DNA from: Bryobacteraceae bacterium
GTDB taxonomy: Bacteria > Acidobacteriota > Terriglobia > Bryobacterales > Bryobacteraceae
Direction: 5' to 3'
Assembly: GCA_049582585.1 (NCBI GenBank)
Contig: JBAUUG010000446.1
Span: forward strand, 1 to 51,521
Length of the DNA: 51,521 nucleotides
Part shown: in pieces, positions 1-51,521 of the stretch
How the letters are laid out: the number at the start of each line of letters is the position of its first letter
Numbering within the stretch: the stretch's first letter is position 1
Program-made: the position numbers and the translations under genes
The notes under the pieces: model-generated
What the model was told of the DNA's origin: nothing
What the model saw: only the letters and a program-made list of their open reading frames with translations
Database searches by the model: none

Positions 1-64
1 ACTTAAGAAAGAGGAAAGACGAATTGGCTCCGTGAGGGCGGTAGCGAAAGGATAGTTCCCGAAG

Positions 65-3000
65 ATGCGCGATCAGATTTTACTTTCTACTGCCTTATTT
101 TTCCTGGCGGCGGGCTCTGTGTTCGGAAGCTGCACGGGGTCTTCGCCGTACGCATGTACTGGCGGAAGTCTTTCGATTAATGCAACCAGTCAGAACGGCT
201 ACCTGGCTTCGAACGCGCAGACGGTGTCGGGCTTGGCGGGATCGATTTCGAAGGTCACGGTCACGATGACGAACTGGAATGACAACGGGAGCTACCCGGG
301 CGACACCGACCGCGAAATGATGCTGGTGTTTCAGCCCACGGGCTGCGGCAACAACAACTGCCTGCAAACCTTCCAATTTCTGGGCGGGTTCGGCTCTTTC
401 GACAGCCTTTCAAGCTATACGGTCACCTTCGACGACAGCGCCACCAAATACGCCCCGGATGCGTATGAAGGGGTAAACGCGGGAGACGAGCCGCCTGTCA
501 ATCCGGGACTCTATAAGCCGACGGTAAATGAGGGCCAGACCTATTGCTCTCAGGAAGGCGGTCAGGCGGCATTCGGTTCGCCAGCGCCTTCCTCGGCGCC
601 CTGCGCGACCGACAATCAGAGCGATACAGCCAACGGCAACAGCGACGGACATTCCACATTCGCTTCCCAGTTCAGCGGCAATCCGAACGGCACTTGGACG
701 TTATATGTCTGGACAAACGGAAATGGCGAAGATTCGGCGGCAGGCATCGCCAGTTGGACGGTGACCATCACCACGCAGGCCAGTGCGGCGAGCACCACCA
801 CATCGCTGAGCTCGAACCAGCCGAATAACGAGACCACAGAAGGCACCTCGGTGACGCTGACGGCGACCGTCAACTCAAATTCCACGGTCAATGAAGGTAC
901 CGTCACCTTTACGGACAACGGCAACAACCTGTCTTGCAGTGGCGGTAATCCGGCCGCGGTGAGCAGCGGGACGGCGACGTGCGTGACGTCCTTCTCCAGC
1001 GAAGGCAACCATCCACTGGAGGCGGCTTATAGCGGGGGCACGGATTTCGGAGCGAGCCACGGGACATTGAATTTCTTTGCCGATCATCCGACCACCAATC
1101 CGAATCCAGGTCAGTACTGCAACACCGGAACGATCACCGTCAACACCGCCAACCAGCCGGGGACCACGCCTTATCCGCAGCACATCACCATTCCGAGCAC
1201 GAATGGAACCCTGAGCGATGTCAGCCTCACCCTGTCGAATATCACTACGGATAGTAATGGCGCCATTTCCGACTACAACTTTTTGTTGGTCGATCCGAAT
1301 GGAAATAAATTCATTCCGCTGGCGGGGGCCGGCGGCTCCGCGGCTGCCAGCGGCGTCACTTTGGCGTTGAGCGACTACGGTTCGGCCACGGTGCCCAATC
1401 CGCAGAACACAGCGGCCCCATCCGGGACTTACCTGCCGACCGATGACAACAGCGGCTTGAGTTTCGCCTCGAGCCCCAACGGCCCGCCTGCCGGCCCCTA
1501 CCAGCTTCCGCAGAATCAGGGCGGCGCGACGTTCGACACGACCTTCGGCGGCAGCAATCCGAGTGGGCAGTGGAGCTTGTACGCCTACGATACCTCGGGC
1601 CAACAGACCGGTTCGATCGGCGGCTATTGCTTGAACATCACGACCAGCAACGCAGCGGCGACAGTGACGACGGTCACTTCGTCGCCGAACATGGAGGCGA
1701 CGGTTGGCGAGAGCGTGACCTTCACCGCAACTGTCACCAGCGGCGGCAATCCCATCAGCGACGGTACCGTAACCTTCAAGGAGAACGGGACCGTTCTTTC
1801 CGGCCCCACAGCCGTGAACGGCAGCGGCCAGGCAACTTTCCAAACCTCCTCTCTAAGCGAGGGCATTCATACCATCACTGCCAATTACAGCGGCGTGAGC
1901 GGCACGTTCAACGTGAGTTCGGGGAGCGTGACGATCGAGATCGACACCGCGACGACGAACCCGTCTAGCGGCGTGTACTGCAACCCGGGAGGGATCAACA
2001 TTTCTGGTTCGAACGGCGGCCAGAACATTCCCGCGAGCCCGTATCCATCGCGCGTCAACGTGACGAATCTCGCGGGGACCGTAAACACGGTCGGCATCAG
2101 CCTGAACAACTTCTCCGACGCCGAGCCCGACGGCAGCGTGATGCTGCTTGAAGGCCCCACGTCCACCAACATTGTTTTCTGGGATGGGGTGGGGGGAGAC
2201 AGCGGATTCAGCAGCCTGAATCTCACGCTAGCGGATTCAGCCGGCTCGGGGAATCCGGTTCCGGCGCCCCCATCGAATAATGGGACATACTATCCGACTG
2301 CTGATGCGGACGGCCATCCCGCCGCTGTGTTCCCGTCTCCGGCGCCGACGAGCCTATCATTCGCGCCCTCAGAAGGACTTCAGACGTTCACCAACGCCTT
2401 CCAGAACATCAACGGGAACGGCTACTGGGCGTTTTATCTCTACAATCGGTTCGGCGGTCAAGCAGTAAGCATCAACAACTGGTGCTTGAACTTCGTGGTG
2501 AATCCGCCGGTGCTCACGCTTACCAAGAGCCACAGCGGCAGTTTCACGCAAGGCGATACGAGCGATACGTACACCATCACAGTTGCCAACCCCAGCGGTC
2601 CGGGATCAACCGGTGGCACGCTGACCCTGACGGACACGCTGCCCACCGGAATGAGCGGAGTGTCGATGGGTGAGACCGCACACACGGGTGGCGGGACAGG
2701 TTCGGACTGGAACTGCACCGGGTCCACCGCGACATGCACGCGCACAACGCCGATGCCTTCGGGCGAGAGCGACACGATAACGCTGACGGTCAGCGTGGGT
2801 TACAACACTGCGACGGGCGCTAATGCGGTCACGAACTCGGTTCAGGTTTCCGGCGGCGGCATTTCGGCTACGCAAACGGCAACCGATCAAACCACGATTA
2901 ATCCGGGCCCGGTGCAGGTGACGTTCAGCACGAGTCCGGCGGGTCTTTCCTATACGGTCGGCAGCACAACCTACACTTCGCAACAGATGCTGACACTGAC

Positions 3001-4699
3001 CAACGGATCGATGTATACCGTCTCGACTACTTCGCCGCAGACCTCGGCGGGTGTACAGAATACGTTCACGAGCTGGTCGGACGGGGGAGCAATGTCGCAC
3101 TCGATTCTTATTTCCAGCACGACCGGCACAGCCAGCTATAGCGCAAGCTTCAGCACTGCGTATCAGCTGACCACGGCGGTGTCACCCAGCAACTCGGGAA
3201 CCGTGACTCCCACTTCGGGGAATTACTATGCTCCGGGGACGCCGATCGGCCTGACGGCTGCGGCGAGCCACGGGTATGGGTTCTCAAACTGGACGTCGAC
3301 CGCGAATGGGATCCTGGCCAATGCGAACAGCGCGACCTCTGCGACCGTGACGCTAAGCGGTCCCGCGACGGTAACTGCTAACTTCGCAGCCCTTTCGAAC
3401 ACGCCGTTCGTGATCTCGGCGACTCCGAACAACGCGACCGGTTCTTCTCCCCCGTTTGCGCTGACCTACTCCGACAGCAGCGGAACAGCTGCTCTTCGCT
3501 ATTTGATCGTGAACTTCAATACGACGAGCTCCTATGCACAGGGCTGTGTCGTCTACTACAACCAGGACAACAACAATCTGTTCCTGGAAAACGACGCCGG
3601 AAACGCGGTGCAAGGGCCGATCCAACCCGGCTCCGGAATGCTCAAGAATAGCCAGTGCACGATTAGCGGGGCAGGCACTTCGACCGCCATCGCGGGCAAC
3701 AATCTCACGCTGAATCTGGCGGTCACGGCGACCAGCAGTTTCACGGGCGTAAAGAACATTTATATGTTGGCGACGGACAACAACGGCAAGGAAAGCGGTT
3801 GGGTGAACGCGGGGACCTGGACGCCCGGAGCCGCCTCCGCTCCCTCGATAGTCCCGCTATCGCCGAATACTTACAGCGGCTCCCCGCAAACTTTTGCGCT
3901 GACGTATTCCGACACCGGCGGTCCTCCCGACCTTCACTATGTGATCGTCAACTTCAATACGAGCACGGCCTCCTCTCAGGGCTGCGTCGTCTACTACAAC
4001 CAGGACAACAATAATCTCTCGCTTCTGAACAACGCCGGGAGCGGCATTCAAGGGACTATCCAGCCCGGATCGGGCTCGGTATCGAACAGTCAATGCACCA
4101 TCACCGGGAGCGGCACAACTGTCGTCCCCTCGGGCAACAACCTCACCCTGAACCTGGAGGTAACCGCGAGCAGCAGTTTCACAGGAACGCAGAATATCTA
4201 CATGCTGGCGACCGACAATGACGGGAAGGAAACCGGCTGGCAAAATGAGGGTACTTGGACGCCCGCCGGCGCCTCCATTCCCTCGGTCGTTTCGGCATCG
4301 CAGAGCGGTGTTACCGGTTCGCCCGAAACCTTCGCGCTGACCTATTCCGATACAGGCGGCTCGACAGCTCTTCATTATCTGGTCGTGAACTTTAATACGA
4401 GCACGGCTTATGCGAGCGCCTGCGTCGTTTACTATAACCAGGACAATAACAATCTCTTCCTGGAGGACGATGCGGGTACCGGGCTGGAAGGTCCGATTCA
4501 GCCCGGTTCAGGCACGCTGTCGAATACTCAGTGCATGATTGACGGCACTAACACTACGGTCGTGCCTTCGGGCGACCAATTAACGCTGAACCTGGCGGTG
4601 ACGGGCTATTTAACGGGCACAAAGAACATTTATATGCTGGCCACCGACAACGACAGCAAAGAGAGCGGTTGGCAAAACGAGGGGACCTGGACGCCTTAA
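65..4699 (+). CDS. Very large secreted/cell-surface protein (1544 aa): signal peptide, Ig-like domains, three proprotein-convertase P-domain-like modules, DUF11-like repeat domain, three tandem 146-aa C-terminal modules
   Basis: Single uninterrupted ORF. Hydrophobic N-terminus MRDQILLSTALFFLAAGSVFGSC. Ig-like repeats (TEGTSVTLTATVNS..GTVTFTDNG; TVGESVTFTATVTSGG..GTVTFKENG). P-domain-like motifs GTWTLYVW..IASWTVTI, GQWSLYAY..IGGYCLNI, GYWAFYLY..INNWCLNF. PVLTLTKSHSG..TITVANPSG resembles a DUF11 repeat. T/S/G/N-rich composition. Confidence 0.8.
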   Translation: MRDQILLSTALFFLAAGSVFGSCTGSSPYACTGGSLSINATSQNGYLASNAQTVSGLAGSISKVTVTMTNWNDNGSYPGDTDREMMLVFQPTGCGNNNCLQTFQFLGGFGSFDSLSSYTVTFDDSATKYAPDAYEGVNAGDEPPVNPGLYKPTVNEGQTYCSQEGGQAAFGSPAPSSAPCATDNQSDTANGNSDGHSTFASQFSGNPNGTWTLYVWTNGNGEDSAAGIASWTVTITTQASAASTTTSLSSNQPNNETTEGTSVTLTATVNSNSTVNEGTVTFTDNGNNLSCSGGNPAAVSSGTATCVTSFSSEGNHPLEAAYSGGTDFGASHGTLNFFADHPTTNPNPGQYCNTGTITVNTANQPGTTPYPQHITIPSTNGTLSDVSLTLSNITTDSNGAISDYNFLLVDPNGNKFIPLAGAGGSAAASGVTLALSDYGSATVPNPQNTAAPSGTYLPTDDNSGLSFASSPNGPPAGPYQLPQNQGGATFDTTFGGSNPSGQWSLYAYDTSGQQTGSIGGYCLNITTSNAAATVTTVTSSPNMEATVGESVTFTATVTSGGNPISDGTVTFKENGTVLSGPTAVNGSGQATFQTSSLSEGIHTITANYSGVSGTFNVSSGSVTIEIDTATTNPSSGVYCNPGGINISGSNGGQNIPASPYPSRVNVTNLAGTVNTVGISLNNFSDAEPDGSVMLLEGPTSTNIVFWDGVGGDSGFSSLNLTLADSAGSGNPVPAPPSNNGTYYPTADADGHPAAVFPSPAPTSLSFAPSEGLQTFTNAFQNINGNGYWAFYLYNRFGGQAVSINNWCLNFVVNPPVLTLTKSHSGSFTQGDTSDTYTITVANPSGPGSTGGTLTLTDTLPTGMSGVSMGETAHTGGGTGSDWNCTGSTATCTRTTPMPSGESDTITLTVSVGYNTATGANAVTNSVQVSGGGISATQTATDQTTINPGPVQVTFSTSPAGLSYTVGSTTYTSQQMLTLTNGSMYTVSTTSPQTSAGVQNTFTSWSDGGAMSHSILISSTTGTASYSASFSTAYQLTTAVSPSNSGTVTPTSGNYYAPGTPIGLTAAASHGYGFSNWTSTANGILANANSATSATVTLSGPATVTANFAALSNTPFVISATPNNATGSSPPFALTYSDSSGTAALRYLIVNFNTTSSYAQGCVVYYNQDNNNLFLENDAGNAVQGPIQPGSGMLKNSQCTISGAGTSTAIAGNNLTLNLAVTATSSFTGVKNIYMLATDNNGKESGWVNAGTWTPGAASAPSIVPLSPNTYSGSPQTFALTYSDTGGPPDLHYVIVNFNTSTASSQGCVVYYNQDNNNLSLLNNAGSGIQGTIQPGSGSVSNSQCTITGSGTTVVPSGNNLTLNLEVTASSSFTGTQNIYMLATDNDGKETGWQNEGTWTPAGASIPSVVSASQSGVTGSPETFALTYSDTGGSTALHYLVVNFNTSTAYASACVVYYNQDNNNLFLEDDAGTGLEGPIQPGSGTLSNTQCMIDGTNTTVVPSGDQLTLNLAVTGYLTGTKNIYMLATDNDSKESGWQNEGTWTP
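3389..4696 (+). repeat. Three tandem in-frame coding repeats (438, 438 and 432 bp; about 146 aa each) at the C-terminus of the surface protein
   Basis: The anchor F-A-L-T-Y-S-D recurs at nt 3455, 3893 and 4331 (period 438). Each unit ends G-T-W-T-P at 3826, 4264 and 4696. Shared blocks: VNFNT, CVVYYNQDNNNL, IQPGSG, NNLTLNL, NIYMLATDN.GKE.GW. Confidence 0.9.
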
Positions 4700-4718
4700 G
4701 GAGCGCGGTAGTCTTCCT

Positions 4719-5381
4719 TTATGCCAGGCCGCGGTCCAACGCGTATCTGGTCATCATCGCGGTCGAATGCAATTTCAAGCGATCCATGATCGCGGCCCGG
4801 TGGAATTCCGCGGTCCGTACTGAAATATTCAAGCGGTTTGCTATCTCTTTAGCGGAGCAGCCTTGTGAGATGAGCCGAAGGACTTCCTTTTGACGCTCGG
4901 TCAAGCCGCCATCGGGTAACTGCTCTTCTGGAGCCTGCAATCGAGACCCGATATACCGACCGCCTTTGAGGACTGTGCCGATCGCAAGCATCAACTCCTC
5001 CCCCGGGGCACGTTTCGATAAGTACCCGTGTGCCCCAATTTCAAGGGCGCGCTTCACGAACCTGGGTTCGGTGTACATGGAGAGAAACATCAATTTCAAC
5101 TCGGGTCGCCTGTCGAGCGCGCGGCGCGCCGCGTCGAAACCATCGCTACCGGGCAGTTGAATATCCAAAATTGCTAGATCCGGCGCAAAACGATCAATTG
5201 CAGCCTCGAACTCGAGCAGCGTGTCCACCGTCAACACTTCATACTCGTGAGCCGCCATAAATGCGACTGCGTCTAACACGAGACGATGATCGTCCAGGAA
5301 GAGAACCTTAGGCCGGGCGAGGCCAAGTTGGGAGCCATTCTGCTGAATACCTGGGCTCGCTTCAATATGTAAGTTATCCAT
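4719..5381 (-). CDS. Response regulator, NarL/FixJ (LuxR-type HTH) family
   Basis: Receiver domain (VLFLDDHRLVLDAV..DLAILDIQLPGSDGF..KLMFLSMY) followed by a LuxR HTH (LTERQKEVLRLISQGCSAKEIANRLNISVRTAEFHRAAIMDRL). No kinase gene adjacent. Confidence 0.85.
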   Translation of the reverse strand: MDNLHIEASPGIQQNGSQLGLARPKVLFLDDHRLVLDAVAFMAAHEYEVLTVDTLLEFEAAIDRFAPDLAILDIQLPGSDGFDAARRALDRRPELKLMFLSMYTEPRFVKRALEIGAHGYLSKRAPGEELMLAIGTVLKGGRYIGSRLQAPEEQLPDGGLTERQKEVLRLISQGCSAKEIANRLNISVRTAEFHRAAIMDRLKLHSTAMMTRYALDRGLA

Positions 5382-5442
5382 CTCTCATTCGATGCTGCAA
5401 CACCCCAGAAGTGCTAGAAAGATTGCGGGTCCACTAGGGTAA

Positions 5443-6459
5443 ATGATAGGGACACACGAACAACTCTTAATTCGAGCGGAAGAGCAACTCGCTTCAATGC
5501 GCGTTGAGGAAGCATTGCGCCTGTTTGAACTGGCGGAGCAAGCCGGGTGCGAGACAGATTCTTGTGCGGCTGGACGATGGACTTGCCACATGCTGGCCGG
5601 CAACTTTGAACAGGCTTGGCAAGAGAGCGACGCCATCGCGAAGCGCGGCCGGCCGGATCCAAATCGGTTTTGGGACGGACGGCCATTGCGCGGGCGTAGC
5701 GTGCTGGTCCGATGCCTGCACGGGCTTGGAGATACCCTTCAGTTCATCCGGTACGCGCCTCAAATCCGCCGCGAAGCTCGAAGGCTGGCGGTTGAAGCGC
5801 AGCCGACATTGAAGTCACTCCTTGAGCAAGCCGATCTGGCTGACGAAGTAATCACCTGGGGCGACGCGGAGCCATATTGGGACCAGCAGATCGAAATCAT
5901 CGAGCTCCCCCGTATCTTCAGAACCACGGTGAGTTCCATCCCTAATCATGTTCCGTATATCGATGTGCCCTCCGTCTACCCCAGTTGCCCCTGTGACGAA
6001 TCGCGGCCATTGCGGGTGGGCATTGTTTGGGCATCCAGCGTCTATAACCCCGGCCGCTCCATTCTCCTGAAAGACATGTCTCCCTGGTTTGCCATTCCAG
6101 GCGTTTCGTTTTTCAGTTTGCAGGCGGGGCCGGAACAGGCGCAGCTGGAACCCTGGTCAAGCCGGATTGAAAGCCTCTATGACAAGTCGAACCTGATACT
6201 GCCGATGGCCGGAGCTCTTAAAAATCTCGACTTGATCATCACGGTCGACACGATGATGGCTCACCTGGCAGGGGCGATGGGACGCCCGGTTTGGACTCTG
6301 CTCCCGTATGACTGCGATTGGCGCTGGATGCTCGATCGTGAGGATTCGCCCTGGTACCCGACTATGCGCCTGTTTCGTCAGCCCCGGCCGGGGGATTGGA
6401 AAAGCGTGATTGAGCGCGTGACTCAGGCGCTCGAGTGTGCTAAGCCTCAATTGAAGTAG
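5443..6459 (+). CDS. TPR-like N-terminus fused to a glycosyltransferase family 9 (heptosyltransferase)-like domain
   Basis: LHGLGDTLQFIRYAP, VGIVWASS..., LDLIITVDTMMAHLAGAMGRPVWTLLP and RLFRQ are the conserved blocks of GT9-like domains found behind TPR repeats. Product assigned by motif only. Confidence 0.6.
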   Translation: MIGTHEQLLIRAEEQLASMRVEEALRLFELAEQAGCETDSCAAGRWTCHMLAGNFEQAWQESDAIAKRGRPDPNRFWDGRPLRGRSVLVRCLHGLGDTLQFIRYAPQIRREARRLAVEAQPTLKSLLEQADLADEVITWGDAEPYWDQQIEIIELPRIFRTTVSSIPNHVPYIDVPSVYPSCPCDESRPLRVGIVWASSVYNPGRSILLKDMSPWFAIPGVSFFSLQAGPEQAQLEPWSSRIESLYDKSNLILPMAGALKNLDLIITVDTMMAHLAGAMGRPVWTLLPYDCDWRWMLDREDSPWYPTMRLFRQPRPGDWKSVIERVTQALECAKPQLK

Positions 6460-7392
6460 ATGCTCGATGGCGGCAAATCGCGAAAACGGTTCGGAGTGTT
6501 CGCCTGGATGGTGTTGGCGTACAACATCCCGGTGATTCTGTGGGGAGCTTATGTGCGCGCTTCCTTTTCAGGCGATGGATGCGGCGCGCATTGGCCGTTC
6601 TGCAACGGACAAGTGATACCGCACAACATGGCCGCGCCCATGGCCATCGAGTTCGCGCATCGCATGACGACGGGCTTCGATTCCGCTGCGGTGATCGCGA
6701 TGTGCTGCTGGGCTTTTCTTGCGTTCCCCAAACGGCATGCGGTGCGATTGTACTCCGCGCTCTCGGTGGTCTTCATATCTATCGAGGCGCTGCTGGGAAT
6801 GGGGCTGGTTCTGCTGAGATATGTGGCAAAAGATCAATCGGCGGGCCGGGCGTGGTATTTGTCGGCGCATCTCACGAATACGATGCTTCTGCTGGGCGCG
6901 CTGACGGTGACGGCGTGGGCGGCAGCCGGCCGCTTCGCTCCGGACTCTGTATCGGAAGTGTTGCGGAATGGGAGGTTAGCCGGGGCGCTCGCGGTTACAG
7001 TGGGCGTCAGTATCACGGGAGTGATCGCGGCGCTCGGCGATACGCTGTTTCCGGCCTCCTCGCTCAGCGCAGGAGTGCGGCAGGACTTTTCAAGTGCGAC
7101 GAGTTTGTTGTTGCGGCTGAGGATGGTGCATCCGTTGATTGCGATAATCGGAGCGGCTTATTTGATCTGGGCCGCGGCTGGTGTTTTGAAACACACTCCG
7201 GCTGCGGGGCGGGTGATCACGCTGACGCTCTTTCAATTGGCTGCAGGAGCGGTGAACATTTCGTTGCTCGCCCCGATCTGGATGCAACTCTTCCACCTGT
7301 TCATGGCTGACTTGCTTTGGATTTCGGTGGTTGTGCTGGTGCTGGAGAATGCGGCGGTGCGGAGGCCGACCGCCGCGCTGACATACGTCTAA
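6460..7392 (+). CDS. ctaA: Haem A synthase (COX15/CtaA family)
   Basis: About 8 predicted TM helices. Signature GDGCGAHWPFCNGQVIP. Conserved His in TM segments (FAHRMTTG, MVHPLIAI). ATG follows the upstream stop directly. Confidence 0.75.
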   Translation: MLDGGKSRKRFGVFAWMVLAYNIPVILWGAYVRASFSGDGCGAHWPFCNGQVIPHNMAAPMAIEFAHRMTTGFDSAAVIAMCCWAFLAFPKRHAVRLYSALSVVFISIEALLGMGLVLLRYVAKDQSAGRAWYLSAHLTNTMLLLGALTVTAWAAAGRFAPDSVSEVLRNGRLAGALAVTVGVSITGVIAALGDTLFPASSLSAGVRQDFSSATSLLLRLRMVHPLIAIIGAAYLIWAAAGVLKHTPAAGRVITLTLFQLAAGAVNISLLAPIWMQLFHLFMADLLWISVVVLVLENAAVRRPTAALTYV

Positions 7393-7709
7393 TGCGAATT
7401 ACCGTCTCACATAACAAATCAAAACAGGAAGTGATTCGAGCGGTCGACCGCTCCTTCGACGAGATATTCAAGACTACCGGCGTGATTCCGCTCCAAATCG
7501 TGAACGAGCGAAGGGCGTGGAAAGGGGGGACAATGACCTTCTCCTTCGAAGCCAAAATGGGGCCGCTGAGTACGCCTATCAAAGGCACAGTGGAAGTCAC
7601 CGACAAGGATCTGACGATCGATGCCGATCTTGGACTGTTCGAGAAACTCCTGCCGGGGAAACAGGCGCAGGCGAATATCGAGGGCAAAATTCGCGGGCTC
7701 CTGACTTAA
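7392..7709 (+). CDS. Small protein resembling the polyhydroxyalkanoic acid system (PHA_gran_rgn) family
   Basis: The ATG at 7392 overlaps the ctaA stop (TAATG). The 105-aa product has the family pattern I.V.H..S..E....VD ... W.G....F ... G.V.V.D..L.ID..LG.F..L....A...IE.KI..LL. The longer listed ORF (7317) starts inside ctaA. Confidence 0.5.
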   Translation: MRITVSHNKSKQEVIRAVDRSFDEIFKTTGVIPLQIVNERRAWKGGTMTFSFEAKMGPLSTPIKGTVEVTDKDLTIDADLGLFEKLLPGKQAQANIEGKIRGLLT

Positions 7710-9292
7710 CGATCGCGAAGCCCGAAACAGTAAAGCGTCGAGCTGTGGTCCACGGAATAAACATTTCCATCGTCAATCGCGAGCCCCCCGAAGTGATTCC
7801 AGCTCTTCATGGCATTCGCGCTTTGATAGAGCAGCTTTCCTGTCCGCGCATCCAGCGCCATTAGGACTGCCGGGCGAGTGCCGGCCGCGCGTTCTTCCGT
7901 CGTCAGCAGATTTTGCTTCCACTCTTCTTCGCTCTTGAAATGCGTCTTGCCGAGTATCTTGTCCTGGCGCGGATTTTCGCCGGTGGCCACAACGAACACC
8001 ACTCCGTTCGCTACGGCAGGGGCGTCCGGAAGGTTCACGTCCGGCGAGATCCAGGCAAGTTTCAGGCAGGGCGTTTTTGAAGACGGATCGATTTCGACTT
8101 TAAATGCGACGATTGAACCGTGCGGCGCTGGCCCATTGAGCTGCGCGGCATTGGCGGCCTCTTCTGAGACTGCGCCCCAAAGCGGGATGTAAATCCAGGC
8201 ATCCCTCTCGCCCTCCTCCCAAAATGCCGGAGCGCCCCAAATTCCTTGCTCCTCGAGCGCCTTCGATGGGTTGCCGAGCGCGGCTGAAGTGTAAAGCGGC
8301 GTGCGATGATCTTTGCTTCCCAGCGAGTCTGCATTTAACAAGTACACGGTGGATTCCTTGCCGCCTCCTACCAGGAGATGGAGGTTCCGGTGAGCGAACC
8401 ACAGGAGCCCTCCGGACGGAAGGTCGAGATCTTTCTTGTTGATGTCGCTCCAGTTTGCGGGGCTGAAATAGTCGACGATGTTCAACGCAGGCGTTGAAGC
8501 CGCGAGGAAAGTGCTGCCGTAGTCGCCGCTTGGGGGATCGAATACGCCATCTCCTGTTGTGACGTAGAGGAGGCCATTGGCTCCGATGATGGGACCTCCT
8601 CGGCCCCAAATACCGGCGCCCGATCCATTGCGCACCAGCGTTTCGTAAGTGACTCGGTGAGTAGGATCGTCCACTTGCATCGAATAGAGACCGGAGCGGT
8701 CACCGCCGCAACCCTGCGAAGTGCCGGTGTAAATGAAACCGTTGCCAAGGTTGAGGCTCCACGGCTTTGAGAAGGGAGGGACCATCTGAAACGGACCGAA
8801 TTTGATGCTGCCAGTGCCGAGATCCAATCCGAACACTCTGCCGTCATAGGCGATCGCGAAGATAAGATTTTGGCGGCGGTCGATGACCGGAGTTGCGTTT
8901 ATGGCGTTCGGGCAGAGATAAAAGGATTCCATCTTGGGCTTGACGAAACTCTGGAAGGTGCGCTGCCATACCACCGCTCCGGTGGACGCATCGACTGCGA
9001 AGAGATGATTCGAGCTTCCAGCAACGTAGACCAGTGTTTTGGTTCCGGAAGGAGTGGCCACATCTCTTGCGACAACGGGTGCTGTGAGCGCGTTCAAGGC
9101 GAGAGGCTCGTTGTCGAGCTGGACGGACCATTTCAGCTCGAGGTCTTTGACATTCCCGGAGGTGAGCTTTGTCTCTCCCGAAGCCCAGGCAGAGCGCTGC
9201 GGGTCATGGGCGAACGTGAGCCAATCGGCTTGCAGCGAGAGCGCGGAGAGCAGCAGAAAGATGAATGCAGTTTGGCGCAGGCGGGTGGTCAT
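7706..9292 (-). CDS. Secreted PQQ-like (BamB-type) beta-propeller repeat protein
   Basis: Start chosen at MTTRLRQTAFIFLLLSALSLQA (signal peptide). Its ATG overlaps the upstream gene stop (ATGA at 9289-9292). Repeated propeller blades (LFAVDASTGAVVWQ, VFGLDLGTGSIKF, LMALDARTGKLLYQ). Confidence 0.75.
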   Translation of the reverse strand: MTTRLRQTAFIFLLLSALSLQADWLTFAHDPQRSAWASGETKLTSGNVKDLELKWSVQLDNEPLALNALTAPVVARDVATPSGTKTLVYVAGSSNHLFAVDASTGAVVWQRTFQSFVKPKMESFYLCPNAINATPVIDRRQNLIFAIAYDGRVFGLDLGTGSIKFGPFQMVPPFSKPWSLNLGNGFIYTGTSQGCGGDRSGLYSMQVDDPTHRVTYETLVRNGSGAGIWGRGGPIIGANGLLYVTTGDGVFDPPSGDYGSTFLAASTPALNIVDYFSPANWSDINKKDLDLPSGGLLWFAHRNLHLLVGGGKESTVYLLNADSLGSKDHRTPLYTSAALGNPSKALEEQGIWGAPAFWEEGERDAWIYIPLWGAVSEEAANAAQLNGPAPHGSIVAFKVEIDPSSKTPCLKLAWISPDVNLPDAPAVANGVVFVVATGENPRQDKILGKTHFKSEEEWKQNLLTTEERAAGTRPAVLMALDARTGKLLYQSANAMKSWNHFGGLAIDDGNVYSVDHSSTLYCFGLRDR

Positions 9293-10908
9293 GCGGGTCC
9301 AGCGTGCGGCAAGCCCAGGTTGAAGCGGAGGCGGTCGTAATCGATCAAGGGCTTGAAAAAATCGGGCTCCATCAAGGGCCAAACACCGGCGCGCTCCGCG
9401 GTTGATCCGTTGCGGTCGAGAAGCGCGTTCACCGCTCGCCGGGCCGCTTCGTTCGCAGCTTCCATACAGGCGACATCCGTGTAGGTCTTCACATAATCGG
9501 AGGCCAGGAAAAGATTGGGAATCTCAGTGGACGCTTCCGGCCGATATTGCAGTGAGCCTGACGTATTGATCATCAACGGCTCGAGATTCGTGACGGCCGT
9601 AGGATTCGGGAATTGCACGTCGGGATCGAGGAACCAGCTGAGAACATTGTCGTCGCGAGCGACTTCGGAACCGCCGATGTTGACGTGCACCTTGATTTGC
9701 GCCCACACCTCGCTCTCTATCTCATCGGCTGAGCACTGCATGGCGGTCTTGCCATAGACAATGCCCGGCGTTTCCCAATCCGAAATGTCAGCGGAGAGAA
9801 TGCCGCCGACCTTTCCGTCTCCGAAATTGGCGAGATCGACTTGGTTCCAAAACTGGCGTTGCGAAACGGAAGTAAGCGCCCAGGGGGAATCCGCGTAAAG
9901 CGAGTGCCCGTATTCGAGCGGCACATCTTGCGCGAGATAGAATTGAATGCCATTCATCCAGGCGGTATGGAGCTGATTAAGGTTCGCCAGCGAAGGAGCA
10001 AGCGCCTTTAGTCGATCATCGGCCAACTCCGCCATGATTTCGACGGGAAGGGCGCAGATATAGTAATCGGCTGTGATTTCGCGCGATTCCCCGTTAGTAT
10101 CCGCGATGACGGATGTTATTCCGCTTGATGATGTATTGAAGCATTTGATGGTTGTTCCGCTCTGAAAGAGGACGCCGCGCTGTGTCAGATACGAGACCCA
10201 CGGAGTTAACCACACATCGCTGGTAGGGCCACTGAGCAACCGGTCGAAGCCCCCGTAGGTCAGCAGCCCGAACACCAGCTGCAGGAATGTATAGCCGACT
10301 GTTCGAGTGCTGCCTTCCTGGGCACGAAGTGCTACGAGGGAACGAGTCAGGCCTTTGGCCAAGAGCGTCTGATAGGCCATTGAGCGGTTGGCGGCATCGA
10401 TGAAATTCCACCATGGAATCTGCTCGTACTCTGCGATTCTTCTCTCGGGACAGCTTGTCAAAAGCGTGAAGAGGCGGTCAACGAAAAAGAGGACTTCGTC
10501 GTCGGGAACTCCAATACCGGTGAAGAGCTCCTTGAAAGAGAGAGCCCAATCCTCGATGCTTTGAGGAATGCGCGCGGTCAGGATGAGCGGCGGCATCCCG
10601 GCGCGGGCGACGTGAATACGCGTAGCGTGGACCAGATTATTGAATACACTGACGTTTTCGGGATAAGGAATGCGCATCAGCGTATCGGGGAGGTGGCGAT
10701 AGAACGCTGGGAAAAAGCGAAAGCCGTGCTCACCGGGAAGATCCTTGCGGCTGTCTCTTCCGCTGTTGAGTACGGAGAGGCTTCGAGCTTTACCCCCGAA
10801 AACGTCTTTCTTTTCGTAGACGGAGACTTCGAATCCGCGCTCGATGAGTTCATGCGCGGCACTCAAGCCGCCCACCCCACCGCCCAACACGGCTACACGG
10901 ATTGGCAT
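9289..10908 (-). CDS. NAD(P)/FAD-dependent oxidoreductase (amine oxidase / phytoene desaturase-like)
   Basis: Start set at MPIRVAVLGGGVGGLSAAHELIERGFEVSVYEKKDVFGGKARS (Rossmann GxGxxG dinucleotide fold). The listed ORF extends 74 codons further upstream with no supporting features. Confidence 0.8.
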   Translation of the reverse strand: MPIRVAVLGGGVGGLSAAHELIERGFEVSVYEKKDVFGGKARSLSVLNSGRDSRKDLPGEHGFRFFPAFYRHLPDTLMRIPYPENVSVFNNLVHATRIHVARAGMPPLILTARIPQSIEDWALSFKELFTGIGVPDDEVLFFVDRLFTLLTSCPERRIAEYEQIPWWNFIDAANRSMAYQTLLAKGLTRSLVALRAQEGSTRTVGYTFLQLVFGLLTYGGFDRLLSGPTSDVWLTPWVSYLTQRGVLFQSGTTIKCFNTSSSGITSVIADTNGESREITADYYICALPVEIMAELADDRLKALAPSLANLNQLHTAWMNGIQFYLAQDVPLEYGHSLYADSPWALTSVSQRQFWNQVDLANFGDGKVGGILSADISDWETPGIVYGKTAMQCSADEIESEVWAQIKVHVNIGGSEVARDDNVLSWFLDPDVQFPNPTAVTNLEPLMINTSGSLQYRPEASTEIPNLFLASDYVKTYTDVACMEAANEAARRAVNALLDRNGSTAERAGVWPLMEPDFFKPLIDYDRLRFNLGLPHAGPA

Positions 10909-11221
10909 GATGTCTACTTTACTCCGAGAACTACACGAATACTGCCGCAAGCAGCGGCCCTCGCTCGAGAATTGAGATTCACGCGACCTTTTGCGGCGCC
11001 GGAGCTCAAAGAGTTGCGCTGAGGATCTGAACCTAGCAGTTATGCCAGTCGGCGGCGGGTAGCCCGACCTTTGGTTGGAGCCTAATGTGCAGCACAAGTT
11101 GCAGTGCCAGTCGCCAAACGCATCGGGCATGAACTAGGGCAGGATGATGTTGACGCTGCCACGGTTTGGTTGACGCAGCAACGTTCGCGCTGGGCGACTC
11201 CGAAGTGAAGGGAAACGCACA

Positions 11222-11506
11222 ATGAGGGCTCTTCGGTTCGATAGATTCGGCGATCTTTCCGTATTACAGATCAAGGAAGTTCCAGTTCCGATTCCAGGTC
11301 CCGGCGAGGTGTTGGTGAATTTCGCCGGAACTATCGTGACGGCCCGAATGAACTCATCGGACAAGAAGTCTGGGGCTCCGGGCGAGATGTCGGTTTTACT
11401 CGAGCAGGAAGTCATGCGGAGTACATCGTCGTTCCGCAAAGCGGCCGAGTACGGAATTGATCTCTCCCTCAGCAGCAAACGCGACGGGGTTGCGAAGAGG
11501 CATTGA
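11222..11506 (+). pseudogene. Decayed zinc-type alcohol dehydrogenase / quinone oxidoreductase remnant
   Basis: The first ~33 aa, MRALRFDRFGDLSVLQIKEVPVPIPGPGEVLV, are a typical MDR/QOR N-terminus, after which similarity is lost. A second frame reads GQEVWGSG..GSHAEYIVVPQ (QOR-like GD.V.G...G.YAEY.VVP). This implies an internal deletion plus a frameshift. Confidence 0.5.
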
Positions 11507-11853
11507 GTGCCAGTAGAGTTGCATTTTCACTCCGCCGTCCCACTGGATCACGTGAGTCGAATTATACTGCGCGCCCACTACAACGTCCTTTGTGGGGTCC
11601 AGCTTGTCTTCCGGAGAAGCAGTGAATGCGAAGTAAAAGTTGACAAAAGACAATGAACAGCAGTTTAAGCGCGAAACAATTGCTTCTGGAAAAAACGGGC
11701 ATGGGAGCTCCAATGTGCGCCAAAGATGAGTTGTTCTGACAACCGCACTGTAATCAGATACCGTTGAAGATAACTTCGAAGAACGGGCTATGTCTCGCGG
11801 CTGAATAACGCCTTTATCAACCAGCTCGATAAAGAGCCGAAAAGGAGAAGATC

Positions 11854-12342
11854 ATGATCCTGACTGCATTTACCATATTTCACGTCACATTGAGCCTGGT
11901 CGGAATAGGTTCAGGCTTCGTTGTTTTGTACGGCTTGCTCGCCGCCAAATGGTCCAGTGGCTGGAATACTCTTTTTCTGATCACCACGGTGGCTACCAGC
12001 GTGACCGGCTTCTTCTTTCCGGTCCATCGTTTCTTGCCTTCGCATGCTGTAGGCATTCTGTCGCTCCTTGTTCTGGGGATAGCGGTGGCCGCGCGTTATC
12101 GGTTCCACCTCGCCGGCGCTTGGCGCCGGACTTACGTAGTCACCGCCTTGATTGCACTGTATTTCAACGTCTTTGTCCTGGTGGTACAGATGTTCGAAAA
12201 GATACCTGCACTGAAGGCACTTGCACCGACCCAATCCGAGGCGCCATTCAAGCTGACTCAACTCGTCGTGCTGGTGCTGTTTGTTCTGCTTACTATGCGT
12301 GCCGCGGCCAAGTTCCACGACAAGCCGCTCCGCGCGACATGA
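11854..12342 (+). CDS. Hypothetical integral membrane protein (4-5 TM helices)
   Basis: Strong SD (AAAGGAGAAG) 5 nt upstream of the ATG. Four or five hydrophobic helices. No family recognised. Confidence 0.6.
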   Translation: MILTAFTIFHVTLSLVGIGSGFVVLYGLLAAKWSSGWNTLFLITTVATSVTGFFFPVHRFLPSHAVGILSLLVLGIAVAARYRFHLAGAWRRTYVVTALIALYFNVFVLVVQMFEKIPALKALAPTQSEAPFKLTQLVVLVLFVLLTMRAAAKFHDKPLRAT

Positions 12343-12384
12343 GTGGTGACATCGACCAAATCCAGTCTCACGGGAGAATAGGCA

Positions 12385-13929
12385 ATGGCCCACATTGCTA
12401 GGCCGCCGTGTGACGAAGCCGCGATTCTGGCCGCCTCATCGAACCCTTCCTCTATCAGGTTTGGCCCTTGGGTGCTCGCCGCCACCATACTTGGATCGAG
12501 TATGGCTTTTATCGATGGAACGGTAGTCAATGTCGCGCTTCCCGCGCTCCAGCGCGCTCTCGGCGCGACAGTTTCCGAAGTTCAATGGGTCGTCGAAAGC
12601 TATGCGCTTTTCTTAGCGGCTCTTCTCTTGCCGGGCGGCTCGCTCGGCGATCTGTATGGTCGCCGGAAAATCTTCGCAACGGGTGTTGTCTTGTTCGCTC
12701 TTGCATCCGCTTGGTGCGGCCTTGCCCCTAACGTGCAGCAACTCATAGCGGCCCGCGCATTACAAGGCGTCGGCGGTGCGCTGCTCGTCCCCGGAAGTCT
12801 TGCCTTGATCAGTTCCTCTTTTCCGGTTGAAGAACGCGGACGCGCAATCGGGACTTGGTCCGGCTTCACGGCCATTACTGCGGCGATCGGTCCCGTTCTC
12901 GGCGGATGGCTGATAGAACATCGATCTTGGCGCTGGGTGTTCTTCATCAATCTACCGATTGGTCTGATCGTTCTCGCCCTCACCCTACTGCGCGTTCCCG
13001 AAAGTCGCAATCCAGAACAGGCGGATCAGAGGGTCGATTGGATAGGCGCGCTGCTCGCCACGTGTGGATTAGGCGGTGTTGTATTCGCTCTTATCGAACC
13101 GGTTCACGCCCGGGTCGCCGCGCCGGTCGGACTTGCGGCTCTCGTGTCTTTCTTTTTCGTCGAACGACGCTCGCCGGCGCCGATGCTTTCCTTCGATTTG
13201 TTTCGCTCGCGCAACTTCAGTGGCGCCAACTTACTCACCCTGTTTCTCTATACCGCTCTCAGCGGTGTACTTTTCTTCTTTCCGCTGAATCTGATTCAAA
13301 TTCAGGGATATTCCGCTACCAAAGCGGGTGCGGCACTTCTACCATTCATTTTGCTGATGTTCGTGCTCTCGCGCTGGTCGGGTGGGCTGGTCCACCGCTA
13401 TGGAGCCAAGCCGCCGCTTGTAATAGGTCCGCTGATTGCGGGAATCGGCTTTGCTCTTTTTGCAAGACCCGGGATTGGGGGGAGTTATTGGAAGACGTTT
13501 TTTCCGGCAGTGGTAGTCCTTGGATTGGGGATGGCCGTAAGCGTCGCCCCGCTCACCACGACGGTAATGGACTCCGTTTCTCAGAACTACGCGGGAGCTG
13601 CCTCGGGAATTAACAATGCGGTGTCGCGAATCGCTGGGCTGCTGGCTATCGCCATTCTTGGTTTCTTGTTGATCACAGTCTTTAATCGAGATCTCGACAG
13701 ACGATTGAGTAGCCTTTCTGTGCCATCAGAAGTCGATTCGCAGCGATCGAAGCTTGCCGCTATTCAAATGACGAACACCGATGCTCGCAAAGCGATTAAT
13801 GAATCGTTTGTCGCCGGATATCGCACTCTGCTTTGGATTGCAGTCGCATTGTCGGTTGCAGGGTCGTTTAGTGCAGTATTCCTCATCGATCTGAAAAAAG
13901 GCAGAAACAACCCGACGACAACCGGCTAA
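12385..13929 (+). CDS. MFS transporter, DHA2 (EmrB/QacA, 14-TM) drug:H+ antiporter family
   Basis: 514 aa with about 14 hydrophobic segments. MFS motifs [11 protein letters not shown] and [20 protein letters not shown]. Confidence 0.85.
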
Positions 13930-13952
13930 GCGATAGGCGCCGCGGACAAACC

Positions 13953-15308
13953 TTACCGGGCGTGTTGCGGGTCCGAAGCGGGATCGATGTAGCGCGTTGA
14001 CGATGGTCCGACCCCCGTGATCTGCACGATGACAGCTTCCTCGCGGGTCTCGGCGAAATGTGCGCGATGTGATGGCTCCGTGTAGAAGCTGCCCGCGGGA
14101 AGCGGCCTTAGGTCCGCACTGTTAAATGAGTCGCCATACCCGATATACCAGGTGCCCGAGACAACGGTTGCGACATGATCGTCCATGTGTTCGTGAGCAG
14201 CAATGCGGGTGTGCGCCGGAATCCGCAGCATGATCGTATAAAGACCATCGCGGTCCGGGTCGCCCTTCAGGACGACAGTTCGGATGCCGGACACTCCCGA
14301 AGTGCCAGTTCCGGGCGCGCCCTGGGGAAATGCGAATTCGGCCGGTGTGACGCGCCGCTCGCCGGCGGAAAGAACCGGCGGGGGTGACGGCGGAAGACGA
14401 TCCTGAAGGAAGTCCTGGATCAGCGCAATGGTATACGCGGGGCTCTCCTCCATCAGCCAATGTCCAGCGCCGGGGACTACTGCTTCACGCACGTTCGTCG
14501 CGACGTTGCGCATCACGACAGCCTCGGTCGCGCCAAACGATTTCTCGCCACCAACAGCAAGTACGGGCATGGTCAACGTCGTTCGCTGAAAGACCCTGTT
14601 GTCTTCCACGTCTTGTGAGAAGGCGGTGAACTGTGCGAAACCTGCTCGCATCGCACCAGGCTGAGCGTACTGCGCCGCGTAGAATGCTCGGGTCGACTCA
14701 TCGGGCTGGTTCGGGTCGCCCGTGAAGGCATTCCAGATGCGGTCTAGATAGATTCGCTCGCGTCCTTGCACCAGGCGCTCGGCGTCGGGGCCATGGAACG
14801 AGAAATGCCACAGTGCAGGATTTCGCACGATCTCATCCCACGGCGCGATACCCGGGATGGGCGCGTCCATGACGACGAGCCGTTCCACTTTATCCGGGTA
14901 GCGTGACGCATAGGCATAGGCGACCATGATGCCGATATCATGCGAAACCACGGACGCGCGGTCGTAGCCGAGCGCAGTGACGACCGCCCGGATATCCGCG
15001 GCCTGCGTCTTCTTGTCATAACCTGCAGTGGGACGAGACGAGCGTCCGATACCACGCAAGTCCGGCACGATGACGGTGTAGCTTTTGGCGAGCACGGCGG
15101 CGAGCGGACCCCAGGAATCGCTGGTTTCGGCGTAGCCGTGAAGAAGCACCACAACCGGGCCGGAACCACCGTAGCGGACGAAAATGTCCGCACCTTCCGG
15201 ACTTGCGATTGTCTGCGATTTAAACGTTGAGGGCAGCGAAGGTTGTGCCGCGGCGGCAAATGGGAGCCCGAGGCCGAGCGCGATGACGACGAGATTCCGT
15301 TTGATCAT
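13953..15308 (-). CDS. Secreted alpha/beta-hydrolase (epoxide hydrolase/haloalkane dehalogenase-like) fused to a C-terminal cupin domain
   Basis: Start at MIKRNLVVIALGLGLPFAAAAQ, preceded by AGGAGA. HGYAETSDSW, nucleophile elbow VVSHDIG and GAGHWLMEE. C-terminal HEHMDDHVATVVSGTW..EPSHRAHF is cupin-like. Confidence 0.8.
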   Translation of the reverse strand: MIKRNLVVIALGLGLPFAAAAQPSLPSTFKSQTIASPEGADIFVRYGGSGPVVVLLHGYAETSDSWGPLAAVLAKSYTVIVPDLRGIGRSSRPTAGYDKKTQAADIRAVVTALGYDRASVVSHDIGIMVAYAYASRYPDKVERLVVMDAPIPGIAPWDEIVRNPALWHFSFHGPDAERLVQGRERIYLDRIWNAFTGDPNQPDESTRAFYAAQYAQPGAMRAGFAQFTAFSQDVEDNRVFQRTTLTMPVLAVGGEKSFGATEAVVMRNVATNVREAVVPGAGHWLMEESPAYTIALIQDFLQDRLPPSPPPVLSAGERRVTPAEFAFPQGAPGTGTSGVSGIRTVVLKGDPDRDGLYTIMLRIPAHTRIAAHEHMDDHVATVVSGTWYIGYGDSFNSADLRPLPAGSFYTEPSHRAHFAETREEAVIVQITGVGPSSTRYIDPASDPQHAR

Positions 15309-15613
15309 GATGTCTCCTGATTCGACCTGAAGAGAGTGGCTGGTACGCGAATACCGGAAATGTGTGATGTAAATTGCTTCCACGAATCCCGCTCGTTGGC
15401 GTCCGTGGGCTTTAACAGTAGCGCCGTTTAGTGGTAAACGCTGCCGCGCCATTGGGCTCAGCCGTAAAGAGTCCGCCTCGCTGCGGTCTCGTACATTAAG
15501 TTTCCCGACGCCGACGCGTGGGCGTGGTGTAATTGGCTACCCCAGTAGATTTACCCAAAGGAGCCCTGCAACCAACTCAGGCTGCCGGAATCCAATGGAA
15601 CTGGGCGATCACA

Positions 15614-16078
15614 ATGCCGAACTATCTCAAAACTCCCGAAGCCATCTCACAACTTTCTGCAGAGCAGTACGACCTGACGCAGCGTAACGGGACGGAACCT
15701 CCTTTTAAGAACACCTATTGGGACAACAAAGAACCAGGTCTCTACGTCGACGTGGTATCGGGCGAACCTTTATTTACTTCGATGGATAAGTTCGACAGTG
15801 ACTGTGGTTGGCCGAGTTTTACGAAGCCCGTCGACGCCGAAAATGTCGTTGAGAAGCGCGATGCCAGCCATGGCATGATCCGGACGGAGGTTCGGTCGAG
15901 CTCTGGTGATAGTCGTCTAGGCCATGTATTCCCCGATGGCCCTCGGGAAACCGGCGGCCTGCGCTACTGCATCAATTCCGCTTCGCTACGCTTCATTCCG
16001 GTCGACCGGCTGGAAAGCGAAGGCTACGGCAGCTACAGGCAGCGGTTCCAAACGTCAGAAGAAGGAGTGAAGAAATAA
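15614..16078 (+). CDS. msrB: Peptide-methionine (R)-S-oxide reductase MsrB (zinc-less form)
   Basis: [41 protein letters not shown] and [13 protein letters not shown]. The two CxxC zinc motifs are absent (form 2). Start set at MPNYLK. Confidence 0.9.
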
Positions 16079-16079
16079 C

Positions 16080-16202
16080 GTGTCCACGGAAACTGCCATT
16101 GTTGCGGGCGCCTGCTTCTGGGGTAACCCCGCTCTCGCTCCGGAAACACTCGAAGCAAGACATTACCGAAAAACATACTTCAAGCTGCCGAACGATTCCT
16201 GA
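16080..16202 (+). pseudogene. Possible msrA 5' remnant (41 codons)
   Basis: A GTG one nt after the msrB stop opens VSTETAIVAGACFWG, which matches the MsrA active-site motif GxCFWG. Similarity ends right after it and a stop follows at 16200-16202. Confidence 0.4.
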
Positions 16203-16292
16203 ACGCTGGGCGACTGTCACGACCTTATCAACAGAAGGCCGCTTCAAAAGCCGCTTCTCCTCGGTCTTGAGTCGCGATGGGTCAGGTTCGAG

Positions 16293-17378
16293 TTAGGGTC
16301 GCATTGCCCACGCTAAACCGTCCGGCTCGCCGCCAACATCGATGTGGCCGGTGACCTGTAACGTTTTCAAGTCCAGTACAGCGACGTAGTTGTCAGGCCC
16401 ACAAGAGATGAAGGCACGATTACCCTCGCTATCGATCAGAATGCCGGCGGCTCCGTGGCCGATTGGCACTCGCTTGAATTCCTTGCGCGACTTTGCATCA
16501 TAGATCACGAGATCGCCATCGCCCAGACGTGAAATCAGCACGAGATTTCCATCAGGAGTGAACTTCAGCCGATTTGCCCCAAAAGTCTTCGCGTCCAGTG
16601 TTGCCGTCACGCTCCGTGTCGCGAGGTCAATCACCGAGAGCGTGCCGTCCTGCGCATTTGCAGTCCACAACTCGCGTGCATCCGGCGATACGTCAAAACC
16701 TTCATCGCCTTTGCCGACCAAAATGACTGTCTCATTCCAATCCATACGCGGTCGATTCCCCCCGGGCGGGGCTTGAGGAGGCGGTGAGCCCTGTGGCGGC
16801 CGCATTCCGGGAGGAGGTCCCATCGGGGGCAGAACCACTTTTTCTAGAATGCTGACGCTTCCGGAGCTTACGTTAGTTGTGTAGATTTGTTTCTGGTCCG
16901 GCGTGACATAGATCATGTGTGTCCGGTTCTGGCCGGTGCCCATGATCCAGTCGATCTTACTGGACACGGGATCATAGGTCGCAATGGCCTTTGCGCCTTC
17001 GGCCGTGAACCAGAGCTTTCCTCCCACAAACGCGAGACCGTGCGGGCCATTCAAGGGTCCGGTATCGATGTCGGGTAGCGCTTTCTGTCCGACCAGGTCG
17101 ATAACCGACAGAGCGTGATAGCGCCCACCCCCATAGATTGAGACATAAGCCGTCTTCCCATCGGAAGATGCGATCACCTCATGAGGGTCCGGACCCACGG
17201 GAGCCCTTGCGATGACCTGCAGCGCATTCGGGTCCACAATGGCGAGTGTATGATTACGTTTCGAGAGCGCCAACAGGGACCGGGTTGGGGGTGCCTGAGC
17301 AAGGGCTCCAATCGCGACGCAGAGGCTAATTGCCCAAGCGGCCGCCAAGCGCATCTTAGGAATTCTTGATCGCATCAT
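16293..17378 (-). CDS. Secreted YVTN-type / cytochrome-D1-like beta-propeller repeat protein with a Pro-rich insert
   Basis: Signal peptide MRLAAAWAISLCVAIGALAQA. Repeated blades (LAIVDPNALQV, YVSIYGG, LSVIDL, VSILE, VAVLDLKTLQV). Insert PPMGPPPGMRPPQGSPPPQAPPGGNRP. Start is uncertain (17378 or 17354); the listed 17411 start overlaps the upstream gene. Confidence 0.7.
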   Translation of the reverse strand: MMRSRIPKMRLAAAWAISLCVAIGALAQAPPTRSLLALSKRNHTLAIVDPNALQVIARAPVGPDPHEVIASSDGKTAYVSIYGGGRYHALSVIDLVGQKALPDIDTGPLNGPHGLAFVGGKLWFTAEGAKAIATYDPVSSKIDWIMGTGQNRTHMIYVTPDQKQIYTTNVSSGSVSILEKVVLPPMGPPPGMRPPQGSPPPQAPPGGNRPRMDWNETVILVGKGDEGFDVSPDARELWTANAQDGTLSVIDLATRSVTATLDAKTFGANRLKFTPDGNLVLISRLGDGDLVIYDAKSRKEFKRVPIGHGAAGILIDSEGNRAFISCGPDNYVAVLDLKTLQVTGHIDVGGEPDGLAWAMRP

Positions 17379-17379
17379 T

Positions 17380-17913
17380 CTAGTTTGAGTTGTTGGTGAA
17401 CGCGCGTCCATAGTCGTTCGTAGGATCGCGGTACATGGTATGAAGATGCATGGTCGGATCGCCGCCCACGCCTTGAGGCGAAAACTCGATGATTAGCTTC
17501 GGCCCCTGAATGCGGTAGTACGAGGCGCCGTTTCTCCCGGGCTCGTGCGTAGTCGGTCCACTCCAGGCAAAATAGGTCTCATCCAGGCCAGCCTTGATCT
17601 CTGCCATTCGCGGTTTCGCATAGGCATCGTTGACAATGCCCGCCCACTCCGAGATCACATCGAGCAGCATGGTCCGCTGTTTCTCGTTCATCGCAGCCGC
17701 CTTCAGACCTTCAGGCTGAATGGTCTCCCCCGCGTGTCCCGGGCCGGCCACTAAGTCGTCTATGCGGTAGTTCAGAATGGCCTGCTTCCGTTGGCTCTCA
17801 TCCAGCGCATTCAGTAGCGCGAATGCCTTGTCATTCTCCTCAGCCAGTACCCTCACGGTTTTGCCATTGGAAGTGTAGACCGCGGGCTGAGCACCAGTCA
17901 GAGTAGGTGTCAT
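17380..17913 (-). pseudogene. DUF3500-family protein, C-terminal half only (N-terminally truncated copy)
   Basis: From MTPTLTGAQPAVYTSNGKTV onward it aligns with the second half of the full-length paralogue at 49590-50731, ending HLHTMYRDPTNDYG. The 87 codons upstream in the listed ORF (to 18174) have no similarity. The ATG at 17913 has an AAAGGA SD, so a shortened product is possible. Confidence 0.6.
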
Positions 17914-18058
17914 CCTTTCAGAACGATGGTCGCCGAAGAATAGGCGATAGTGGCTTGCGGGACGGCTCACGGGTCGTCTTAAAGACAAGTCCGTTATGAG
18001 ACAGACCGAAGGCTCGCCCGCTTTGTAATATGACTTTGGATCACGGAAAATAGTCGGT

Positions 18059-18436
18059 ATGGCTCCCTTTGCCGTTGTAGCCGTTGGGTTCGTATTTCTC
18101 CTTGACAAGCTGGCGTGGAATACGAAGAGGCCAATGCTCGAGAATACAACTCGGGCGATCGTCAATTTTTTCACCTTGGTGGTGCTGGTCTACCTAATTA
18201 TGGTGCTATTGACATGGCAGGACAAAGGTGCACCTGCTCGAAATGCCAATCAATCACCACTATTTGTATTTTTCTGCATTGCTTTTGCGGCATACGAAGC
18301 GGTGTTTCTGGTCAATGCCATAAAGAAACTCTTAGAGAGAAGAGTTGGCCCGGCCAGCCCAGCAAAGACGCTACCTGCATTGTGGCAAAGTATCGCTGGC
18401 TCCATAATCGTACCCGTGATGGCTCTCGGTGCATAG
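18059..18436 (+). CDS. Hypothetical small membrane protein in an AT-richer insert
   Basis: ORF with 3 hydrophobic helices. No family recognised. Overlaps the unsupported 5' extension of the DUF3500 ORF. Confidence 0.3.
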   Translation: MAPFAVVAVGFVFLLDKLAWNTKRPMLENTTRAIVNFFTLVVLVYLIMVLLTWQDKGAPARNANQSPLFVFFCIAFAAYEAVFLVNAIKKLLERRVGPASPAKTLPALWQSIAGSIIVPVMALGA

Positions 18437-18526
18437 GCAAATTACACAGCGGGCATACGACAGGCCGCCGTCGCGTCACAATTCAACCCTATCCTGACGG
18501 CAATTGACGAACGCGAAGATACAACA

Positions 18527-18946
18527 GTGGCTACAGTCCCGCCTAACGTTACGGGAAAACTACTGCTGCTCTATCGAAATTCAAAAGCGTTTCCATACAT
18601 TGTGGAGGATGCAACAATTCCGGGGTATCGCCGCCCGCGCCGCCTTGATGATGTGGGAACTGTTGCTGTGGCGACTTACGATGAGAAGGTAGTTCGGACT
18701 TATGCGTCAGGAGACATCGACTTGCAGTGGATCGTCAGGTGCGAGCTATTTAACTGGCCACAAGATACTTTGACAAATTCTGCAATATTTCATGGCAGCG
18801 AGCCTGACAATCGCGAAGGCCACCTAGCTGGTGGCGGGGAGCGGCACGGGAGCAAGCCGAGTTGCAGTCAACGGCTCAATCTCACAAAGTCACAAAATCG
18901 GTCCTTGTTAGGAAACCGGCTTTGGCCTGTAGCGTATCTCCACTAA
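18527..18946 (+). CDS. Hypothetical protein
   Basis: 139-aa ORF with a GTG start, in an AT-richer region. No recognisable motifs. Confidence 0.25.
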   Translation: MATVPPNVTGKLLLLYRNSKAFPYIVEDATIPGYRRPRRLDDVGTVAVATYDEKVVRTYASGDIDLQWIVRCELFNWPQDTLTNSAIFHGSEPDNREGHLAGGGERHGSKPSCSQRLNLTKSQNRSLLGNRLWPVAYLH

Positions 18947-18973
18947 TCCAGTTTCCGAAGTCTCAAATGCAGG

Positions 18974-19474
18974 TCAAGCGTGGCATCGCCGGTCCTCACC
19001 ATTTCGTCGAAGGCTTGCTATTGCAACGCGTTTCTCTCCGTCGCTAACGATCTGGCGTCGAATCGTGCCGACGGTCGCACCTGCCACATCAGCTACCTCG
19101 CTCTCTAACCAGTTGGGCGGCCTGATGTCCAGCAGTCTGGCAACTGGTCCATTGCGTCTCAAAATCCATTTGTCCGTATAGTCGGCTTTGCTGAGATTGG
19201 CGGCCAACAGCGCTTCGATAGTTCACCGTCGCGATAAATCGCCCAGTATGGAGTTGGCGCGCGATTGTGGACGGATCAACCCGTCGCAGGAAAGAATTCC
19301 GAGATACGTTCTGCGACACGCCGCTAACCCAACTTCAACCGAAGGTCGCCGTGCCGATCTCATCAAAAGCTGTCGGTAACAGCCCTTCTCACCAACTCGG
19401 TCCTGATAAGCCCCAATATTCGCAACCAAGTGGGCGCGCGGGATTAAGATTAGTCGGGGAAATCCGCATTGCAT
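18974..19474 (-). pseudogene. ParB/Srx-like plus HTH gene with one in-frame TGA
   Basis: ORFs 19223-19474 and 18974-19207 share one frame and are separated only by the TGA at 19223-19225 (..ILGDLSRR*TIEALLAANLSKADYTD..). GDLSRR and AANLSKADY resemble the ParB GERR and ENLQRxDL boxes. NWLESEVADVAGATVGTIRRQI resembles the ParB HTH. Confidence 0.3.
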
Positions 19475-19610
19475 GATGTGAGTGACGCCTTTCAGACTGT
19501 GGCCGAGCTGTGAGGCAGAACACTTCTTCGCTGTATCTGCATTTGGGTAAAGCGAACGGCTGGAACGTAAATCTTGACGCGCATGATATTTTGCGCCCGA
19601 AAAGGATGCT

Positions 19611-20420
19611 ATGAATTACAGGAGTCTTCCAATAGCCGCGGTTTCTGTTGCTGTCGGTGTCGTCGCCATGGCGCAAACGCAAGAGGTGGCCGGCAAAGCG
19701 CCACCTCCGAAATACGAACCGGCGTCGGTAGAAAGAGGCCGGCAAACGTTTGCCTCCACCTGCGGCTTCTGCCATGGCGCAACCGCGAAGGGCGGCGAGA
19801 AAGGTCCGGACCTACTGCGCTCCGTCCTGGTGTTGGATGACGAGAATGGCAAGAGTATAGCCCCTGTGATCCTCAAGGGCCGTCTCGACAAGGGCATGCC
19901 CCGGTTCCCGTTGTCGCCGAATCAGATCGCCGACATAGCCAACTTTCTCCACAATTCCATCCTGAGTGCGGCCGACCGCGACAGCTACAAGATTTTGAAC
20001 ATAGTAACCGGCGATGCAAAGGCGGGAGCGGCCTACTTCAAAACCAACTGCACCCGCTGCCACTCAGCGACTGGCGATTTGAAGGGTATTGCGTCCAAAT
20101 ATGAGCCGGTCACGCTGCAGGGCAGATTCATCCAGCCGAACCCGTCCTGGACCGAAGGCACTCCGCCGCATACCGTCTTTTTCCTCTCTGTGACAGTGAC
20201 GTTGCCCTCCGGCGAGTCCTTCACAGGTGTGCCAACGGCTCTTGACGACTTCAACGTGTCCTTGCGAGATCAGGATGGCAACTACCACTCATTCAGGCGG
20301 ACCCAAAGTGGTCCGAAGGTCGAAATTCACAATCGCCTCCAGGCGCATCTGGATCTCGTCACCCGCTATAGCGACGAAGATATCCACAACATCACCGCCT
20401 ATTTGGTGACCCTCAAATGA
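19611..20420 (+). CDS. Dihaem c-type cytochrome (periplasmic)
   Basis: Signal peptide MNYRSLPIAAVSVAVGVVAMAQ. Two CxxCH motifs (CGFCHG, CTRCHS). Its stop overlaps the dehydrogenase start (ATGA). Confidence 0.85.
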   Translation: MNYRSLPIAAVSVAVGVVAMAQTQEVAGKAPPPKYEPASVERGRQTFASTCGFCHGATAKGGEKGPDLLRSVLVLDDENGKSIAPVILKGRLDKGMPRFPLSPNQIADIANFLHNSILSAADRDSYKILNIVTGDAKAGAAYFKTNCTRCHSATGDLKGIASKYEPVTLQGRFIQPNPSWTEGTPPHTVFFLSVTVTLPSGESFTGVPTALDDFNVSLRDQDGNYHSFRRTQSGPKVEIHNRLQAHLDLVTRYSDEDIHNITAYLVTLK

Positions 20421-22059
20421 AAACGAATTTTCTGCTGAAGATTGGACTCGCTTTGCTGCCAGCCTGCGCGTCCGCGCAAATGCTCGACCCGGCTCTGCTT
20501 GCGAAGCCCGCGACCGATGCGTGGCCCACGTACAACGGCGACTATTCCGGACGCCGCTTCAGCACGTTGGCGCAAATCAATCAGAGCAACGTGAAACATC
20601 TAAGCCTCGCGTGGGTCTTTCGCGTGAAAGTGGGGCTCACGCCAAACGCCATCATAGGCGGCGAAGGGCCATTGCCGGAAGGTCCCCCCAGCGATCCCGG
20701 CGTCTCCACCATCAAAGCCACTCCGCTAATGGTGAACGGCGTGTTATATCTCTCCACTCCCGACAATGCCTGGGCGGTGGATGCGCGCTCTGGCCGCGAA
20801 CTGTGGCATTACTTTTGGAAGACCCAGGGCGGCATCCATATTGGCAATCGCGGGATGGGGATGTATGGCAACTGGCTCTACTTTGAAACGCCCGATAACT
20901 ACCTCGTTTCGCTTGAGGCGAACACGGGGAAAGAGCGCTGGCACGTCAAAATCGCCGACGTGAAGCAGGAGTACTTTTCGACACCCGCCCCTGTCATCGT
21001 TGGCAACCATGTGATTGTCGGGACCGGAGGCGATTCGTTGGACGTACCCGGCTTTCTAGAGGCGCATGATCCGGAGACGGGAGCAATCCAGTGGAAATGG
21101 TGGAGCGAGCCGCTAAAAAAGGCGATCCCGGCTTCGACAGTTGGCCCGACGAGTACTCCATGCGGCACGGCGGAGGAATGACTTGGTTACCGGGCACCTA
21201 TGACCCGGAGCTTCATCTTTACTATCTCGGCACGGGTAATCCAAATCCCGTTCTCACCGGCCGCAGCCGCAAGGGCGATGACCTCTACACGTGCTCCATT
21301 GTTGCGCTGAATGTCGATACCGGGAAGCTGGCGTGGTATTTCCAACCCTCGCCGCACGATACCCACGATTGGGATGCTGTACAGACCCCGATTCTGATTG
21401 ATGGCGAGATTGACGGCAGGCCGCGTAAGTTGTTGGCACAGGCTAACCGCAACGGCTACTTCTTTTTGCTGGATCGGGTGACCGGAAAAAATCTGGTAAC
21501 CGCGTCCATGATCAAGACCATGAATTGGTCAAATGGTGTGAATCCCAGCGGTCAGCCTGTACCGAATCCAGCAAAGGAAGCCACGATATCCGGTGTGCTG
21601 GTTTCGCCACCCAGCGGCGGGGCAACGAACTGGCCTCCTCCGAGTTTCGATCCGGAAACCGGACTTTTCTATGTGGGAACGTCGCAGCAGTACAGCATGT
21701 TTTATTTGACCGACACCGACCCTCACCCCGAAGGATGGGGCGCGGCGGAACGCGATGCCGGCTATTTCGGCGGTGACCTGGAGGCCATCAATTACAAAAC
21801 CGGCAAGGTTGTTTGGGACCATCACTATCCATTTGGCGGCGGAGCCGTCGGCATTTTGACAACTGCTGGAAAGCTTCTATTTACTGGTGATGGTGCGCAG
21901 CACCTGGTAGCATTCGATCCTGCAACCGGTGAAATCCTATGGCATGCTGGACTTTCGGACGATGTTAGTAACGGCCCCGAGACGTATGCCCTGGACGGCT
22001 TGCAATACCTGACCGTGGGCGCTGGCGATTCGCTTTATTCGTTCACTGTGGAGCCGTGA
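20417..22059 (+). pseudogene. PQQ-dependent dehydrogenase (methanol/ethanol quinoprotein family), in two frames (ORFs 20417-21181 and 21091-22059)
   Basis: Signal peptide, then WPTYNGDYSGRRFSTLAQINQSNVKHLSLAW. The propeller continues in the -1 frame: KKGDPGFDSWPDEYSMRHGGGMTW, YDPELHLYYLGTGNPNP, HDTHDWD, ANRNGYFFLLDRVTGK. Joined length is about 547 aa, normal for the family. Confidence 0.85.
21115..21121 (+). other. Frame-change point: A6 run forming an A_AAA_AAG heptamer in the zero frame
   Basis: Zero-frame codons are CTA AAA AAG. Re-reading one A gives AAA AAA GGC GAT CCC (KKGDPG), which restores the family alignment. GGAG at 21102-21105 lies 9 nt upstream. Confidence 0.75.
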
Positions 22060-22104
22060 TGCCACCAAAGTGCGGCGATAGTAAACGGTAACCCTAATGT
22101 GACC

Positions 22105-22467
22105 TCAAACCGGCAGGCCCACGAGAGCACAATCTAGCGCCTGCAACTGCCGAATCATCCTCAATCGAAGGCGCAAAGATCGGGGAGCGGACGAGTCCTT
22201 CGTCATTTGCGTATTCCCGACTCCAGGTGTTTGCTCAGTGCGGGCTGTAACCCCGTTGCGGAGCTCCATCGCGCATTTGAAAGTGACCCATCCGTCATCG
22301 CCGAACGTAATCTTAAGCGGCTGTCGGAAGCCTTCATGGGCAGCCTTATAGACTTGCTTGATCTTGTCGAAGACTTGGAGGTATTGCTCGCGCTCCTCCA
22401 CGGCCGCGTCAGTTTTGAGCAGTTCCCTAATTTCACGGAGGCGTTGCAGCTTTTCTTTCGGAAGCAT
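22105..22467 (-). CDS. Hypothetical protein (start uncertain; ORF is open to 22797)
   Basis: MLPKEKLQRLREIRELLKTDAAVEEREQYLQVFDKIKQVYKAAHEGF... looks protein-like. No family recognised. The longest version overlaps the Tat-signal start of the next gene. Confidence 0.35.
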   Translation of the reverse strand: MLPKEKLQRLREIRELLKTDAAVEEREQYLQVFDKIKQVYKAAHEGFRQPLKITFGDDGWVTFKCAMELRNGVTARTEQTPGVGNTQMTKDSSAPRSLRLRLRMIRQLQALDCALVGLPV

Positions 22468-22748
22468 AATCACATCCGCATTGCAGAGCTTAACCACAGC
22501 CGTCGATGCTGTTCCACGAACGCCTCTCGAGCGCGAACACGGCCCGAATGTAGAAACGACGGTTGGCTTTCTGCGCGAAGGAAGGATCCGGTTGTCCTCC
22601 ACCAGATTCGTGTTTCCCACTACGCCGGACGGATTGACGACCCTATGGTGGCCGATAAGCACAACGCTTCCTAATCGAAATAAGTCGTCGGTAATGGCCT
22701 GGTGACGATTGATCCGCGAGAGCGATCGGGCTGATATTCTGTTGTCGA

Positions 22749-24434
22749 ATGTCGCTAAACCGCCGCGGATTCTGCAGCTCGCTTGGCGCCTCCGCATTGT
22801 CCATGGGGTTCAAAGCTGCAAATCCGAATCGCGCTCTGAGATCCGCCGACATCATCGGCGGGCCGACGAGCATCCATGTATTCACCGAGAACGAAACGCT
22901 GCAGCTCAAGCGAGACCGGACGTCGTGGTCGGCTGACGGCATCCTCGTAAGCACAGAAGCCGGCGCGAATCAACCGTCGTTGCGTGTCTCCATTTCCAGC
23001 CCCACGCAGCGTCTGCTTCGCCTCCGCCTTCGCTGGCAGGGAAGTTTGCCACATCCAGAGCGGATTTTAGGGGACGCCTGGGAGAGAAGTTATGGCGATC
23101 TGGGCTGGTATCCCCTCCAGCCGGAGCGAATCCTTCCTTGGTATTTTCTCGCGGGCAGCGGGGAAAGTTATATCGGCATGGGAGTGCAAACCGGTGCAGG
23201 CGCTCTCTGTTTCTGGCAAACGACTCCGTCGGATCTTGTCTTGTGGCTGGACGTGCGAAACGGGGGCCGGGGAGTTGAACTCGGTAACAGGAGTCTGCCG
23301 GCGGCCACTGTTATCTCGGAAGACTATGAGCGGCACAGCGGGTTCGAGGCTGCCCGGAAGCTCTGCCGAAGAATGGCGCAAGACGGTATTTTCATGCCTG
23401 CCCCGATGTACGGCGGCAACAACTGGTATTACGCTTACGGCCACAGCTCGGCGGACAACATCCGAGCTGATACCGAGCGCATCGCGTCCTGGGCTCCCTC
23501 GGGTCCTAATCGTCCTTTTATGGTCATCGATGATGGATGGTCGCCGTATGCCACGACAGGCCCATGGAAAGAGGGAAAGGCACAGTTCCCCGATATGGCG
23601 CGACTTGCGTCGGACATGCTGGGCATGGGCGTCAAGCCCGGACTCTGGTTTCGGCCCCTCAGCACGAAGGACACGGTTTCTGAAACTCTGTTGCTTAAAA
23701 GTAAGTTTGCGGAATCGCTCTACGCGAACGAACAGCTGTGCACCCTTGATCCGACCGTCGAGGGTGCGGCGGAGCACATCAAAACCGATGTTAAGCGGCT
23801 GTGCGGCTGGGGATTTCAACTCCTCAAACACGATTTCTCGACTTTCGATCTGCTAGGCCGTTGGGGTTTCCAGATGGGATCTGAAATCACCCAGAGCCAA
23901 TGGAACTTTGCCGATCGAACGCGTACAAACGCCGAGATTGTTCGGGCGTTTTACCGCACCCTGCGTGAAGCCGCCGGTACCACACCTTTGCTGGGCTGCA
24001 ACACGATCGGGCATTTATCCACCGGGTTGTTCGAGGTCGAGCGTATAGGGGACGACACCAGCGGGCGGGATTGGTCGCGCACGAGAAAGATGGGAGTCAA
24101 TACTCTCGCATTCCGCTCGCCGCAACAAGGCGCTTTCTTTGACGTGGACGCCGACTGTGTCGGCCTCACTAACGCCATCCCGTGGTCGCTCAACCGTAGA
24201 TGGCTCGATTTGTTGGCTCGCAGCGGCACTCCGTTGTTCGTTTCCGCGGCGCCGGACGCAATTAAACAGGAGCAGCGGGACGCACTGCGCGAAGCCTTCT
24301 CGCGCGCCGCCCTTAGGCAACCGCTTTGTGAGCCGCTCGACTGGTTTGCGACCACTCAACCAGAGCATTGGCGGCTTGGCGCTAACGTGTCGCATTTCGA
24401 CTGGTACTCCGAAGACACCTCCTTACCGATTTGA
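22749..24434 (+). CDS. Tat-exported glycoside hydrolase, alpha-galactosidase-like (clan GH-D, GH36/GH27-like)
   Basis: Twin-arginine signal MSLNRRGFCSSLGASAL. GGNNWYYAYG, FMVIDDGWSP, GVKPGLWFRPL and GFQLLKHDFS resemble the DDGW / GLW.EP / K.D blocks of alpha-galactosidases. Confidence 0.65.
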   Translation: MSLNRRGFCSSLGASALSMGFKAANPNRALRSADIIGGPTSIHVFTENETLQLKRDRTSWSADGILVSTEAGANQPSLRVSISSPTQRLLRLRLRWQGSLPHPERILGDAWERSYGDLGWYPLQPERILPWYFLAGSGESYIGMGVQTGAGALCFWQTTPSDLVLWLDVRNGGRGVELGNRSLPAATVISEDYERHSGFEAARKLCRRMAQDGIFMPAPMYGGNNWYYAYGHSSADNIRADTERIASWAPSGPNRPFMVIDDGWSPYATTGPWKEGKAQFPDMARLASDMLGMGVKPGLWFRPLSTKDTVSETLLLKSKFAESLYANEQLCTLDPTVEGAAEHIKTDVKRLCGWGFQLLKHDFSTFDLLGRWGFQMGSEITQSQWNFADRTRTNAEIVRAFYRTLREAAGTTPLLGCNTIGHLSTGLFEVERIGDDTSGRDWSRTRKMGVNTLAFRSPQQGAFFDVDADCVGLTNAIPWSLNRRWLDLLARSGTPLFVSAAPDAIKQEQRDALREAFSRAALRQPLCEPLDWFATTQPEHWRLGANVSHFDWYSEDTSLPI

Positions 24435-24493
24435 CCAGCGCGGCGTCACTACCCTAAGAGTCCGCTCTTTTTACTCAGATACCGACTCCAACG

Positions 24494-25837
24494 TCAACCG
24501 AAAATGTTCCTGTTCAGATATCCATTCCTGAACTTCCCGCGCGGATCATATTCCTTCAGCATCTCCCGATACTGCGGCAACTTCTCATAAAGACCGTCCA
24601 GCCGTGAAGGGGCCATGGTGAAAACCTTCGCCCAATGCGGCCTCGCATCAAACGGCGCCAGTTGCTCTTCAATCATCGGCAGCACGTTTCTGACAGCCTC
24701 GCCTTCCGGTTTCCAGGTAAAGTGGATCGTCATAGACGCGCGTTTGTAGCAAGTGCTCATCCAAAGATTGTCAGCCGCAATAGTGCGCAATTCTGTAATC
24801 AGCAAGTGCGGTGTGATGTGGTCCCGCAGTTTTTCTACCGCAAGGATCGCCTCATATCCTTTTTCCCGAGGCACAAAATACTCCGATTGCAGCTCATCCC
24901 CGGTGCTCGGTGTAAAGTTCATTTTGAAATGCGGCAGCCGTTCATACCAGGGTCCCGGAATGCCCATCTGCTCCGTGCAATTCTCAGCCGACTGCCCCTC
25001 CACCGGATGCAGTTTCCTGGTTGCGAGCTTTGCTCCAAAAAATTCCGGTCTCAATGCAGAAGACTCGCCCTGATCAACCCGGCTCTTGATCCAAACCTGC
25101 GTGATGTTATGGTTCTGCCAATCGGTGAATAGGCTGACGCTGTAACCGCTCGAAAAGATTTCATCCAGATGATGTTCCAATTCGTTCATGGATAGGTTCC
25201 GATAAACGACCTGTCTCATGTCATATCTTGGCTGGACGTCAAGCCTGAGATTAGTGACTACTCCGAACCCTCCCAAATCAACCACCGCTCCCTGGAACCG
25301 CTCACCGTCTTTTTCGCGGGAGAGCCTCACGATTTCACCATCGCCGGTGACGATCTCTAGCCCCGAGACAGCCGTCGCCAGATTGCCGTTCTTGATACCG
25401 GAGCCGTGAGTTGCAGTGGAGCGCGCGCCCGCGACTGAGATATGCGGCAATGAGGCTAGGTTGTGGAGCGCAAAGCCGTGGGTATCGAGATATGGGCACA
25501 GTTGACCATAATTAACGCCTCCACCCACCATCACTGTTCGCGACCTTTCGTCCAGTGTCATCTGATCCAGGCGCTTCAGCGAGATTTGATCGCCGCTAGT
25601 GTCGGCGATATCGTTGAAAGAATGTCGCGAGCCGAGAGTCTTCACTTTGTCCCGGCTCTTCACGATATCTCGAACTTCTTCGACGGTCCCGGGAACATCT
25701 AACTGCTTCGCGCGGTATTGATAATTGCCGGCCCAGTTCTTTCGCGCCGACCCTTGCTGCTCACCGCCTGCCAAGCGCGACAGAATGCCACCCGTAACCA
25801 AGGCGCCCGCTGTTTTCAAGAAGTTTCTTTTATTCAT
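24494..25837 (-). CDS. Tat-exported FAD-binding oxidoreductase, D-arabinono-1,4-lactone oxidase (ALO) / alditol oxidase-like
   Basis: Start at MNKRNFLKTAGALVTGGIL. NWAGNYQY..P.TVEEVRDIV, VKTLGSRHSFNDIADT and GGGVNYGQL (FAD_binding_4). C-terminal ALO-like FDARPHWAK. Confidence 0.85.
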   Translation of the reverse strand: MNKRNFLKTAGALVTGGILSRLAGGEQQGSARKNWAGNYQYRAKQLDVPGTVEEVRDIVKSRDKVKTLGSRHSFNDIADTSGDQISLKRLDQMTLDERSRTVMVGGGVNYGQLCPYLDTHGFALHNLASLPHISVAGARSTATHGSGIKNGNLATAVSGLEIVTGDGEIVRLSREKDGERFQGAVVDLGGFGVVTNLRLDVQPRYDMRQVVYRNLSMNELEHHLDEIFSSGYSVSLFTDWQNHNITQVWIKSRVDQGESSALRPEFFGAKLATRKLHPVEGQSAENCTEQMGIPGPWYERLPHFKMNFTPSTGDELQSEYFVPREKGYEAILAVEKLRDHITPHLLITELRTIAADNLWMSTCYKRASMTIHFTWKPEGEAVRNVLPMIEEQLAPFDARPHWAKVFTMAPSRLDGLYEKLPQYREMLKEYDPRGKFRNGYLNRNIFG

Positions 25838-25856
25838 TTTCTGTTGAAATAATGAC

Positions 25857-26804
25857 ATGTCTAAAGTCGCCATTGTCGGCTGCGGCGCGATGGGCTCGGT
25901 TTATGCCGCGCTCATGGCCGATGCAGGTCACGAAATTCATGCGGTTACGCTGTGGCCCGACCACGCGGAGGGGATGGCCGCAAATGGCCTGCGCTGCGAG
26001 GGTGCGAGCGGTGACCGGACGGTGCGCCTGCACGCGTCGACAACCACCGATGGTATCGGCCATTGCGACCTGGTCATAATCGCCAGTAAAGCGTTCGATG
26101 CCGAGGCTGCCGCGCGTTCCTGCTTGCCCTTACTCGGCCCTGAGACGGTGGTTCAGGCCATTCAGAACGGTCTCGGCGCGGCTGATCTCGTCGCTCCCAT
26201 CGTCGACCCCGATCGTTTAGCCGTCGGTGTCGCCGGAGGTTTTGGAGCTTCCATGCGCGGACCTGGCCACGTCCACCATAACGGCATGGAGATGATTCGA
26301 TTCGGCGCCTATGGCGGGCTGCCCAAGCGGCTTTTGCAAGCCTCCGCCGAAATCTGGGAATCGGCTGGATTCAGAGTCGCGCTGTTCGATGACATCACGC
26401 GCATGGTCTGGGAAAAGCTCATCATGAACGTCACGTTCTCCGGAACTTGCTGCGTCACCGGCTTCACCATCGGCGAAGTGATGAAGGATCCAGATGCCTG
26501 GAGCGTGGCTCTCGGTTGCGCCCAAGAGGCCCTGGCGGTCGCCGGCGCGGCCGGCATCCAACTCGACGTCGGCAATCCCATCGAGCACATCCGCAAGCTC
26601 GGCGGAAAGATCTCGAACGCCCGGCCCTCCATGCTCTTGGATTACATTGCCGGCCGGAAAGGCGAGGTCGACTTCATCAACGGCTCAATCTCTCGCCTGG
26701 GTAAAAAGCTGCACGTGCCGACGCCTGTGAATGACACCTTGGTCGCCATCATCAAAGCCCGCGAGGCCGCTATCGTGGATACGGATGTCCGCGCAATGTC
26801 GTGA
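25857..26804 (+). CDS. panE: 2-dehydropantoate 2-reductase (ketopantoate reductase, ApbA/PanE family)
   Basis: MSKVAIVGCGAMGSVYAALMADAGHEI Rossmann N-terminus. WEKLIMNV and PSMLLDYIAGRKGEVDFINGSI (the family's SM..D...GR.TE.d.inG block). Confidence 0.85.
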   Translation: MSKVAIVGCGAMGSVYAALMADAGHEIHAVTLWPDHAEGMAANGLRCEGASGDRTVRLHASTTTDGIGHCDLVIIASKAFDAEAAARSCLPLLGPETVVQAIQNGLGAADLVAPIVDPDRLAVGVAGGFGASMRGPGHVHHNGMEMIRFGAYGGLPKRLLQASAEIWESAGFRVALFDDITRMVWEKLIMNVTFSGTCCVTGFTIGEVMKDPDAWSVALGCAQEALAVAGAAGIQLDVGNPIEHIRKLGGKISNARPSMLLDYIAGRKGEVDFINGSISRLGKKLHVPTPVNDTLVAIIKAREAAIVDTDVRAMS

Positions 26805-27222
26805 ATGCCCGATAGATCTGTTCCGCGAGCATCGCCCGCGCGAGTTCATGCGGAAATGTCATAGCAGAAAGAGAAAGCAGCAGGTCCGCGCGCCCTTTCC
26901 ATTCAGGCGGAAGTCCCTCATGACCGCCGATGAGAAACACCACATCCTGCCCCTCCCGCTCGGCCCGCTCGACAATTTCAACAAACTGCGCCGAATCGAG
27001 GCTGCGGCCTGCCGGATCGAGAAAGATCTTGCGCGCGGCGCTGTGCCTCGCGAACAGATCAAACCGCCGCGGAACAATCTCGCGCATCTCGCAGTGGGCG
27101 TAACGCGCGCTCCGTTTCAAAAACTCCGAAGCGATGGCGTTCGCGTGGGCATCCCTGGGCTTGCCGATGTAATAAACGAAGACCTTCACGTATCCGTACT
27201 TTGCCACAGAAGCACTATTCAC
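26770..27222 (-). CDS. rlmH: 23S rRNA (pseudouridine1915-N3)-methyltransferase RlmH (SPOUT)
   Basis: VKVFVYYIGKPRD.., VVFLIGGHEGLPPEW and SLSAMTFPHELARAMLAEQIYRAFTTLRGHPYPR. The true start may be the GTG at 27189. Confidence 0.85.
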   Translation of the reverse strand: MNSASVAKYGYVKVFVYYIGKPRDAHANAIASEFLKRSARYAHCEMREIVPRRFDLFARHSAARKIFLDPAGRSLDSAQFVEIVERAEREGQDVVFLIGGHEGLPPEWKGRADLLLSLSAMTFPHELARAMLAEQIYRAFTTLRGHPYPR

Positions 27223-27265
27223 TGGAAGCGTACGCGCCTGGGAAAAATCAATTCTTTTTCTCTCC

Positions 27266-27315
27266 TTGACAGCTTAGGAAAGAGCATGATACACTCCTCA
27301 CTAACTTAGGAGTGT
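27266..27315 (+). promoter_or_regulatory. Candidate sigma70-type promoter plus 8-bp perfect inverted repeat (putative PadR operator / SD-sequestering hairpin)
   Basis: TTGACA (27266-27271), an 18-nt spacer, then TACACT (27290-27295). ACACTCCT (27291-27298) and AGGAGTGT (27308-27315) are exact reverse complements 9 nt apart. The distal arm contains the padR SD (AGGAG). Confidence 0.45.
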
Positions 27316-27317
27316 GC

Positions 27318-27659
27318 ATGTCCGGCCCGGCCCAGCTTCTTCCAGGAACTCTCGACCTCCTTATTCTGAAGGCAGTCTCTCTCGGTCCTCTTCATGGCTA
27401 CGGCGTTCTTTTACGCATCGGGCAAATCTCCCAGCAAGCCCTCCTCATTGAGCAGGGAGCGCTTTATCCCGCATTGTTCCGTCTGGTGCGCCAGGGGCTG
27501 CTGAAGGCGAGCTGGGGAGTCTCGGATAACAATCGCCGCGCCAAGTTTTATGAGCTCACCCCCGCGGGCCGCAAGCGTTTTCGTGAAGAGACCGAAGGCT
27601 GGAATCGCTTAGCGACCGCCATGACCACTGCCCTTGCCGCACAACCGGAGGAAGCATGA
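27318..27659 (+). CDS. PadR-family transcriptional regulator (acidobacterial PadR subtype)
   Basis: LLPGTLDLLILKAVSLGPLHGYGVLLRI...IEQGALYPALFRLVRQGLL..WGVSDNNRRAKFYELTPAGRKRF is the winged-helix PadR signature. Its stop overlaps the next start (ATGA). Confidence 0.9.
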   Translation: MSGPAQLLPGTLDLLILKAVSLGPLHGYGVLLRIGQISQQALLIEQGALYPALFRLVRQGLLKASWGVSDNNRRAKFYELTPAGRKRFREETEGWNRLATAMTTALAAQPEEA

Positions 27660-30310
27660 AATTCCTGGCGTGGTTTCGCTCTCTTACCGCCAAGTTGTTT
27701 CGTCGTTCTCAGATTGACGATGACATGGAGGCGGAACTACGCTCGCACATCCAGCACCGCGCCGACGACCTTCAACGTGTCGGCGTGAATCCTGCCGAGG
27801 CGCAACGCCGCGCACGCATCGAGTTTGGCGGCTACGTTCGGTTCAGAGAGGAAAGTCACGAAGTGATGGGCGGCATCTTCTTTGAAACTCTCGTGCAGGA
27901 TGTGCGGCTCGCTCTTCGCGTATTGCGAAAGTCTCCCGGTTCTGCCATCGCCGCCCTAGTCACGCTGGCATTGGCCATCGGCGCAAACGCCGTGGTTTTT
28001 GGCATATTGAATGGGCTGATACTTCGCCCCCTGAATGTGCCTCAGGCGGAGAATCTCTGGGGAACCGTGTACGGGGAAGATTCCGGGTGGCAGTCGTATC
28101 CCAACTACGTCGATCTGCGTGACCACAACCGCAGCTTTGATGCTCTGGCAGCTTTTAATTTCGCCTTTGTAGGGCTGGACACAGGGAACCATCCTACGCT
28201 CGCCACAGGCTTTGCAACCACTGGAAACTACTTCGACGTGCTGAGGATTCAACCCTATCTTGGCCGCGTCTTCCACTCATCCGATGAGCACGGCTCCAAC
28301 AGCGCCTCCTATCTCGTGCTCAGCTACGCGTATTGGCACAGCCGGTTCCATGACGATCGAGGCGTTCTGGGCCGTGTCGTTCGGCTGGACAAGCATCCCT
28401 TCATCGTCATCGGTGTAGCGCCGCCGGGGTTCCAAGGGACTTTGTTGTTTGTCTCCGCCGATTTCTTTATGCCCATCGTCAGCCAGGAGCAGGTGAACCG
28501 AGGCTCTGATCTGAACGCACGCGGGAACCACGCTGGGATTTTTGAGGCAATGGGACATCTAAGGCCGGGAGTTACTCCCGCCCAGGCTGTCGCGGATTTG
28601 AACACTGTGGCAGCGTCTATCGGAAAGACCTACCCTAACGAGTTCAGTAATAAGAGTTCTTCCCTGGCACATCCAGGCCTCACTTCTTTTGGCCGTCCGG
28701 CGCGGGCATTCGTTGCGGGATTAATGCTGTTGGCCGGCCTCATCCTGCTGGCCGGGTGCGCCAACCTGGGCAGCCTGTTTGCGGCTCACGCTGCCGATCG
28801 CTCCCGGGAAGTTGCACTCCGGCTCGCGCTTGGTTCAAGCCGCAAACGCATCCTGCGGCAGTTGTTGACTGAAGCCGTGCTGATTTCGCTCGTAGGAGGA
28901 GTAGCGGGACTACTGGGCAGCGTCGCTCTGTTGCGCGGGCTGAGCGCTTGGCAACCCTTTCCCGGAGCTCCCGTCCATTTGCCGCTAACTCCGGACGCAA
29001 AAGTCTACGTCGTCGCTCTCGCGCTGGCTTTGGTGAGCGGATTCCTCTTTGGAATCGTTCCGGTGCGCCAAGTGCTCAGGACCGATCCATACCAGATCGT
29101 CAAGTCGGGATCTAGAAGCACGATTGGGCGGCGGATTACTGTACGTGACCTGTTGCTTATCGTCCAAATTGCGATCTGCGCCGTGCTGGTCACCTCTTCG
29201 ATGGTTGCCGTGCGCGGGCTTATGCGATCGTTGCACAGCAACTTCGGTTTTGAGCCGCGGAACACGACACTGGTTGGCGTGAACCTGGCAATGGCCGATT
29301 ACAGCATCGACACAGTGCCCACAATGCAACGGCACATGATCGACGCTATAGAGACGATTCCTGGTGTGGAAGGAGCGGGATTGGTGAATAATTACCCTCC
29401 ATTAGTCTACGGCGCCGGGACCAGGGCAAATGTTTTCAAGGACGAAACCACAGATCTGAGGCAATCGAATATCGCTGTCATGCCATACAGGTACGATGTA
29501 TCTCCTGGATATTTTCATGCGGCCGGCACAAGCTTGTTGGCGGGCCGGACTTTCACTATGCATGACGATCAAAATGCGCCTCGCGTTGCCGTAGTCAACA
29601 GGGAGTTTGCCCGCAAGATGTTTGGCTCTATCACCAACGCGGCCGGCAGATATTACAGGCTGCAGGATGGAACGCATGTTCAGGTCGTGGGCCTTGTTGA
29701 AGACGGCAAGTATTTGAGCGTTACTGAAGATCAACAGCCCGCGATGTTCCTCCCGTTCCTGCAATCGCCGTCAAGCGCGGCGTATCTGGTGGTGCGCTCG
29801 CGCCGCGATCCGCAGCAAGTTGCCGCGGCCGTCAGGAATAAACTACACGCGTTGGATGCAGGGCTGCCTCTTGACACCCAAACCTGGAGCAGCTTGCTGG
29901 CTATAGTTCTGTTCCCTTCGCGAGTGGCAACCATTTCACTGGGTGTGATGGGAGTGATGGGCGCGATGTTGTCAATCACGGGCATCTTTGGAATGGCGGC
30001 GTACTCGGTCAGCAAGCGGCTAAAGGAGTTGGGAATTCGCGTTGCCCTCGGCGCGCAGCGGACGGAAGTGTTGCAGGCGGCATTGGGACGCGCAGTCAAA
30101 TTGCTGGCCTGGGGTTCGGGAGCAGGATTGGTCATCGGAATTCTCGCGAGCCGGGTGTTGGCTTCCATCGTGTATCAGGCAACTCCTCGCGACCCCTTGG
30201 TATTGGCCGGGGTAGTTCTGGCTATGGCTTTGATGGGGCTACTGGCCACGTGGATTCCAGCGCAGCGCGCGCTGTCACTTGATCCTTTAACGCTGCTGCG
30301 CGAAGAGTGA
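27656..30310 (+). CDS. ADOP-family duplicated permease (MacB-like, two FtsX domains), paralogue 1
   Basis: 884 aa. Conserved N-terminus RSQIDDDMEAELRSHIQHRADDL..ARIEFGGYVRF.EE. Two blocks of TM helices with FtsX-like ends (GIRVALGAQRTEVL). Large periplasmic domains. No ATPase domain. Confidence 0.9.
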   Translation: MKFLAWFRSLTAKLFRRSQIDDDMEAELRSHIQHRADDLQRVGVNPAEAQRRARIEFGGYVRFREESHEVMGGIFFETLVQDVRLALRVLRKSPGSAIAALVTLALAIGANAVVFGILNGLILRPLNVPQAENLWGTVYGEDSGWQSYPNYVDLRDHNRSFDALAAFNFAFVGLDTGNHPTLATGFATTGNYFDVLRIQPYLGRVFHSSDEHGSNSASYLVLSYAYWHSRFHDDRGVLGRVVRLDKHPFIVIGVAPPGFQGTLLFVSADFFMPIVSQEQVNRGSDLNARGNHAGIFEAMGHLRPGVTPAQAVADLNTVAASIGKTYPNEFSNKSSSLAHPGLTSFGRPARAFVAGLMLLAGLILLAGCANLGSLFAAHAADRSREVALRLALGSSRKRILRQLLTEAVLISLVGGVAGLLGSVALLRGLSAWQPFPGAPVHLPLTPDAKVYVVALALALVSGFLFGIVPVRQVLRTDPYQIVKSGSRSTIGRRITVRDLLLIVQIAICAVLVTSSMVAVRGLMRSLHSNFGFEPRNTTLVGVNLAMADYSIDTVPTMQRHMIDAIETIPGVEGAGLVNNYPPLVYGAGTRANVFKDETTDLRQSNIAVMPYRYDVSPGYFHAAGTSLLAGRTFTMHDDQNAPRVAVVNREFARKMFGSITNAAGRYYRLQDGTHVQVVGLVEDGKYLSVTEDQQPAMFLPFLQSPSSAAYLVVRSRRDPQQVAAAVRNKLHALDAGLPLDTQTWSSLLAIVLFPSRVATISLGVMGVMGAMLSITGIFGMAAYSVSKRLKELGIRVALGAQRTEVLQAALGRAVKLLAWGSGAGLVIGILASRVLASIVYQATPRDPLVLAGVVLAMALMGLLATWIPAQRALSLDPLTLLREE

Positions 30311-30321
30311 ACGGAGGAAGT

Positions 30322-32973
30322 ATGAAATTCCTAACCTACCTTCGTTCCCTTGCCACCAAAGTTTTTCGTCGCTCTCAGATCGAGGACGAGATGGAGGCGG
30401 AGCTTCGCTCGCACATCCAGCACCGCGCCGACGACCTTCGACGTGCTGGCCTGAATCCTGCCGAGGCGCAACGCCGCGCGCGCATCGAGTTTGGCGGCTA
30501 TGTGCGGTTCAAAGAAGAAAGCCACGAAGCGATGGGCGGCATCTTCTTTGAAACTCTCGTGCAGGATGTGCGGCTCGCTCTTCGCGTATTGCGAAAGTCT
30601 CCCGGTTTTGCCATCGCCGCCGTTTTAACGCTCGCCTTGGCGATTGGCGCGAACGCCCTCGTCTTCAGTGTGCTGAACGCGCTGATCCTGCGCCCGCTGA
30701 ATGTGCCTCAGGCGCAGACCCTCTACGGACTCGAGCGCAGAACCGACCTTGGGTCCGAGTCGTATCCAAATTATCTCGATGTGCGCGATCGCAACCGCAG
30801 CTTTGATGGGTTGGCGGCTTTCACCATTTCTGCGGCGGCCCTCAACACGGGCAAAAATCCATCCCGCGCCTGGATCGAGGAAGCCAGCGGGAACTACTTC
30901 GACGTCTTAGGAATTCAGCCGTATCTTGGCCGTTTCTTCCACTCGTCCGATGAGCATGGCCCCAACAGCGCTCCGTATATCGTGCTCACGTACGCCTACT
31001 GGCACACCTTTTTTCAAGATGATCGCGGCGTGGTAGGCCGCACGGTGCAGCTAAACAAACATCCCTTCACTATCCTCGGTGTAGCTCCGCCTGAGTTCCA
31101 CGGGACCATTGTGTTTTTCTTTCCCGATTTCTTTGTGCCGATGGTGAACCAGGAGCAGGTGGCCGGGGTGAATCTCCTGAACGCGCGCGGACCTCGTTGG
31201 GTTTTCGAGGTGCTGGGACATCTGAAGGCGGGAGTCACTCCCCGGCAGGCGGTTGCCGATCTGAACTCGGTCGGCGCCTACCTGGAAAAGACCTATCCCC
31301 AAGATGACGGCAAGATGACCTTTACTTTAGTTCGTCCAAGTCTCTACGGCGATGCCCTTGGCCCTCCGGTACAGGCCTTTCTTACCGGGTTGATGCTGCT
31401 GGCAGGGTTAATTCTATTGGCCGCATGCGCCAACCTGGGCAGCCTGTTTGCCGCGCGCGCCGCTGACCGAGCGCGCGAGGTTGCTCTGCGGCTTGCGCTT
31501 GGATCGAGCCGCAGCCGAATTCTGCGGGCACTATTTACCGAAGCCATGCTGATTTCACTCCTCGGAGGCGCTGCCGGACTCTGGGGCAGCATCGTGCTGT
31601 TGGGCGGCCTCAGCACCTGGCATCCATTCTCCAGATTTCCCTTCAGCCTGGCTGTGAATCCCGACGCTCACCTTTATGAAGTAGCTTTACTGTTGACCTT
31701 AGCGAGTGGGTTTCTCTTTGGCGCAGTCCCCGTGAGGCAGGTCCTTCGCGCCGATCCCTACCAAATCGTCAAGTCGGGATCAAGAAGCACGGCCGGGCGG
31801 CGCTTTACGGTCCGGGACCTGTTGCTCGCCGTGCAAATTGCCATCTGCGCCGTGCTCGTCACTTCTTCGTTCGTTGCCGTGCGTGGGCTGGCGCGGTCGC
31901 TGCACGGCAATTTCGGTTTTGAACCGCGGAATGTCATGCTGATGAACACTGTTCTGGATATGGCGGGCTACCGCGGCGATGCTGTCCCTGCGATGCAAAA
32001 GCGCATGATCGAAGGCATGGAAGCGATTCCAGGTGTCCAGTCTGTGGGACTGATTGATCGAACACCCCTATACGAGGTCTCGAACGTATCGAACGTCTTT
32101 GCCGGCGAAACGACCGATCTAAGGCCATCGAATGCCGCCTTTGTGGCCGTGGCATACAGCATCTCTCCCGAATACTTTCACGCAGCGCGAACCGCCTTGC
32201 TGTCTGGAAGGCCTTTTACATGGCACGACGATAAAAACGCGCCACGCGTGGCAGTCATCAACCAGGAATTTGCGCGAAAAATCTTCGGCTCCGTCCGCGC
32301 CGCAATGGGCAGGCACTTCAAAATGCCGGATGGAGCGCGCATACAAGTGGTGGGTGTTGCGGAAGACGGAAAATATAACAGCCTCACCGGAGATCTGCAG
32401 CCGGCGATGTTTCTCCCCATCCTCCAATCGCCATCGAGTGAGACATCGCTGGTCGTACGCTCCACGCGCGATCCGCGGCAACTCTTCGACGCTATGAAAA
32501 GTAAACTGCGGGACTTGGATTCGGGGCTGCCTCCTTTCATTGAAACGTGGAGCCGAGCATTGGACACAAATCTGTTCCCTTCGCGCATGGCGGCGATTTC
32601 GCTGGGTGTGCTGGGCATCATGGGCGCCATGCTGTCGATCACCGGCATCTTTGGAATGGCGGCGTATTCTGTCAGCCGCCGGCTGAAGGAATTGGGAATC
32701 CGGATGGCCCTCGGCGCGCAACGAACCGAAGTATTACAAGCGGCCTTGAGCCGCGCCTTTAAACTGCTGGCTTTCGGCTCGGCGGCAGGATTGGTCTTAG
32801 GAATTCTCGCAAGCCGGGTGCTGGCTTTTATCGTGTATCAGGCAACTCCGCGCGACCCCCTGGTATTGGCCGGTGTCGTTCTGGCTATGGCGTTGCTCGG
32901 CTTGCTGGCCACGTGGATTCCAGCGCAGCGTGCGCTATCGCTTGATCCTTTGACACTGCTCCGAGAGGAGTGA
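30322..32973 (+). CDS. ADOP-family duplicated permease, paralogue 2
   Basis: ATG at 30322 preceded by GGAGGAAG. Same architecture as paralogue 1. The listed GTG at 30307 overlaps the upstream stop. Confidence 0.9.
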   Translation: MKFLTYLRSLATKVFRRSQIEDEMEAELRSHIQHRADDLRRAGLNPAEAQRRARIEFGGYVRFKEESHEAMGGIFFETLVQDVRLALRVLRKSPGFAIAAVLTLALAIGANALVFSVLNALILRPLNVPQAQTLYGLERRTDLGSESYPNYLDVRDRNRSFDGLAAFTISAAALNTGKNPSRAWIEEASGNYFDVLGIQPYLGRFFHSSDEHGPNSAPYIVLTYAYWHTFFQDDRGVVGRTVQLNKHPFTILGVAPPEFHGTIVFFFPDFFVPMVNQEQVAGVNLLNARGPRWVFEVLGHLKAGVTPRQAVADLNSVGAYLEKTYPQDDGKMTFTLVRPSLYGDALGPPVQAFLTGLMLLAGLILLAACANLGSLFAARAADRAREVALRLALGSSRSRILRALFTEAMLISLLGGAAGLWGSIVLLGGLSTWHPFSRFPFSLAVNPDAHLYEVALLLTLASGFLFGAVPVRQVLRADPYQIVKSGSRSTAGRRFTVRDLLLAVQIAICAVLVTSSFVAVRGLARSLHGNFGFEPRNVMLMNTVLDMAGYRGDAVPAMQKRMIEGMEAIPGVQSVGLIDRTPLYEVSNVSNVFAGETTDLRPSNAAFVAVAYSISPEYFHAARTALLSGRPFTWHDDKNAPRVAVINQEFARKIFGSVRAAMGRHFKMPDGARIQVVGVAEDGKYNSLTGDLQPAMFLPILQSPSSETSLVVRSTRDPRQLFDAMKSKLRDLDSGLPPFIETWSRALDTNLFPSRMAAISLGVLGIMGAMLSITGIFGMAAYSVSRRLKELGIRMALGAQRTEVLQAALSRAFKLLAFGSAAGLVLGILASRVLAFIVYQATPRDPLVLAGVVLAMALLGLLATWIPAQRALSLDPLTLLREE

Positions 32974-32975
32974 AT

Positions 32976-35630
32976 ATGAAATTCCTGGCTTACGTCCGTT
33001 CCCTTGCCGCTAAGGTTTTTCATCGCTCCGAGGTCGAGGACGACATGGAAGAGGAGCTTCGCTCGCACATCCAGCACCGCGCCGACGACCTTCGACGTGC
33101 TGGCCTGAATCCTGCCGAGGCGCAACTCCGCGCGCGCATCGAGTTTGGCGGCTATGTGCGGTTCAAAGAAGAAAGCCACGAAGCGATGGGCGGCATCTTC
33201 TTTGAAACTCTTGTGCAGGATGCGCGGCTCGCTCTCCGCGTGTTGCGCAAATCTCCCGGTTTCGCCATCGTCGCCGTTTTAACGCTCGCCTTGGCGATTG
33301 GCGCGAACGCCCTCGTCTTCAGTGTGCTGAACGCGCTGATCCTGCGGCCGCTGGATGTGCCACAGCCGGAACGTCTCTACAACATCGAGCACCGGAGCGG
33401 TACGCTGGCGCTATCGTATCCCGACTATCTCGATCTACGCGACCGCAATCGCAGCTTTGACGGCCTGGCAGCCTACAACAGCTTTCAGGCAGGATTGGAT
33501 ACGGGCGGCGACCCCGGGCGCGTCTTTGTCGATGAAGTGACTGCGAACTACTTCGATGTGCTTGGGATACAGCCGTATCTGGGCCGGTTCATTCACCCAT
33601 CCGATGAGCACGGTCCGAACAGCGCTCCGTATATCGTCCTCAATTATGCGTATTGGCGCACCCATTTTCAGGACGATCGCGGCGTGATTGGCCGCACTGT
33701 TCAACTCAACAAGCATCCGTTCACCATCATCGGTGTTGCGCCGCCCGCGTTCCACGGGCCGGTGTTGTTTTTCTCCCAGGATTTCTTCGTGCCGATTGTA
33801 AACCAGGAGCAGGTGGAAGGGCAGAATAACCTGACCGCTCGCGAGAGCCGATCGCTTTTCATGACCGTCGGCCGTCTGAGGACCGGAGTCACTCCGCAAC
33901 AGGCGATTGGCGATCTGAACTCGATCGGCTCCTATCTGGAACAGACCTATCCCAAATCCGATGCCAAAACGAGGTTTGGGTTAGCTCGTCCATTTCTTTT
34001 TGACGACATGGCTGCTTCGCCAACTCGGGCATTTCTCACGGCATTGATGCTGCTGGCCGGGTTAATTCTGCTGGCAGCCTGTGCCAACTTGGGCAGCCTG
34101 TTTGCGGCACGGGCTGCTGACCGAACGCGTGATATTGCTATGCGCCTCGCGCTTGGATCGAGCCGCAACCGCGTTCTGCGAGGTCTCTTTACCGAAGCTC
34201 TGCTGATATCTCTCATGGGAGGCGCTCTCGGACTATGGGGCAGCACAGTGCTGTTAAGCGGATTAAGCGTGTGGCAGCCAATCCCAAAAATTCCCTTCCA
34301 TATGCCTGTGTACCCGGATGCACATGTCTATGCAGTAGCCCTGCTGTTGACATTGATAAGCGGGCTCCTCTTTGGCGCGGTCCCCGTGAGACAAGTACTT
34401 CACACGGATCCCTATCAGATCGTCAAGTCGGGATCCGGAAGGACGGGCGGATGGCGGATCACTGTCCGAGACCTGTTGCTGGTGGTGCAAATTGCGATCT
34501 GTGCCGTGCTGATCACCTCTTCCATGGTTGCCCTGCGCGGATACGTGCGCTCGCTCAACGGCAATTTCGGTTTCGAGCCGCGGAACGTGATGCTGATAGA
34601 TACGGCTCTGACTATGGGAGGCTACCGTAGCGACCGGGTGCCTGCTATGCAAAAGCGCATGATGGAAGCCGTCGAGACCATTCCAGGCGTAACGTCGGTG
34701 GGACTTGCCGATCGCACGCCGCTCAATGGGAGCATGCGGTGGTCGAGTGTGTTTGCCGGCGACGCGACGGATCTGAGCCCGGCGAATGCCGTGGCTGACG
34801 TCCCGACCTACAGCGTCTCACCCGGCTACTTCCGCGCAGCCGGCACAGCTCTGCTGTCGGGAAGGGGCTTCACATGGCACGACGATCAAAACGCGCCGCG
34901 AGTTGCGGTGATCAATCAGGGGTTTGCCCGCACAATCTTTGGTTCAGTAGTAACGGACATAACGGGCAGGTATTACAAGATACAAGACGGAACCCGCGTA
35001 CAAGTAGTGGGAATCGCGGAAGACGGAAAATATCAGCGCATCGGCGAAGATCCCGAGCCGGCGATGTTCTTCCCCATCTTGCAATCGCCATCGAGTTCGA
35101 CGACCCTGTTGGCGCGTTCGAACCTCGATCTGCAACAACTAGCGACAGCTATGCGGAGTAAACTGCGGGACCTGGACTCTGGGCTGCCTTCGCTCATCCA
35201 ACCTTGGAACAAAGAACTGGACCTCGCTTTGTTTGCTCCGCGAATGGCGACGATCTCCCTCGGCGTGATGGGCATGATGGGCGCGATGCTGTCCATAACC
35301 GGCATTTTCGGGATAGCAGCATACTCGGTCAGCAGGCGGCTGAAAGAGTTAGGAATTCGTATGGCCCTCGGCGCGCAACGCAGCGAAGTGCTACAGGCAG
35401 CATTGGGACGCGCCTTCAAACTGCTTGCTTTTGGTTCGGCAGCAGGGCTGCTCTTCGGAATTCTGGCGAGCCGGGTGCTGGCTTTCATCGTGTATCAGGC
35501 GACTCCACGCGATCCTCTCGTATTGGCCGGCGTTGTTCTGGCCATGGCATTACTCGGTTTGCTGGCCACGTGGATACCCGCCCGACGCGCGCTGTCGCTG
35601 GATGCTCAAACACTGCTGCGCGAAGAGTGA
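32976..35630 (+). CDS. ADOP-family duplicated permease, paralogue 3
   Basis: ATG at 32976 preceded by GAGAGGAG. Same architecture. The 5' 300 nt are nearly identical to paralogue 2. Confidence 0.9.
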   Translation: MKFLAYVRSLAAKVFHRSEVEDDMEEELRSHIQHRADDLRRAGLNPAEAQLRARIEFGGYVRFKEESHEAMGGIFFETLVQDARLALRVLRKSPGFAIVAVLTLALAIGANALVFSVLNALILRPLDVPQPERLYNIEHRSGTLALSYPDYLDLRDRNRSFDGLAAYNSFQAGLDTGGDPGRVFVDEVTANYFDVLGIQPYLGRFIHPSDEHGPNSAPYIVLNYAYWRTHFQDDRGVIGRTVQLNKHPFTIIGVAPPAFHGPVLFFSQDFFVPIVNQEQVEGQNNLTARESRSLFMTVGRLRTGVTPQQAIGDLNSIGSYLEQTYPKSDAKTRFGLARPFLFDDMAASPTRAFLTALMLLAGLILLAACANLGSLFAARAADRTRDIAMRLALGSSRNRVLRGLFTEALLISLMGGALGLWGSTVLLSGLSVWQPIPKIPFHMPVYPDAHVYAVALLLTLISGLLFGAVPVRQVLHTDPYQIVKSGSGRTGGWRITVRDLLLVVQIAICAVLITSSMVALRGYVRSLNGNFGFEPRNVMLIDTALTMGGYRSDRVPAMQKRMMEAVETIPGVTSVGLADRTPLNGSMRWSSVFAGDATDLSPANAVADVPTYSVSPGYFRAAGTALLSGRGFTWHDDQNAPRVAVINQGFARTIFGSVVTDITGRYYKIQDGTRVQVVGIAEDGKYQRIGEDPEPAMFFPILQSPSSSTTLLARSNLDLQQLATAMRSKLRDLDSGLPSLIQPWNKELDLALFAPRMATISLGVMGMMGAMLSITGIFGIAAYSVSRRLKELGIRMALGAQRSEVLQAALGRAFKLLAFGSAAGLLFGILASRVLAFIVYQATPRDPLVLAGVVLAMALLGLLATWIPARRALSLDAQTLLREE

Positions 35631-35813
35631 GTAAGCGGCAGGGGTTTTGTTCGGCGGGGTTACGGCGTCGTGCTTCCTTAAGAAGGGAAAGATCAATCAG
35701 CTCTACTCTCCGATTCTGGGCTCGCCCGGCCCAATTTTTACGGTCCGCTTGCATCACTTTTCTGATGAGCGATGATTTGACCTTTGATCTTGAAAGCGGC
35801 GTTCCATACACTG

Positions 35814-36644
35814 ATGTGCATGCCACGTTTGAACCCCCAGCGCGCCGCGTTTCGCGATCTCCACGCGAGCGGATGTTTTGTGATTCCAAACCCCTGGGAC
35901 ATCGGCACAGCGAAATATCTTCAGCATCTCGGCTTCCGCGCGTTAGCGACTACCAGCGCCGGTTTTGCGTTCGCGCGTGGGCTGCCCGATGGCGCTGTAA
36001 GCCAAGCTGAAATGCTGGCTCACATCGCTGAGATCGTGCACGCGACAGATTTGCCAGTGAATGCCGATTTTGGATCGGGTTTTGCCGACGAGCCGGAAGA
36101 AGTAGCTAAGAATGTGAGCGGATGCGTGGCTACCGGAGTCGCCGGACTTTCGATCGAAGACTCGACCGGAGATGCGTCCCGGCCTCTTTACGAATTTTCT
36201 TTGGCCGTTGACCGGATCCGCGCCGCGCGCGCAGCCATTGACGAGTCTGGAACAGGCGTGCTCCTCGTCGGGCGAGCTGAATGCTACCTCATTGACGAGG
36301 GTAATGCCTTCCCGGAATCGATCCGTCGTCTTCAAGCCTACGCGGACGCAGGCGCGGATGTCCTGTATGCGCCTGGAGTGAAGAAGCGCGAAGAAATGCA
36401 GGCAATCGTCTCCGCTGTCGCTCCGAAGCCGGTCAATATTCTTATGTTCTCCGACCTGGGCCTGCGCGTGTCCGATTTAGCGGAGATGGGCGTTCGGCGA
36501 ATCAGCGTGGGTTCCTCTATGGCGCGCAGCGCCTGGACCGGATTCATACGCGCCGCCAGAGAAATTGCCGACCAAGGCAGCTTTGGAGGCCTTAACGGCC
36601 TTACTCCGTCCAGCGAATTGAATGGGCTGTTTAAAACCGGCTAG
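35814..36644 (+). CDS. Isocitrate lyase/PEP mutase superfamily protein (2-methylisocitrate lyase / carboxyvinyl-carboxyphosphonate phosphorylmutase-like)
   Basis: FRDLHASGCFVIPNPWDIGTAKYLQHLGFRALATTSAGFA, LPVNADFGSGF, AGLSIEDS and ADVLYAPG. Start at 35814 or 35820 (MCMPRL). Confidence 0.8.
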   Translation: MCMPRLNPQRAAFRDLHASGCFVIPNPWDIGTAKYLQHLGFRALATTSAGFAFARGLPDGAVSQAEMLAHIAEIVHATDLPVNADFGSGFADEPEEVAKNVSGCVATGVAGLSIEDSTGDASRPLYEFSLAVDRIRAARAAIDESGTGVLLVGRAECYLIDEGNAFPESIRRLQAYADAGADVLYAPGVKKREEMQAIVSAVAPKPVNILMFSDLGLRVSDLAEMGVRRISVGSSMARSAWTGFIRAAREIADQGSFGGLNGLTPSSELNGLFKTG

Positions 36645-36712
36645 CTCCATTCGGGGAGTCAGCCCAACAGCCGCGGTGGCCGGCATATCACCCCAACCGC
36701 TAGAATAGGGGC

Positions 36713-37069
36713 GTGAAATTGATTGTGCTGGCACTGTGCATCTTCGGCGTGTTACTCGCGCAAGAACACGAAGGCAATTTCAACATTCGCTTCGAGCCGA
36801 AAGCAAAACTTCAGACCGGTGTTCAGGTGCCGTTTGAAATCGATGTCAAAGACGGCTTGAAGAAGCCGCTGCCGGATGCTAAAGTTACCTTGCAAATTGA
36901 GACGATGGACCACTCTCATACGCAGGTTTTTCCAGCCCCGGCGATCAATCCCGGAGTTTACATTGCGAAGCCGGTTTTTCCTGTTTCAGGCGAGTGGGAC
37001 GTCTATGTTGAAGTCCGGCGCGATAACGAGATGAGCGGCCGCACTATTCAGTTCAGCGTGCCTGAATAA
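36713..37069 (+). CDS. Small secreted FixH/YtkA-like (Ig-fold) protein
   Basis: GTG start. Signal peptide MKLIVLALCIFGVLLAQ. Pattern V.FEIDVKDG..KPLPDAKV.L.IETMDH.....PA....GVY.A...F..SGEWDVYVEV is typical of YtkA/FixH-like domains. Confidence 0.55.
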   Translation: MKLIVLALCIFGVLLAQEHEGNFNIRFEPKAKLQTGVQVPFEIDVKDGLKKPLPDAKVTLQIETMDHSHTQVFPAPAINPGVYIAKPVFPVSGEWDVYVEVRRDNEMSGRTIQFSVPE

Positions 37070-37082
37070 AGCGCTCTGGAAG

Positions 37083-37871
37083 TTACGGCTGTTCGCCTTT
37101 GTCATGGCGAGTGTGCCACCAACGCTTCACATCCGGCCAGAATTCCTTCAGCACTTGGGAGGTCGCATCCGTCCCCAACTGTATGCCCCAATTCTGCAGA
37201 TAATCCGGCACATCGCGGTTATCCGGGTAGTACGATAATCCAATCGCCGATGCGATGCCGTTCCCTAAAACCTCGGAATAATTGAATGAAGCTTTCCCTG
37301 CGTCCGTACGGGTAACAAAAATGCGACTCAACGCGTAACCGGTTCGGCTCATTTTACTGCCCTCGGCTTTACGGAAGTATCGCGGGTCTTCTTTGAACAG
37401 GATCGGCATGAACGCTTCGGTCATCATATTGCCGATTACCTGGTCAGAGTAAGAGGTGCCGAACCGCGAAAAATATCCTTTTGCTCCCTGCCCGAATTCG
37501 GGGTGATTATTCTCCAGCTGATAAAGCGCCGCATAAGCTCCTCCGAGAATAACCAAAGGGTAATCAAACGAATCTTTGGTGGCAATCTTGAGCTTCTGCT
37601 TCGGCGTGAGCGGGTGAACCTCCGCGCTCATTTCGGCAGTCCGATAGTTTGGCAAAACGCCGAAAACCCTCTTGTCCTCTCCCTCAGCCGTCTTACCAGG
37701 GGCTGGAACACCCGGCTGATCCTTTGCCGGCAGCTCACCCGGCTGCTGAGGCGTCGCGGGCGCCGGTGCTTGAGCAGCGGTTTGCGCGGCCAGATTCACC
37801 TGCAAAAAGCCTGATGTAAGGAGAAGGGCAACAGGGAAAGAGATTCTGCTAACGCATTGGCTAAAGCCCAT
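37083..37871 (-). CDS. Hypothetical secreted protein
   Basis: Signal peptide (ISFPVALLLTSGFLQVNLAAQ), then a Pro/Ala/Gln-rich linker and a conserved-looking body (FGVLPNYRTAE...). No family named. Confidence 0.6.
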   Translation of the reverse strand: MGFSQCVSRISFPVALLLTSGFLQVNLAAQTAAQAPAPATPQQPGELPAKDQPGVPAPGKTAEGEDKRVFGVLPNYRTAEMSAEVHPLTPKQKLKIATKDSFDYPLVILGGAYAALYQLENNHPEFGQGAKGYFSRFGTSYSDQVIGNMMTEAFMPILFKEDPRYFRKAEGSKMSRTGYALSRIFVTRTDAGKASFNYSEVLGNGIASAIGLSYYPDNRDVPDYLQNWGIQLGTDATSQVLKEFWPDVKRWWHTRHDKGEQP

Positions 37872-38054
37872 TTGAAAGATTTATCCTGAAGATTCTGCTG
37901 AGCAACGACTGGGAAATACCCGTGACGAGAGAATATTATTTGGACGCTGATCCACTGATCGTCGGGTACACTTGCTAATAAGATCCTCCACGCCCAGTCA
38001 CGGATTCAAAAACCTGGAACACAGGTTGCATGGCGGGAATCAAACAATAGCGCG

Positions 38055-38492
38055 ATGCAAGACGGTACACCACTTGACTCAGCCAATTCAGCGAAGCCGA
38101 TGACTCGCGTTCGTTCATCGTCATTCAAGTATTACATCCACGATGCCATAGAGGAGTGCCGTCTGCAATTGCTCGGCGAGTTGAGTGAGGCTGATGTCGC
38201 GGAGCTTAGCGGCTGCTGGGGAACGGCCCGGACGACGCTAGGAAGCCGAAAGCTGGTGCTGGATCTGCGGGCTCTCAAAGCGGTTGATGAAGCCGGCAAG
38301 CAATGGCTTATCTCCATGGCAGCAGAGGGTGCGTCGTATTTACCGGATGGCTTTTTGCGGCACGGGCTAGTAGGTCAGGCCGCGGAAGAAGCCGCTAAGG
38401 CCAGAGCCGCCTCAAAATCGGGATGGTTCGGCAAACTGTTCTCGATTTTGAAGGGCGGCGCGACCCCGGCTGAATCTACACTAGAACCGTAA
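38055..38492 (+). CDS. STAS-like (anti-sigma-factor-antagonist-like) protein, tentative
   Basis: CRLQLLGELSEADVAELSGCW....SRKLVLDLRALKAVDEAGKQWL resembles the STAS core. Start uncertain (38055 or 38100). The 3' end overlaps the convergent gene by 17 nt. Confidence 0.4.
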   Translation: MQDGTPLDSANSAKPMTRVRSSSFKYYIHDAIEECRLQLLGELSEADVAELSGCWGTARTTLGSRKLVLDLRALKAVDEAGKQWLISMAAEGASYLPDGFLRHGLVGQAAEEAAKARAASKSGWFGKLFSILKGGATPAESTLEP

Positions 38493-39600
38493 AAGCCGAT
38501 TCGGTTCGCGTGACCGGCCGATAAGCTGTGTCCCGCTCCAGAGGTTGCCGTCCGGCTTCGCGGATCAGTGCCAGCAAATCCTGGCGGCGGAGATGTTGAG
38601 CCGTGGTCGCCCCCGCATCGTGGTAAATCTTTTCTTCCACCACGGTTCCATCTATATCGTTAGCGCCGAATCGCTGCGCAATTTGCGCCACGCCGGGAGT
38701 CATCATGATCCAGTACGCCTTGATATGAGGAATGTTATCCAGCATCAATCGAGATATGGCGATTTGCTTCAGATCGTTGAAACCGGTTGTCGGCGGCAGA
38801 TGAGCCAGCGCGGTGTTCTGAGGATGAAACGCAAGCGGAATAAACGTGACGAATCCATTTGTCTCATCCTGTAAAGATCGAAGTCGGACCAGATGATCGG
38901 ACAAGTCTTCCGCGGTTTCCAGGTGCCCATAGAGCATCGTGCAGTTACTCTTGAATCCGATTTCATGCGCGATGCGCGCGGTTTCCAGCCATTGATCGCC
39001 ATCGATCTTGTGATCGCAGATGATCCGGCGAACACGCTCTGAAAAGATCTCTGCGCCGCCTCCCGGCATCGAGTCAATCCCCGCCGTCTTCAGCCGCTCG
39101 AGGGTGTCGCGAAGCGAGATTTTCGCCCGCTTCGCCAAATAGGCGACCTCGACCATGGTGAACGCCTTCAGGTGCACGCTGGGATAACGCTCCTTCAAGC
39201 CCGAGATCATCTCGCAGAACCAATCCAGCGTCAGTTCCGGATGCAAGCCGCCGACGATGTGAAACTCGGTCACAGCTTCGGCGTATCCTTTTCCAGCAAC
39301 CTCCCATACCTGCTCGAGCGACATGGTGTATGCGTGCGGATCTTTCGCTTTCTTGCCGAACGCGCAAAGCCGGCAACTTGCCACGCACACGTCAGTCGGG
39401 TTGATATGCCGGTTGACATTGAAATAAGTAACGTCGCCGTGCAGCCGCTCGCGCACCAGATTGGCCATGTAGCCGAGCGCCAGAATGTCGGAGCTGCGAA
39501 ACATAGTCACGCCGTCTTCGTAGCTCAGACGCTTGCCCGATTCCACTTTTTCGAAAATGGGGTTGAGTGAGCGGTCCTCGATCCTGGGGTAGGAGATCAT
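38476..39600 (-). CDS. Radical-SAM menaquinone (futalosine pathway) enzyme, MqnE/MqnC family (probably aminofutalosine synthase MqnE)
   Basis: Start at MISYPRIEDRS (39600), 1 nt after the upstream stop. YFNVNRHINPTDVCVASCRLCAF (CxxxCxxC cluster), GGLHPELTLDWF, GGGAEIF, NCTMLYGHLET and GFVTFIPLAFHP. Confidence 0.75.
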   Translation of the reverse strand: MISYPRIEDRSLNPIFEKVESGKRLSYEDGVTMFRSSDILALGYMANLVRERLHGDVTYFNVNRHINPTDVCVASCRLCAFGKKAKDPHAYTMSLEQVWEVAGKGYAEAVTEFHIVGGLHPELTLDWFCEMISGLKERYPSVHLKAFTMVEVAYLAKRAKISLRDTLERLKTAGIDSMPGGGAEIFSERVRRIICDHKIDGDQWLETARIAHEIGFKSNCTMLYGHLETAEDLSDHLVRLRSLQDETNGFVTFIPLAFHPQNTALAHLPPTTGFNDLKQIAISRLMLDNIPHIKAYWIMMTPGVAQIAQRFGANDIDGTVVEEKIYHDAGATTAQHLRRQDLLALIREAGRQPLERDTAYRPVTRTESAFTVLV

Positions 39601-39601
39601 T

Positions 39602-40492
39602 TCAGAGATACCGCCGATGAAAAAAGATATCAGCGGCCCAAAAGGCGAAGAACAGCAGGCTGACATAGCCGTTGACGGTGAAGAAAGCGGCATTCACGCG
39701 CGAGAGGTCGTTCGGCTTCACCAGCCCGTGCTCATAGATCAGCAACGTCGCAACGGCAGCCACTCCCGCGAGGCTTAACGCGCCGAGATGGAACGAATAA
39801 ACCAGCGCAAGCAAGCAGACGATCATCGAGACGTGTAAAAGGCGTGCAATCGACAATGCATTGCCGATGCCGAAGCGCTTGGGGATGCTGCACAGGCCTT
39901 CCGCGCAATCAAACTCGAAATCCTGGCAAGCGTAGATCACGTCGAAGCCGGCCGTCCAAAACATAACTGCCGACGTCAGCCAAAGAATACGCGGATCGAG
40001 CGCGTCGCGGATTGCAATCCAGGCGGCGGCGGGCGCGATGCCGAGACAAAATCCAAGAATGAGGTGCGAGAAGAGAGTAAAGCGCTTCGAAAACGAGTAG
40101 AAGAACAGAATTGCGAGCGCAAAAGGCGCCAATGCAAAGCACAACCACCCGAGTTGCCGAGCCGCCCACAAGAAGATCAATGAAGCAACAGCGGTGAAGG
40201 CCCAGGCAAATCGAACCGAGAGAAGGCCTGCAGGCAGGTGACGGCCTGCAGTGCGTCGATTGCGGGCGTCAATGCCGGCATCGAGGAGACGGTTGAAGGC
40301 CATGGCCGCCGAGCGAGCCGCTACCATCGCGACGACAATCCAGAGGAAGCGCCAGCCCAAGCCTGCGATCCTGAAATCCGCATCGCGGCACGCGAGCAGC
40401 GCCCCCGTAAGCGCGAAAGGGAGCGCGAATACGGAATGCTCGAACTTGATCATGTCAAGCGTAAGGCGCAGACGGATCCAGAAGCGAGTCAT
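39602..40492 (-). CDS. UbiA-family aromatic prenyltransferase (4-hydroxybenzoate polyprenyltransferase-like; likely the menaquinone MqnP role)
   Basis: 8-9 TM helices. First Asp-rich motif NRLLDAGIDARNRRTAGR. IKFEHSVFALPFAL N-terminus. Tight linkage with the mqn radical-SAM gene. Confidence 0.8.
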   Translation of the reverse strand: MTRFWIRLRLTLDMIKFEHSVFALPFALTGALLACRDADFRIAGLGWRFLWIVVAMVAARSAAMAFNRLLDAGIDARNRRTAGRHLPAGLLSVRFAWAFTAVASLIFLWAARQLGWLCFALAPFALAILFFYSFSKRFTLFSHLILGFCLGIAPAAAWIAIRDALDPRILWLTSAVMFWTAGFDVIYACQDFEFDCAEGLCSIPKRFGIGNALSIARLLHVSMIVCLLALVYSFHLGALSLAGVAAVATLLIYEHGLVKPNDLSRVNAAFFTVNGYVSLLFFAFWAADIFFHRRYL

Positions 40493-40517
40493 CCGGTCAA
40501 CGCTACCATTCTAGGGG

Positions 40518-41264
40518 ATGGACGCTCAGCAAATTCAGCAACTTCTGGAACAAGTCCGGGACGGCCGCGCCAGCGTGGAGACCGCCATGGACAGTCTGCG
40601 GCATTTGCCCTTCGAAGATTTAGGATTCGCGAAAGTCGACCATCACCGAGCCATGCGCCACGGAATGCCGGAAGTGATCCTGGGTCAGGGCAAGACTGCG
40701 GATCAGGTTGAGGGTATTGCGGCAGCGCTGCTGGCGAAATCGCAAAATCTCCTTTTGACGCGAGCAACTGAAGAAATGGCTGCCCGAGTCGCCGCGCTCG
40801 CTTCGGAAGCGGAGTATTTTCCGGCCTCCGGCGTGGTACGGGTCTGGCGCGATAAAACCATTCACGGCAAAGGGAAAATCGTCGCTGTCTGCGCCGGGAC
40901 GAGCGATTTACCCGTGCTTCAAGAAGCGCAGCTGACCGCCGAAGCCATGGGCAACCAGGTAGACACGATTTGCGATGTCGGAGTGGCCGGTATTCACCGC
41001 CTTCTGCATCAGCGCGATCTCCTGATGCAGGCGCACGTGGCAATTGTGTGCGCGGGCATGGAAGGCGCGCTTCCAAGCGTCGTAGGCGGGCTGGTTTCAT
41101 GCCCGGTTATCGCGGTGCCGACGAGCGTCGGATACGGCGCGAGTTTTCATGGTTTAGCGGCGTTGCTTGGCATGCTGAACAGCTGCGCCAGCAACGTGGC
41201 GGTGGTTAACATCGACAACGGCTTCGGGGCCGGGTACGTAGCCAGTCTGATTAACAGGCTATGA
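40518..41264 (+). CDS. larB: LarB-like (PurE-fold) nickel-pincer cofactor biosynthesis / AIR-carboxylase-related protein
   Basis: [72 protein letters not shown] and [11 protein letters not shown]. Confidence 0.8.
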
Positions 41265-41278
41265 GGGCCAGGGAATCT

Positions 41279-42454
41279 TCAGTGGACCAGTTTCTGCAGC
41301 CGTTCCCCAGCGGCTTCGAGCGTCTCTGGCCTTTTCGCGAAGCAGAAGCGAATCAGGTGTGAGCCATCCGCGGGATCTGAGAAGAAGCTCGAGCCCGGGA
41401 CAGCGGCAATCCCAATCTCTTTCACGAGATGTCTGCAAAACGCGATATCGTCCGTGAAGCCGAAAGGCGAGATGTCGCACATGATGTAGTAGGCTCCCTT
41501 CGGAACATAACAGCGAAGCCCGACCTTCTCGAGCATGCCGACCAGGAGGTCTCGCTTGGTTTGGTAATTTCGCGCTAAGTCCGCGTAATAGCGGTCCGGC
41601 AGGTTCAGCGCGGTCACCCCTGCCTGTTGCAACGGAGCGGCTGCTCCCACCGTGAGAAAGTCGTGAACTTTACGTATGGAAGCGGTGAGATCGGGCGCGG
41701 CAATCACCCAGCCGACACGCCAGCCGGTTACTGAGTAGGTCTTGCTGAGACTGTTCACAAGAACACAGCGATCGCGCATGCCCGGGAGCGTAATCGGCGG
41801 GATGTGCCGCTCGCCGTCGAAAATGATGTGCTCATAGATCTCGTCCGTAATCAACAGGCAATCGTACTCTTCGCAGAGATTAGTGACGAGCGTAAGCTCA
41901 CTTGCCGAGAAAACCCGGCCGGTTGGATTATTCGGCGAATTTAGTATTACGGCGCGGGTTCGTTTGGTAAAAGCGGCGCGAAGCTCGTCGGGATCAAAGG
42001 TCCAATCAGGCGGCCGGAGGGTGACGAAGCGGCAGACGGCTCCGCTGAGCTGGGAATCGGGCCAGTAATTTTCGTAAAAAGGCTCAAAAAGCACGACTTC
42101 GTCGCCGGGATTGAGCAGAGCAAGCAGCGTGGCGATCATGCCCTCCGTCGCGCCGCAGCAGACAGTCAGTTCACGCTCTGAGTCGATCTCGAGCTGATAG
42201 AAATGCCGATAATAATGGCAGATGGCATCGCGGAAAGGTTTAGCGCCCCAGGTTATCGAATATTGATTGACATCGTCCCCGATAGCGTTTTGAGCAGCCG
42301 TTTTGACTTCAGCGGGGGCCGCGAAATCGGGAAATCCCTGGGCGAGATTGACGGCGCCATGCTGGATCGCGAGACGCGTCATGTCGCGGATTACGGATTC
42401 CTTGAACTCGGCTACCCGGGCGCTCTCAAACCGGCGGGCGAGGATGCTTCCCAT
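41279..42454 (-). CDS. Pyridoxal-phosphate-dependent aminotransferase, class I/II (YbdL/kynurenine-oxoglutarate type)
   Basis: Start at MGSILARRF. VNLAQGFPDF, NQYSITWG, NPGDEVVLFEPFYENY, ILNSPNNPTGRVF, SLSKTYSVTGWRVGW (PLP lysine) and IRFCFAK. Confidence 0.85.
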   Translation of the reverse strand: MGSILARRFESARVAEFKESVIRDMTRLAIQHGAVNLAQGFPDFAAPAEVKTAAQNAIGDDVNQYSITWGAKPFRDAICHYYRHFYQLEIDSERELTVCCGATEGMIATLLALLNPGDEVVLFEPFYENYWPDSQLSGAVCRFVTLRPPDWTFDPDELRAAFTKRTRAVILNSPNNPTGRVFSASELTLVTNLCEEYDCLLITDEIYEHIIFDGERHIPPITLPGMRDRCVLVNSLSKTYSVTGWRVGWVIAAPDLTASIRKVHDFLTVGAAAPLQQAGVTALNLPDRYYADLARNYQTKRDLLVGMLEKVGLRCYVPKGAYYIMCDISPFGFTDDIAFCRHLVKEIGIAAVPGSSFFSDPADGSHLIRFCFAKRPETLEAAGERLQKLVH

Positions 42455-42544
42455 GCTGCCATGATTACATCGAGGATTCGCTGCTTCTCTCTCGAATCGA
42501 AGCACAGCGAGGCACCTACGAACCGAAATGACTGGCTGCTCGCG

Positions 42545-42552
42545 CAACGCTT
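42545..42552. repeat. Target-site duplication, left copy (CAACGCTT)
   Basis: The identical octamer recurs directly outside the right IR at 44953-44960. Confidence 0.85.
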
Positions 42553-42570
42553 GGTAGTGGCTCAGTTTGA
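42553..42570 (+). repeat. Left terminal inverted repeat GGTAGTGGCTCAGTTTGA
   Basis: Exact reverse complement of 44935-44952. 20 of 22 positions match if extended to 42574 / 44931. Confidence 0.9.
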
Positions 42571-42571
42571 G

Positions 42572-42940
42572 TTAGCGGATATCAAATAGAAAGGCTAATC
42601 CGAGTTCGATTCCGCCCATTGCCGTGTCGGTCATTTTGCCCATTTTAGGTTGTTCCAATCTGCTCGGATCTAAGACCCGTATGTGATCAGTAAGGGCCAC
42701 GCTGTTGCTCATTGGCCGCGAGCAAGACACATCCTTGATCATGTGTGTCATTGGGATAAGTATTCTGTAAGCGCTCGCCTTGTGGACCTTAGTGGTGAGT
42801 GGAACACCGACAACGTTGAACCCCAGTTTATTAATCGCGTCCCTAGAAACGATCACATAAGGACGGCTTTTCTTTTGCTCGGACCCTTGTATGTCGAGAT
42901 CTTTAGCGAATACCCAAAAGATCTCACCGTACTTAAGCAT
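42572..42940 (-). CDS. PemK/MazF-family endoribonuclease toxin
   Basis: GEIFWVFAKDLDIQGSEQKKSRPYVIVSRDAIN...VVGVPLTTK.....YRILIP....SVALTDHIRVLDPSRL matches the GdI..v.....GsEq...RP.lVvS / vvPlTs / Qir.iD..RL pattern. The ATG at 42940 overlaps the upstream stop (ATGCTTAA). Confidence 0.85.
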   Translation of the reverse strand: MLKYGEIFWVFAKDLDIQGSEQKKSRPYVIVSRDAINKLGFNVVGVPLTTKVHKASAYRILIPMTHMIKDVSCSRPMSNSVALTDHIRVLDPSRLEQPKMGKMTDTAMGGIELGLAFLFDIR

Positions 42941-43718
42941 CAAGCAGTGTTGCAGTGTCCATGTCTTTCATGGATGAATCGAGCAGTTCTTGGTCTTCCT
43001 CGTCCCATTCAAACGGCTGGATAGTGACTTCTTCTTGGGGAGATCTAAAATTAAGCCCCTGCCGAGCATACCCATACGCATTCACTGCGGCTCTCAGGCC
43101 GTCAATGATTTCGGGCAGCACTTGAAGTTGAATTGATTTATCATGCCGAATGCCTACTAACAGACAATCGAGATGAAACTGCGCCCATGTTGCATTAACG
43201 GCGAACTTGGTGGCTATCTCTTGGTCTTGAGATCTTAGATCTGGGGCAACATTGCCAGAAGCCGCTATCGTTGCGATTATTCTGCTTGTGCGCCGAAGCG
43301 TCCAAACAGTGAACATTGCTTGGTCCTTAGCAGCCGATCCGAATCGGGCTAGACCATGTTCTCGGAATTCTGCTTCAAGTTCACAAAAACATTCACGCAA
43401 AACAGTCTCAATAACTGGCCCCGCAACCATCCTTTGGATCAAGCGTGCGAAAGACGTTACCGCAATCGCATACTGCTCAAAGACTACACTTCTCACTGCG
43501 GTGAAATCCTTCTGGTTTTGTGCTGCGATAGCCCGCAGTAGCAGTCCATCAACGAACGAGCTTATTCCCTTGAGGATCTCCTCTGCTGAGGGAGACAACT
43601 CCCCCTTCGAGCGGCGCTGCGAAGGAAGGCCCACTAAGGCTAGAAGGTCATCTAATCCCGGAGGTTTTAAGCTTAGAACCCCGATATCTTGCTCGGGCAA
43701 AACAATAGCTTCGTTCAT
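42933..43718 (-). CDS. Hypothetical 261-aa protein with an acidic C-terminal tail, in the antitoxin position of the MazF operon
   Basis: Uninterrupted ORF translationally coupled to the toxin gene. Mostly helical-looking sequence. C-terminus FEWDEEDQELLDSSMKDMD. No AbrB/RHH/HTH motif recognised. Confidence 0.65.
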   Translation of the reverse strand: MNEAIVLPEQDIGVLSLKPPGLDDLLALVGLPSQRRSKGELSPSAEEILKGISSFVDGLLLRAIAAQNQKDFTAVRSVVFEQYAIAVTSFARLIQRMVAGPVIETVLRECFCELEAEFREHGLARFGSAAKDQAMFTVWTLRRTSRIIATIAASGNVAPDLRSQDQEIATKFAVNATWAQFHLDCLLVGIRHDKSIQLQVLPEIIDGLRAAVNAYGYARQGLNFRSPQEEVTIQPFEWDEEDQELLDSSMKDMDTATLLDA

Positions 43719-43724
43719 GGTAGT

Positions 43725-43913
43725 TTAAGGACGCTTCCATCTTGCGCGATTTGCCTTGAGCGCTATTGCGCGTCGCTCACCTGCATCCAGTTTTTGGGCA
43801 CGCACGGTTCCACCGATTTTGCCACCTGCGCTTGCAGCTTCTTTTCGGCGATTGGGCTGCTTTTCTTCAGTGAGTTCTTTAACGATGCGAAAAGCATTTG
43901 TGTTTAGATCCAA
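43725..43913 (-). CDS. Small basic protein (62 aa), first gene of the cargo operon
   Basis: TTG start with AAGG upstream. C-terminal GGKIGGTVRAQKLDAGERRAIALKANRARW resembles a G-G-K..RA.KL...R..IA.KAA.ARW motif I recall in short proteins next to toxin genes. Its stop lies 6 nt before the next start. Confidence 0.45.
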   Translation of the reverse strand: MDLNTNAFRIVKELTEEKQPNRRKEAASAGGKIGGTVRAQKLDAGERRAIALKANRARWKRP

Positions 43914-44091
43914 CTACATACCTTGCCTTTCGAGGACCTCTGACGATATTCATTTATACCAAGTAGGACGATCATATCCTTGATGTCGTTAGTTAAACAA
44001 GGACTACTTCTCACTTTTCTCTCAGATTGTCAAGGGTTCTAGTACCCTTCTATTTGAACAAAATGCTTGACGAAGCAAGTACTCAAGCATA

Positions 44092-44943
44092 ATGTTTAGT
44101 ATGAACCGGTTGAGCATCAAAGATCGCGTGGGGGTGGTTCGCTGTCTAGTTGATGGATGCTCAATGCGGGCGGCTTCGCGTATTACCGGAATAGCTCGAA
44201 ATACCATTGACAAGCTTCTTATCGAACTGGGGACAGCCTGCTCTGAGTATCAGGATCGCACCCTCCGCAATCTGGCATGTAAACGAATTCAGGTAGATGA
44301 GTGCTGGGCCTTCTGTTATTGCAAGCAAAAGACTGTGACTCCCGAAATTGCGGAGCGTCAGACGGCGGCTGGTGACGCATGGACCTGGGCGGCGATTGAT
44401 GCTGATACCAAACTCATTCCCTGCTGGATTATCGGTCAACGAGATGGCGTCACTGCTCGGATGTTTGTTAATGATCTTGCTTCACGTCTTGCGGATCGGG
44501 TGCAACTTACCAGCGATGGCCTAAGGGTTTACCTGGCAGCCGTAGAGCGCGCGTTCAGGGGCGACGTTGATTATGCCACCCTCGTAAAGATCTACGGCAG
44601 CGACCCCGAAGGCCAGAGGCGGTACAGCCCAGGGGAGTGCATCGGATGCGAGCGGCAACCCATCACCGGAGATCCCGACCCGCGATACATCAGCACGAGT
44701 TTTATCGAACGCGCCAATTTAACCATGCGAATGAATATGCGGCGATTCACGAGGCTGACGAACGCCTTCTCGAAGAAAATCGAGAACCACGCCGCCGCCG
44801 TTTCATTGCACATGATGCACTACAATTTTGTGCGTGTCCACCAGACGCTCAGAACCACGCCTGCCATGGCCGCTGGCGTGACTAATCGGCTCTGGGAGAT
44901 CGAAGACATCGTGGCGCTCTTGGATCATGAGAATTCAAACTGA
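44092..44943 (+). CDS. IS1-family DDE transposase (single ORF, N-terminal HTH)
   Basis: HTH CSMRAASRITGIARNTIDKLL. VDECWAF, WAAIDADTKLI, LTSDGLRVY, and FIERANLTMRMNMRRFTRLTNAFSKKIENHAAAVSLHMMHYNF, which parallels E. coli IS1 InsB [41 protein letters not shown]. Start at 44092 or 44101. Confidence 0.85.
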   Translation: MFSMNRLSIKDRVGVVRCLVDGCSMRAASRITGIARNTIDKLLIELGTACSEYQDRTLRNLACKRIQVDECWAFCYCKQKTVTPEIAERQTAAGDAWTWAAIDADTKLIPCWIIGQRDGVTARMFVNDLASRLADRVQLTSDGLRVYLAAVERAFRGDVDYATLVKIYGSDPEGQRRYSPGECIGCERQPITGDPDPRYISTSFIERANLTMRMNMRRFTRLTNAFSKKIENHAAAVSLHMMHYNFVRVHQTLRTTPAMAAGVTNRLWEIEDIVALLDHENSN

Positions 44944-44952
44944 GCCACTACC
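44935..44952 (-). repeat. Right terminal inverted repeat (reverse complement reads GGTAGTGGCTCAGTTTGA)
   Basis: + strand TCAAACTGAGCCACTACC. It contains the transposase stop codon (44941-44943). Confidence 0.9.
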
Positions 44953-44960
44953 CAACGCTT
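44953..44960. repeat. Target-site duplication, right copy (CAACGCTT)
   Basis: Identical to 42545-42552. Confidence 0.85.
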
Positions 44961-45023
44961 AGAAATGCATTCTGGTATGGTACGCTTTCTGGCCCTTAGC
45001 GCCAGGGCCGCGATTGCTTCGAT

Positions 45024-46079
45024 ATGGAGCGGATCGAAAAAACCGTTTTTCTCAGCTATCGCCGCACCAACATTCCTTGGGCGCTTGCTATTTTCCAGAA
45101 CCTGAGACAGCACGGCTATGACGTATTTTTTGATTACAACGGTATGGCCAGTGGCGATTTCGAGCGCGTCATCCTTGGAAACATACCGGCGCGGGCACAT
45201 TTTCTCGTTCTGCTAACCCCTTCGGCGCTTGAACGTTGCAATGAGCCGGCAGATTGGTTGCGCCGCGAGATTGAGACTGCTTTGGCTACCCAGCGCAATA
45301 TCGTGCCGTTGATGCTGGAAGGGTTTGAATTCGGGGCAGCTAAAATCGCCAATCAGCTAACAGGTACGCTTGCTGCGCTCAAGCACTACGACGGAGTACG
45401 CATTCCGCCGGACTATTTCGAAGAGGCAATGGATCGCTTGCGAGTCCGGTATTTAAATATTCCATTGATTGCGGTCCTGCACCCCGCATCCTTTTCTGCA
45501 CAAGAAGCCGCTGCACAAGAGAAGGCGGCGGCTGACGCGGCTCCCGCAGTTCAAGAGGAGGAGTTAACTGCCCAGCAATGGTTCGAGCGAGGATTTGCTG
45601 CGGTCGACCTTGATGAAAAATTGCGCTTCTACAACGAGGCGATCCGGCTGAAGCCGGACTATTCCGAGGCCTTCAACAACCGGGGCAATGCACGAAAGGC
45701 CAAAGGCGACCTCGAGGGAGCGATGAAGGATTACAACGAGACGATCCGGCTGAAGCCGGACTATTCAGAGGCCTTCAACAACCGAGGCGTTGCACGTTCT
45801 GACAAAGGCGACCTCGAGGGAGCCATGAAGGATTACAACGAGGCGATCCGGCTGAAGCCGGACTATTCAGAGGCCTTCAACAACCGGGGCAATGCACGTT
45901 ATACCAAAGGCGACCTCGAGGGAGCGATCAAGGATTACGGCGAGGCGATCCGGCTGAAGCCGGACTATGCCCTTGCCTTCAACAACCGGGGCATTGCACG
46001 AAACGCCAAAGGTGACGTCAAGGGAGCAGACGAGGATTTAAGGCAAGCGGAGCGCCTCAAAGCTGCCGCTCCGGCATAA
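45024..46079 (+). CDS. TIR-domain protein fused to TPR repeats
   Basis: N-terminus VFLSYRRTNIPWALAIFQNLRQHGYDVFFDYNGMASGDFERVI......FLVLLTPSALERCNEPADWLRREIETA is a bacterial TIR_2-type pattern with a conserved Glu. The C-terminus has four or more 34-aa TPRs (AIRLKPDYSEAFNNRGNARKAKGDLEGAMKDYNE). Confidence 0.85.
   Translation: MERIEKTVFLSYRRTNIPWALAIFQNLRQHGYDVFFDYNGMASGDFERVILGNIPARAHFLVLLTPSALERCNEPADWLRREIETALATQRNIVPLMLEGFEFGAAKIANQLTGTLAALKHYDGVRIPPDYFEEAMDRLRVRYLNIPLIAVLHPASFSAQEAAAQEKAAADAAPAVQEEELTAQQWFERGFAAVDLDEKLRFYNEAIRLKPDYSEAFNNRGNARKAKGDLEGAMKDYNETIRLKPDYSEAFNNRGVARSDKGDLEGAMKDYNEAIRLKPDYSEAFNNRGNARYTKGDLEGAIKDYGEAIRLKPDYALAFNNRGIARNAKGDVKGADEDLRQAERLKAAAPA
45639..46046 (+). 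repeat. Four tandem 102-bp coding repeats (TPR units), the first three nearly identical at nucleotide level
   Basis: Units start at 45639, 45741, 45843 and 45945 (GCGATCCGGCTGAAGCCGGACTAT...). Units 1-3 differ at only a few positions; unit 4 is more diverged. Confidence 0.9.
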
Positions 46080-46081
46080 CT

Positions 46082-46106
46082 CTCGACAAAAAGAGACATT
46101 TTGTCG
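46082..46106. terminator. Hairpin between convergent genes (9-bp stem TCGACAAAA / TTTTGTCGA, 7-nt loop)
   Basis: Read directly. Starts 3 nt after the TIR-TPR stop and is followed by a T-rich stretch (TACTTT). The stem is AT-rich, so its strength is uncertain. Confidence 0.4.
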
Positions 46107-46129
46107 ATACTTTGAAAAGCCCCTGCCTG

Positions 46130-46148
46130 TTTGCTGGAAACTCCAGCA
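46130..46148. terminator. Second hairpin (8-bp stem TTGCTGGA / TCCAGCAA, 3-nt loop)
   Basis: Read directly. Lies in the region between the TIR-TPR 3' end and the PepSY remnant. Confidence 0.3.
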
Positions 46149-46871
46149 AGACTAGGATCCATTCGAGTGCTCCCGGGCGTTTGCCAAGAGCAAATGGTCT
46201 AGCCAGCCTCGTTTTAGTGTTCGCCCAGAGCGGAGAACACTCCATAGCTAAATCCTTCGCCGTTTGAACGAGGCCAAAGCGATTGGATATTGCAGCCAGC
46301 CAGTGGCCAACACTCTTGGAGCCCAGCGGCGCTCCGAGTGACCGGTGCAATCGTTCGACTGCAGTAAAGAACTCATGCATTCTGGGCGAGCTCACTCCGA
46401 GAACGGCGCTGCTGTAAGGATCGATGTAGACGGTTTTGCCCCGGCCAAGTGAAAACTGTATGCCGTCTGAGGGTGATTGCGTACGACGATTGCGGTTGGC
46501 TGGCGGAGGTGGGCACGGCGAACTGTGTCTAACAAATCGTTCAGCGACGCTGGTTGAGGGTCTTGAGGAACGGAAACATACTCCGTATTCCGGTCTACAA
46601 AGTCCGTGATCTGCCGTTCGAACGCAAGCAGTACTCCGGTTGCGGCCATGATGAGAATGAAAACACCGGCGGTAACGCCAGCCGATAAATGGAGCCAGAA
46701 AACAGTTTTACGAAACATCGATTCCCTTAATGTGTCTTGAGGACAGCTTGAACAGCTCATCTGAAATTTGCCTGAAAAATTCACTTCGCTGTTCAAATGA
46801 GTAGGCGAATCTGCTGCAATGATTTTCAGGTGAGAGGAGGCAGCGCCGCTCAGCGAGCCGAAGGTCAACGA

Positions 46872-47546
46872 ATGATGCGCGTCCTGGTTGTTGATGACGA
46901 TCGCGAAGTAGCCGACTATGTGCAGCGGGAACTTGAGGAGGAATCCTTCAGCGTCGCCGTTGCGCATGACGGGGCCAGTGCCCTGCGTTTAGCCGAATCA
47001 TCGGCCTTCGACATTCTTGTGTTGGACGTGATGATGCCCTTTATGGATGGTCTGCAACTCACGCGCAATTTGCGCAGGCAGAACATTCTCACGCCGATAC
47101 TCTTGCTTACAGGTCGAGATGCACCGGAGGAAGTTGTGCGCGGACTTGAGGCAGGCGCGGATGACTATCTCACGAAGCCGTTTTCATTCGATGTGCTTTT
47201 GGCTCGCATCCGCGCTCGCACGCGAAGAGTCGATCAAAAAAACTCGCAACTTCGCTTTGCGGACCTGCTCCTCGATTTAGCTGAACACAAAGCCTGGCGC
47301 GGGAAGCGAGAAATGTTTTTAACGCGCACTGAATACTCCATTCTCGAATGTTTGTTGCGCGCGGCCGGCCGGGTAGTTACACGGGACCGCTTGATCGATA
47401 CCGTCTGGAACGATCGCGAGGTAAGTGCAAACAACCTCGACGTGTTCATCAAGTTCCTTCGTTCGAAAGTCGACATACCCGGTTCACCAAAGCTGATTCA
47501 CACTGAGCGGGGACTCGGATATAGTTTGCGCCAGGAAACGATTTGA
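46872..47546 (+). CDS. OmpR/PhoB-family response regulator
   Basis: MMRVLVVDDDREVADYV..ILVLDVMMPFMDGL..LLLTGR..GADDYLTKPFSFDVLLARIRA, plus a winged-helix output domain (LTRTEYSILECLL..VVTRDRLIDTVW..NNLDVFIKFLRSKVD). Start set at 46872. Confidence 0.9.
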   Translation: MMRVLVVDDDREVADYVQRELEEESFSVAVAHDGASALRLAESSAFDILVLDVMMPFMDGLQLTRNLRRQNILTPILLLTGRDAPEEVVRGLEAGADDYLTKPFSFDVLLARIRARTRRVDQKNSQLRFADLLLDLAEHKAWRGKREMFLTRTEYSILECLLRAAGRVVTRDRLIDTVWNDREVSANNLDVFIKFLRSKVDIPGSPKLIHTERGLGYSLRQETI

Positions 47547-48964
47547 ACCAGCTAAACCCACGCTCGCTACGCGCTCGCCTCACTGTCTGGTACTGCTGCG
47601 TACTGGTCCTAGTCGCATTGATACTCGCGGGCGCGAGCCGTTGGGCACTGGCGGTTAGCCTCGATCATGCTTTAGATCAAAGTCTGCGCTATCGCCTCAT
47701 TGGGCTGCACGGCTTCATAGACGACAACAGCCGTGAGGGATTGGATTCGCTAGCGTTGAAACTGGCCGGTTTGGACACTCTCGGGGAGCTGTTTCAGGTT
47801 TTCGGACCGCACGGCGAGCTGATGGCTCAATCGAATGGTTTGTCGCGCCATCGCGTCAGCACTGAACCACCGCCCGATCCTGGAGCGGGTATGCTTTTCC
47901 GGCGTGCCGGGCCGCGATGGTTCCCCGTGCGCATGGCCACGCAGCGCATTTACATTGCTGGGCAACCGCTAATCATCGAAGTGGCAGACCCCGAGCGCAA
48001 GTTTGAGGGTGTTCTGAAAGAATTCTATTCCGTCCTGTATATCGCTCTTCCGATCGTGTTGGGCCTGGCTGCCTGGGGCGGGTATTGGCTCAGTGGCAAG
48101 GCTCTCGCACCCGTGGACCAGATCATCGACGATGCTCGTGCTATCGACCCCGCGAACCTTTCTGTGAGACTTTCCGTTCCCGCCTCCGGCGATGAATTGC
48201 AACGGCTCTCGGAAACTCTCAACCAAATGTTGGACCGTGTGGAGCAATCAATTCTGCAGATGCGCCGGTTCACAGCCGATGCCTCGCACGAGTTACGCGC
48301 GCCTATGACGTTGATCTACACAGCCGCACAATTCGCGTTGCGCCGTGATCGCAGCTCGGACGATCTGAAGAATGCTCTTGGCAAAATTCTGCGGGAAGCG
48401 AAGCGCTGCACGAATCTGATTAACCAACTTCTTTCCCTGGCCAGATCGGATGAGGTCGGCGGCCAAGTCGAATTAATCTTGACGGACGTGGCGCCTTTGG
48501 TCAGAGAGGTTGCAAAGGAAGTAATGATGGTTGCCTCCGATAAAAGCCTTGAGGTCTCAACCAACGTGCCCGAGGACCCAATACGTGCTGCGGTGGACGA
48601 ATATTCATTCCGGCGAATGCTTTTGATTTTGCTCGACAATGCCATCAAGTACACGCAGGCCGGGGGCCGAGTTACCGTGTCCTTGGTTGAAGACGCAAGC
48701 ACAATCAAGATTGCTGTCGCCGACACTGGGCCGGGGATTGCCAAAGACGAGCTGCCGTTCCTTTTTGACCGTTTCTGGCGCGCCGATAAGGTGCGCTCAC
48801 GAGATTCAGGCGGAACAGGCTTGGGGCTGGCAATCGCGCGGCAAATTGCGCGAAGTCACGGCGCGGAGCTAGCGGTGGAAAGCTCCGTCGGGCACGGATC
48901 AACCTTCACAGTTCGGCTGGGGCGTTCTGGCGGGCAGCCGCCCACTCTGCAGGCTTTCCCGTGA
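47543..48964 (+). CDS. Sensor histidine kinase (2 TM, HAMP, HisKA, HATPase_c)
   Basis: H-box FTADASHELRAPMT, N-box LDNAIKYT, G-boxes DTGPGI and GGTGLGLAIAR. TTG start overlapping the regulator stop (TTGA). Confidence 0.9.
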   Translation: MNQLNPRSLRARLTVWYCCVLVLVALILAGASRWALAVSLDHALDQSLRYRLIGLHGFIDDNSREGLDSLALKLAGLDTLGELFQVFGPHGELMAQSNGLSRHRVSTEPPPDPGAGMLFRRAGPRWFPVRMATQRIYIAGQPLIIEVADPERKFEGVLKEFYSVLYIALPIVLGLAAWGGYWLSGKALAPVDQIIDDARAIDPANLSVRLSVPASGDELQRLSETLNQMLDRVEQSILQMRRFTADASHELRAPMTLIYTAAQFALRRDRSSDDLKNALGKILREAKRCTNLINQLLSLARSDEVGGQVELILTDVAPLVREVAKEVMMVASDKSLEVSTNVPEDPIRAAVDEYSFRRMLLILLDNAIKYTQAGGRVTVSLVEDASTIKIAVADTGPGIAKDELPFLFDRFWRADKVRSRDSGGTGLGLAIARQIARSHGAELAVESSVGHGSTFTVRLGRSGGQPPTLQAFP

Positions 48965-49020
48965 ACAATCGGTCTAATTCGCCGATTTTTTGGGGATTTA
49001 AGACGATTTTAAGACACCCG

Positions 49021-49557
49021 ATGGAGCATTGCAGCATGCAAGCTTCTTCAGCTACTCGTTCCCATTCACCTGTTCTACCCGACACGAGTACAAGCGCAAG
49101 CTCCCCGGTATCCGCCGTTCTATCCTGGCCCGCCGCATTCGACTGGGGGCTCCTCTGTTTGCGGGTCTGGTTCGGCTTAAGTCTGTTTCTAAAGCACGGG
49201 TGGGAAAAGCCCACGAACTTCGCCCAAATGTCGCAGCACTTTCCAAATCCGCTGCATATTGGATCGGTTCCAAGCTTGATCTTTGCACTCACCTCCGATG
49301 CAATCTGCTCCATCTTGGTCCTGCTAGGTTTAGGAACCCGCTGGGCCGCTTTGCTGATCTTTGTCAATATCTGTGTGGCGTGGTCCTTCGTGCACCATTT
49401 TCAGTTCTTCGGACGGGGCTCGGACCATGAAGAAGCGATTGTGCTATATCTGGGCGGCTTTCTTGCGCTGGCAATTATGGGCCCGGGCCGGCTGAGCCTG
49501 GATCACACATTCAAGATAGGTGTCTTCTCGCGAAAGCGCTTTGGGAAGGCAGCATAG
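49021..49557 (+). CDS. DoxX-family membrane protein
   Basis: WGLLCLRVWFGLSLFLKHGWEK......LLGLGTRWAALLIFVNICVAW....H........EAIVLYLGGFLALAIMGPGRLSLD. The start could also be the GTG at 48961, overlapping the kinase stop. Confidence 0.75.
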   Translation: MEHCSMQASSATRSHSPVLPDTSTSASSPVSAVLSWPAAFDWGLLCLRVWFGLSLFLKHGWEKPTNFAQMSQHFPNPLHIGSVPSLIFALTSDAICSILVLLGLGTRWAALLIFVNICVAWSFVHHFQFFGRGSDHEEAIVLYLGGFLALAIMGPGRLSLDHTFKIGVFSRKRFGKAA

Positions 49558-49589
49558 GCGAACTTTCTGCCACCAAGCACCAAACGAAC

Positions 49590-50731
49590 ATGATGAAATC
49601 TTCCTCCATAAAAACAGCCTGCGGTATTGCTGCGCCGGCACTGATTTGCCTGTCGCTGATACGTGCCCAGGAGAAAACAGCAACCTCCCGAATCGTGAGC
49701 GCCGCGAACACCTTCCTTGCAACACTCGATCAGAAGCAACGGCAGACGGTGCTTTTTTCCTTCGACGACCAAGAGCAACGCAAACGCTGGTCAAATTTCC
49801 CGGTTGCAGTCGTCCCGCGTGGCGGCATCAGCCTCAAAGATATGAATAGTGCTCAGCGTTCCGCTGCCATGGCTTTGGTCGCATCGGCGCTCAGTCCGAT
49901 GGGTTTTGAAAAAGTTCAGCATATTATGGAGGGCGACGAGGTCAACAAGAATACTGACCAGGGGCCAGGCGGTAATCGAGGCCCCCGTCCGCAATTCGGT
50001 AACGGGGGACCGCCACCGGCCAGTGGCGGGCCGCCACCATTCGTTCGCGGCGATAACCGCCCGGCCTGGAATGGGCCCATATTCGGTAAAGATCTCTATT
50101 ACATCTCCATACTGGGAACGCCATCCGAAACCAATCCCTGGATGTTGCAGTTTGGTGGTCACCATCTGGCACTGAACATCACTATCGCGGGCGAACATGG
50201 CGTTCTTACACCGACTTTGACGGGTGCTCAACCTGCGCTCTATTCGATCAACTGAAAAACTGTGCGGCCTCTCGGCCAGGAGAGCGATTGGCATTCGCGT
50301 TGCTACAAGCTCTGGACGAGAATCAGCGCAAGCTAGCCATTTTGAGCTACCAGCTTGCCGATCTTGTACTCGGTCCAGGGCAGGATGGCAAGACGATTGT
50401 GCCAGAAGGACTGAAAGCTTCCGCTATGAACGAGCGGCAACGGGCCATGCTGCTCGACGTGACATCCGAATGGTCGGGAATCATTCACCAAAGCGCCGCT
50501 GCTGCCCGCATGGCCGAGATTAAGGCCGATCTTGACGAGACCTGGTTTGCCTGGAGCGGTCCGACAACGGTCACCCCCGGTAAGAACATCACGGCGTATT
50601 ACCGCATTCAGGGCCCGCATCTAGTTATCGAATATGCGCCTCAGGGTCTTGGCGGCGATCCCGCAATGCATGTCCACACCATGTATCGCGATCCCACGAA
50701 TGACTACGGACGGCAGTTCAGCAATCAATGA
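49590..50731 (+). pseudogene. DUF3500-family protein, full length but interrupted by an in-frame TGA (50253-50255) and a 1-nt deletion (about 50284-50288)
   Basis: ORFs 49590-50255 and 50288-50731 align end to end with the paralogue at 17380-17913: ..TLTGAQPALYSIN*KTVRPLGQESD versus ..TLTGAQPAVYTSNGKTVRVLAEEND. The frame then changes before AFALLQALDENQRK. It ends HVHTMYRDPTNDYG. Confidence 0.75.
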
Positions 50732-51246
50732 AGACGAGGCTGTCCACTCTCGTAGCGATTTTGTCACTCGGCCTGCCTGTGTCTGGACACCGGCTCGACG
50801 AGTATTTACGAGCGACGATTGTTTCGGTCGAGCAAGGCCGGATTCAGGTCTCGATGCGGCTGATTCCTGGAGTGGCCGTATCGTCCGCTGTGATTGCGGC
50901 CATTGATGCGAACGGCGATGGCGTTTTCTCGGAGGCCGAGCAGCAAACGTACGCTCGAGAAGTTCTTGGTGATCTGACGCTCAGCGTAGACGGCCACGCG
51001 TTAAAGCCTCGGATACGGCAAGTAAGTTTTCCAGCGCCAGCAGATATGAAGGAAGGACTGGGTGAGATTCACATCGAATTCGATGCGGATTTGCCCGCCG
51101 GAGGGCCGCACCGGACACTCGTGATCGAGAACCACCACCGGCAGCGGATCTCAGTCTACCTGATGAACTCGTTAGTCCCGCAAGACCAGGCCCTCAACAG
51201 GATTCGTTGCTGTCGCTGTGGCGATCGCGTCTTGTTATGGGCCTAG
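50728..51246 (+). CDS. Hypothetical secreted protein, probably the N-terminal part of a disrupted gene
   Basis: ATGA overlap with the DUF3500 stop. Signal peptide MKTRLSTLVAILSLGLPVSG followed by HRLDEYLRATIVSVEQGRIQV. The last ~20 codons look out of frame relative to the membrane domain that follows. Confidence 0.5.
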   Translation: MKTRLSTLVAILSLGLPVSGHRLDEYLRATIVSVEQGRIQVSMRLIPGVAVSSAVIAAIDANGDGVFSEAEQQTYAREVLGDLTLSVDGHALKPRIRQVSFPAPADMKEGLGEIHIEFDADLPAGGPHRTLVIENHHRQRISVYLMNSLVPQDQALNRIRCCRCGDRVLLWA

Positions 51247-51335
51247 CACCTTTCGCGGGCGTGCCCAGTATGTTCCGCCTGGGCATGCGGCACATCGCCG
51301 AAGCTACGGATCATCTTCTGTTCCTGATAGCACTC
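51207..51335 (+). pseudogene. HupE/UreJ-like membrane-domain remnant
   Basis: The alternate frame reads FRLGMRHIAEATDHLLFLIALLL (G..HI..G.DHLLF..aLLL motif). A third frame reads GFVAVAVAIASC just upstream. The domain is cut off where the convergent ankyrin gene ends. Confidence 0.4.
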
Positions 51336-51338
51336 CTC

Positions 51339-51521
51339 TTATGCTACGCCCTCTTCGTAGTCCTTCTTTGCTGCCAGATGCAAAGGCGTAGCACCCTCGT
51401 TGTCCTTGGCATTCACATCGGCGCTTCGCCTTAGAAGCAGTTCCAACATTGCCTTGTTGCTTTTGTCCCCCCACCAATAAGCAGCAAAGTGCAGGCATGT
51501 CCTCCCGGCGCTGTTTTTGGC
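51339..51521 (-). CDS. Ankyrin-repeat protein, C-terminal 60 codons (5' end beyond the window)
   Basis: Not in the ORF track because it has no in-window start. My reverse-strand translation is AKNSAGRTCLHFAAYWWGDKSNKAMLELLLRRSADVNAKDNEGATPLHLAAKKDYEEGVA*, with the stop (TAA) at 51339-51341. Confidence 0.7.
   Translation of the reverse strand, partial: AKNSAGRTCLHFAAYWWGDKSNKAMLELLLRRSADVNAKDNEGATPLHLAAKKDYEEGVA

Follow-up and report, generated by a model that had tools for sequence, protein, structure and literature searches.

The operon of a small basic protein, a 261-aa acidic protein, and a PemK/MazF toxin lies together with a divergent transposase gene inside what is probably one complete, recently inserted IS1-family element, a "transporter IS" (tIS) that carries a two-gene toxin–antitoxin (TA) cassette as cargo next to a small protein of its own backbone. 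The tIS are insertion sequence (IS) elements that carry passenger genes (PMC7986276). The features are listed in Table 1, and "the window" is used here for the whole stretch of 51,521 nucleotides from a Bryobacteraceae bacterium that was analyzed.

Table 1. Features of the element and its target site, numbered from the first letter of the window.
Feature	Position	Strand	Details
Left target-site duplication	42545-42552		CAACGCTT, 8 bp, read from sequence
Complete element	42553-44952	both strands	2,400 bp; four genes inside
Terminal inverted repeat, toxin end	42553-42573		GGTAGTGGCTCAGTTTGAGTT; overlaps MazF stop codon
PemK/MazF toxin gene	42572-42940	-	122 aa; last of three genes
Acidic ORF upstream of toxin	42933-43718	-	261 aa; pI 4.8; C-terminal end ...FEWDEEDQELLDSSMKDMDTATLLDA
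Small basic ORF	43725-43913	-	62 aa; pI 11.3; TTG start, TAA stop
Divergent intergenic (promoter) region	43914-44091		39% GC
Palindrome AACAwwATGCTTGAC-N12-GTCAAGCATwwTGTT	44057-44096		overlaps transposase start
IS1-family DDE transposase	44092-44943	+	single ORF, 283 aa; N-terminal HTH
Terminal inverted repeat, transposase end	44932-44952		reverse complement of GGTAGTGGCTCAGTTTGAATT; overlaps transposase stop codon
Right target-site duplication	44953-44960		CAACGCTT; identical to left copy; AAGCGTTG on opposite strand

The boundaries of the element are marked by a perfect 8-bp direct repeat that brackets exactly the four genes and by inverted repeats of 21 nt, which a repeat search found to be alike between the ends at 20 of 21 positions. 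The 18-nt core of the inverted repeats has two exact matches in the whole window, and the same core is found at the element boundaries in more than 20 other loci. The IS1-family inverted repeats typically start with GGnnnTG, and a target duplication of 8–9 bp is typical of IS1. Related copies show that the element is present in many Acidobacteriota genomes; among 20 complete homologous elements, 15 have perfect 8-bp duplications, which count as 12 distinct sites because three loci of one metagenome-assembled genome (MAG) share one site. The GC content of the element is 50.2% vs. 56.7% for the window, and housekeeping genes lie on both of its flanks. An Rfam scan of positions 42300-45200 returned no known RNA. 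No account of this element turned up in the literature search for TA passengers on insertion sequences, including those of Acidobacteria, and a search for ISMhu11 found no paper.

The transposase has a partial match to the Pfam family PF03400 (DDE_Tnp_IS1) with 28.3 bits at a cut-off of 24.1, and it matches the NCBIfam IS1 model NF033558 with E = 2.4e-11 and 43.9 bits, below the cut-off of 100 for that model. Plasmid genes annotated in RefSeq as "IS1 family transposase" are 50-55% identical to it, and these RefSeq relatives are bracketed by the same inverted-repeat core. Four residues, D95, D142, E206, and R213, are invariant in 22 homologues. The insA/insB frameshift layout is absent, the transposase being one ORF, and no CxxC zinc-finger motif was found in it; the element is compatible only with a single-ORF branch of the IS1 family. 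Both the transposon boundaries and the identity of this plus-strand neighbor as a transposase had been missed by the sequence-only reading. The palindrome in the divergent intergenic region, also recovered by the repeat search, is nearly invariant in an alignment of 24 elements and as RNA has a predicted fold of -16.9 kcal/mol (z = -3.2). In this copy, a scan for the sigma-70 consensus recovered no promoter from the intergenic region, and no terminator was detected by the scan either.

On the minus strand, the three genes are packed as tightly as had been claimed. A gap of 6 nt separates the TAA of the 62-aa ORF, which contains GGKIGGTVRAQKL...ERRAIALKANRARW, from the ATG of the 261-aa gene, and the 8-nt overlap ATGCTTAA at 42933-42940 holds the TAA of the 261-aa gene together with the ATG of the toxin. 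All of the sequence-level statements made about this arrangement hold; the three-gene observation is real, and the gene arrangement is far beyond chance.

The naming of the last gene as a PemK/MazF toxin was borne out by its match to PF02452 (PemK_toxin; E = 1.2e-17, 64.5 bits, cut-off 23.1), which extends over profile positions 2-106 of 109. The toxin also matches solved MazF structures in the PDB with E = 1.5e-6, including 4of1/4mzm at about 2e-6. Its QGSEQkkSRPyVIv segment aligns with QGSEQGGVRPVVII in the active-site region of Staphylococcus aureus MazF, and vPLTTKvhKA, which contains the T-T-K segment, aligns with AAITGRINKA of the same protein. The roles of the catalytic Arg and Thr are known from work on the MazF of B. 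subtilis and S. aureus. By homology, the last gene is a MazF/PemK-family toxin and a predicted endoribonuclease, and its catalytic region appears intact, so that neutralization would be needed.

Linkage and co-evolution divide the four genes into two blocks. The first consists of the 261-aa protein and MazF, for which a co-occurrence analysis had been suggested beforehand: when homologues of the 261-aa protein were used to seed 44 genome loci, 40 of these had MazF as the very next gene downstream, and so did 16/16 metagenome loci, which were seeded by the small protein and counted if they carried a 261-aa homologue. The pairwise identities of the 261-aa protein and MazF are correlated with r = 0.86. 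The second block is formed by the transposase and the small protein (r = 0.71), and the identity correlations between the blocks are weaker (r = 0.31 for the transposase and the 261-aa protein; r = 0.37 for the small protein and the 261-aa protein). The pair was found without a transposase in 17 of the 40 loci, and the small ORF is not intact at any of these (0/17). Together, the 261-aa protein and its toxin behave as a self-sufficient two-gene TA cassette; since the stand-alone loci have no genes but these two, holding MazF back is the least that the partner must do. Its strict linkage and co-evolution with this MazF clade would fit a non-canonical antitoxin.

These results split the earlier proposal of a tripartite MazF system, in that the linked and co-evolving 261-aa/MazF pair stands, but the 62-aa protein, which is missing from 17/40 pair loci and tracks the transposase, belongs with the transposon and is not a specific third part of the system. 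A true three-component MazF system, with the small protein as a dedicated transcriptional regulator resembling omega (omega-epsilon-zeta) or PaaR (paaR-paaA-parE), the 261-aa protein as the antitoxin, and the IS merely as their carrier, is accordingly an unlikely alternative. It would account for all three genes being closely coupled in translation and for the small gene being the first gene of the operon throughout the Acidobacteriota elements, and a separate regulator would be sensible since the 261-aa protein has no recognizable DNA-binding domain; however, the pair dispenses with the small gene at the stand-alone loci, the small protein has evolved in step with the transposase and not with the pair, and HicA and other unrelated cassettes are also preceded by the small gene. 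The alphaproteobacterial IS copies of Mesorhizobium and Acidiphilium, moreover, have the small gene at their other end, outside the transcription unit of the cargo.

The small protein is, on the sequence evidence, an IS backbone protein rather than a dedicated third TA component, because it co-evolves with the transposase, precedes unrelated cassettes, and occurs in the alphaproteobacterial copies. Its family has more than 7,000 members without annotation, and a divergent transposase adjoins the small gene in 55 of 60 loci; the small gene is nearly always accompanied by that transposase and by the inverted repeats of its element. Three helices are predicted in its model (pLDDT 76), the global confidence of which is low (pTM 0.34). 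Foldseek returned 0 hits for this model in the PDB, a PDB profile search with the small protein matched designed repeat proteins only, and a Pfam scan of 26 homologues gave only isolated matches at chance level. Since pTM is 0.34 and a fold match is lacking, its putative DNA binding is derived from charge and context. The small gene is also translationally coupled to the cassette, with the 6-nt gap here and overlaps of 4-8 nt elsewhere, and therefore a regulatory role in TA expression is possible.

The slot after the small gene is occupied by cargo other than MazF in 21 of 53 non-redundant elements. HicA is a Pfam-confirmed alternative cargo and the sole alternative toxin confirmed in this way. 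The PDB profile searches with the alternative cargo families C2 and C4 gave nothing significant, for which reason the labels "HicB-like" and "RelE-like" are impressions only.

For the 261-aa protein, the likeliest role is that of a MazF antitoxin of a new kind, a candidate from an unannotated family. A total of 275 homologues were found; clustering at 50% identity gave 337 clusters, with lengths of about 250 aa throughout. The AlphaFold and Foldseek analysis that had been recommended for this protein was carried out, and the AF2 model is all-helical (pLDDT 86, pTM 0.80), with a helical bundle at approximately residues 43-225, a low-confidence linker, and an acidic helix at 240-259 (WDEEDQELLDSSM). 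The tail has a pI of 4.1, and the C-terminal WDEEDQELLDSSM segment is conserved and partly invariant across homologues. The earlier statement that the partner has no MazE, AbrB, or RHH domain agrees with the searches, in which none was found; an AbrB/SpoVT or RHH domain of the approximately 80-aa MazE/PemI type does not occur in this 261-aa, all-helical protein with its acidic C-terminal helix. Neither the 261-aa nor the 62-aa protein has a match in Pfam, NCBIfam, or PADLOC at E<=1. A PDB search with the single 261-aa sequence gave only noise at E>0.3, including C-terminal regions of the TetR family, and the best Foldseek values of the model were E = 0.43 (PDB) and 0.23 (BFVD), with TM at or below 0.3, so no fold match was obtained in either database.

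Within the bundle, the polar residues R76, E113, D165, H182, C185, R209, and Y215 are invariant, and one subfamily has the extra conserved C-terminal motif FGTHIREGIEIVKDWIE. The length of 261 aa and several of these invariant polar residues may indicate a role beyond neutralizing. Two relationships considered for the family were rejected: the surplus of the homologues of approximately 310 aa is a C-terminal extension and not a fusion with the small protein, and no kinship was seen with the 183-aa protein whose gene opens an alternative cassette (hhalign probability 0.2%).

It is quite unlikely that the 261-aa protein is instead a defense sensor or switch, responding to a phage, metal, or redox trigger and placed over MazF as its effector, or an enzyme, with neutralization achieved otherwise. 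Its size, three times that of MazE, its closed family without relatives of known function, the invariant His, Cys, Asp, Glu, and Arg within the bundle (QFHLDC motif), and the C-terminal subfamily motif would suit such a role, but the PADLOC defense models gave no match to any of the three operon proteins at E<=1, the partner has at least to restrain MazF in the two-gene stand-alone loci, and a conserved, acidic C-terminal helix on a flexible tether is what usually marks an antitoxin. That the locus is a decaying or non-functional relic whose tight packing is inherited gene order is highly improbable, for although the small ORF starts with TTG in this copy and frameshifted or truncated genes occur at the homologous loci L002, L014, L036, L041, L043, and L045, there are four full-length ORFs here with every family-invariant residue present, nearly identical inverted repeats and a perfect duplication, and strong purifying conservation over hundreds to thousands of homologues.

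For the preferred reading, an IS1-family tIS with a two-gene TA cassette and a small backbone protein, the following mechanism is proposed. The divergent promoter region would be common to the transposase and to the opposite-strand operon of the small protein, the 261-aa protein, and MazF. MazF would cut cellular RNA and lead to growth arrest, and the 261-aa protein would neutralize MazF. The likeliest position of the acidic C-terminal helix (~238-259) would be in the groove with which the MazF dimer binds RNA, the place taken by the C-terminal segment of MazE, and the helical bundle would provide dimerization and possibly sensing. The small protein may bind the divergent promoter/palindrome or the IS ends and may thereby regulate the transposase and the cargo operon, or transposition, whatever cassette is carried. 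The cassette would render the IS or its replicon hard to lose, and an abortive-infection benefit to the host may also exist.

A wider generalization, offered tentatively and with considerable doubt, is that the element belongs to a large undescribed IS1 branch of Acidobacteriota and Alphaproteobacteria with an interchangeable slot for TA cassettes, in which the small protein couples the expression of cassette and transposase at the palindrome, making the IS "addictive". The slot contents of such a branch would be MazF with the new helical antitoxin, HicA, and several unannotated pairs.

If the preferred reading is confirmed, MazF antitoxins would gain a structural class that is new, approximately 250 aa long, all-helical, and without a DNA-binding domain, and the known ways of neutralizing a very well studied toxin would be widened. 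TA cassettes would likewise become routine exchangeable cargo of simple insertion sequences, having been documented so far mainly for the larger Tn3-family transposons, which would bear on the persistence of selfish elements and on the spread of TA and defense genes in soil bacteria. A functional handle would also be gained on a very abundant unannotated family of small basic proteins. For annotation, the lesson is that apparent multi-gene "systems" need a check for transposon boundaries before they are labeled as operonic systems.

Compared with MazEF and PemIK (Kis-Kid), the cassette shares a PemK/MazF toxin with GSEQ..RP and Thr active-site segments, a partner gene located immediately upstream and overlapping the toxin start, and an acidic partner with an acidic C-terminal segment. 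It differs in that the partner is a 261-aa, all-helical protein that in sequence and fold resembles neither MazE nor PemI nor any other protein of solved structure, and in that the pair is often the cargo of an insertion sequence.

The omega-epsilon-zeta, PaaR-PaaA-ParE, and SecB-like chaperone (TAC) systems resemble the operon in having three co-transcribed genes, of which the first is small and its product probably DNA-binding. Unlike in these three-component TA systems, the first gene here follows the IS backbone and is missing from the stand-alone pairs. Its product is comparable to IS1 InsA in being small, basic, encoded by the IS, and potentially able to bind the promoter or the ends, but the analogy is functional only, since the small protein has no sequence similarity to InsA, no zinc finger, and no recognizable HTH, and it is encoded divergently without sharing the N-terminus of the transposase.

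The element as a whole is similar to the IS1 family and to tIS in its IS1 Pfam DDE domain, short GGnnnTG inverted repeats, 8-bp duplication, and passenger genes. Classical IS1 is 768 bp long and has insA/insB with a -1 frameshift, InsA (zinc finger and HTH) being the repressor (PMC12428005). In contrast, the element described here is 2.4 kb long, its transposase is a single ORF without a zinc finger, its operon runs divergently, and its small basic protein is non-homologous.

The closest parallel in cargo is found in Tn3-family transposons, in which TA pairs reside inside the transposition module and TA types are exchanged (Lima-Mendez et al. 2020, PMC7157771). A 283-aa IS1-family DDE enzyme is present here instead of a TnpA of approximately 1,000 aa, a resolvase and a res site are both absent, and one more conserved protein, small and basic, is encoded. 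The toxins of the present elements include MazF and HicA, whereas MazF/PemK is unmentioned in the text of PMC7157771. In both groups, the TA genes adjoin the transposase gene and promoter region within the ends, and the role proposed for them is to stabilize the element.

The three consecutive minus-strand ORFs, which the sequence-only reading had proposed as a candidate tripartite MazF system lacking a recognisable MazE, were recovered when the sequence was re-read, with the same spacing and overlap: 6 nt separate the stop of the small ORF from the ATG of the 261-aa ORF, and ATGCTTAA is common to the 261-aa stop and the MazF start. The last gene indeed encodes the toxin, an ordinary member of the PemK/MazF family, whose product matches PF02452 at E=1.2e-17, well over the curated cut-off (Pfam), and solved MazF chains at E about 2e-6, with its GSEQ..RP and T-T-K segments aligning with the active-site region of S. 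aureus MazF. The 261-aa and 62-aa proteins gave zero matches at E<=1 in Pfam, NCBIfam, and PADLOC.

The operon is enclosed in a complete, recently inserted insertion sequence (IS) of 2,400 bp, defined by a divergent transposase, terminal inverted repeats, and an 8-bp repeat that is its target-site duplication. The element has a GC content of 50.2% and the window 56.7%. On each side, the inverted-repeat arm extends over the stop codon of the terminal gene, and the 18-nt core of the repeat has no further occurrence in the window beyond the two arms. The transposase matches the NCBIfam IS1 model at E=2.4e-11, under that model's cut-off, and 'IS1 family transposase' is the annotation of relatives 50-55% identical to it, which lie on plasmids of Mesorhizobium, Hoeflea, and Acidiphilium. 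The element is bordered by an aminotransferase gene at one end and a TIR-TPR gene at the other, both ordinary chromosomal genes, with menaquinone-pathway and two-component-system genes farther away. About 100 nt separate the insertion point from the likely aminotransferase start downstream, and the IS may alter the promoter of this gene. The TIR-TPR protein matches TIR_2 at E=1e-13 and the Thoeris ThsB/ThcB4 models weakly, and its gene is possibly a defence gene.

Features of the insertion sequence, its cargo, and the adjoining genes
Feature	Position	Strand	Remarks
Class I/II aminotransferase ORF	41279-42547	-	long ORF with TTG start; Pfam match starts at residue 66; likely true start about 42454; IS end at 42553
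8-bp direct repeat	42545-42552 and 44953-44960		CAACGCTT; directly outside both arms
21-nt inverted repeat	42553-42573 and 44932-44952		GGTAGTGGCTCAGTTTGA(G/A)TT; arms equal at 20/21 positions
MazF/PemK ORF, 122 aa counted from ATG	42572-42940	-	PF02452 match
261-aa ORF	42933-43718	-	C-terminal end ...FEWDEEDQELLDSSMKDMDTATLLDA
Small ORF, 62 aa	43725-43913	-	TTG start; contains GGKIGGTVRAQKL...ERRAIALKANRARW
Palindrome AACAwwATGCTTGAC-N12-GTCAAGCATwwTGTT	44057-44096		overlaps transposase start codon
DDE transposase, 283 aa	44092-44943	+	Pfam DDE_Tnp_IS1 over cut-off
TIR-domain protein with TPR repeats	45024-46079	+	64 nt past IS end

The 261-aa family is closed: clustering at 90% leaves 275 homologues, and a search of 1.84 billion representatives gave 337 clusters at 50% identity; its members are typically about 250 aa, fragments aside, and no match among the 337 clusters had extra length hinting at a fused domain. 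The association of its homologues with PemK/MazF was borne out in 45 genome loci fetched with the family as query, where the 261-aa gene has MazF directly downstream in 40 of 44, and in all 16 of the small-protein-seeded metagenome loci that have the 261-aa gene and enough downstream sequence. Of the four genome loci lacking a MazF match, three can be accounted for: one stops at a contig end, one appears to have a truncated PemK ORF, and one appears to have a PemK-like ORF that has diverged, the latter two judged by eye. The pair is a self-sufficient two-gene unit, occurring without the transposase and without an intact small ORF in 17/40 loci, including L002 and L015, in which decayed small-ORF remnants were found. 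A subfamily of about 310 aa (P0011, P0014, P0020, P0030, P0031, P0045, and P0046; loci L046-L049) carries an additional conserved C-terminal motif, FGTHIREGIEIVKDWIE, and its PemK gene, instead of overlapping, starts about 200 nt farther downstream.

The AlphaFold2 model of the 261-aa protein is confident (pLDDT 86, pTM 0.80) and agrees with the helical protein and acidic tail suggested earlier: residues from about 43 to 225 form a bundle of long helices, followed by a low-confidence linker and a C-terminal helix at 240-259, and Foldseek found nothing similar to it in PDB or BFVD. The tail is strongly acidic (pI 4.1), and in its C-terminal segment WDEEDQELLDSSM the residues W238, D239, E241, D242, L245, S249, and M250 are invariant or nearly so. 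A conserved acidic C-terminal helix is the usual hallmark of the toxin-binding segment of type II antitoxins. In the stand-alone loci, the 261-aa gene is the only one that could counteract a MazF that appears intact; therefore, given this sole partnership and the antitoxin-like tail, the 261-aa protein is probably the MazF antitoxin. It falls outside the MazE/PemI families because their defining DNA-binding domain was looked for and was absent. The helical bundle also has invariant polar residues, His and Cys included, namely R76, E113, D165, Q180-C185 (QFHLDC), R209, Y215, and R225. These suggest a ligand, metal, or catalytic site, needless in a passive antitoxin scaffold, and would be compatible with a further function in sensing or catalysis.

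The small protein has a different distribution. Its profile matches over 7,000 proteins of 60-90 aa that lack annotation, a set much larger than the 261-aa family, and among 80 metagenome loci fetched with it as query, its gene adjoins a divergent transposase in 55 of the 60 with enough upstream sequence, with the 261-aa/MazF pair present in only 16 of the 37 with enough downstream sequence. In 53 non-redundant elements, the cargo slot, which runs from the small gene to the distal inverted repeat, is occupied by the 261-aa/MazF cassette in 32 (a count biased upward by the way loci were fetched), a pair of about 183 aa and about 184 aa in five, a family of about 146 aa with varying partners in 15, and another pair in one; each transposase clade holds differing cargo types. 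Only the identity of HicA (PF07927, E=4.8e-7), the partner in four of the 15, was confirmed among the alternative cargo proteins (Pfam). These two-gene sister-element cassettes were seen in L056-L060, L075, and L091-L140; the other partners of the 146-aa family are several unannotated proteins of 80-100 aa, and the 183-aa protein is helical, while its 184-aa partner is Cys-rich at the C-terminus and has a RelE-like 'KIWKWD...RKGWRLY' motif. Alphaproteobacterial elements encode a protein with the same ...GG..GG.aRA..Lt.EqR.EIA.kAA.aRW motif, one copy annotated as 'histone H1', from a gene at the far end of the element, and their passenger genes differ. The transposase adjacency, the varied cargo, and the alphaproteobacterial presence thus mark the small protein as a hallmark of the IS lineage rather than a third component dedicated to MazF. 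The tripartite proposal is partly supported: it was right about a non-canonical partner, but its third component, missing from 17 of 40 pair loci and accompanied by other cargo in sister elements, belongs to the transposon. Three helices are predicted for the small protein (pLDDT 76, pTM 0.34), with no fold or family match in searches; our best guess is that it binds DNA, at the divergent control region or the IS ends.

The same transposase lies divergent and upstream of the 261-aa gene in 23 of 40 genome loci with enough flank, and the four-gene unit is bounded by the same inverted-repeat core. Perfect 8-bp flanking duplications were found in 15 of 20 complete elements, representing 12 distinct sites because L032, L033, and L045 have one site in common. 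These three contigs of one MAG (CAWHVW01) have >6 kb in common at 95-98% identity, in each case at a contig end, including the IS with an identical target duplication, and represent either a larger repeated region or co-binned strains rather than independent transpositions. This core was also found on either side of related IS1-family transposase genes from plasmids of Mesorhizobium loti and Acidiphilium multivorum; therefore, this is a widespread IS lineage with passenger genes, for which the term 'tIS' exists (quoted in PMC7986276). The plasmid copies, L141 1296-4665 (M. loti, CP050295) and L142 1767-4400 (A. multivorum, NZ_CP041717), have both the core and the small-protein motif, and carry an HTH/ImmA-like 367-aa and a 159-aa protein, and a 68-aa and a 319-aa protein, respectively; directly beyond the inverted repeat of the Acidiphilium copy lies a RES/Xre TA pair. 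L098/L099 contain a variant element with about 2 kb inserted between the transposase (1101-1931) and the small ORF (4001-4183). L100 has an inverted repeat at 1969 directly upstream of the small ORF at 2200 and no transposase, possibly a non-autonomous derivative.

Pairwise protein identities among 16 non-redundant complete elements correlated well within the backbone (transposase vs small protein, r=0.71) and within the cassette (261-aa protein vs MazF, r=0.86), and less across them (transposase vs 261-aa protein, r=0.31; small protein vs 261-aa protein, r=0.37). The window element is split likewise: L012, L022, L029, and L032 have transposases 73% identical to its own, but their 261-aa proteins share only 32-40% identity with that of the window, which is closest (57-64%) to L001 and L002, both without a complete IS. 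Backbone and cassette therefore have separate histories and are separable modules.

The palindrome is nearly invariant across 24 aligned elements (A4), with three TTGAC repeats, and as RNA folds into a hairpin of -16.9 kcal/mol (z=-3.2). Its role could be that of an operator or, at the RNA level, of a hairpin sequestering the start codon, and no sequence variation across the 24 elements tells these apart. A second ATG, 9 nt downstream of the transposase ATG, could start a leaderless mRNA.

We propose that the small-antitoxin-mazF operon would be transcribed from the divergent region, with MazF cutting RNA and the 261-aa protein neutralising it via the C-terminal acidic helix; a cell losing the element or its carrier replicon would be exposed to the unrestrained toxin, an effect that would stabilise the IS. 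Abortive-infection defence might be a further benefit of the cassette, and the small protein may regulate the transposase, the cargo, or transposition itself. Literature searches returned no account of the helical antitoxin candidate, the cargo-slot IS1 lineage, or the small protein; the IS itself may already be named. Three features appear new: a helical protein of about 250 aa as candidate MazF antitoxin, a cargo slot with interchangeable TA-like cassettes in an IS1-family lineage, and a small basic accessory protein that is abundant. Passenger genes in IS elements and TA pairs in transposons are already known. The proposed arrangement has a parallel in Tn3-family transposons, whose transposition module contains embedded TA pairs. 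These are likewise swapped between types, and they were proposed to contribute to stable invasion (PMC7157771).

Follow-up and report, generated by a model that had tools for sequence, protein, structure and literature searches.

The question raised by this locus is whether a bacterial gene standing next to an insertion sequence encodes a NAD+-cleaving TIR enzyme controlled by its own repeat-type sensor, and whether such a protein acts in defence. The locus lies in a 51,521-nucleotide stretch of DNA from a Bryobacteraceae bacterium, referred to here as the window. An initial annotation, made from the letters alone, had proposed a fusion of a TIR domain with tetratricopeptide repeats (TPRs), a candidate NADase and defence sensor of accessory origin.

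The reading frame and its surroundings

The gene and its segments are as follows.

45024..46079, + strand: TIR-linker-TPR gene, complete, 351 aa plus stop with an ATG start (ORF listing)
45042..45455, + strand: TIR domain of predicted SARM1 type, aa 7–144 (Pfam TIR_2, phmmer against PDB, AF2, Foldseek)
45153..45161, + strand: BB-loop G44-D45-F46, equivalent to SARM1 G601-K602-F603 (alignment to SARM1)
45267..45269, + strand: codon for E82, a glutamate predicted to be catalytic and corresponding to E642 of human SARM1 (SARM1 alignment; codon verified)
45456..45569, + strand: conserved linker, aa 145–182 (NIPLIAVLHPASFSAQEAAAQEKAAADAAPAVQEEELT), part of the constant "head" (homologue alignments)
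45570..46070, + strand: five TPR motifs, aa 183–213, 214–247, 248–281, 282–315 and 316–349 (Pfam, AF2)
45630..46027, + strand: 102-bp tandem DNA repeat coding for the TPR array, 3.9 copies with 88% matches (Tandem Repeats Finder; also repeat family D2 of find_repeats)

The open reading frame is intact, and the 351 aa protein agrees with full-length homologues at its N-terminus (MERIEKTVF...) as well as in its C-terminal cap. The TIR domain (aa 7–144) is followed by the conserved linker (145–182) and five TPRs (183–349). This order, as first annotated, is confirmed by the ORF listing and by Pfam, and the motifs quoted at that time (FLSYRR, DVFFD, FLVLLTP and WLRREIE) are all found in the protein. 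Domain searches and the AF2 model show no central NTPase (NACHT, NB-ARC or AAA); a 38 aa linker bridges the TIR and the TPRs. No signal peptide or secretion-associated domain was found in the protein, the N-terminus of which is directly the TIR beta-A strand, and a Pfam domain search detected no RNA-binding domain.

With a GC content of 0.552 the gene is close to the window as a whole (0.567), and in GC3 (0.62) it is like its neighbours; a compositionally foreign origin is thus unsupported. A promoter and terminator scan of 43900–46900 showed nothing exceeding shuffled expectation. The region upstream of the gene is broken 70 nt before the ATG by an adjoining cassette. The sequence runs that contain the gene are all soil-metagenome DNA, with no RNA run among them.

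The neighbouring features are listed below.

42572–42943, − strand: MazF/PemK toxin gene (Pfam PemK_toxin, E = 1.2e-17)
42933–43718, − strand: 261 aa protein of unknown function, which recurs with the IS1-like gene
43725–43913, − strand: 62 aa open reading frame, which recurs with the IS1-like gene
44048..44954, + strand: IS1-family transposase-like unit, with its gene at 44092–44943 (homology to loci L080/L081)
46057..46715, − strand: PepSY_TM gene remnant (Pfam covers profile positions 1–76 of 295)

Between the end of the IS1-like unit and the start codon of the TIR gene lie about 70 nt. It displays 81% nucleotide identity to L080/L081 over exactly the span 44048–44954, and homology to the TIR locus L010 begins at 44958. 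Homologues of the 44092–44943 gene carry the name "IS1 family transposase". A search around this gene for terminal inverted repeats gave weak, unconvincing pairs only, and the boundaries of the unit are taken from the homology to L080. The IS1-like gene, the MazF/PemK toxin, the 261 aa protein and the 62 aa open reading frame form a recurrent four-gene cassette, whose gene set recurs, with homology confirmed, in L080, L083-87, L091-97 and a JGI contig. The possibility that the TIR gene is cargo of this cassette was rejected, as at least four other cassette loci show no TIR gene on the right. The cassette is present at none of 78 TIR-TPR loci.

On the other side, the 3′ end of the TIR-TPR gene runs up to and into the PepSY_TM remnant. 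Most of the PepSY_TM domain is missing, and a three-frame translation shows a frameshift near 46395, the coding sequence continuing in another frame.

The description of the gene as lying in an AT-richer stretch, bounded by an IS and a truncated PepSY gene, is correct in part. There is a low-GC block at 42572..43913 (GC 0.49), but the TIR-TPR gene itself is near the window GC. An IS1-family gene does adjoin it, but as one gene of the four-gene MazF-containing cassette, and the PepSY gene is truncated as described and frameshifted as well. As a case for an accessory origin, composition and the IS are weak where the gene itself is concerned. Its GC3 is neighbour-like, and the cassette is unlinked to TIR genes elsewhere.

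The TIR domain and its predicted active site

The protein gives a significant match to Pfam TIR_2 (PF13676), with 52.1 bits versus a gathering cut-off of 28 (E = 1.2e-13, aa 8–102), which bears out the TIR assignment; TIR_2 is matched in 127/127 relatives scanned as well. In a phmmer search of the PDB, the TIR domains of SARM1 and TIR-1 are the best matches, with E-values of about 1e-17 over aa 7–144, and there are no other significant matches. The alignment with the SARM1 TIR has an identity of 29% and a similarity of 62%.

An earlier full-length AF2 model, made with 48 close homologues, displays a confident TPR solenoid and a TIR of low confidence (pLDDT 42–66), and because of the latter it was not used for fold searches. 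Amino acid positions 1–174 were remodelled in AF2 with a more diverse alignment, and this model (pLDDT 87.9) was used for Foldseek. Ranks 1–21 are all SARM1 or TIR-1 (E-values 3e-10 to 1e-6, TMt 0.82–0.88, rmsd 2.0–2.5 Å). Cat1, SPARTA, TIR-STING and AbTir rank after these, with E-values of 1e-4 or higher and TM of about 0.5, an approximately 100-fold drop in E-value. By the ranking of matches in sequence and in predicted fold, the TIR thus appears nearer to the SARM1 TIR than to other TIR families.

The Glu of the WLRREIE motif, E82, is aligned with SARM1 E642. Among 150 cluster representatives of the family, E82, D37 (equivalent to D594), H59 and N92 are invariant, in agreement with the conserved Glu first proposed, and Y12, R13, R14, G44 (G601), F46 (F603) and W78 (W638) vary little or not at all. 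The predicted catalytic E82 is also kept across the family alignments A1, A3, A4, A5 and A6. SARM1 H685 is not conserved, P129 being found at the equivalent place. Thus the domain carries the two sequence features by which enzymatic TIRs are recognised, a Glu at the E642 position and the BB-loop Gly, and NADase activity is predicted.

The linker, the TPR array and the family

The linker is fixed in length and conserved in sequence in more than 100 homologues, and can still be made out in relatives whose tail is not a TPR array. In the AF2 model it has a predicted helix spanning aa 157–172. The TPR array that follows is genuine, as first supposed, judged by both the Pfam matches (TPR_11, TPR_1 and TPR_2, E = 6e-35 to 6e-21) and the 102-bp DNA repeat. 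The register was fixed by the canonical W4/G8/A20/P32 positions; the first motif (aa 183–213) is degenerate and 31 aa long. The helix pairs have pLDDT values of 93–99 in AF2.

Variation within the array follows a pattern. When 549 TPR units taken from 120 homologues are compared, the scaffold hardly varies, and entropy is highest at positions 2, 12, 9, 13 and 5, which are the concave ligand-binding positions of Magliery and Regan (PMC1261162). In the three central repeats of the gene, 7 of the 13 variable nucleotide sites fall in the codons for these concave positions (P = 0.005), and the differences between copies of the 102-bp repeat cluster in the codons for positions 9, 12 and 13. The number of repeats among homologues ranges from about 3 to 12. 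Variation is thus focused on the concave ligand-binding face, and from its sequence the array looks like a sensor or specificity module. The variability of the concave face could in part represent relaxed constraint, not diversifying selection.

The family of this gene consists of 786 cluster representatives at E ≤ 1e-30, mostly acidobacterial, with copies of 62–72% identity in Proteobacteria and Chloroflexi. The TIR plus linker, or head, is 62–85% identical between phyla. The distribution of the gene over phyla points to horizontal transfer. The same head (50–83% identical) is found joined to TPR, Sel1, FGE-sulfatase, HD, second TIR, TM and coiled-coil tails. Thus the head is constant and the C-terminal tail is swappable. 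There are also tandem paralog arrays in which the heads are 67–98% identical and the TPR arrays differ, and copy number varies. Some homologues appear split, e.g. L010, L014 and L023. A tblastn search of 50,697 phage genomes gave no match to the family, IMG/VR shows a single distant relative, and in the plasmid collection the family is found only on two Paraburkholderia chromids. A blastn search of 5,426 E. coli genomes with the gene gave no match. Cultured carriers are Paraburkholderia caribensis and Caballeronia telluris. Many members are annotated merely as "tetratricopeptide repeat protein".

The gene stands alone, as the initial annotation stated. PADLOC models detect no ThsA-like or other defence component among the other 46 open reading frames of the window, and a comparison of 78 homologous loci shows nothing in common but the TIR gene itself, so that the orthologues are not syntenic core genes. 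The 146 immediate neighbours of homologues match 162 Pfam families, each found no more than 4 times. Locus L040 shows a faint local synteny, with a radical-SAM gene upstream in both places, at 2 kb in L040 and at 5 kb here, too weak for orthology. The protein itself has a best PADLOC match of 5e-5 and a ThsB1 match of E = 3e-4, all far under threshold, and its NCBIfam ThcB4 score is 35.7 bits versus a cut-off of 220. The neighbours of homologues are mostly housekeeping genes; with a threshold of 1e-10, only about 6–8 of the 146 (~5%) match any PADLOC model. Gene context is therefore a weak argument for a defence role, and the link of the family to defence islands is weak.

Proposed function and comparison with known systems

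The scheme that follows is inferred as to whether NAD+ is cleaved and into which products, how the enzyme is held in check, what triggers it, how it oligomerises and what purpose it serves in the cell. The effector would be the SARM1-type TIR, with the catalytic E82, the BB-loop residues G44 and F46 and a pocket of Y12, R13, R14, D37 and W78, and the five-TPR solenoid at the C-terminus would be the specificity or sensor module. In the resting state the TIR domains would be held apart or autoinhibited. The concave TPR groove would bind a specific peptide or protein, most plausibly of a phage or other invading element, and binding would lead to TIR–TIR assembly and a composite active site, the arrangement used by SARM1 and other enzymatic TIRs. 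NAD+ would then be cleaved and depleted, and growth would stop or the cell would die (abortive infection). Stand-alone bacterial TIRs are generally regarded as NAD+-depleting effectors, and surveys of bacterial TIR immunity routinely leave them aside (bioRxiv 10.64898/2025.12.03.692087). That the protein is a cytoplasmic, single-chain, partner-free, ligand-gated NAD+ glycohydrolase is a proposal for which we judge the chances to be about even; its role would probably be in defence.

The surroundings of the gene also suit a regulated NADase outside defence, acting in stress or starvation dormancy, programmed cell death, kin discrimination or NAD+ homeostasis, with the TPRs docking an endogenous partner. 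Housekeeping neighbours predominate, the defence-island link is weak, and the family is missing from phages and true plasmids; the strong conservation of the head across phyla is consistent with this as well, and some tails (HD, GGDEF-like, FGE-sulfatase) resemble commonplace signalling or enzymatic domains. However, the gene is non-syntenic and variable in copy number, its tandem paralogs differ in their TPR arrays, the distribution over phyla points to horizontal transfer, and ligand-face hypervariability is typical of conflict and recognition genes, so that a role outside defence appears unlikely, if by no means negligible. The TIR could instead be a signal generator, making a cADPR-isomer-type messenger that is read by an effector encoded elsewhere, as in a Thoeris-like system acting in trans. 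The signalling TIRs known so far share an operon with their effector, and here no effector-type neighbour is conserved at the 78 loci or present in the 51.5-kb window; moreover, spread across phyla as a single gene would part the TIR from an unlinked receptor. We consider this improbable, even though signal synthesis is the activity of many bacterial TIRs that share this catalytic Glu, SARM1 also makes cADPR, and there is the weak PADLOC and NCBIfam likeness to ThsB1 and ThcB4.

Three further explanations carry little weight. The domain might be a catalytically inert scaffold or adaptor, as animal TIRs mostly are, or this copy a decaying pseudogene: the H685 equivalent is lost, the cassette disrupts the upstream region, and the homologues L010, L014 and L023 look split. 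The invariance of the catalytic Glu and BB-loop Gly across the 150 representatives, and a full-length reading frame with both terminal caps intact, make this very improbable. The close likeness to a eukaryotic TIR (SARM1), in soil organisms that face protist grazing, brings to mind a secreted or injected effector of the TcpC/BtpA/HopAM1 type, directed against eukaryotic predators or hosts such as amoebae and plants. Such a use is hard to credit for a protein that opens directly with the TIR beta-A strand, with no signal peptide, secretion-associated domain or nearby secretion-system gene, in a family widespread in free-living bacteria of several phyla. Finally, NAD-RNA decapping activity is reported for several bacterial and archaeal TIR proteins (PMC10937652), and the same catalytic Glu would serve if the TIR stripped nicotinamide from NAD-capped RNAs while the TPRs targeted particular RNPs. 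TPR arrays normally bind peptides, however, no RNA-binding domain was detected in the protein and the gene context gives no pointer to RNA metabolism, and an RNA deNADding enzyme has only a slight chance of being the right description.

If the ligand-gated NAD+ glycohydrolase is the correct reading, the protein would be a minimal, partner-free SARM1-type NAD+-destroying switch, and a simple system in which a repeat domain silences a SARM1-like TIR and a ligand releases it. Through it one would also see how a repeat array changes its recognition specificity in the course of evolution. The culturable carriers P. caribensis and C. telluris make the family testable. A wider reading is held tentatively, as possible rather than likely: the family may form a very large, uncharacterised superfamily of immune-type receptors that consist of a single chain and have no NTPase, with a constant SARM1-type NADase and linker as head and a swappable tail, the TPR branch diversifying by repeat gain, loss and shuffling and hypervariable only at the ligand face. 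Soil bacteria, Acidobacteriota foremost, would then gain a rapidly evolving recognition repertoire. In annotation, thousands of "tetratricopeptide repeat protein" entries could be relabelled as predicted TIR NADases. To our knowledge, soil Acidobacteriota, in which the family is commonest, are almost unexplored for defence systems, a gap that the family would fill if the proposed mechanism holds.

Among known systems, Thoeris, named in the initial annotation, is an unsuitable analogue because there is no ThsA-type effector. ThsB is likewise a bacterial TIR with a catalytic Glu, and there is a weak HMM similarity (ThsB1, 3e-4; ThcB4, 35.7 bits), but Thoeris needs an adjacent ThsA-type effector (SIR2/SLOG, TM/Macro or similar), and none is found here or at the 78 loci. 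A better analogue is a TIR that depletes NAD on its own and has its sensor in the same chain, as in E. coli TIR-II (PMC11350192). TIR-II is one TIR plus TPR protein with anti-phage activity of the abortive-infection type, for which the TIR active site is required; it is described as the most widespread TIR system, about 30% of systems also carry an ATPase, and it occurs in Caudoviricetes too (PMC11350192). The likeness to TIR-II is one of described architecture, a TIR and TPRs in one stand-alone polypeptide. In contrast to TIR-II, the family here is without an ATPase, without a match in phage genomes and without a DNA-level match in the 5,426 E. coli genomes.

TIR-STING, TIR-SAVED and Cat1 also combine a sensor and a TIR NADase in one chain, and in them, as is proposed here, ligand-induced oligomerisation leads to NAD+ depletion. 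These proteins are activated through filament formation. What their sensors recognise, however, is a cyclic nucleotide supplied by a partner enzyme (CD-NTase or type III CRISPR), whereas here the sensor would be a TPR array with no partner, and the TIRs are structurally much farther away (TM about 0.5). Avs, the bacterial NLR-like STAND proteins and the fungal NLRs with TPR, ANK or WD40 sensors are likewise built with an effector at the N-terminus and, at the C-terminus, a repeat sensor that forms a superstructure. NLR-type repeats show high internal conservation, variable binding-face positions and changes in repeat number (PMC10197012), and the same pattern is seen in the TIR-TPR family. The central NTPase (NACHT, NB-ARC, AAA) of the STAND proteins is missing here, and therefore activation cannot use the STAND nucleotide-switch mechanism.

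TIR and TPR modules are also combined in BcTir/BcTpr of Bacillus cereus, a two-gene NAD+-depleting antiphage system in which TPR helix number tunes activity; BcTir is without the catalytic Glu (K37), and NADase activity resides in an N-glycosidase domain of the TPR protein (bioRxiv 10.1101/2023.05.26.542521). The protein here differs in being encoded by a single gene, in having the catalytic TIR Glu and in having no glycosidase domain. Group 6 of Toshchakov and Neuwald consists of actinobacterial proteins of >700 aa with an N-terminal TIR plus TPR, the beta-A motif R-D-F-F-V-S-Y and the BB-loop motif W-D-A-V-P-G. The present 351 aa protein, with a beta-A sequence KTVFLSYRR and a BB loop DYNGMASGDF, is outside this group.

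SARM1 and C. elegans TIR-1 are the best match among solved TIRs in both sequence and structure (E-value about 1e-17, TMt 0.82–0.88, rmsd about 2.2 Å). Identity is only 29%, a Pro stands at the place of H685, and the SS-loop region here is shorter by 3 residues. The domain order is reversed, the TIR being N-terminal, a SAM octamerisation domain is lacking, and TPRs take the place of the ARM repeats. Thus the TIR-TPR protein, bacterial and cytoplasmic, is not a SARM1 orthologue, as the ARM-SAM-SAM-TIR architecture is missing. The SARM1 TIR has been reported as nested within a bacterial clade (PMC13142454), and the family might be near the lineage that donated the animal SARM1 TIR. The catalytic Glu, the BB-loop G and F, the beta-A Y-R-R and the D594 and W638 equivalents are conserved, and in both proteins the TIR is paired with an alpha-solenoid repeat domain. 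If the wider reading of the family holds, it would be the closest working prokaryotic model of an alpha-solenoid gating a SARM1-type TIR.

The TIR-TPR gene and its TIR domain

The gene lies exactly where the initial annotation placed it and is an open reading frame of 351 amino acids with an ATG start:

45024–46079, + strand, TIR-TPR gene

The TIR assignment is borne out by Pfam, where TIR_2 (PF13676) matches amino acid positions 8–102 (E-value = 1.2e-13, 52.1 bits against a gathering cut-off of 28). The catalytic glutamate that had been proposed, E82 in WLRREIE, aligns with E642 of human SARM1 and is invariant in 150/150 of the best cluster representatives, as are E84, D37, H59, N92, F35 and L27. 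Across the family the BB-loop Gly shows little or no variation. A strong TPR signal covers approximately positions 195–345 (Pfam TPR_11, E = 6e-35; TPR_1, 3e-28; TPR_2, 6e-21), and at the DNA level this part is a 102-bp tandem repeat of 3.9 copies with 88% matches (45630–46027).

A phmmer search with positions 1–160 yields significant PDB matches only to the TIR domains of SARM1 and C. elegans TIR-1, with E-values of about 1e-17 and a span of positions 7–144, i.e. the whole domain. Human SARM1 TIR and the query share 29% identity and 62% positives over 136 residues (BLASTP).

Query TIR residues and the human SARM1 residues aligned with them (BLASTP alignment)
E82 (WLRREIE): E642, catalytic Glu
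Y12/R13/R14: Y568/R569/R570, beta-A
D37: D594
G44: G601, BB loop
F46: F603, BB loop
C72: C629
W78: W638
N92: N652
P129: at the H685 position, not conserved

In the full-length AF2 model the TIR is poor (pLDDT 42–66) and the TPR solenoid excellent (pLDDT 93–99). Positions 1–174 redone in AF2 with 44 more diverse sequences gave a pLDDT of 87.9 and a pTM of 0.85. The 21 top Foldseek PDB matches of this model are all SARM1 or TIR-1 chains (E-value 3e-10 to 1e-6, target-normalised TM 0.82–0.88, rmsd 2.0–2.5 Å); the next TIRs, those of Cat1, SPARTA, TIR-STING and AbTir, follow at E ≥ 1e-4 and a TM of about 0.5. By its PDB sequence matches and the Foldseek ranking, the domain is specifically SARM1-type in sequence and predicted fold, in agreement with the reported nesting of the SARM1 TIR in a bacterial clade (PMC13142454).

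Family spread, exchanged tails and variable TPR units

A word-indexed search with the whole protein found well over 100 proteins with TIR_2 and TPRs, 56–81% identical and 351–544 aa long, which their sources name just "tetratricopeptide repeat protein". Their first 190 residues have a fixed length, are 62–85% identical, and consist of TIR plus linker ending ...ELTAQQWFERGF. An exhaustive HMMER search of 1.84 billion cluster representatives with query positions 1–190 gave 6636 matches at E ≤ 1e-3, 3545 at E ≤ 1e-10 and 786 at E ≤ 1e-30, and a scan of one genome per species gave at least 400 relatives.

Acidobacteriota account for 66 of the 78 TIR-TPR loci fetched (Acidobacteriaceae, Terracidiphilus, Bryobacterales, Korobacteraceae and others), the remaining 12 being from Paraburkholderia, Caballeronia, Sedimenticolaceae, Arenicellales, Geminicoccaceae, Crenothrix and Anaerolineae. 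Since identities of the latter to the query (62–72%) fall within or just below the Acidobacteriota range (66–85%), the comparison points to horizontal transfer. The family was not found among 50,697 phage genomes. In the plasmid collection it is present only on two Paraburkholderia caribensis replicons of 1.9–2.0 Mb. The 2.9 million IMG/VR contigs hold one distant relative of the TIR head, the sole one on a viral contig (55-kb contig L082, 6001–6384; 37% identity over positions 8–139).

Of the best 150 cluster representatives, 127 were scanned, all 50–83% identical to the query over the head. TIR_2 is found in 127/127 and TPRs in about 29; other tails are Sel1 repeats (4), FGE-sulfatase (2), HD_5 (2) and a second TIR (5), and 56 Pfam families are seen in all. 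By sequence inspection, a TPR-like motif is missing in 109 of the 150 after the conserved linker ...LNVPLxAVLHPxSxxAQxxAxEQ.... Non-TPR tails include membrane segments, highly charged coiled coils and a GGDEF-like domain, among others, and several architectures recur independently among the best 150. The window's TIR-TPR protein thus represents a single architecture within a modular superfamily whose members retain the enzymatic head and exchange the C-terminal module.

The relatives P0246, P0288, P0321, P0328, P0380 and P0389 are tandem-TIR proteins, with another, dissimilar TIR behind the conserved TIR + linker head.

The TPR scaffold, in 549 34-residue units from 120 homologues, is close to invariant (consensus YNEAIRLKPDYADAFNNRGNARRAKGDLEGALQD). 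Shannon entropy peaks at positions 2 (3.43 bits), 12 (3.35), 9 (3.01), 13 (2.82) and 5 (2.75), coinciding with the concave positions of Magliery & Regan, who reported that 2, 5, 9, 12, 13, 33 and 34 vary most among TPRs at large and line the concave face, where ligands bind (PMC1261162). The three central repeats of the query (positions 203–304) contain 13 variable nucleotide sites. Codons 9, 12 and 13 account for seven of them, each having changed at two or three sites. Of the remaining six, four are synonymous and two are replacements, one each in codons 4 and 32. A hypergeometric test for enrichment in the concave codons as defined in the literature gives P = 0.005. Tandem paralogs are also present, four in locus L039, three in L052 and two each in L007, L057, L062 and L072, with heads 67–98% identical and differing numbers of TPR units (2 to 12), and some MAGs carry copies on separate contigs. 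Sensor domains of fungal NLRs are described as having the same pattern (PMC10197012): their repeats are near-identical, vary only on the binding face and change in number, and paralogs form arrays. The sequence variation fits a concave face that diversifies for recognition, although relaxed constraint there may also account for it.

The locus and the adjoining cassette

Open reading frames called within ±8 kb at each of the 78 loci were clustered all-against-all. Just one cluster is widely shared, that of the TIR-TPR gene, with 79 sources; among the neighbours the largest cluster spans 6 loci. The 146 immediate neighbours (peptidases, hydrolases, oxidoreductases, a DNA ligase and similar) match 162 Pfam families, each at most 4 times. 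About 6–8 of the 146 match PADLOC models at E ≤ 1e-10 (MzaA, PDC-S35, mad2/3, LmuB, AriA, AbiLi, ThsB-like TIR), and no convincing defence-component match is present in the other 46 open reading frames of the window. The gene thus stands alone, as had been proposed. Since the neighbours share no common family, it is neither a syntenic core gene, which would have counted against the initial annotation's reading, nor a member of a conserved operon.

At L010 8001–9179, L014 8001–9261 and L023 7402–9116 the gene seems split into a TIR-only open reading frame (183–197 aa) and a separate one; such cases may reflect pseudogenes with a frameshift, errors of assembly or true two-gene versions. In L040, from a Terracidiphilus MAG, the TIR-TPR protein is likewise 351 aa, and a homologue (4986–6004, 70% nt identity) of the window's radical-SAM (MqnC/CofH-like) gene at 38501–39519 lies 2 kb upstream, perhaps a faint trace of local synteny.

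The IS reported beside the gene is in part confirmed: an IS1-family unit does adjoin it, but this is probably not a plain IS, as it recurs in a four-gene set:

42572–42943, PemK/MazF toxin, divergent from the transposase-like gene
42933–43718, ~260-aa protein, divergent from the transposase-like gene
43725–43913, small open reading frame, 62–69 aa across loci, divergent from the transposase-like gene
44092–44943, IS1 family transposase-like gene, 283 aa

The unit is defined by 81% nt identity of 44048–44954 to the cassette contigs L080/L081. Because homology to TIR-TPR locus L010 starts at 44958, the unit ends on its right side ~70 nt before the TIR start codon and interrupts the native upstream region. 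No convincing pair of terminal inverted repeats was found for the unit, and the ~260-aa protein has no Pfam, NCBIfam or PADLOC match. The set is seen in at least five distinct loci (the window, L080, a JGI contig, L083–87/L092–97 and L091), and one variant occupies the same site of the chromosome in 24 contigs that come from many samples. Homology across loci holds for all four genes, the transposase-like gene (71–89% identity) being far better conserved than the toxin (30–58%) and 260-aa protein (32–48%); the small open reading frame shows 57–82%. The four genes may form a module in which the IS1-like protein has been domesticated. In its other loci the right-hand gene is not a TIR gene, and 0/78 TIR-TPR loci carry the cassette, so the adjacency is incidental.

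The AT-richer stretch is not a property of the TIR gene, whose GC is 0.552 (GC3 0.62, like its neighbours) versus 0.567 for the window. The toxin block has a GC of 0.49, and the low-GC signal belongs to the cassette. The truncated PepSY gene is present as described:

46057–46715, − strand, PepSY_TM remnant, profile positions 1–76 of 295 only

It is a pseudogene with a frame shift near 46395, overlaps the 3′ end of the TIR-TPR gene and adjoins a two-component system. The rest of the neighbourhood is ordinary (radical-SAM MqnC/CofH-like, LarB/AIRC-like, aminotransferase, OmpR-type response regulator and histidine kinase). Elsewhere in the window there are:

65–4699, + strand, giant 1544-aa open reading frame matching bacterial Ig-like (Big_3_5), InlB B-repeat-like and P-domain, with three 438-nt tandem copies at 3455–4695 (67–81% identical)
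17393–17610 and 50507–50724, 218-nt inverted repeat pair, 76% complementary, 33 kb apart
27656–35630, + strand, three tandem paralogs of 884–888 aa (MacB_PCD + FtsX-type ABC permeases), ~2.66-kb direct repeats, 67–91% identical

Predicted function and relation to known systems

Enzymatic TIRs, as established for SARM1 and bacterial TIRs, require TIR-TIR assembly via the BB loop. In sequence the query TIR shows all the hallmarks of an active enzyme of the SARM1 type, and it probably cleaves NAD+. A conserved linker connects it to a sensor-like module, which differs both among genomes and within them, and it is somewhat probable that the TPR array controls activation. With these features, the BB-loop Gly and no partner, we propose that a specific peptide or protein would bind in the TPR groove and release or nucleate TIR assembly, leading to NAD+ depletion and growth stop, with no partner gene required. 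A single-chain, ligand-gated NADase is the best-supported reading, held as a whole at about even confidence.

A role in defence against phages or other mobile elements is plausible, falling a little short of an even chance; the family is at best weakly associated with defence islands. A regulated NADase with some other role, in dormancy, cell death or kin recognition, is rather unlikely. A signalling TIR with an unlinked effector is improbable. The query is the shortest protein of its family, yet the gene is intact, because the N-terminus (MERIEKTVF...) and C-terminal cap agree with full-length homologues; an inert scaffold or pseudogene is very improbable. NAD-RNA decapping and a secreted effector against eukaryotes are just as slight in probability. 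For the ligand-gated NADase, the closest functional precedent is E. coli TIR-II, a stand-alone TIR+TPR protein whose phage protection depends on the TIR active site (PMC11350192). The likeness lies in the architecture, and by analogy the query may work in the same way. TIR-STING, TIR-SAVED and Cat1, likewise sensors fused to a TIR effector, are looser likenesses.

By sequence and predicted fold the query belongs to the TIR_2 family and the SARM1-type TIR clade. It is not a SARM1 orthologue (no ARM or SAM domains), Thoeris ThsB (no effector gene, scores far below cut-off), an Avs/STAND protein (no NTPase), a member of actinobacterial TIR-TPR group 6 of Toshchakov & Neuwald (motifs differ) or a member of the BcTir/BcTpr system. 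Stand-alone TIR-TPR proteins and SARM1-like bacterial TIRs are already described, and the query contradicts no expectation. What is new compared with these is the size and phylogenetic spread of the family, its constant-head/swappable-tail organisation and the concave-face hypervariability in a consensus-like TPR array, computational findings that merit specialist attention.
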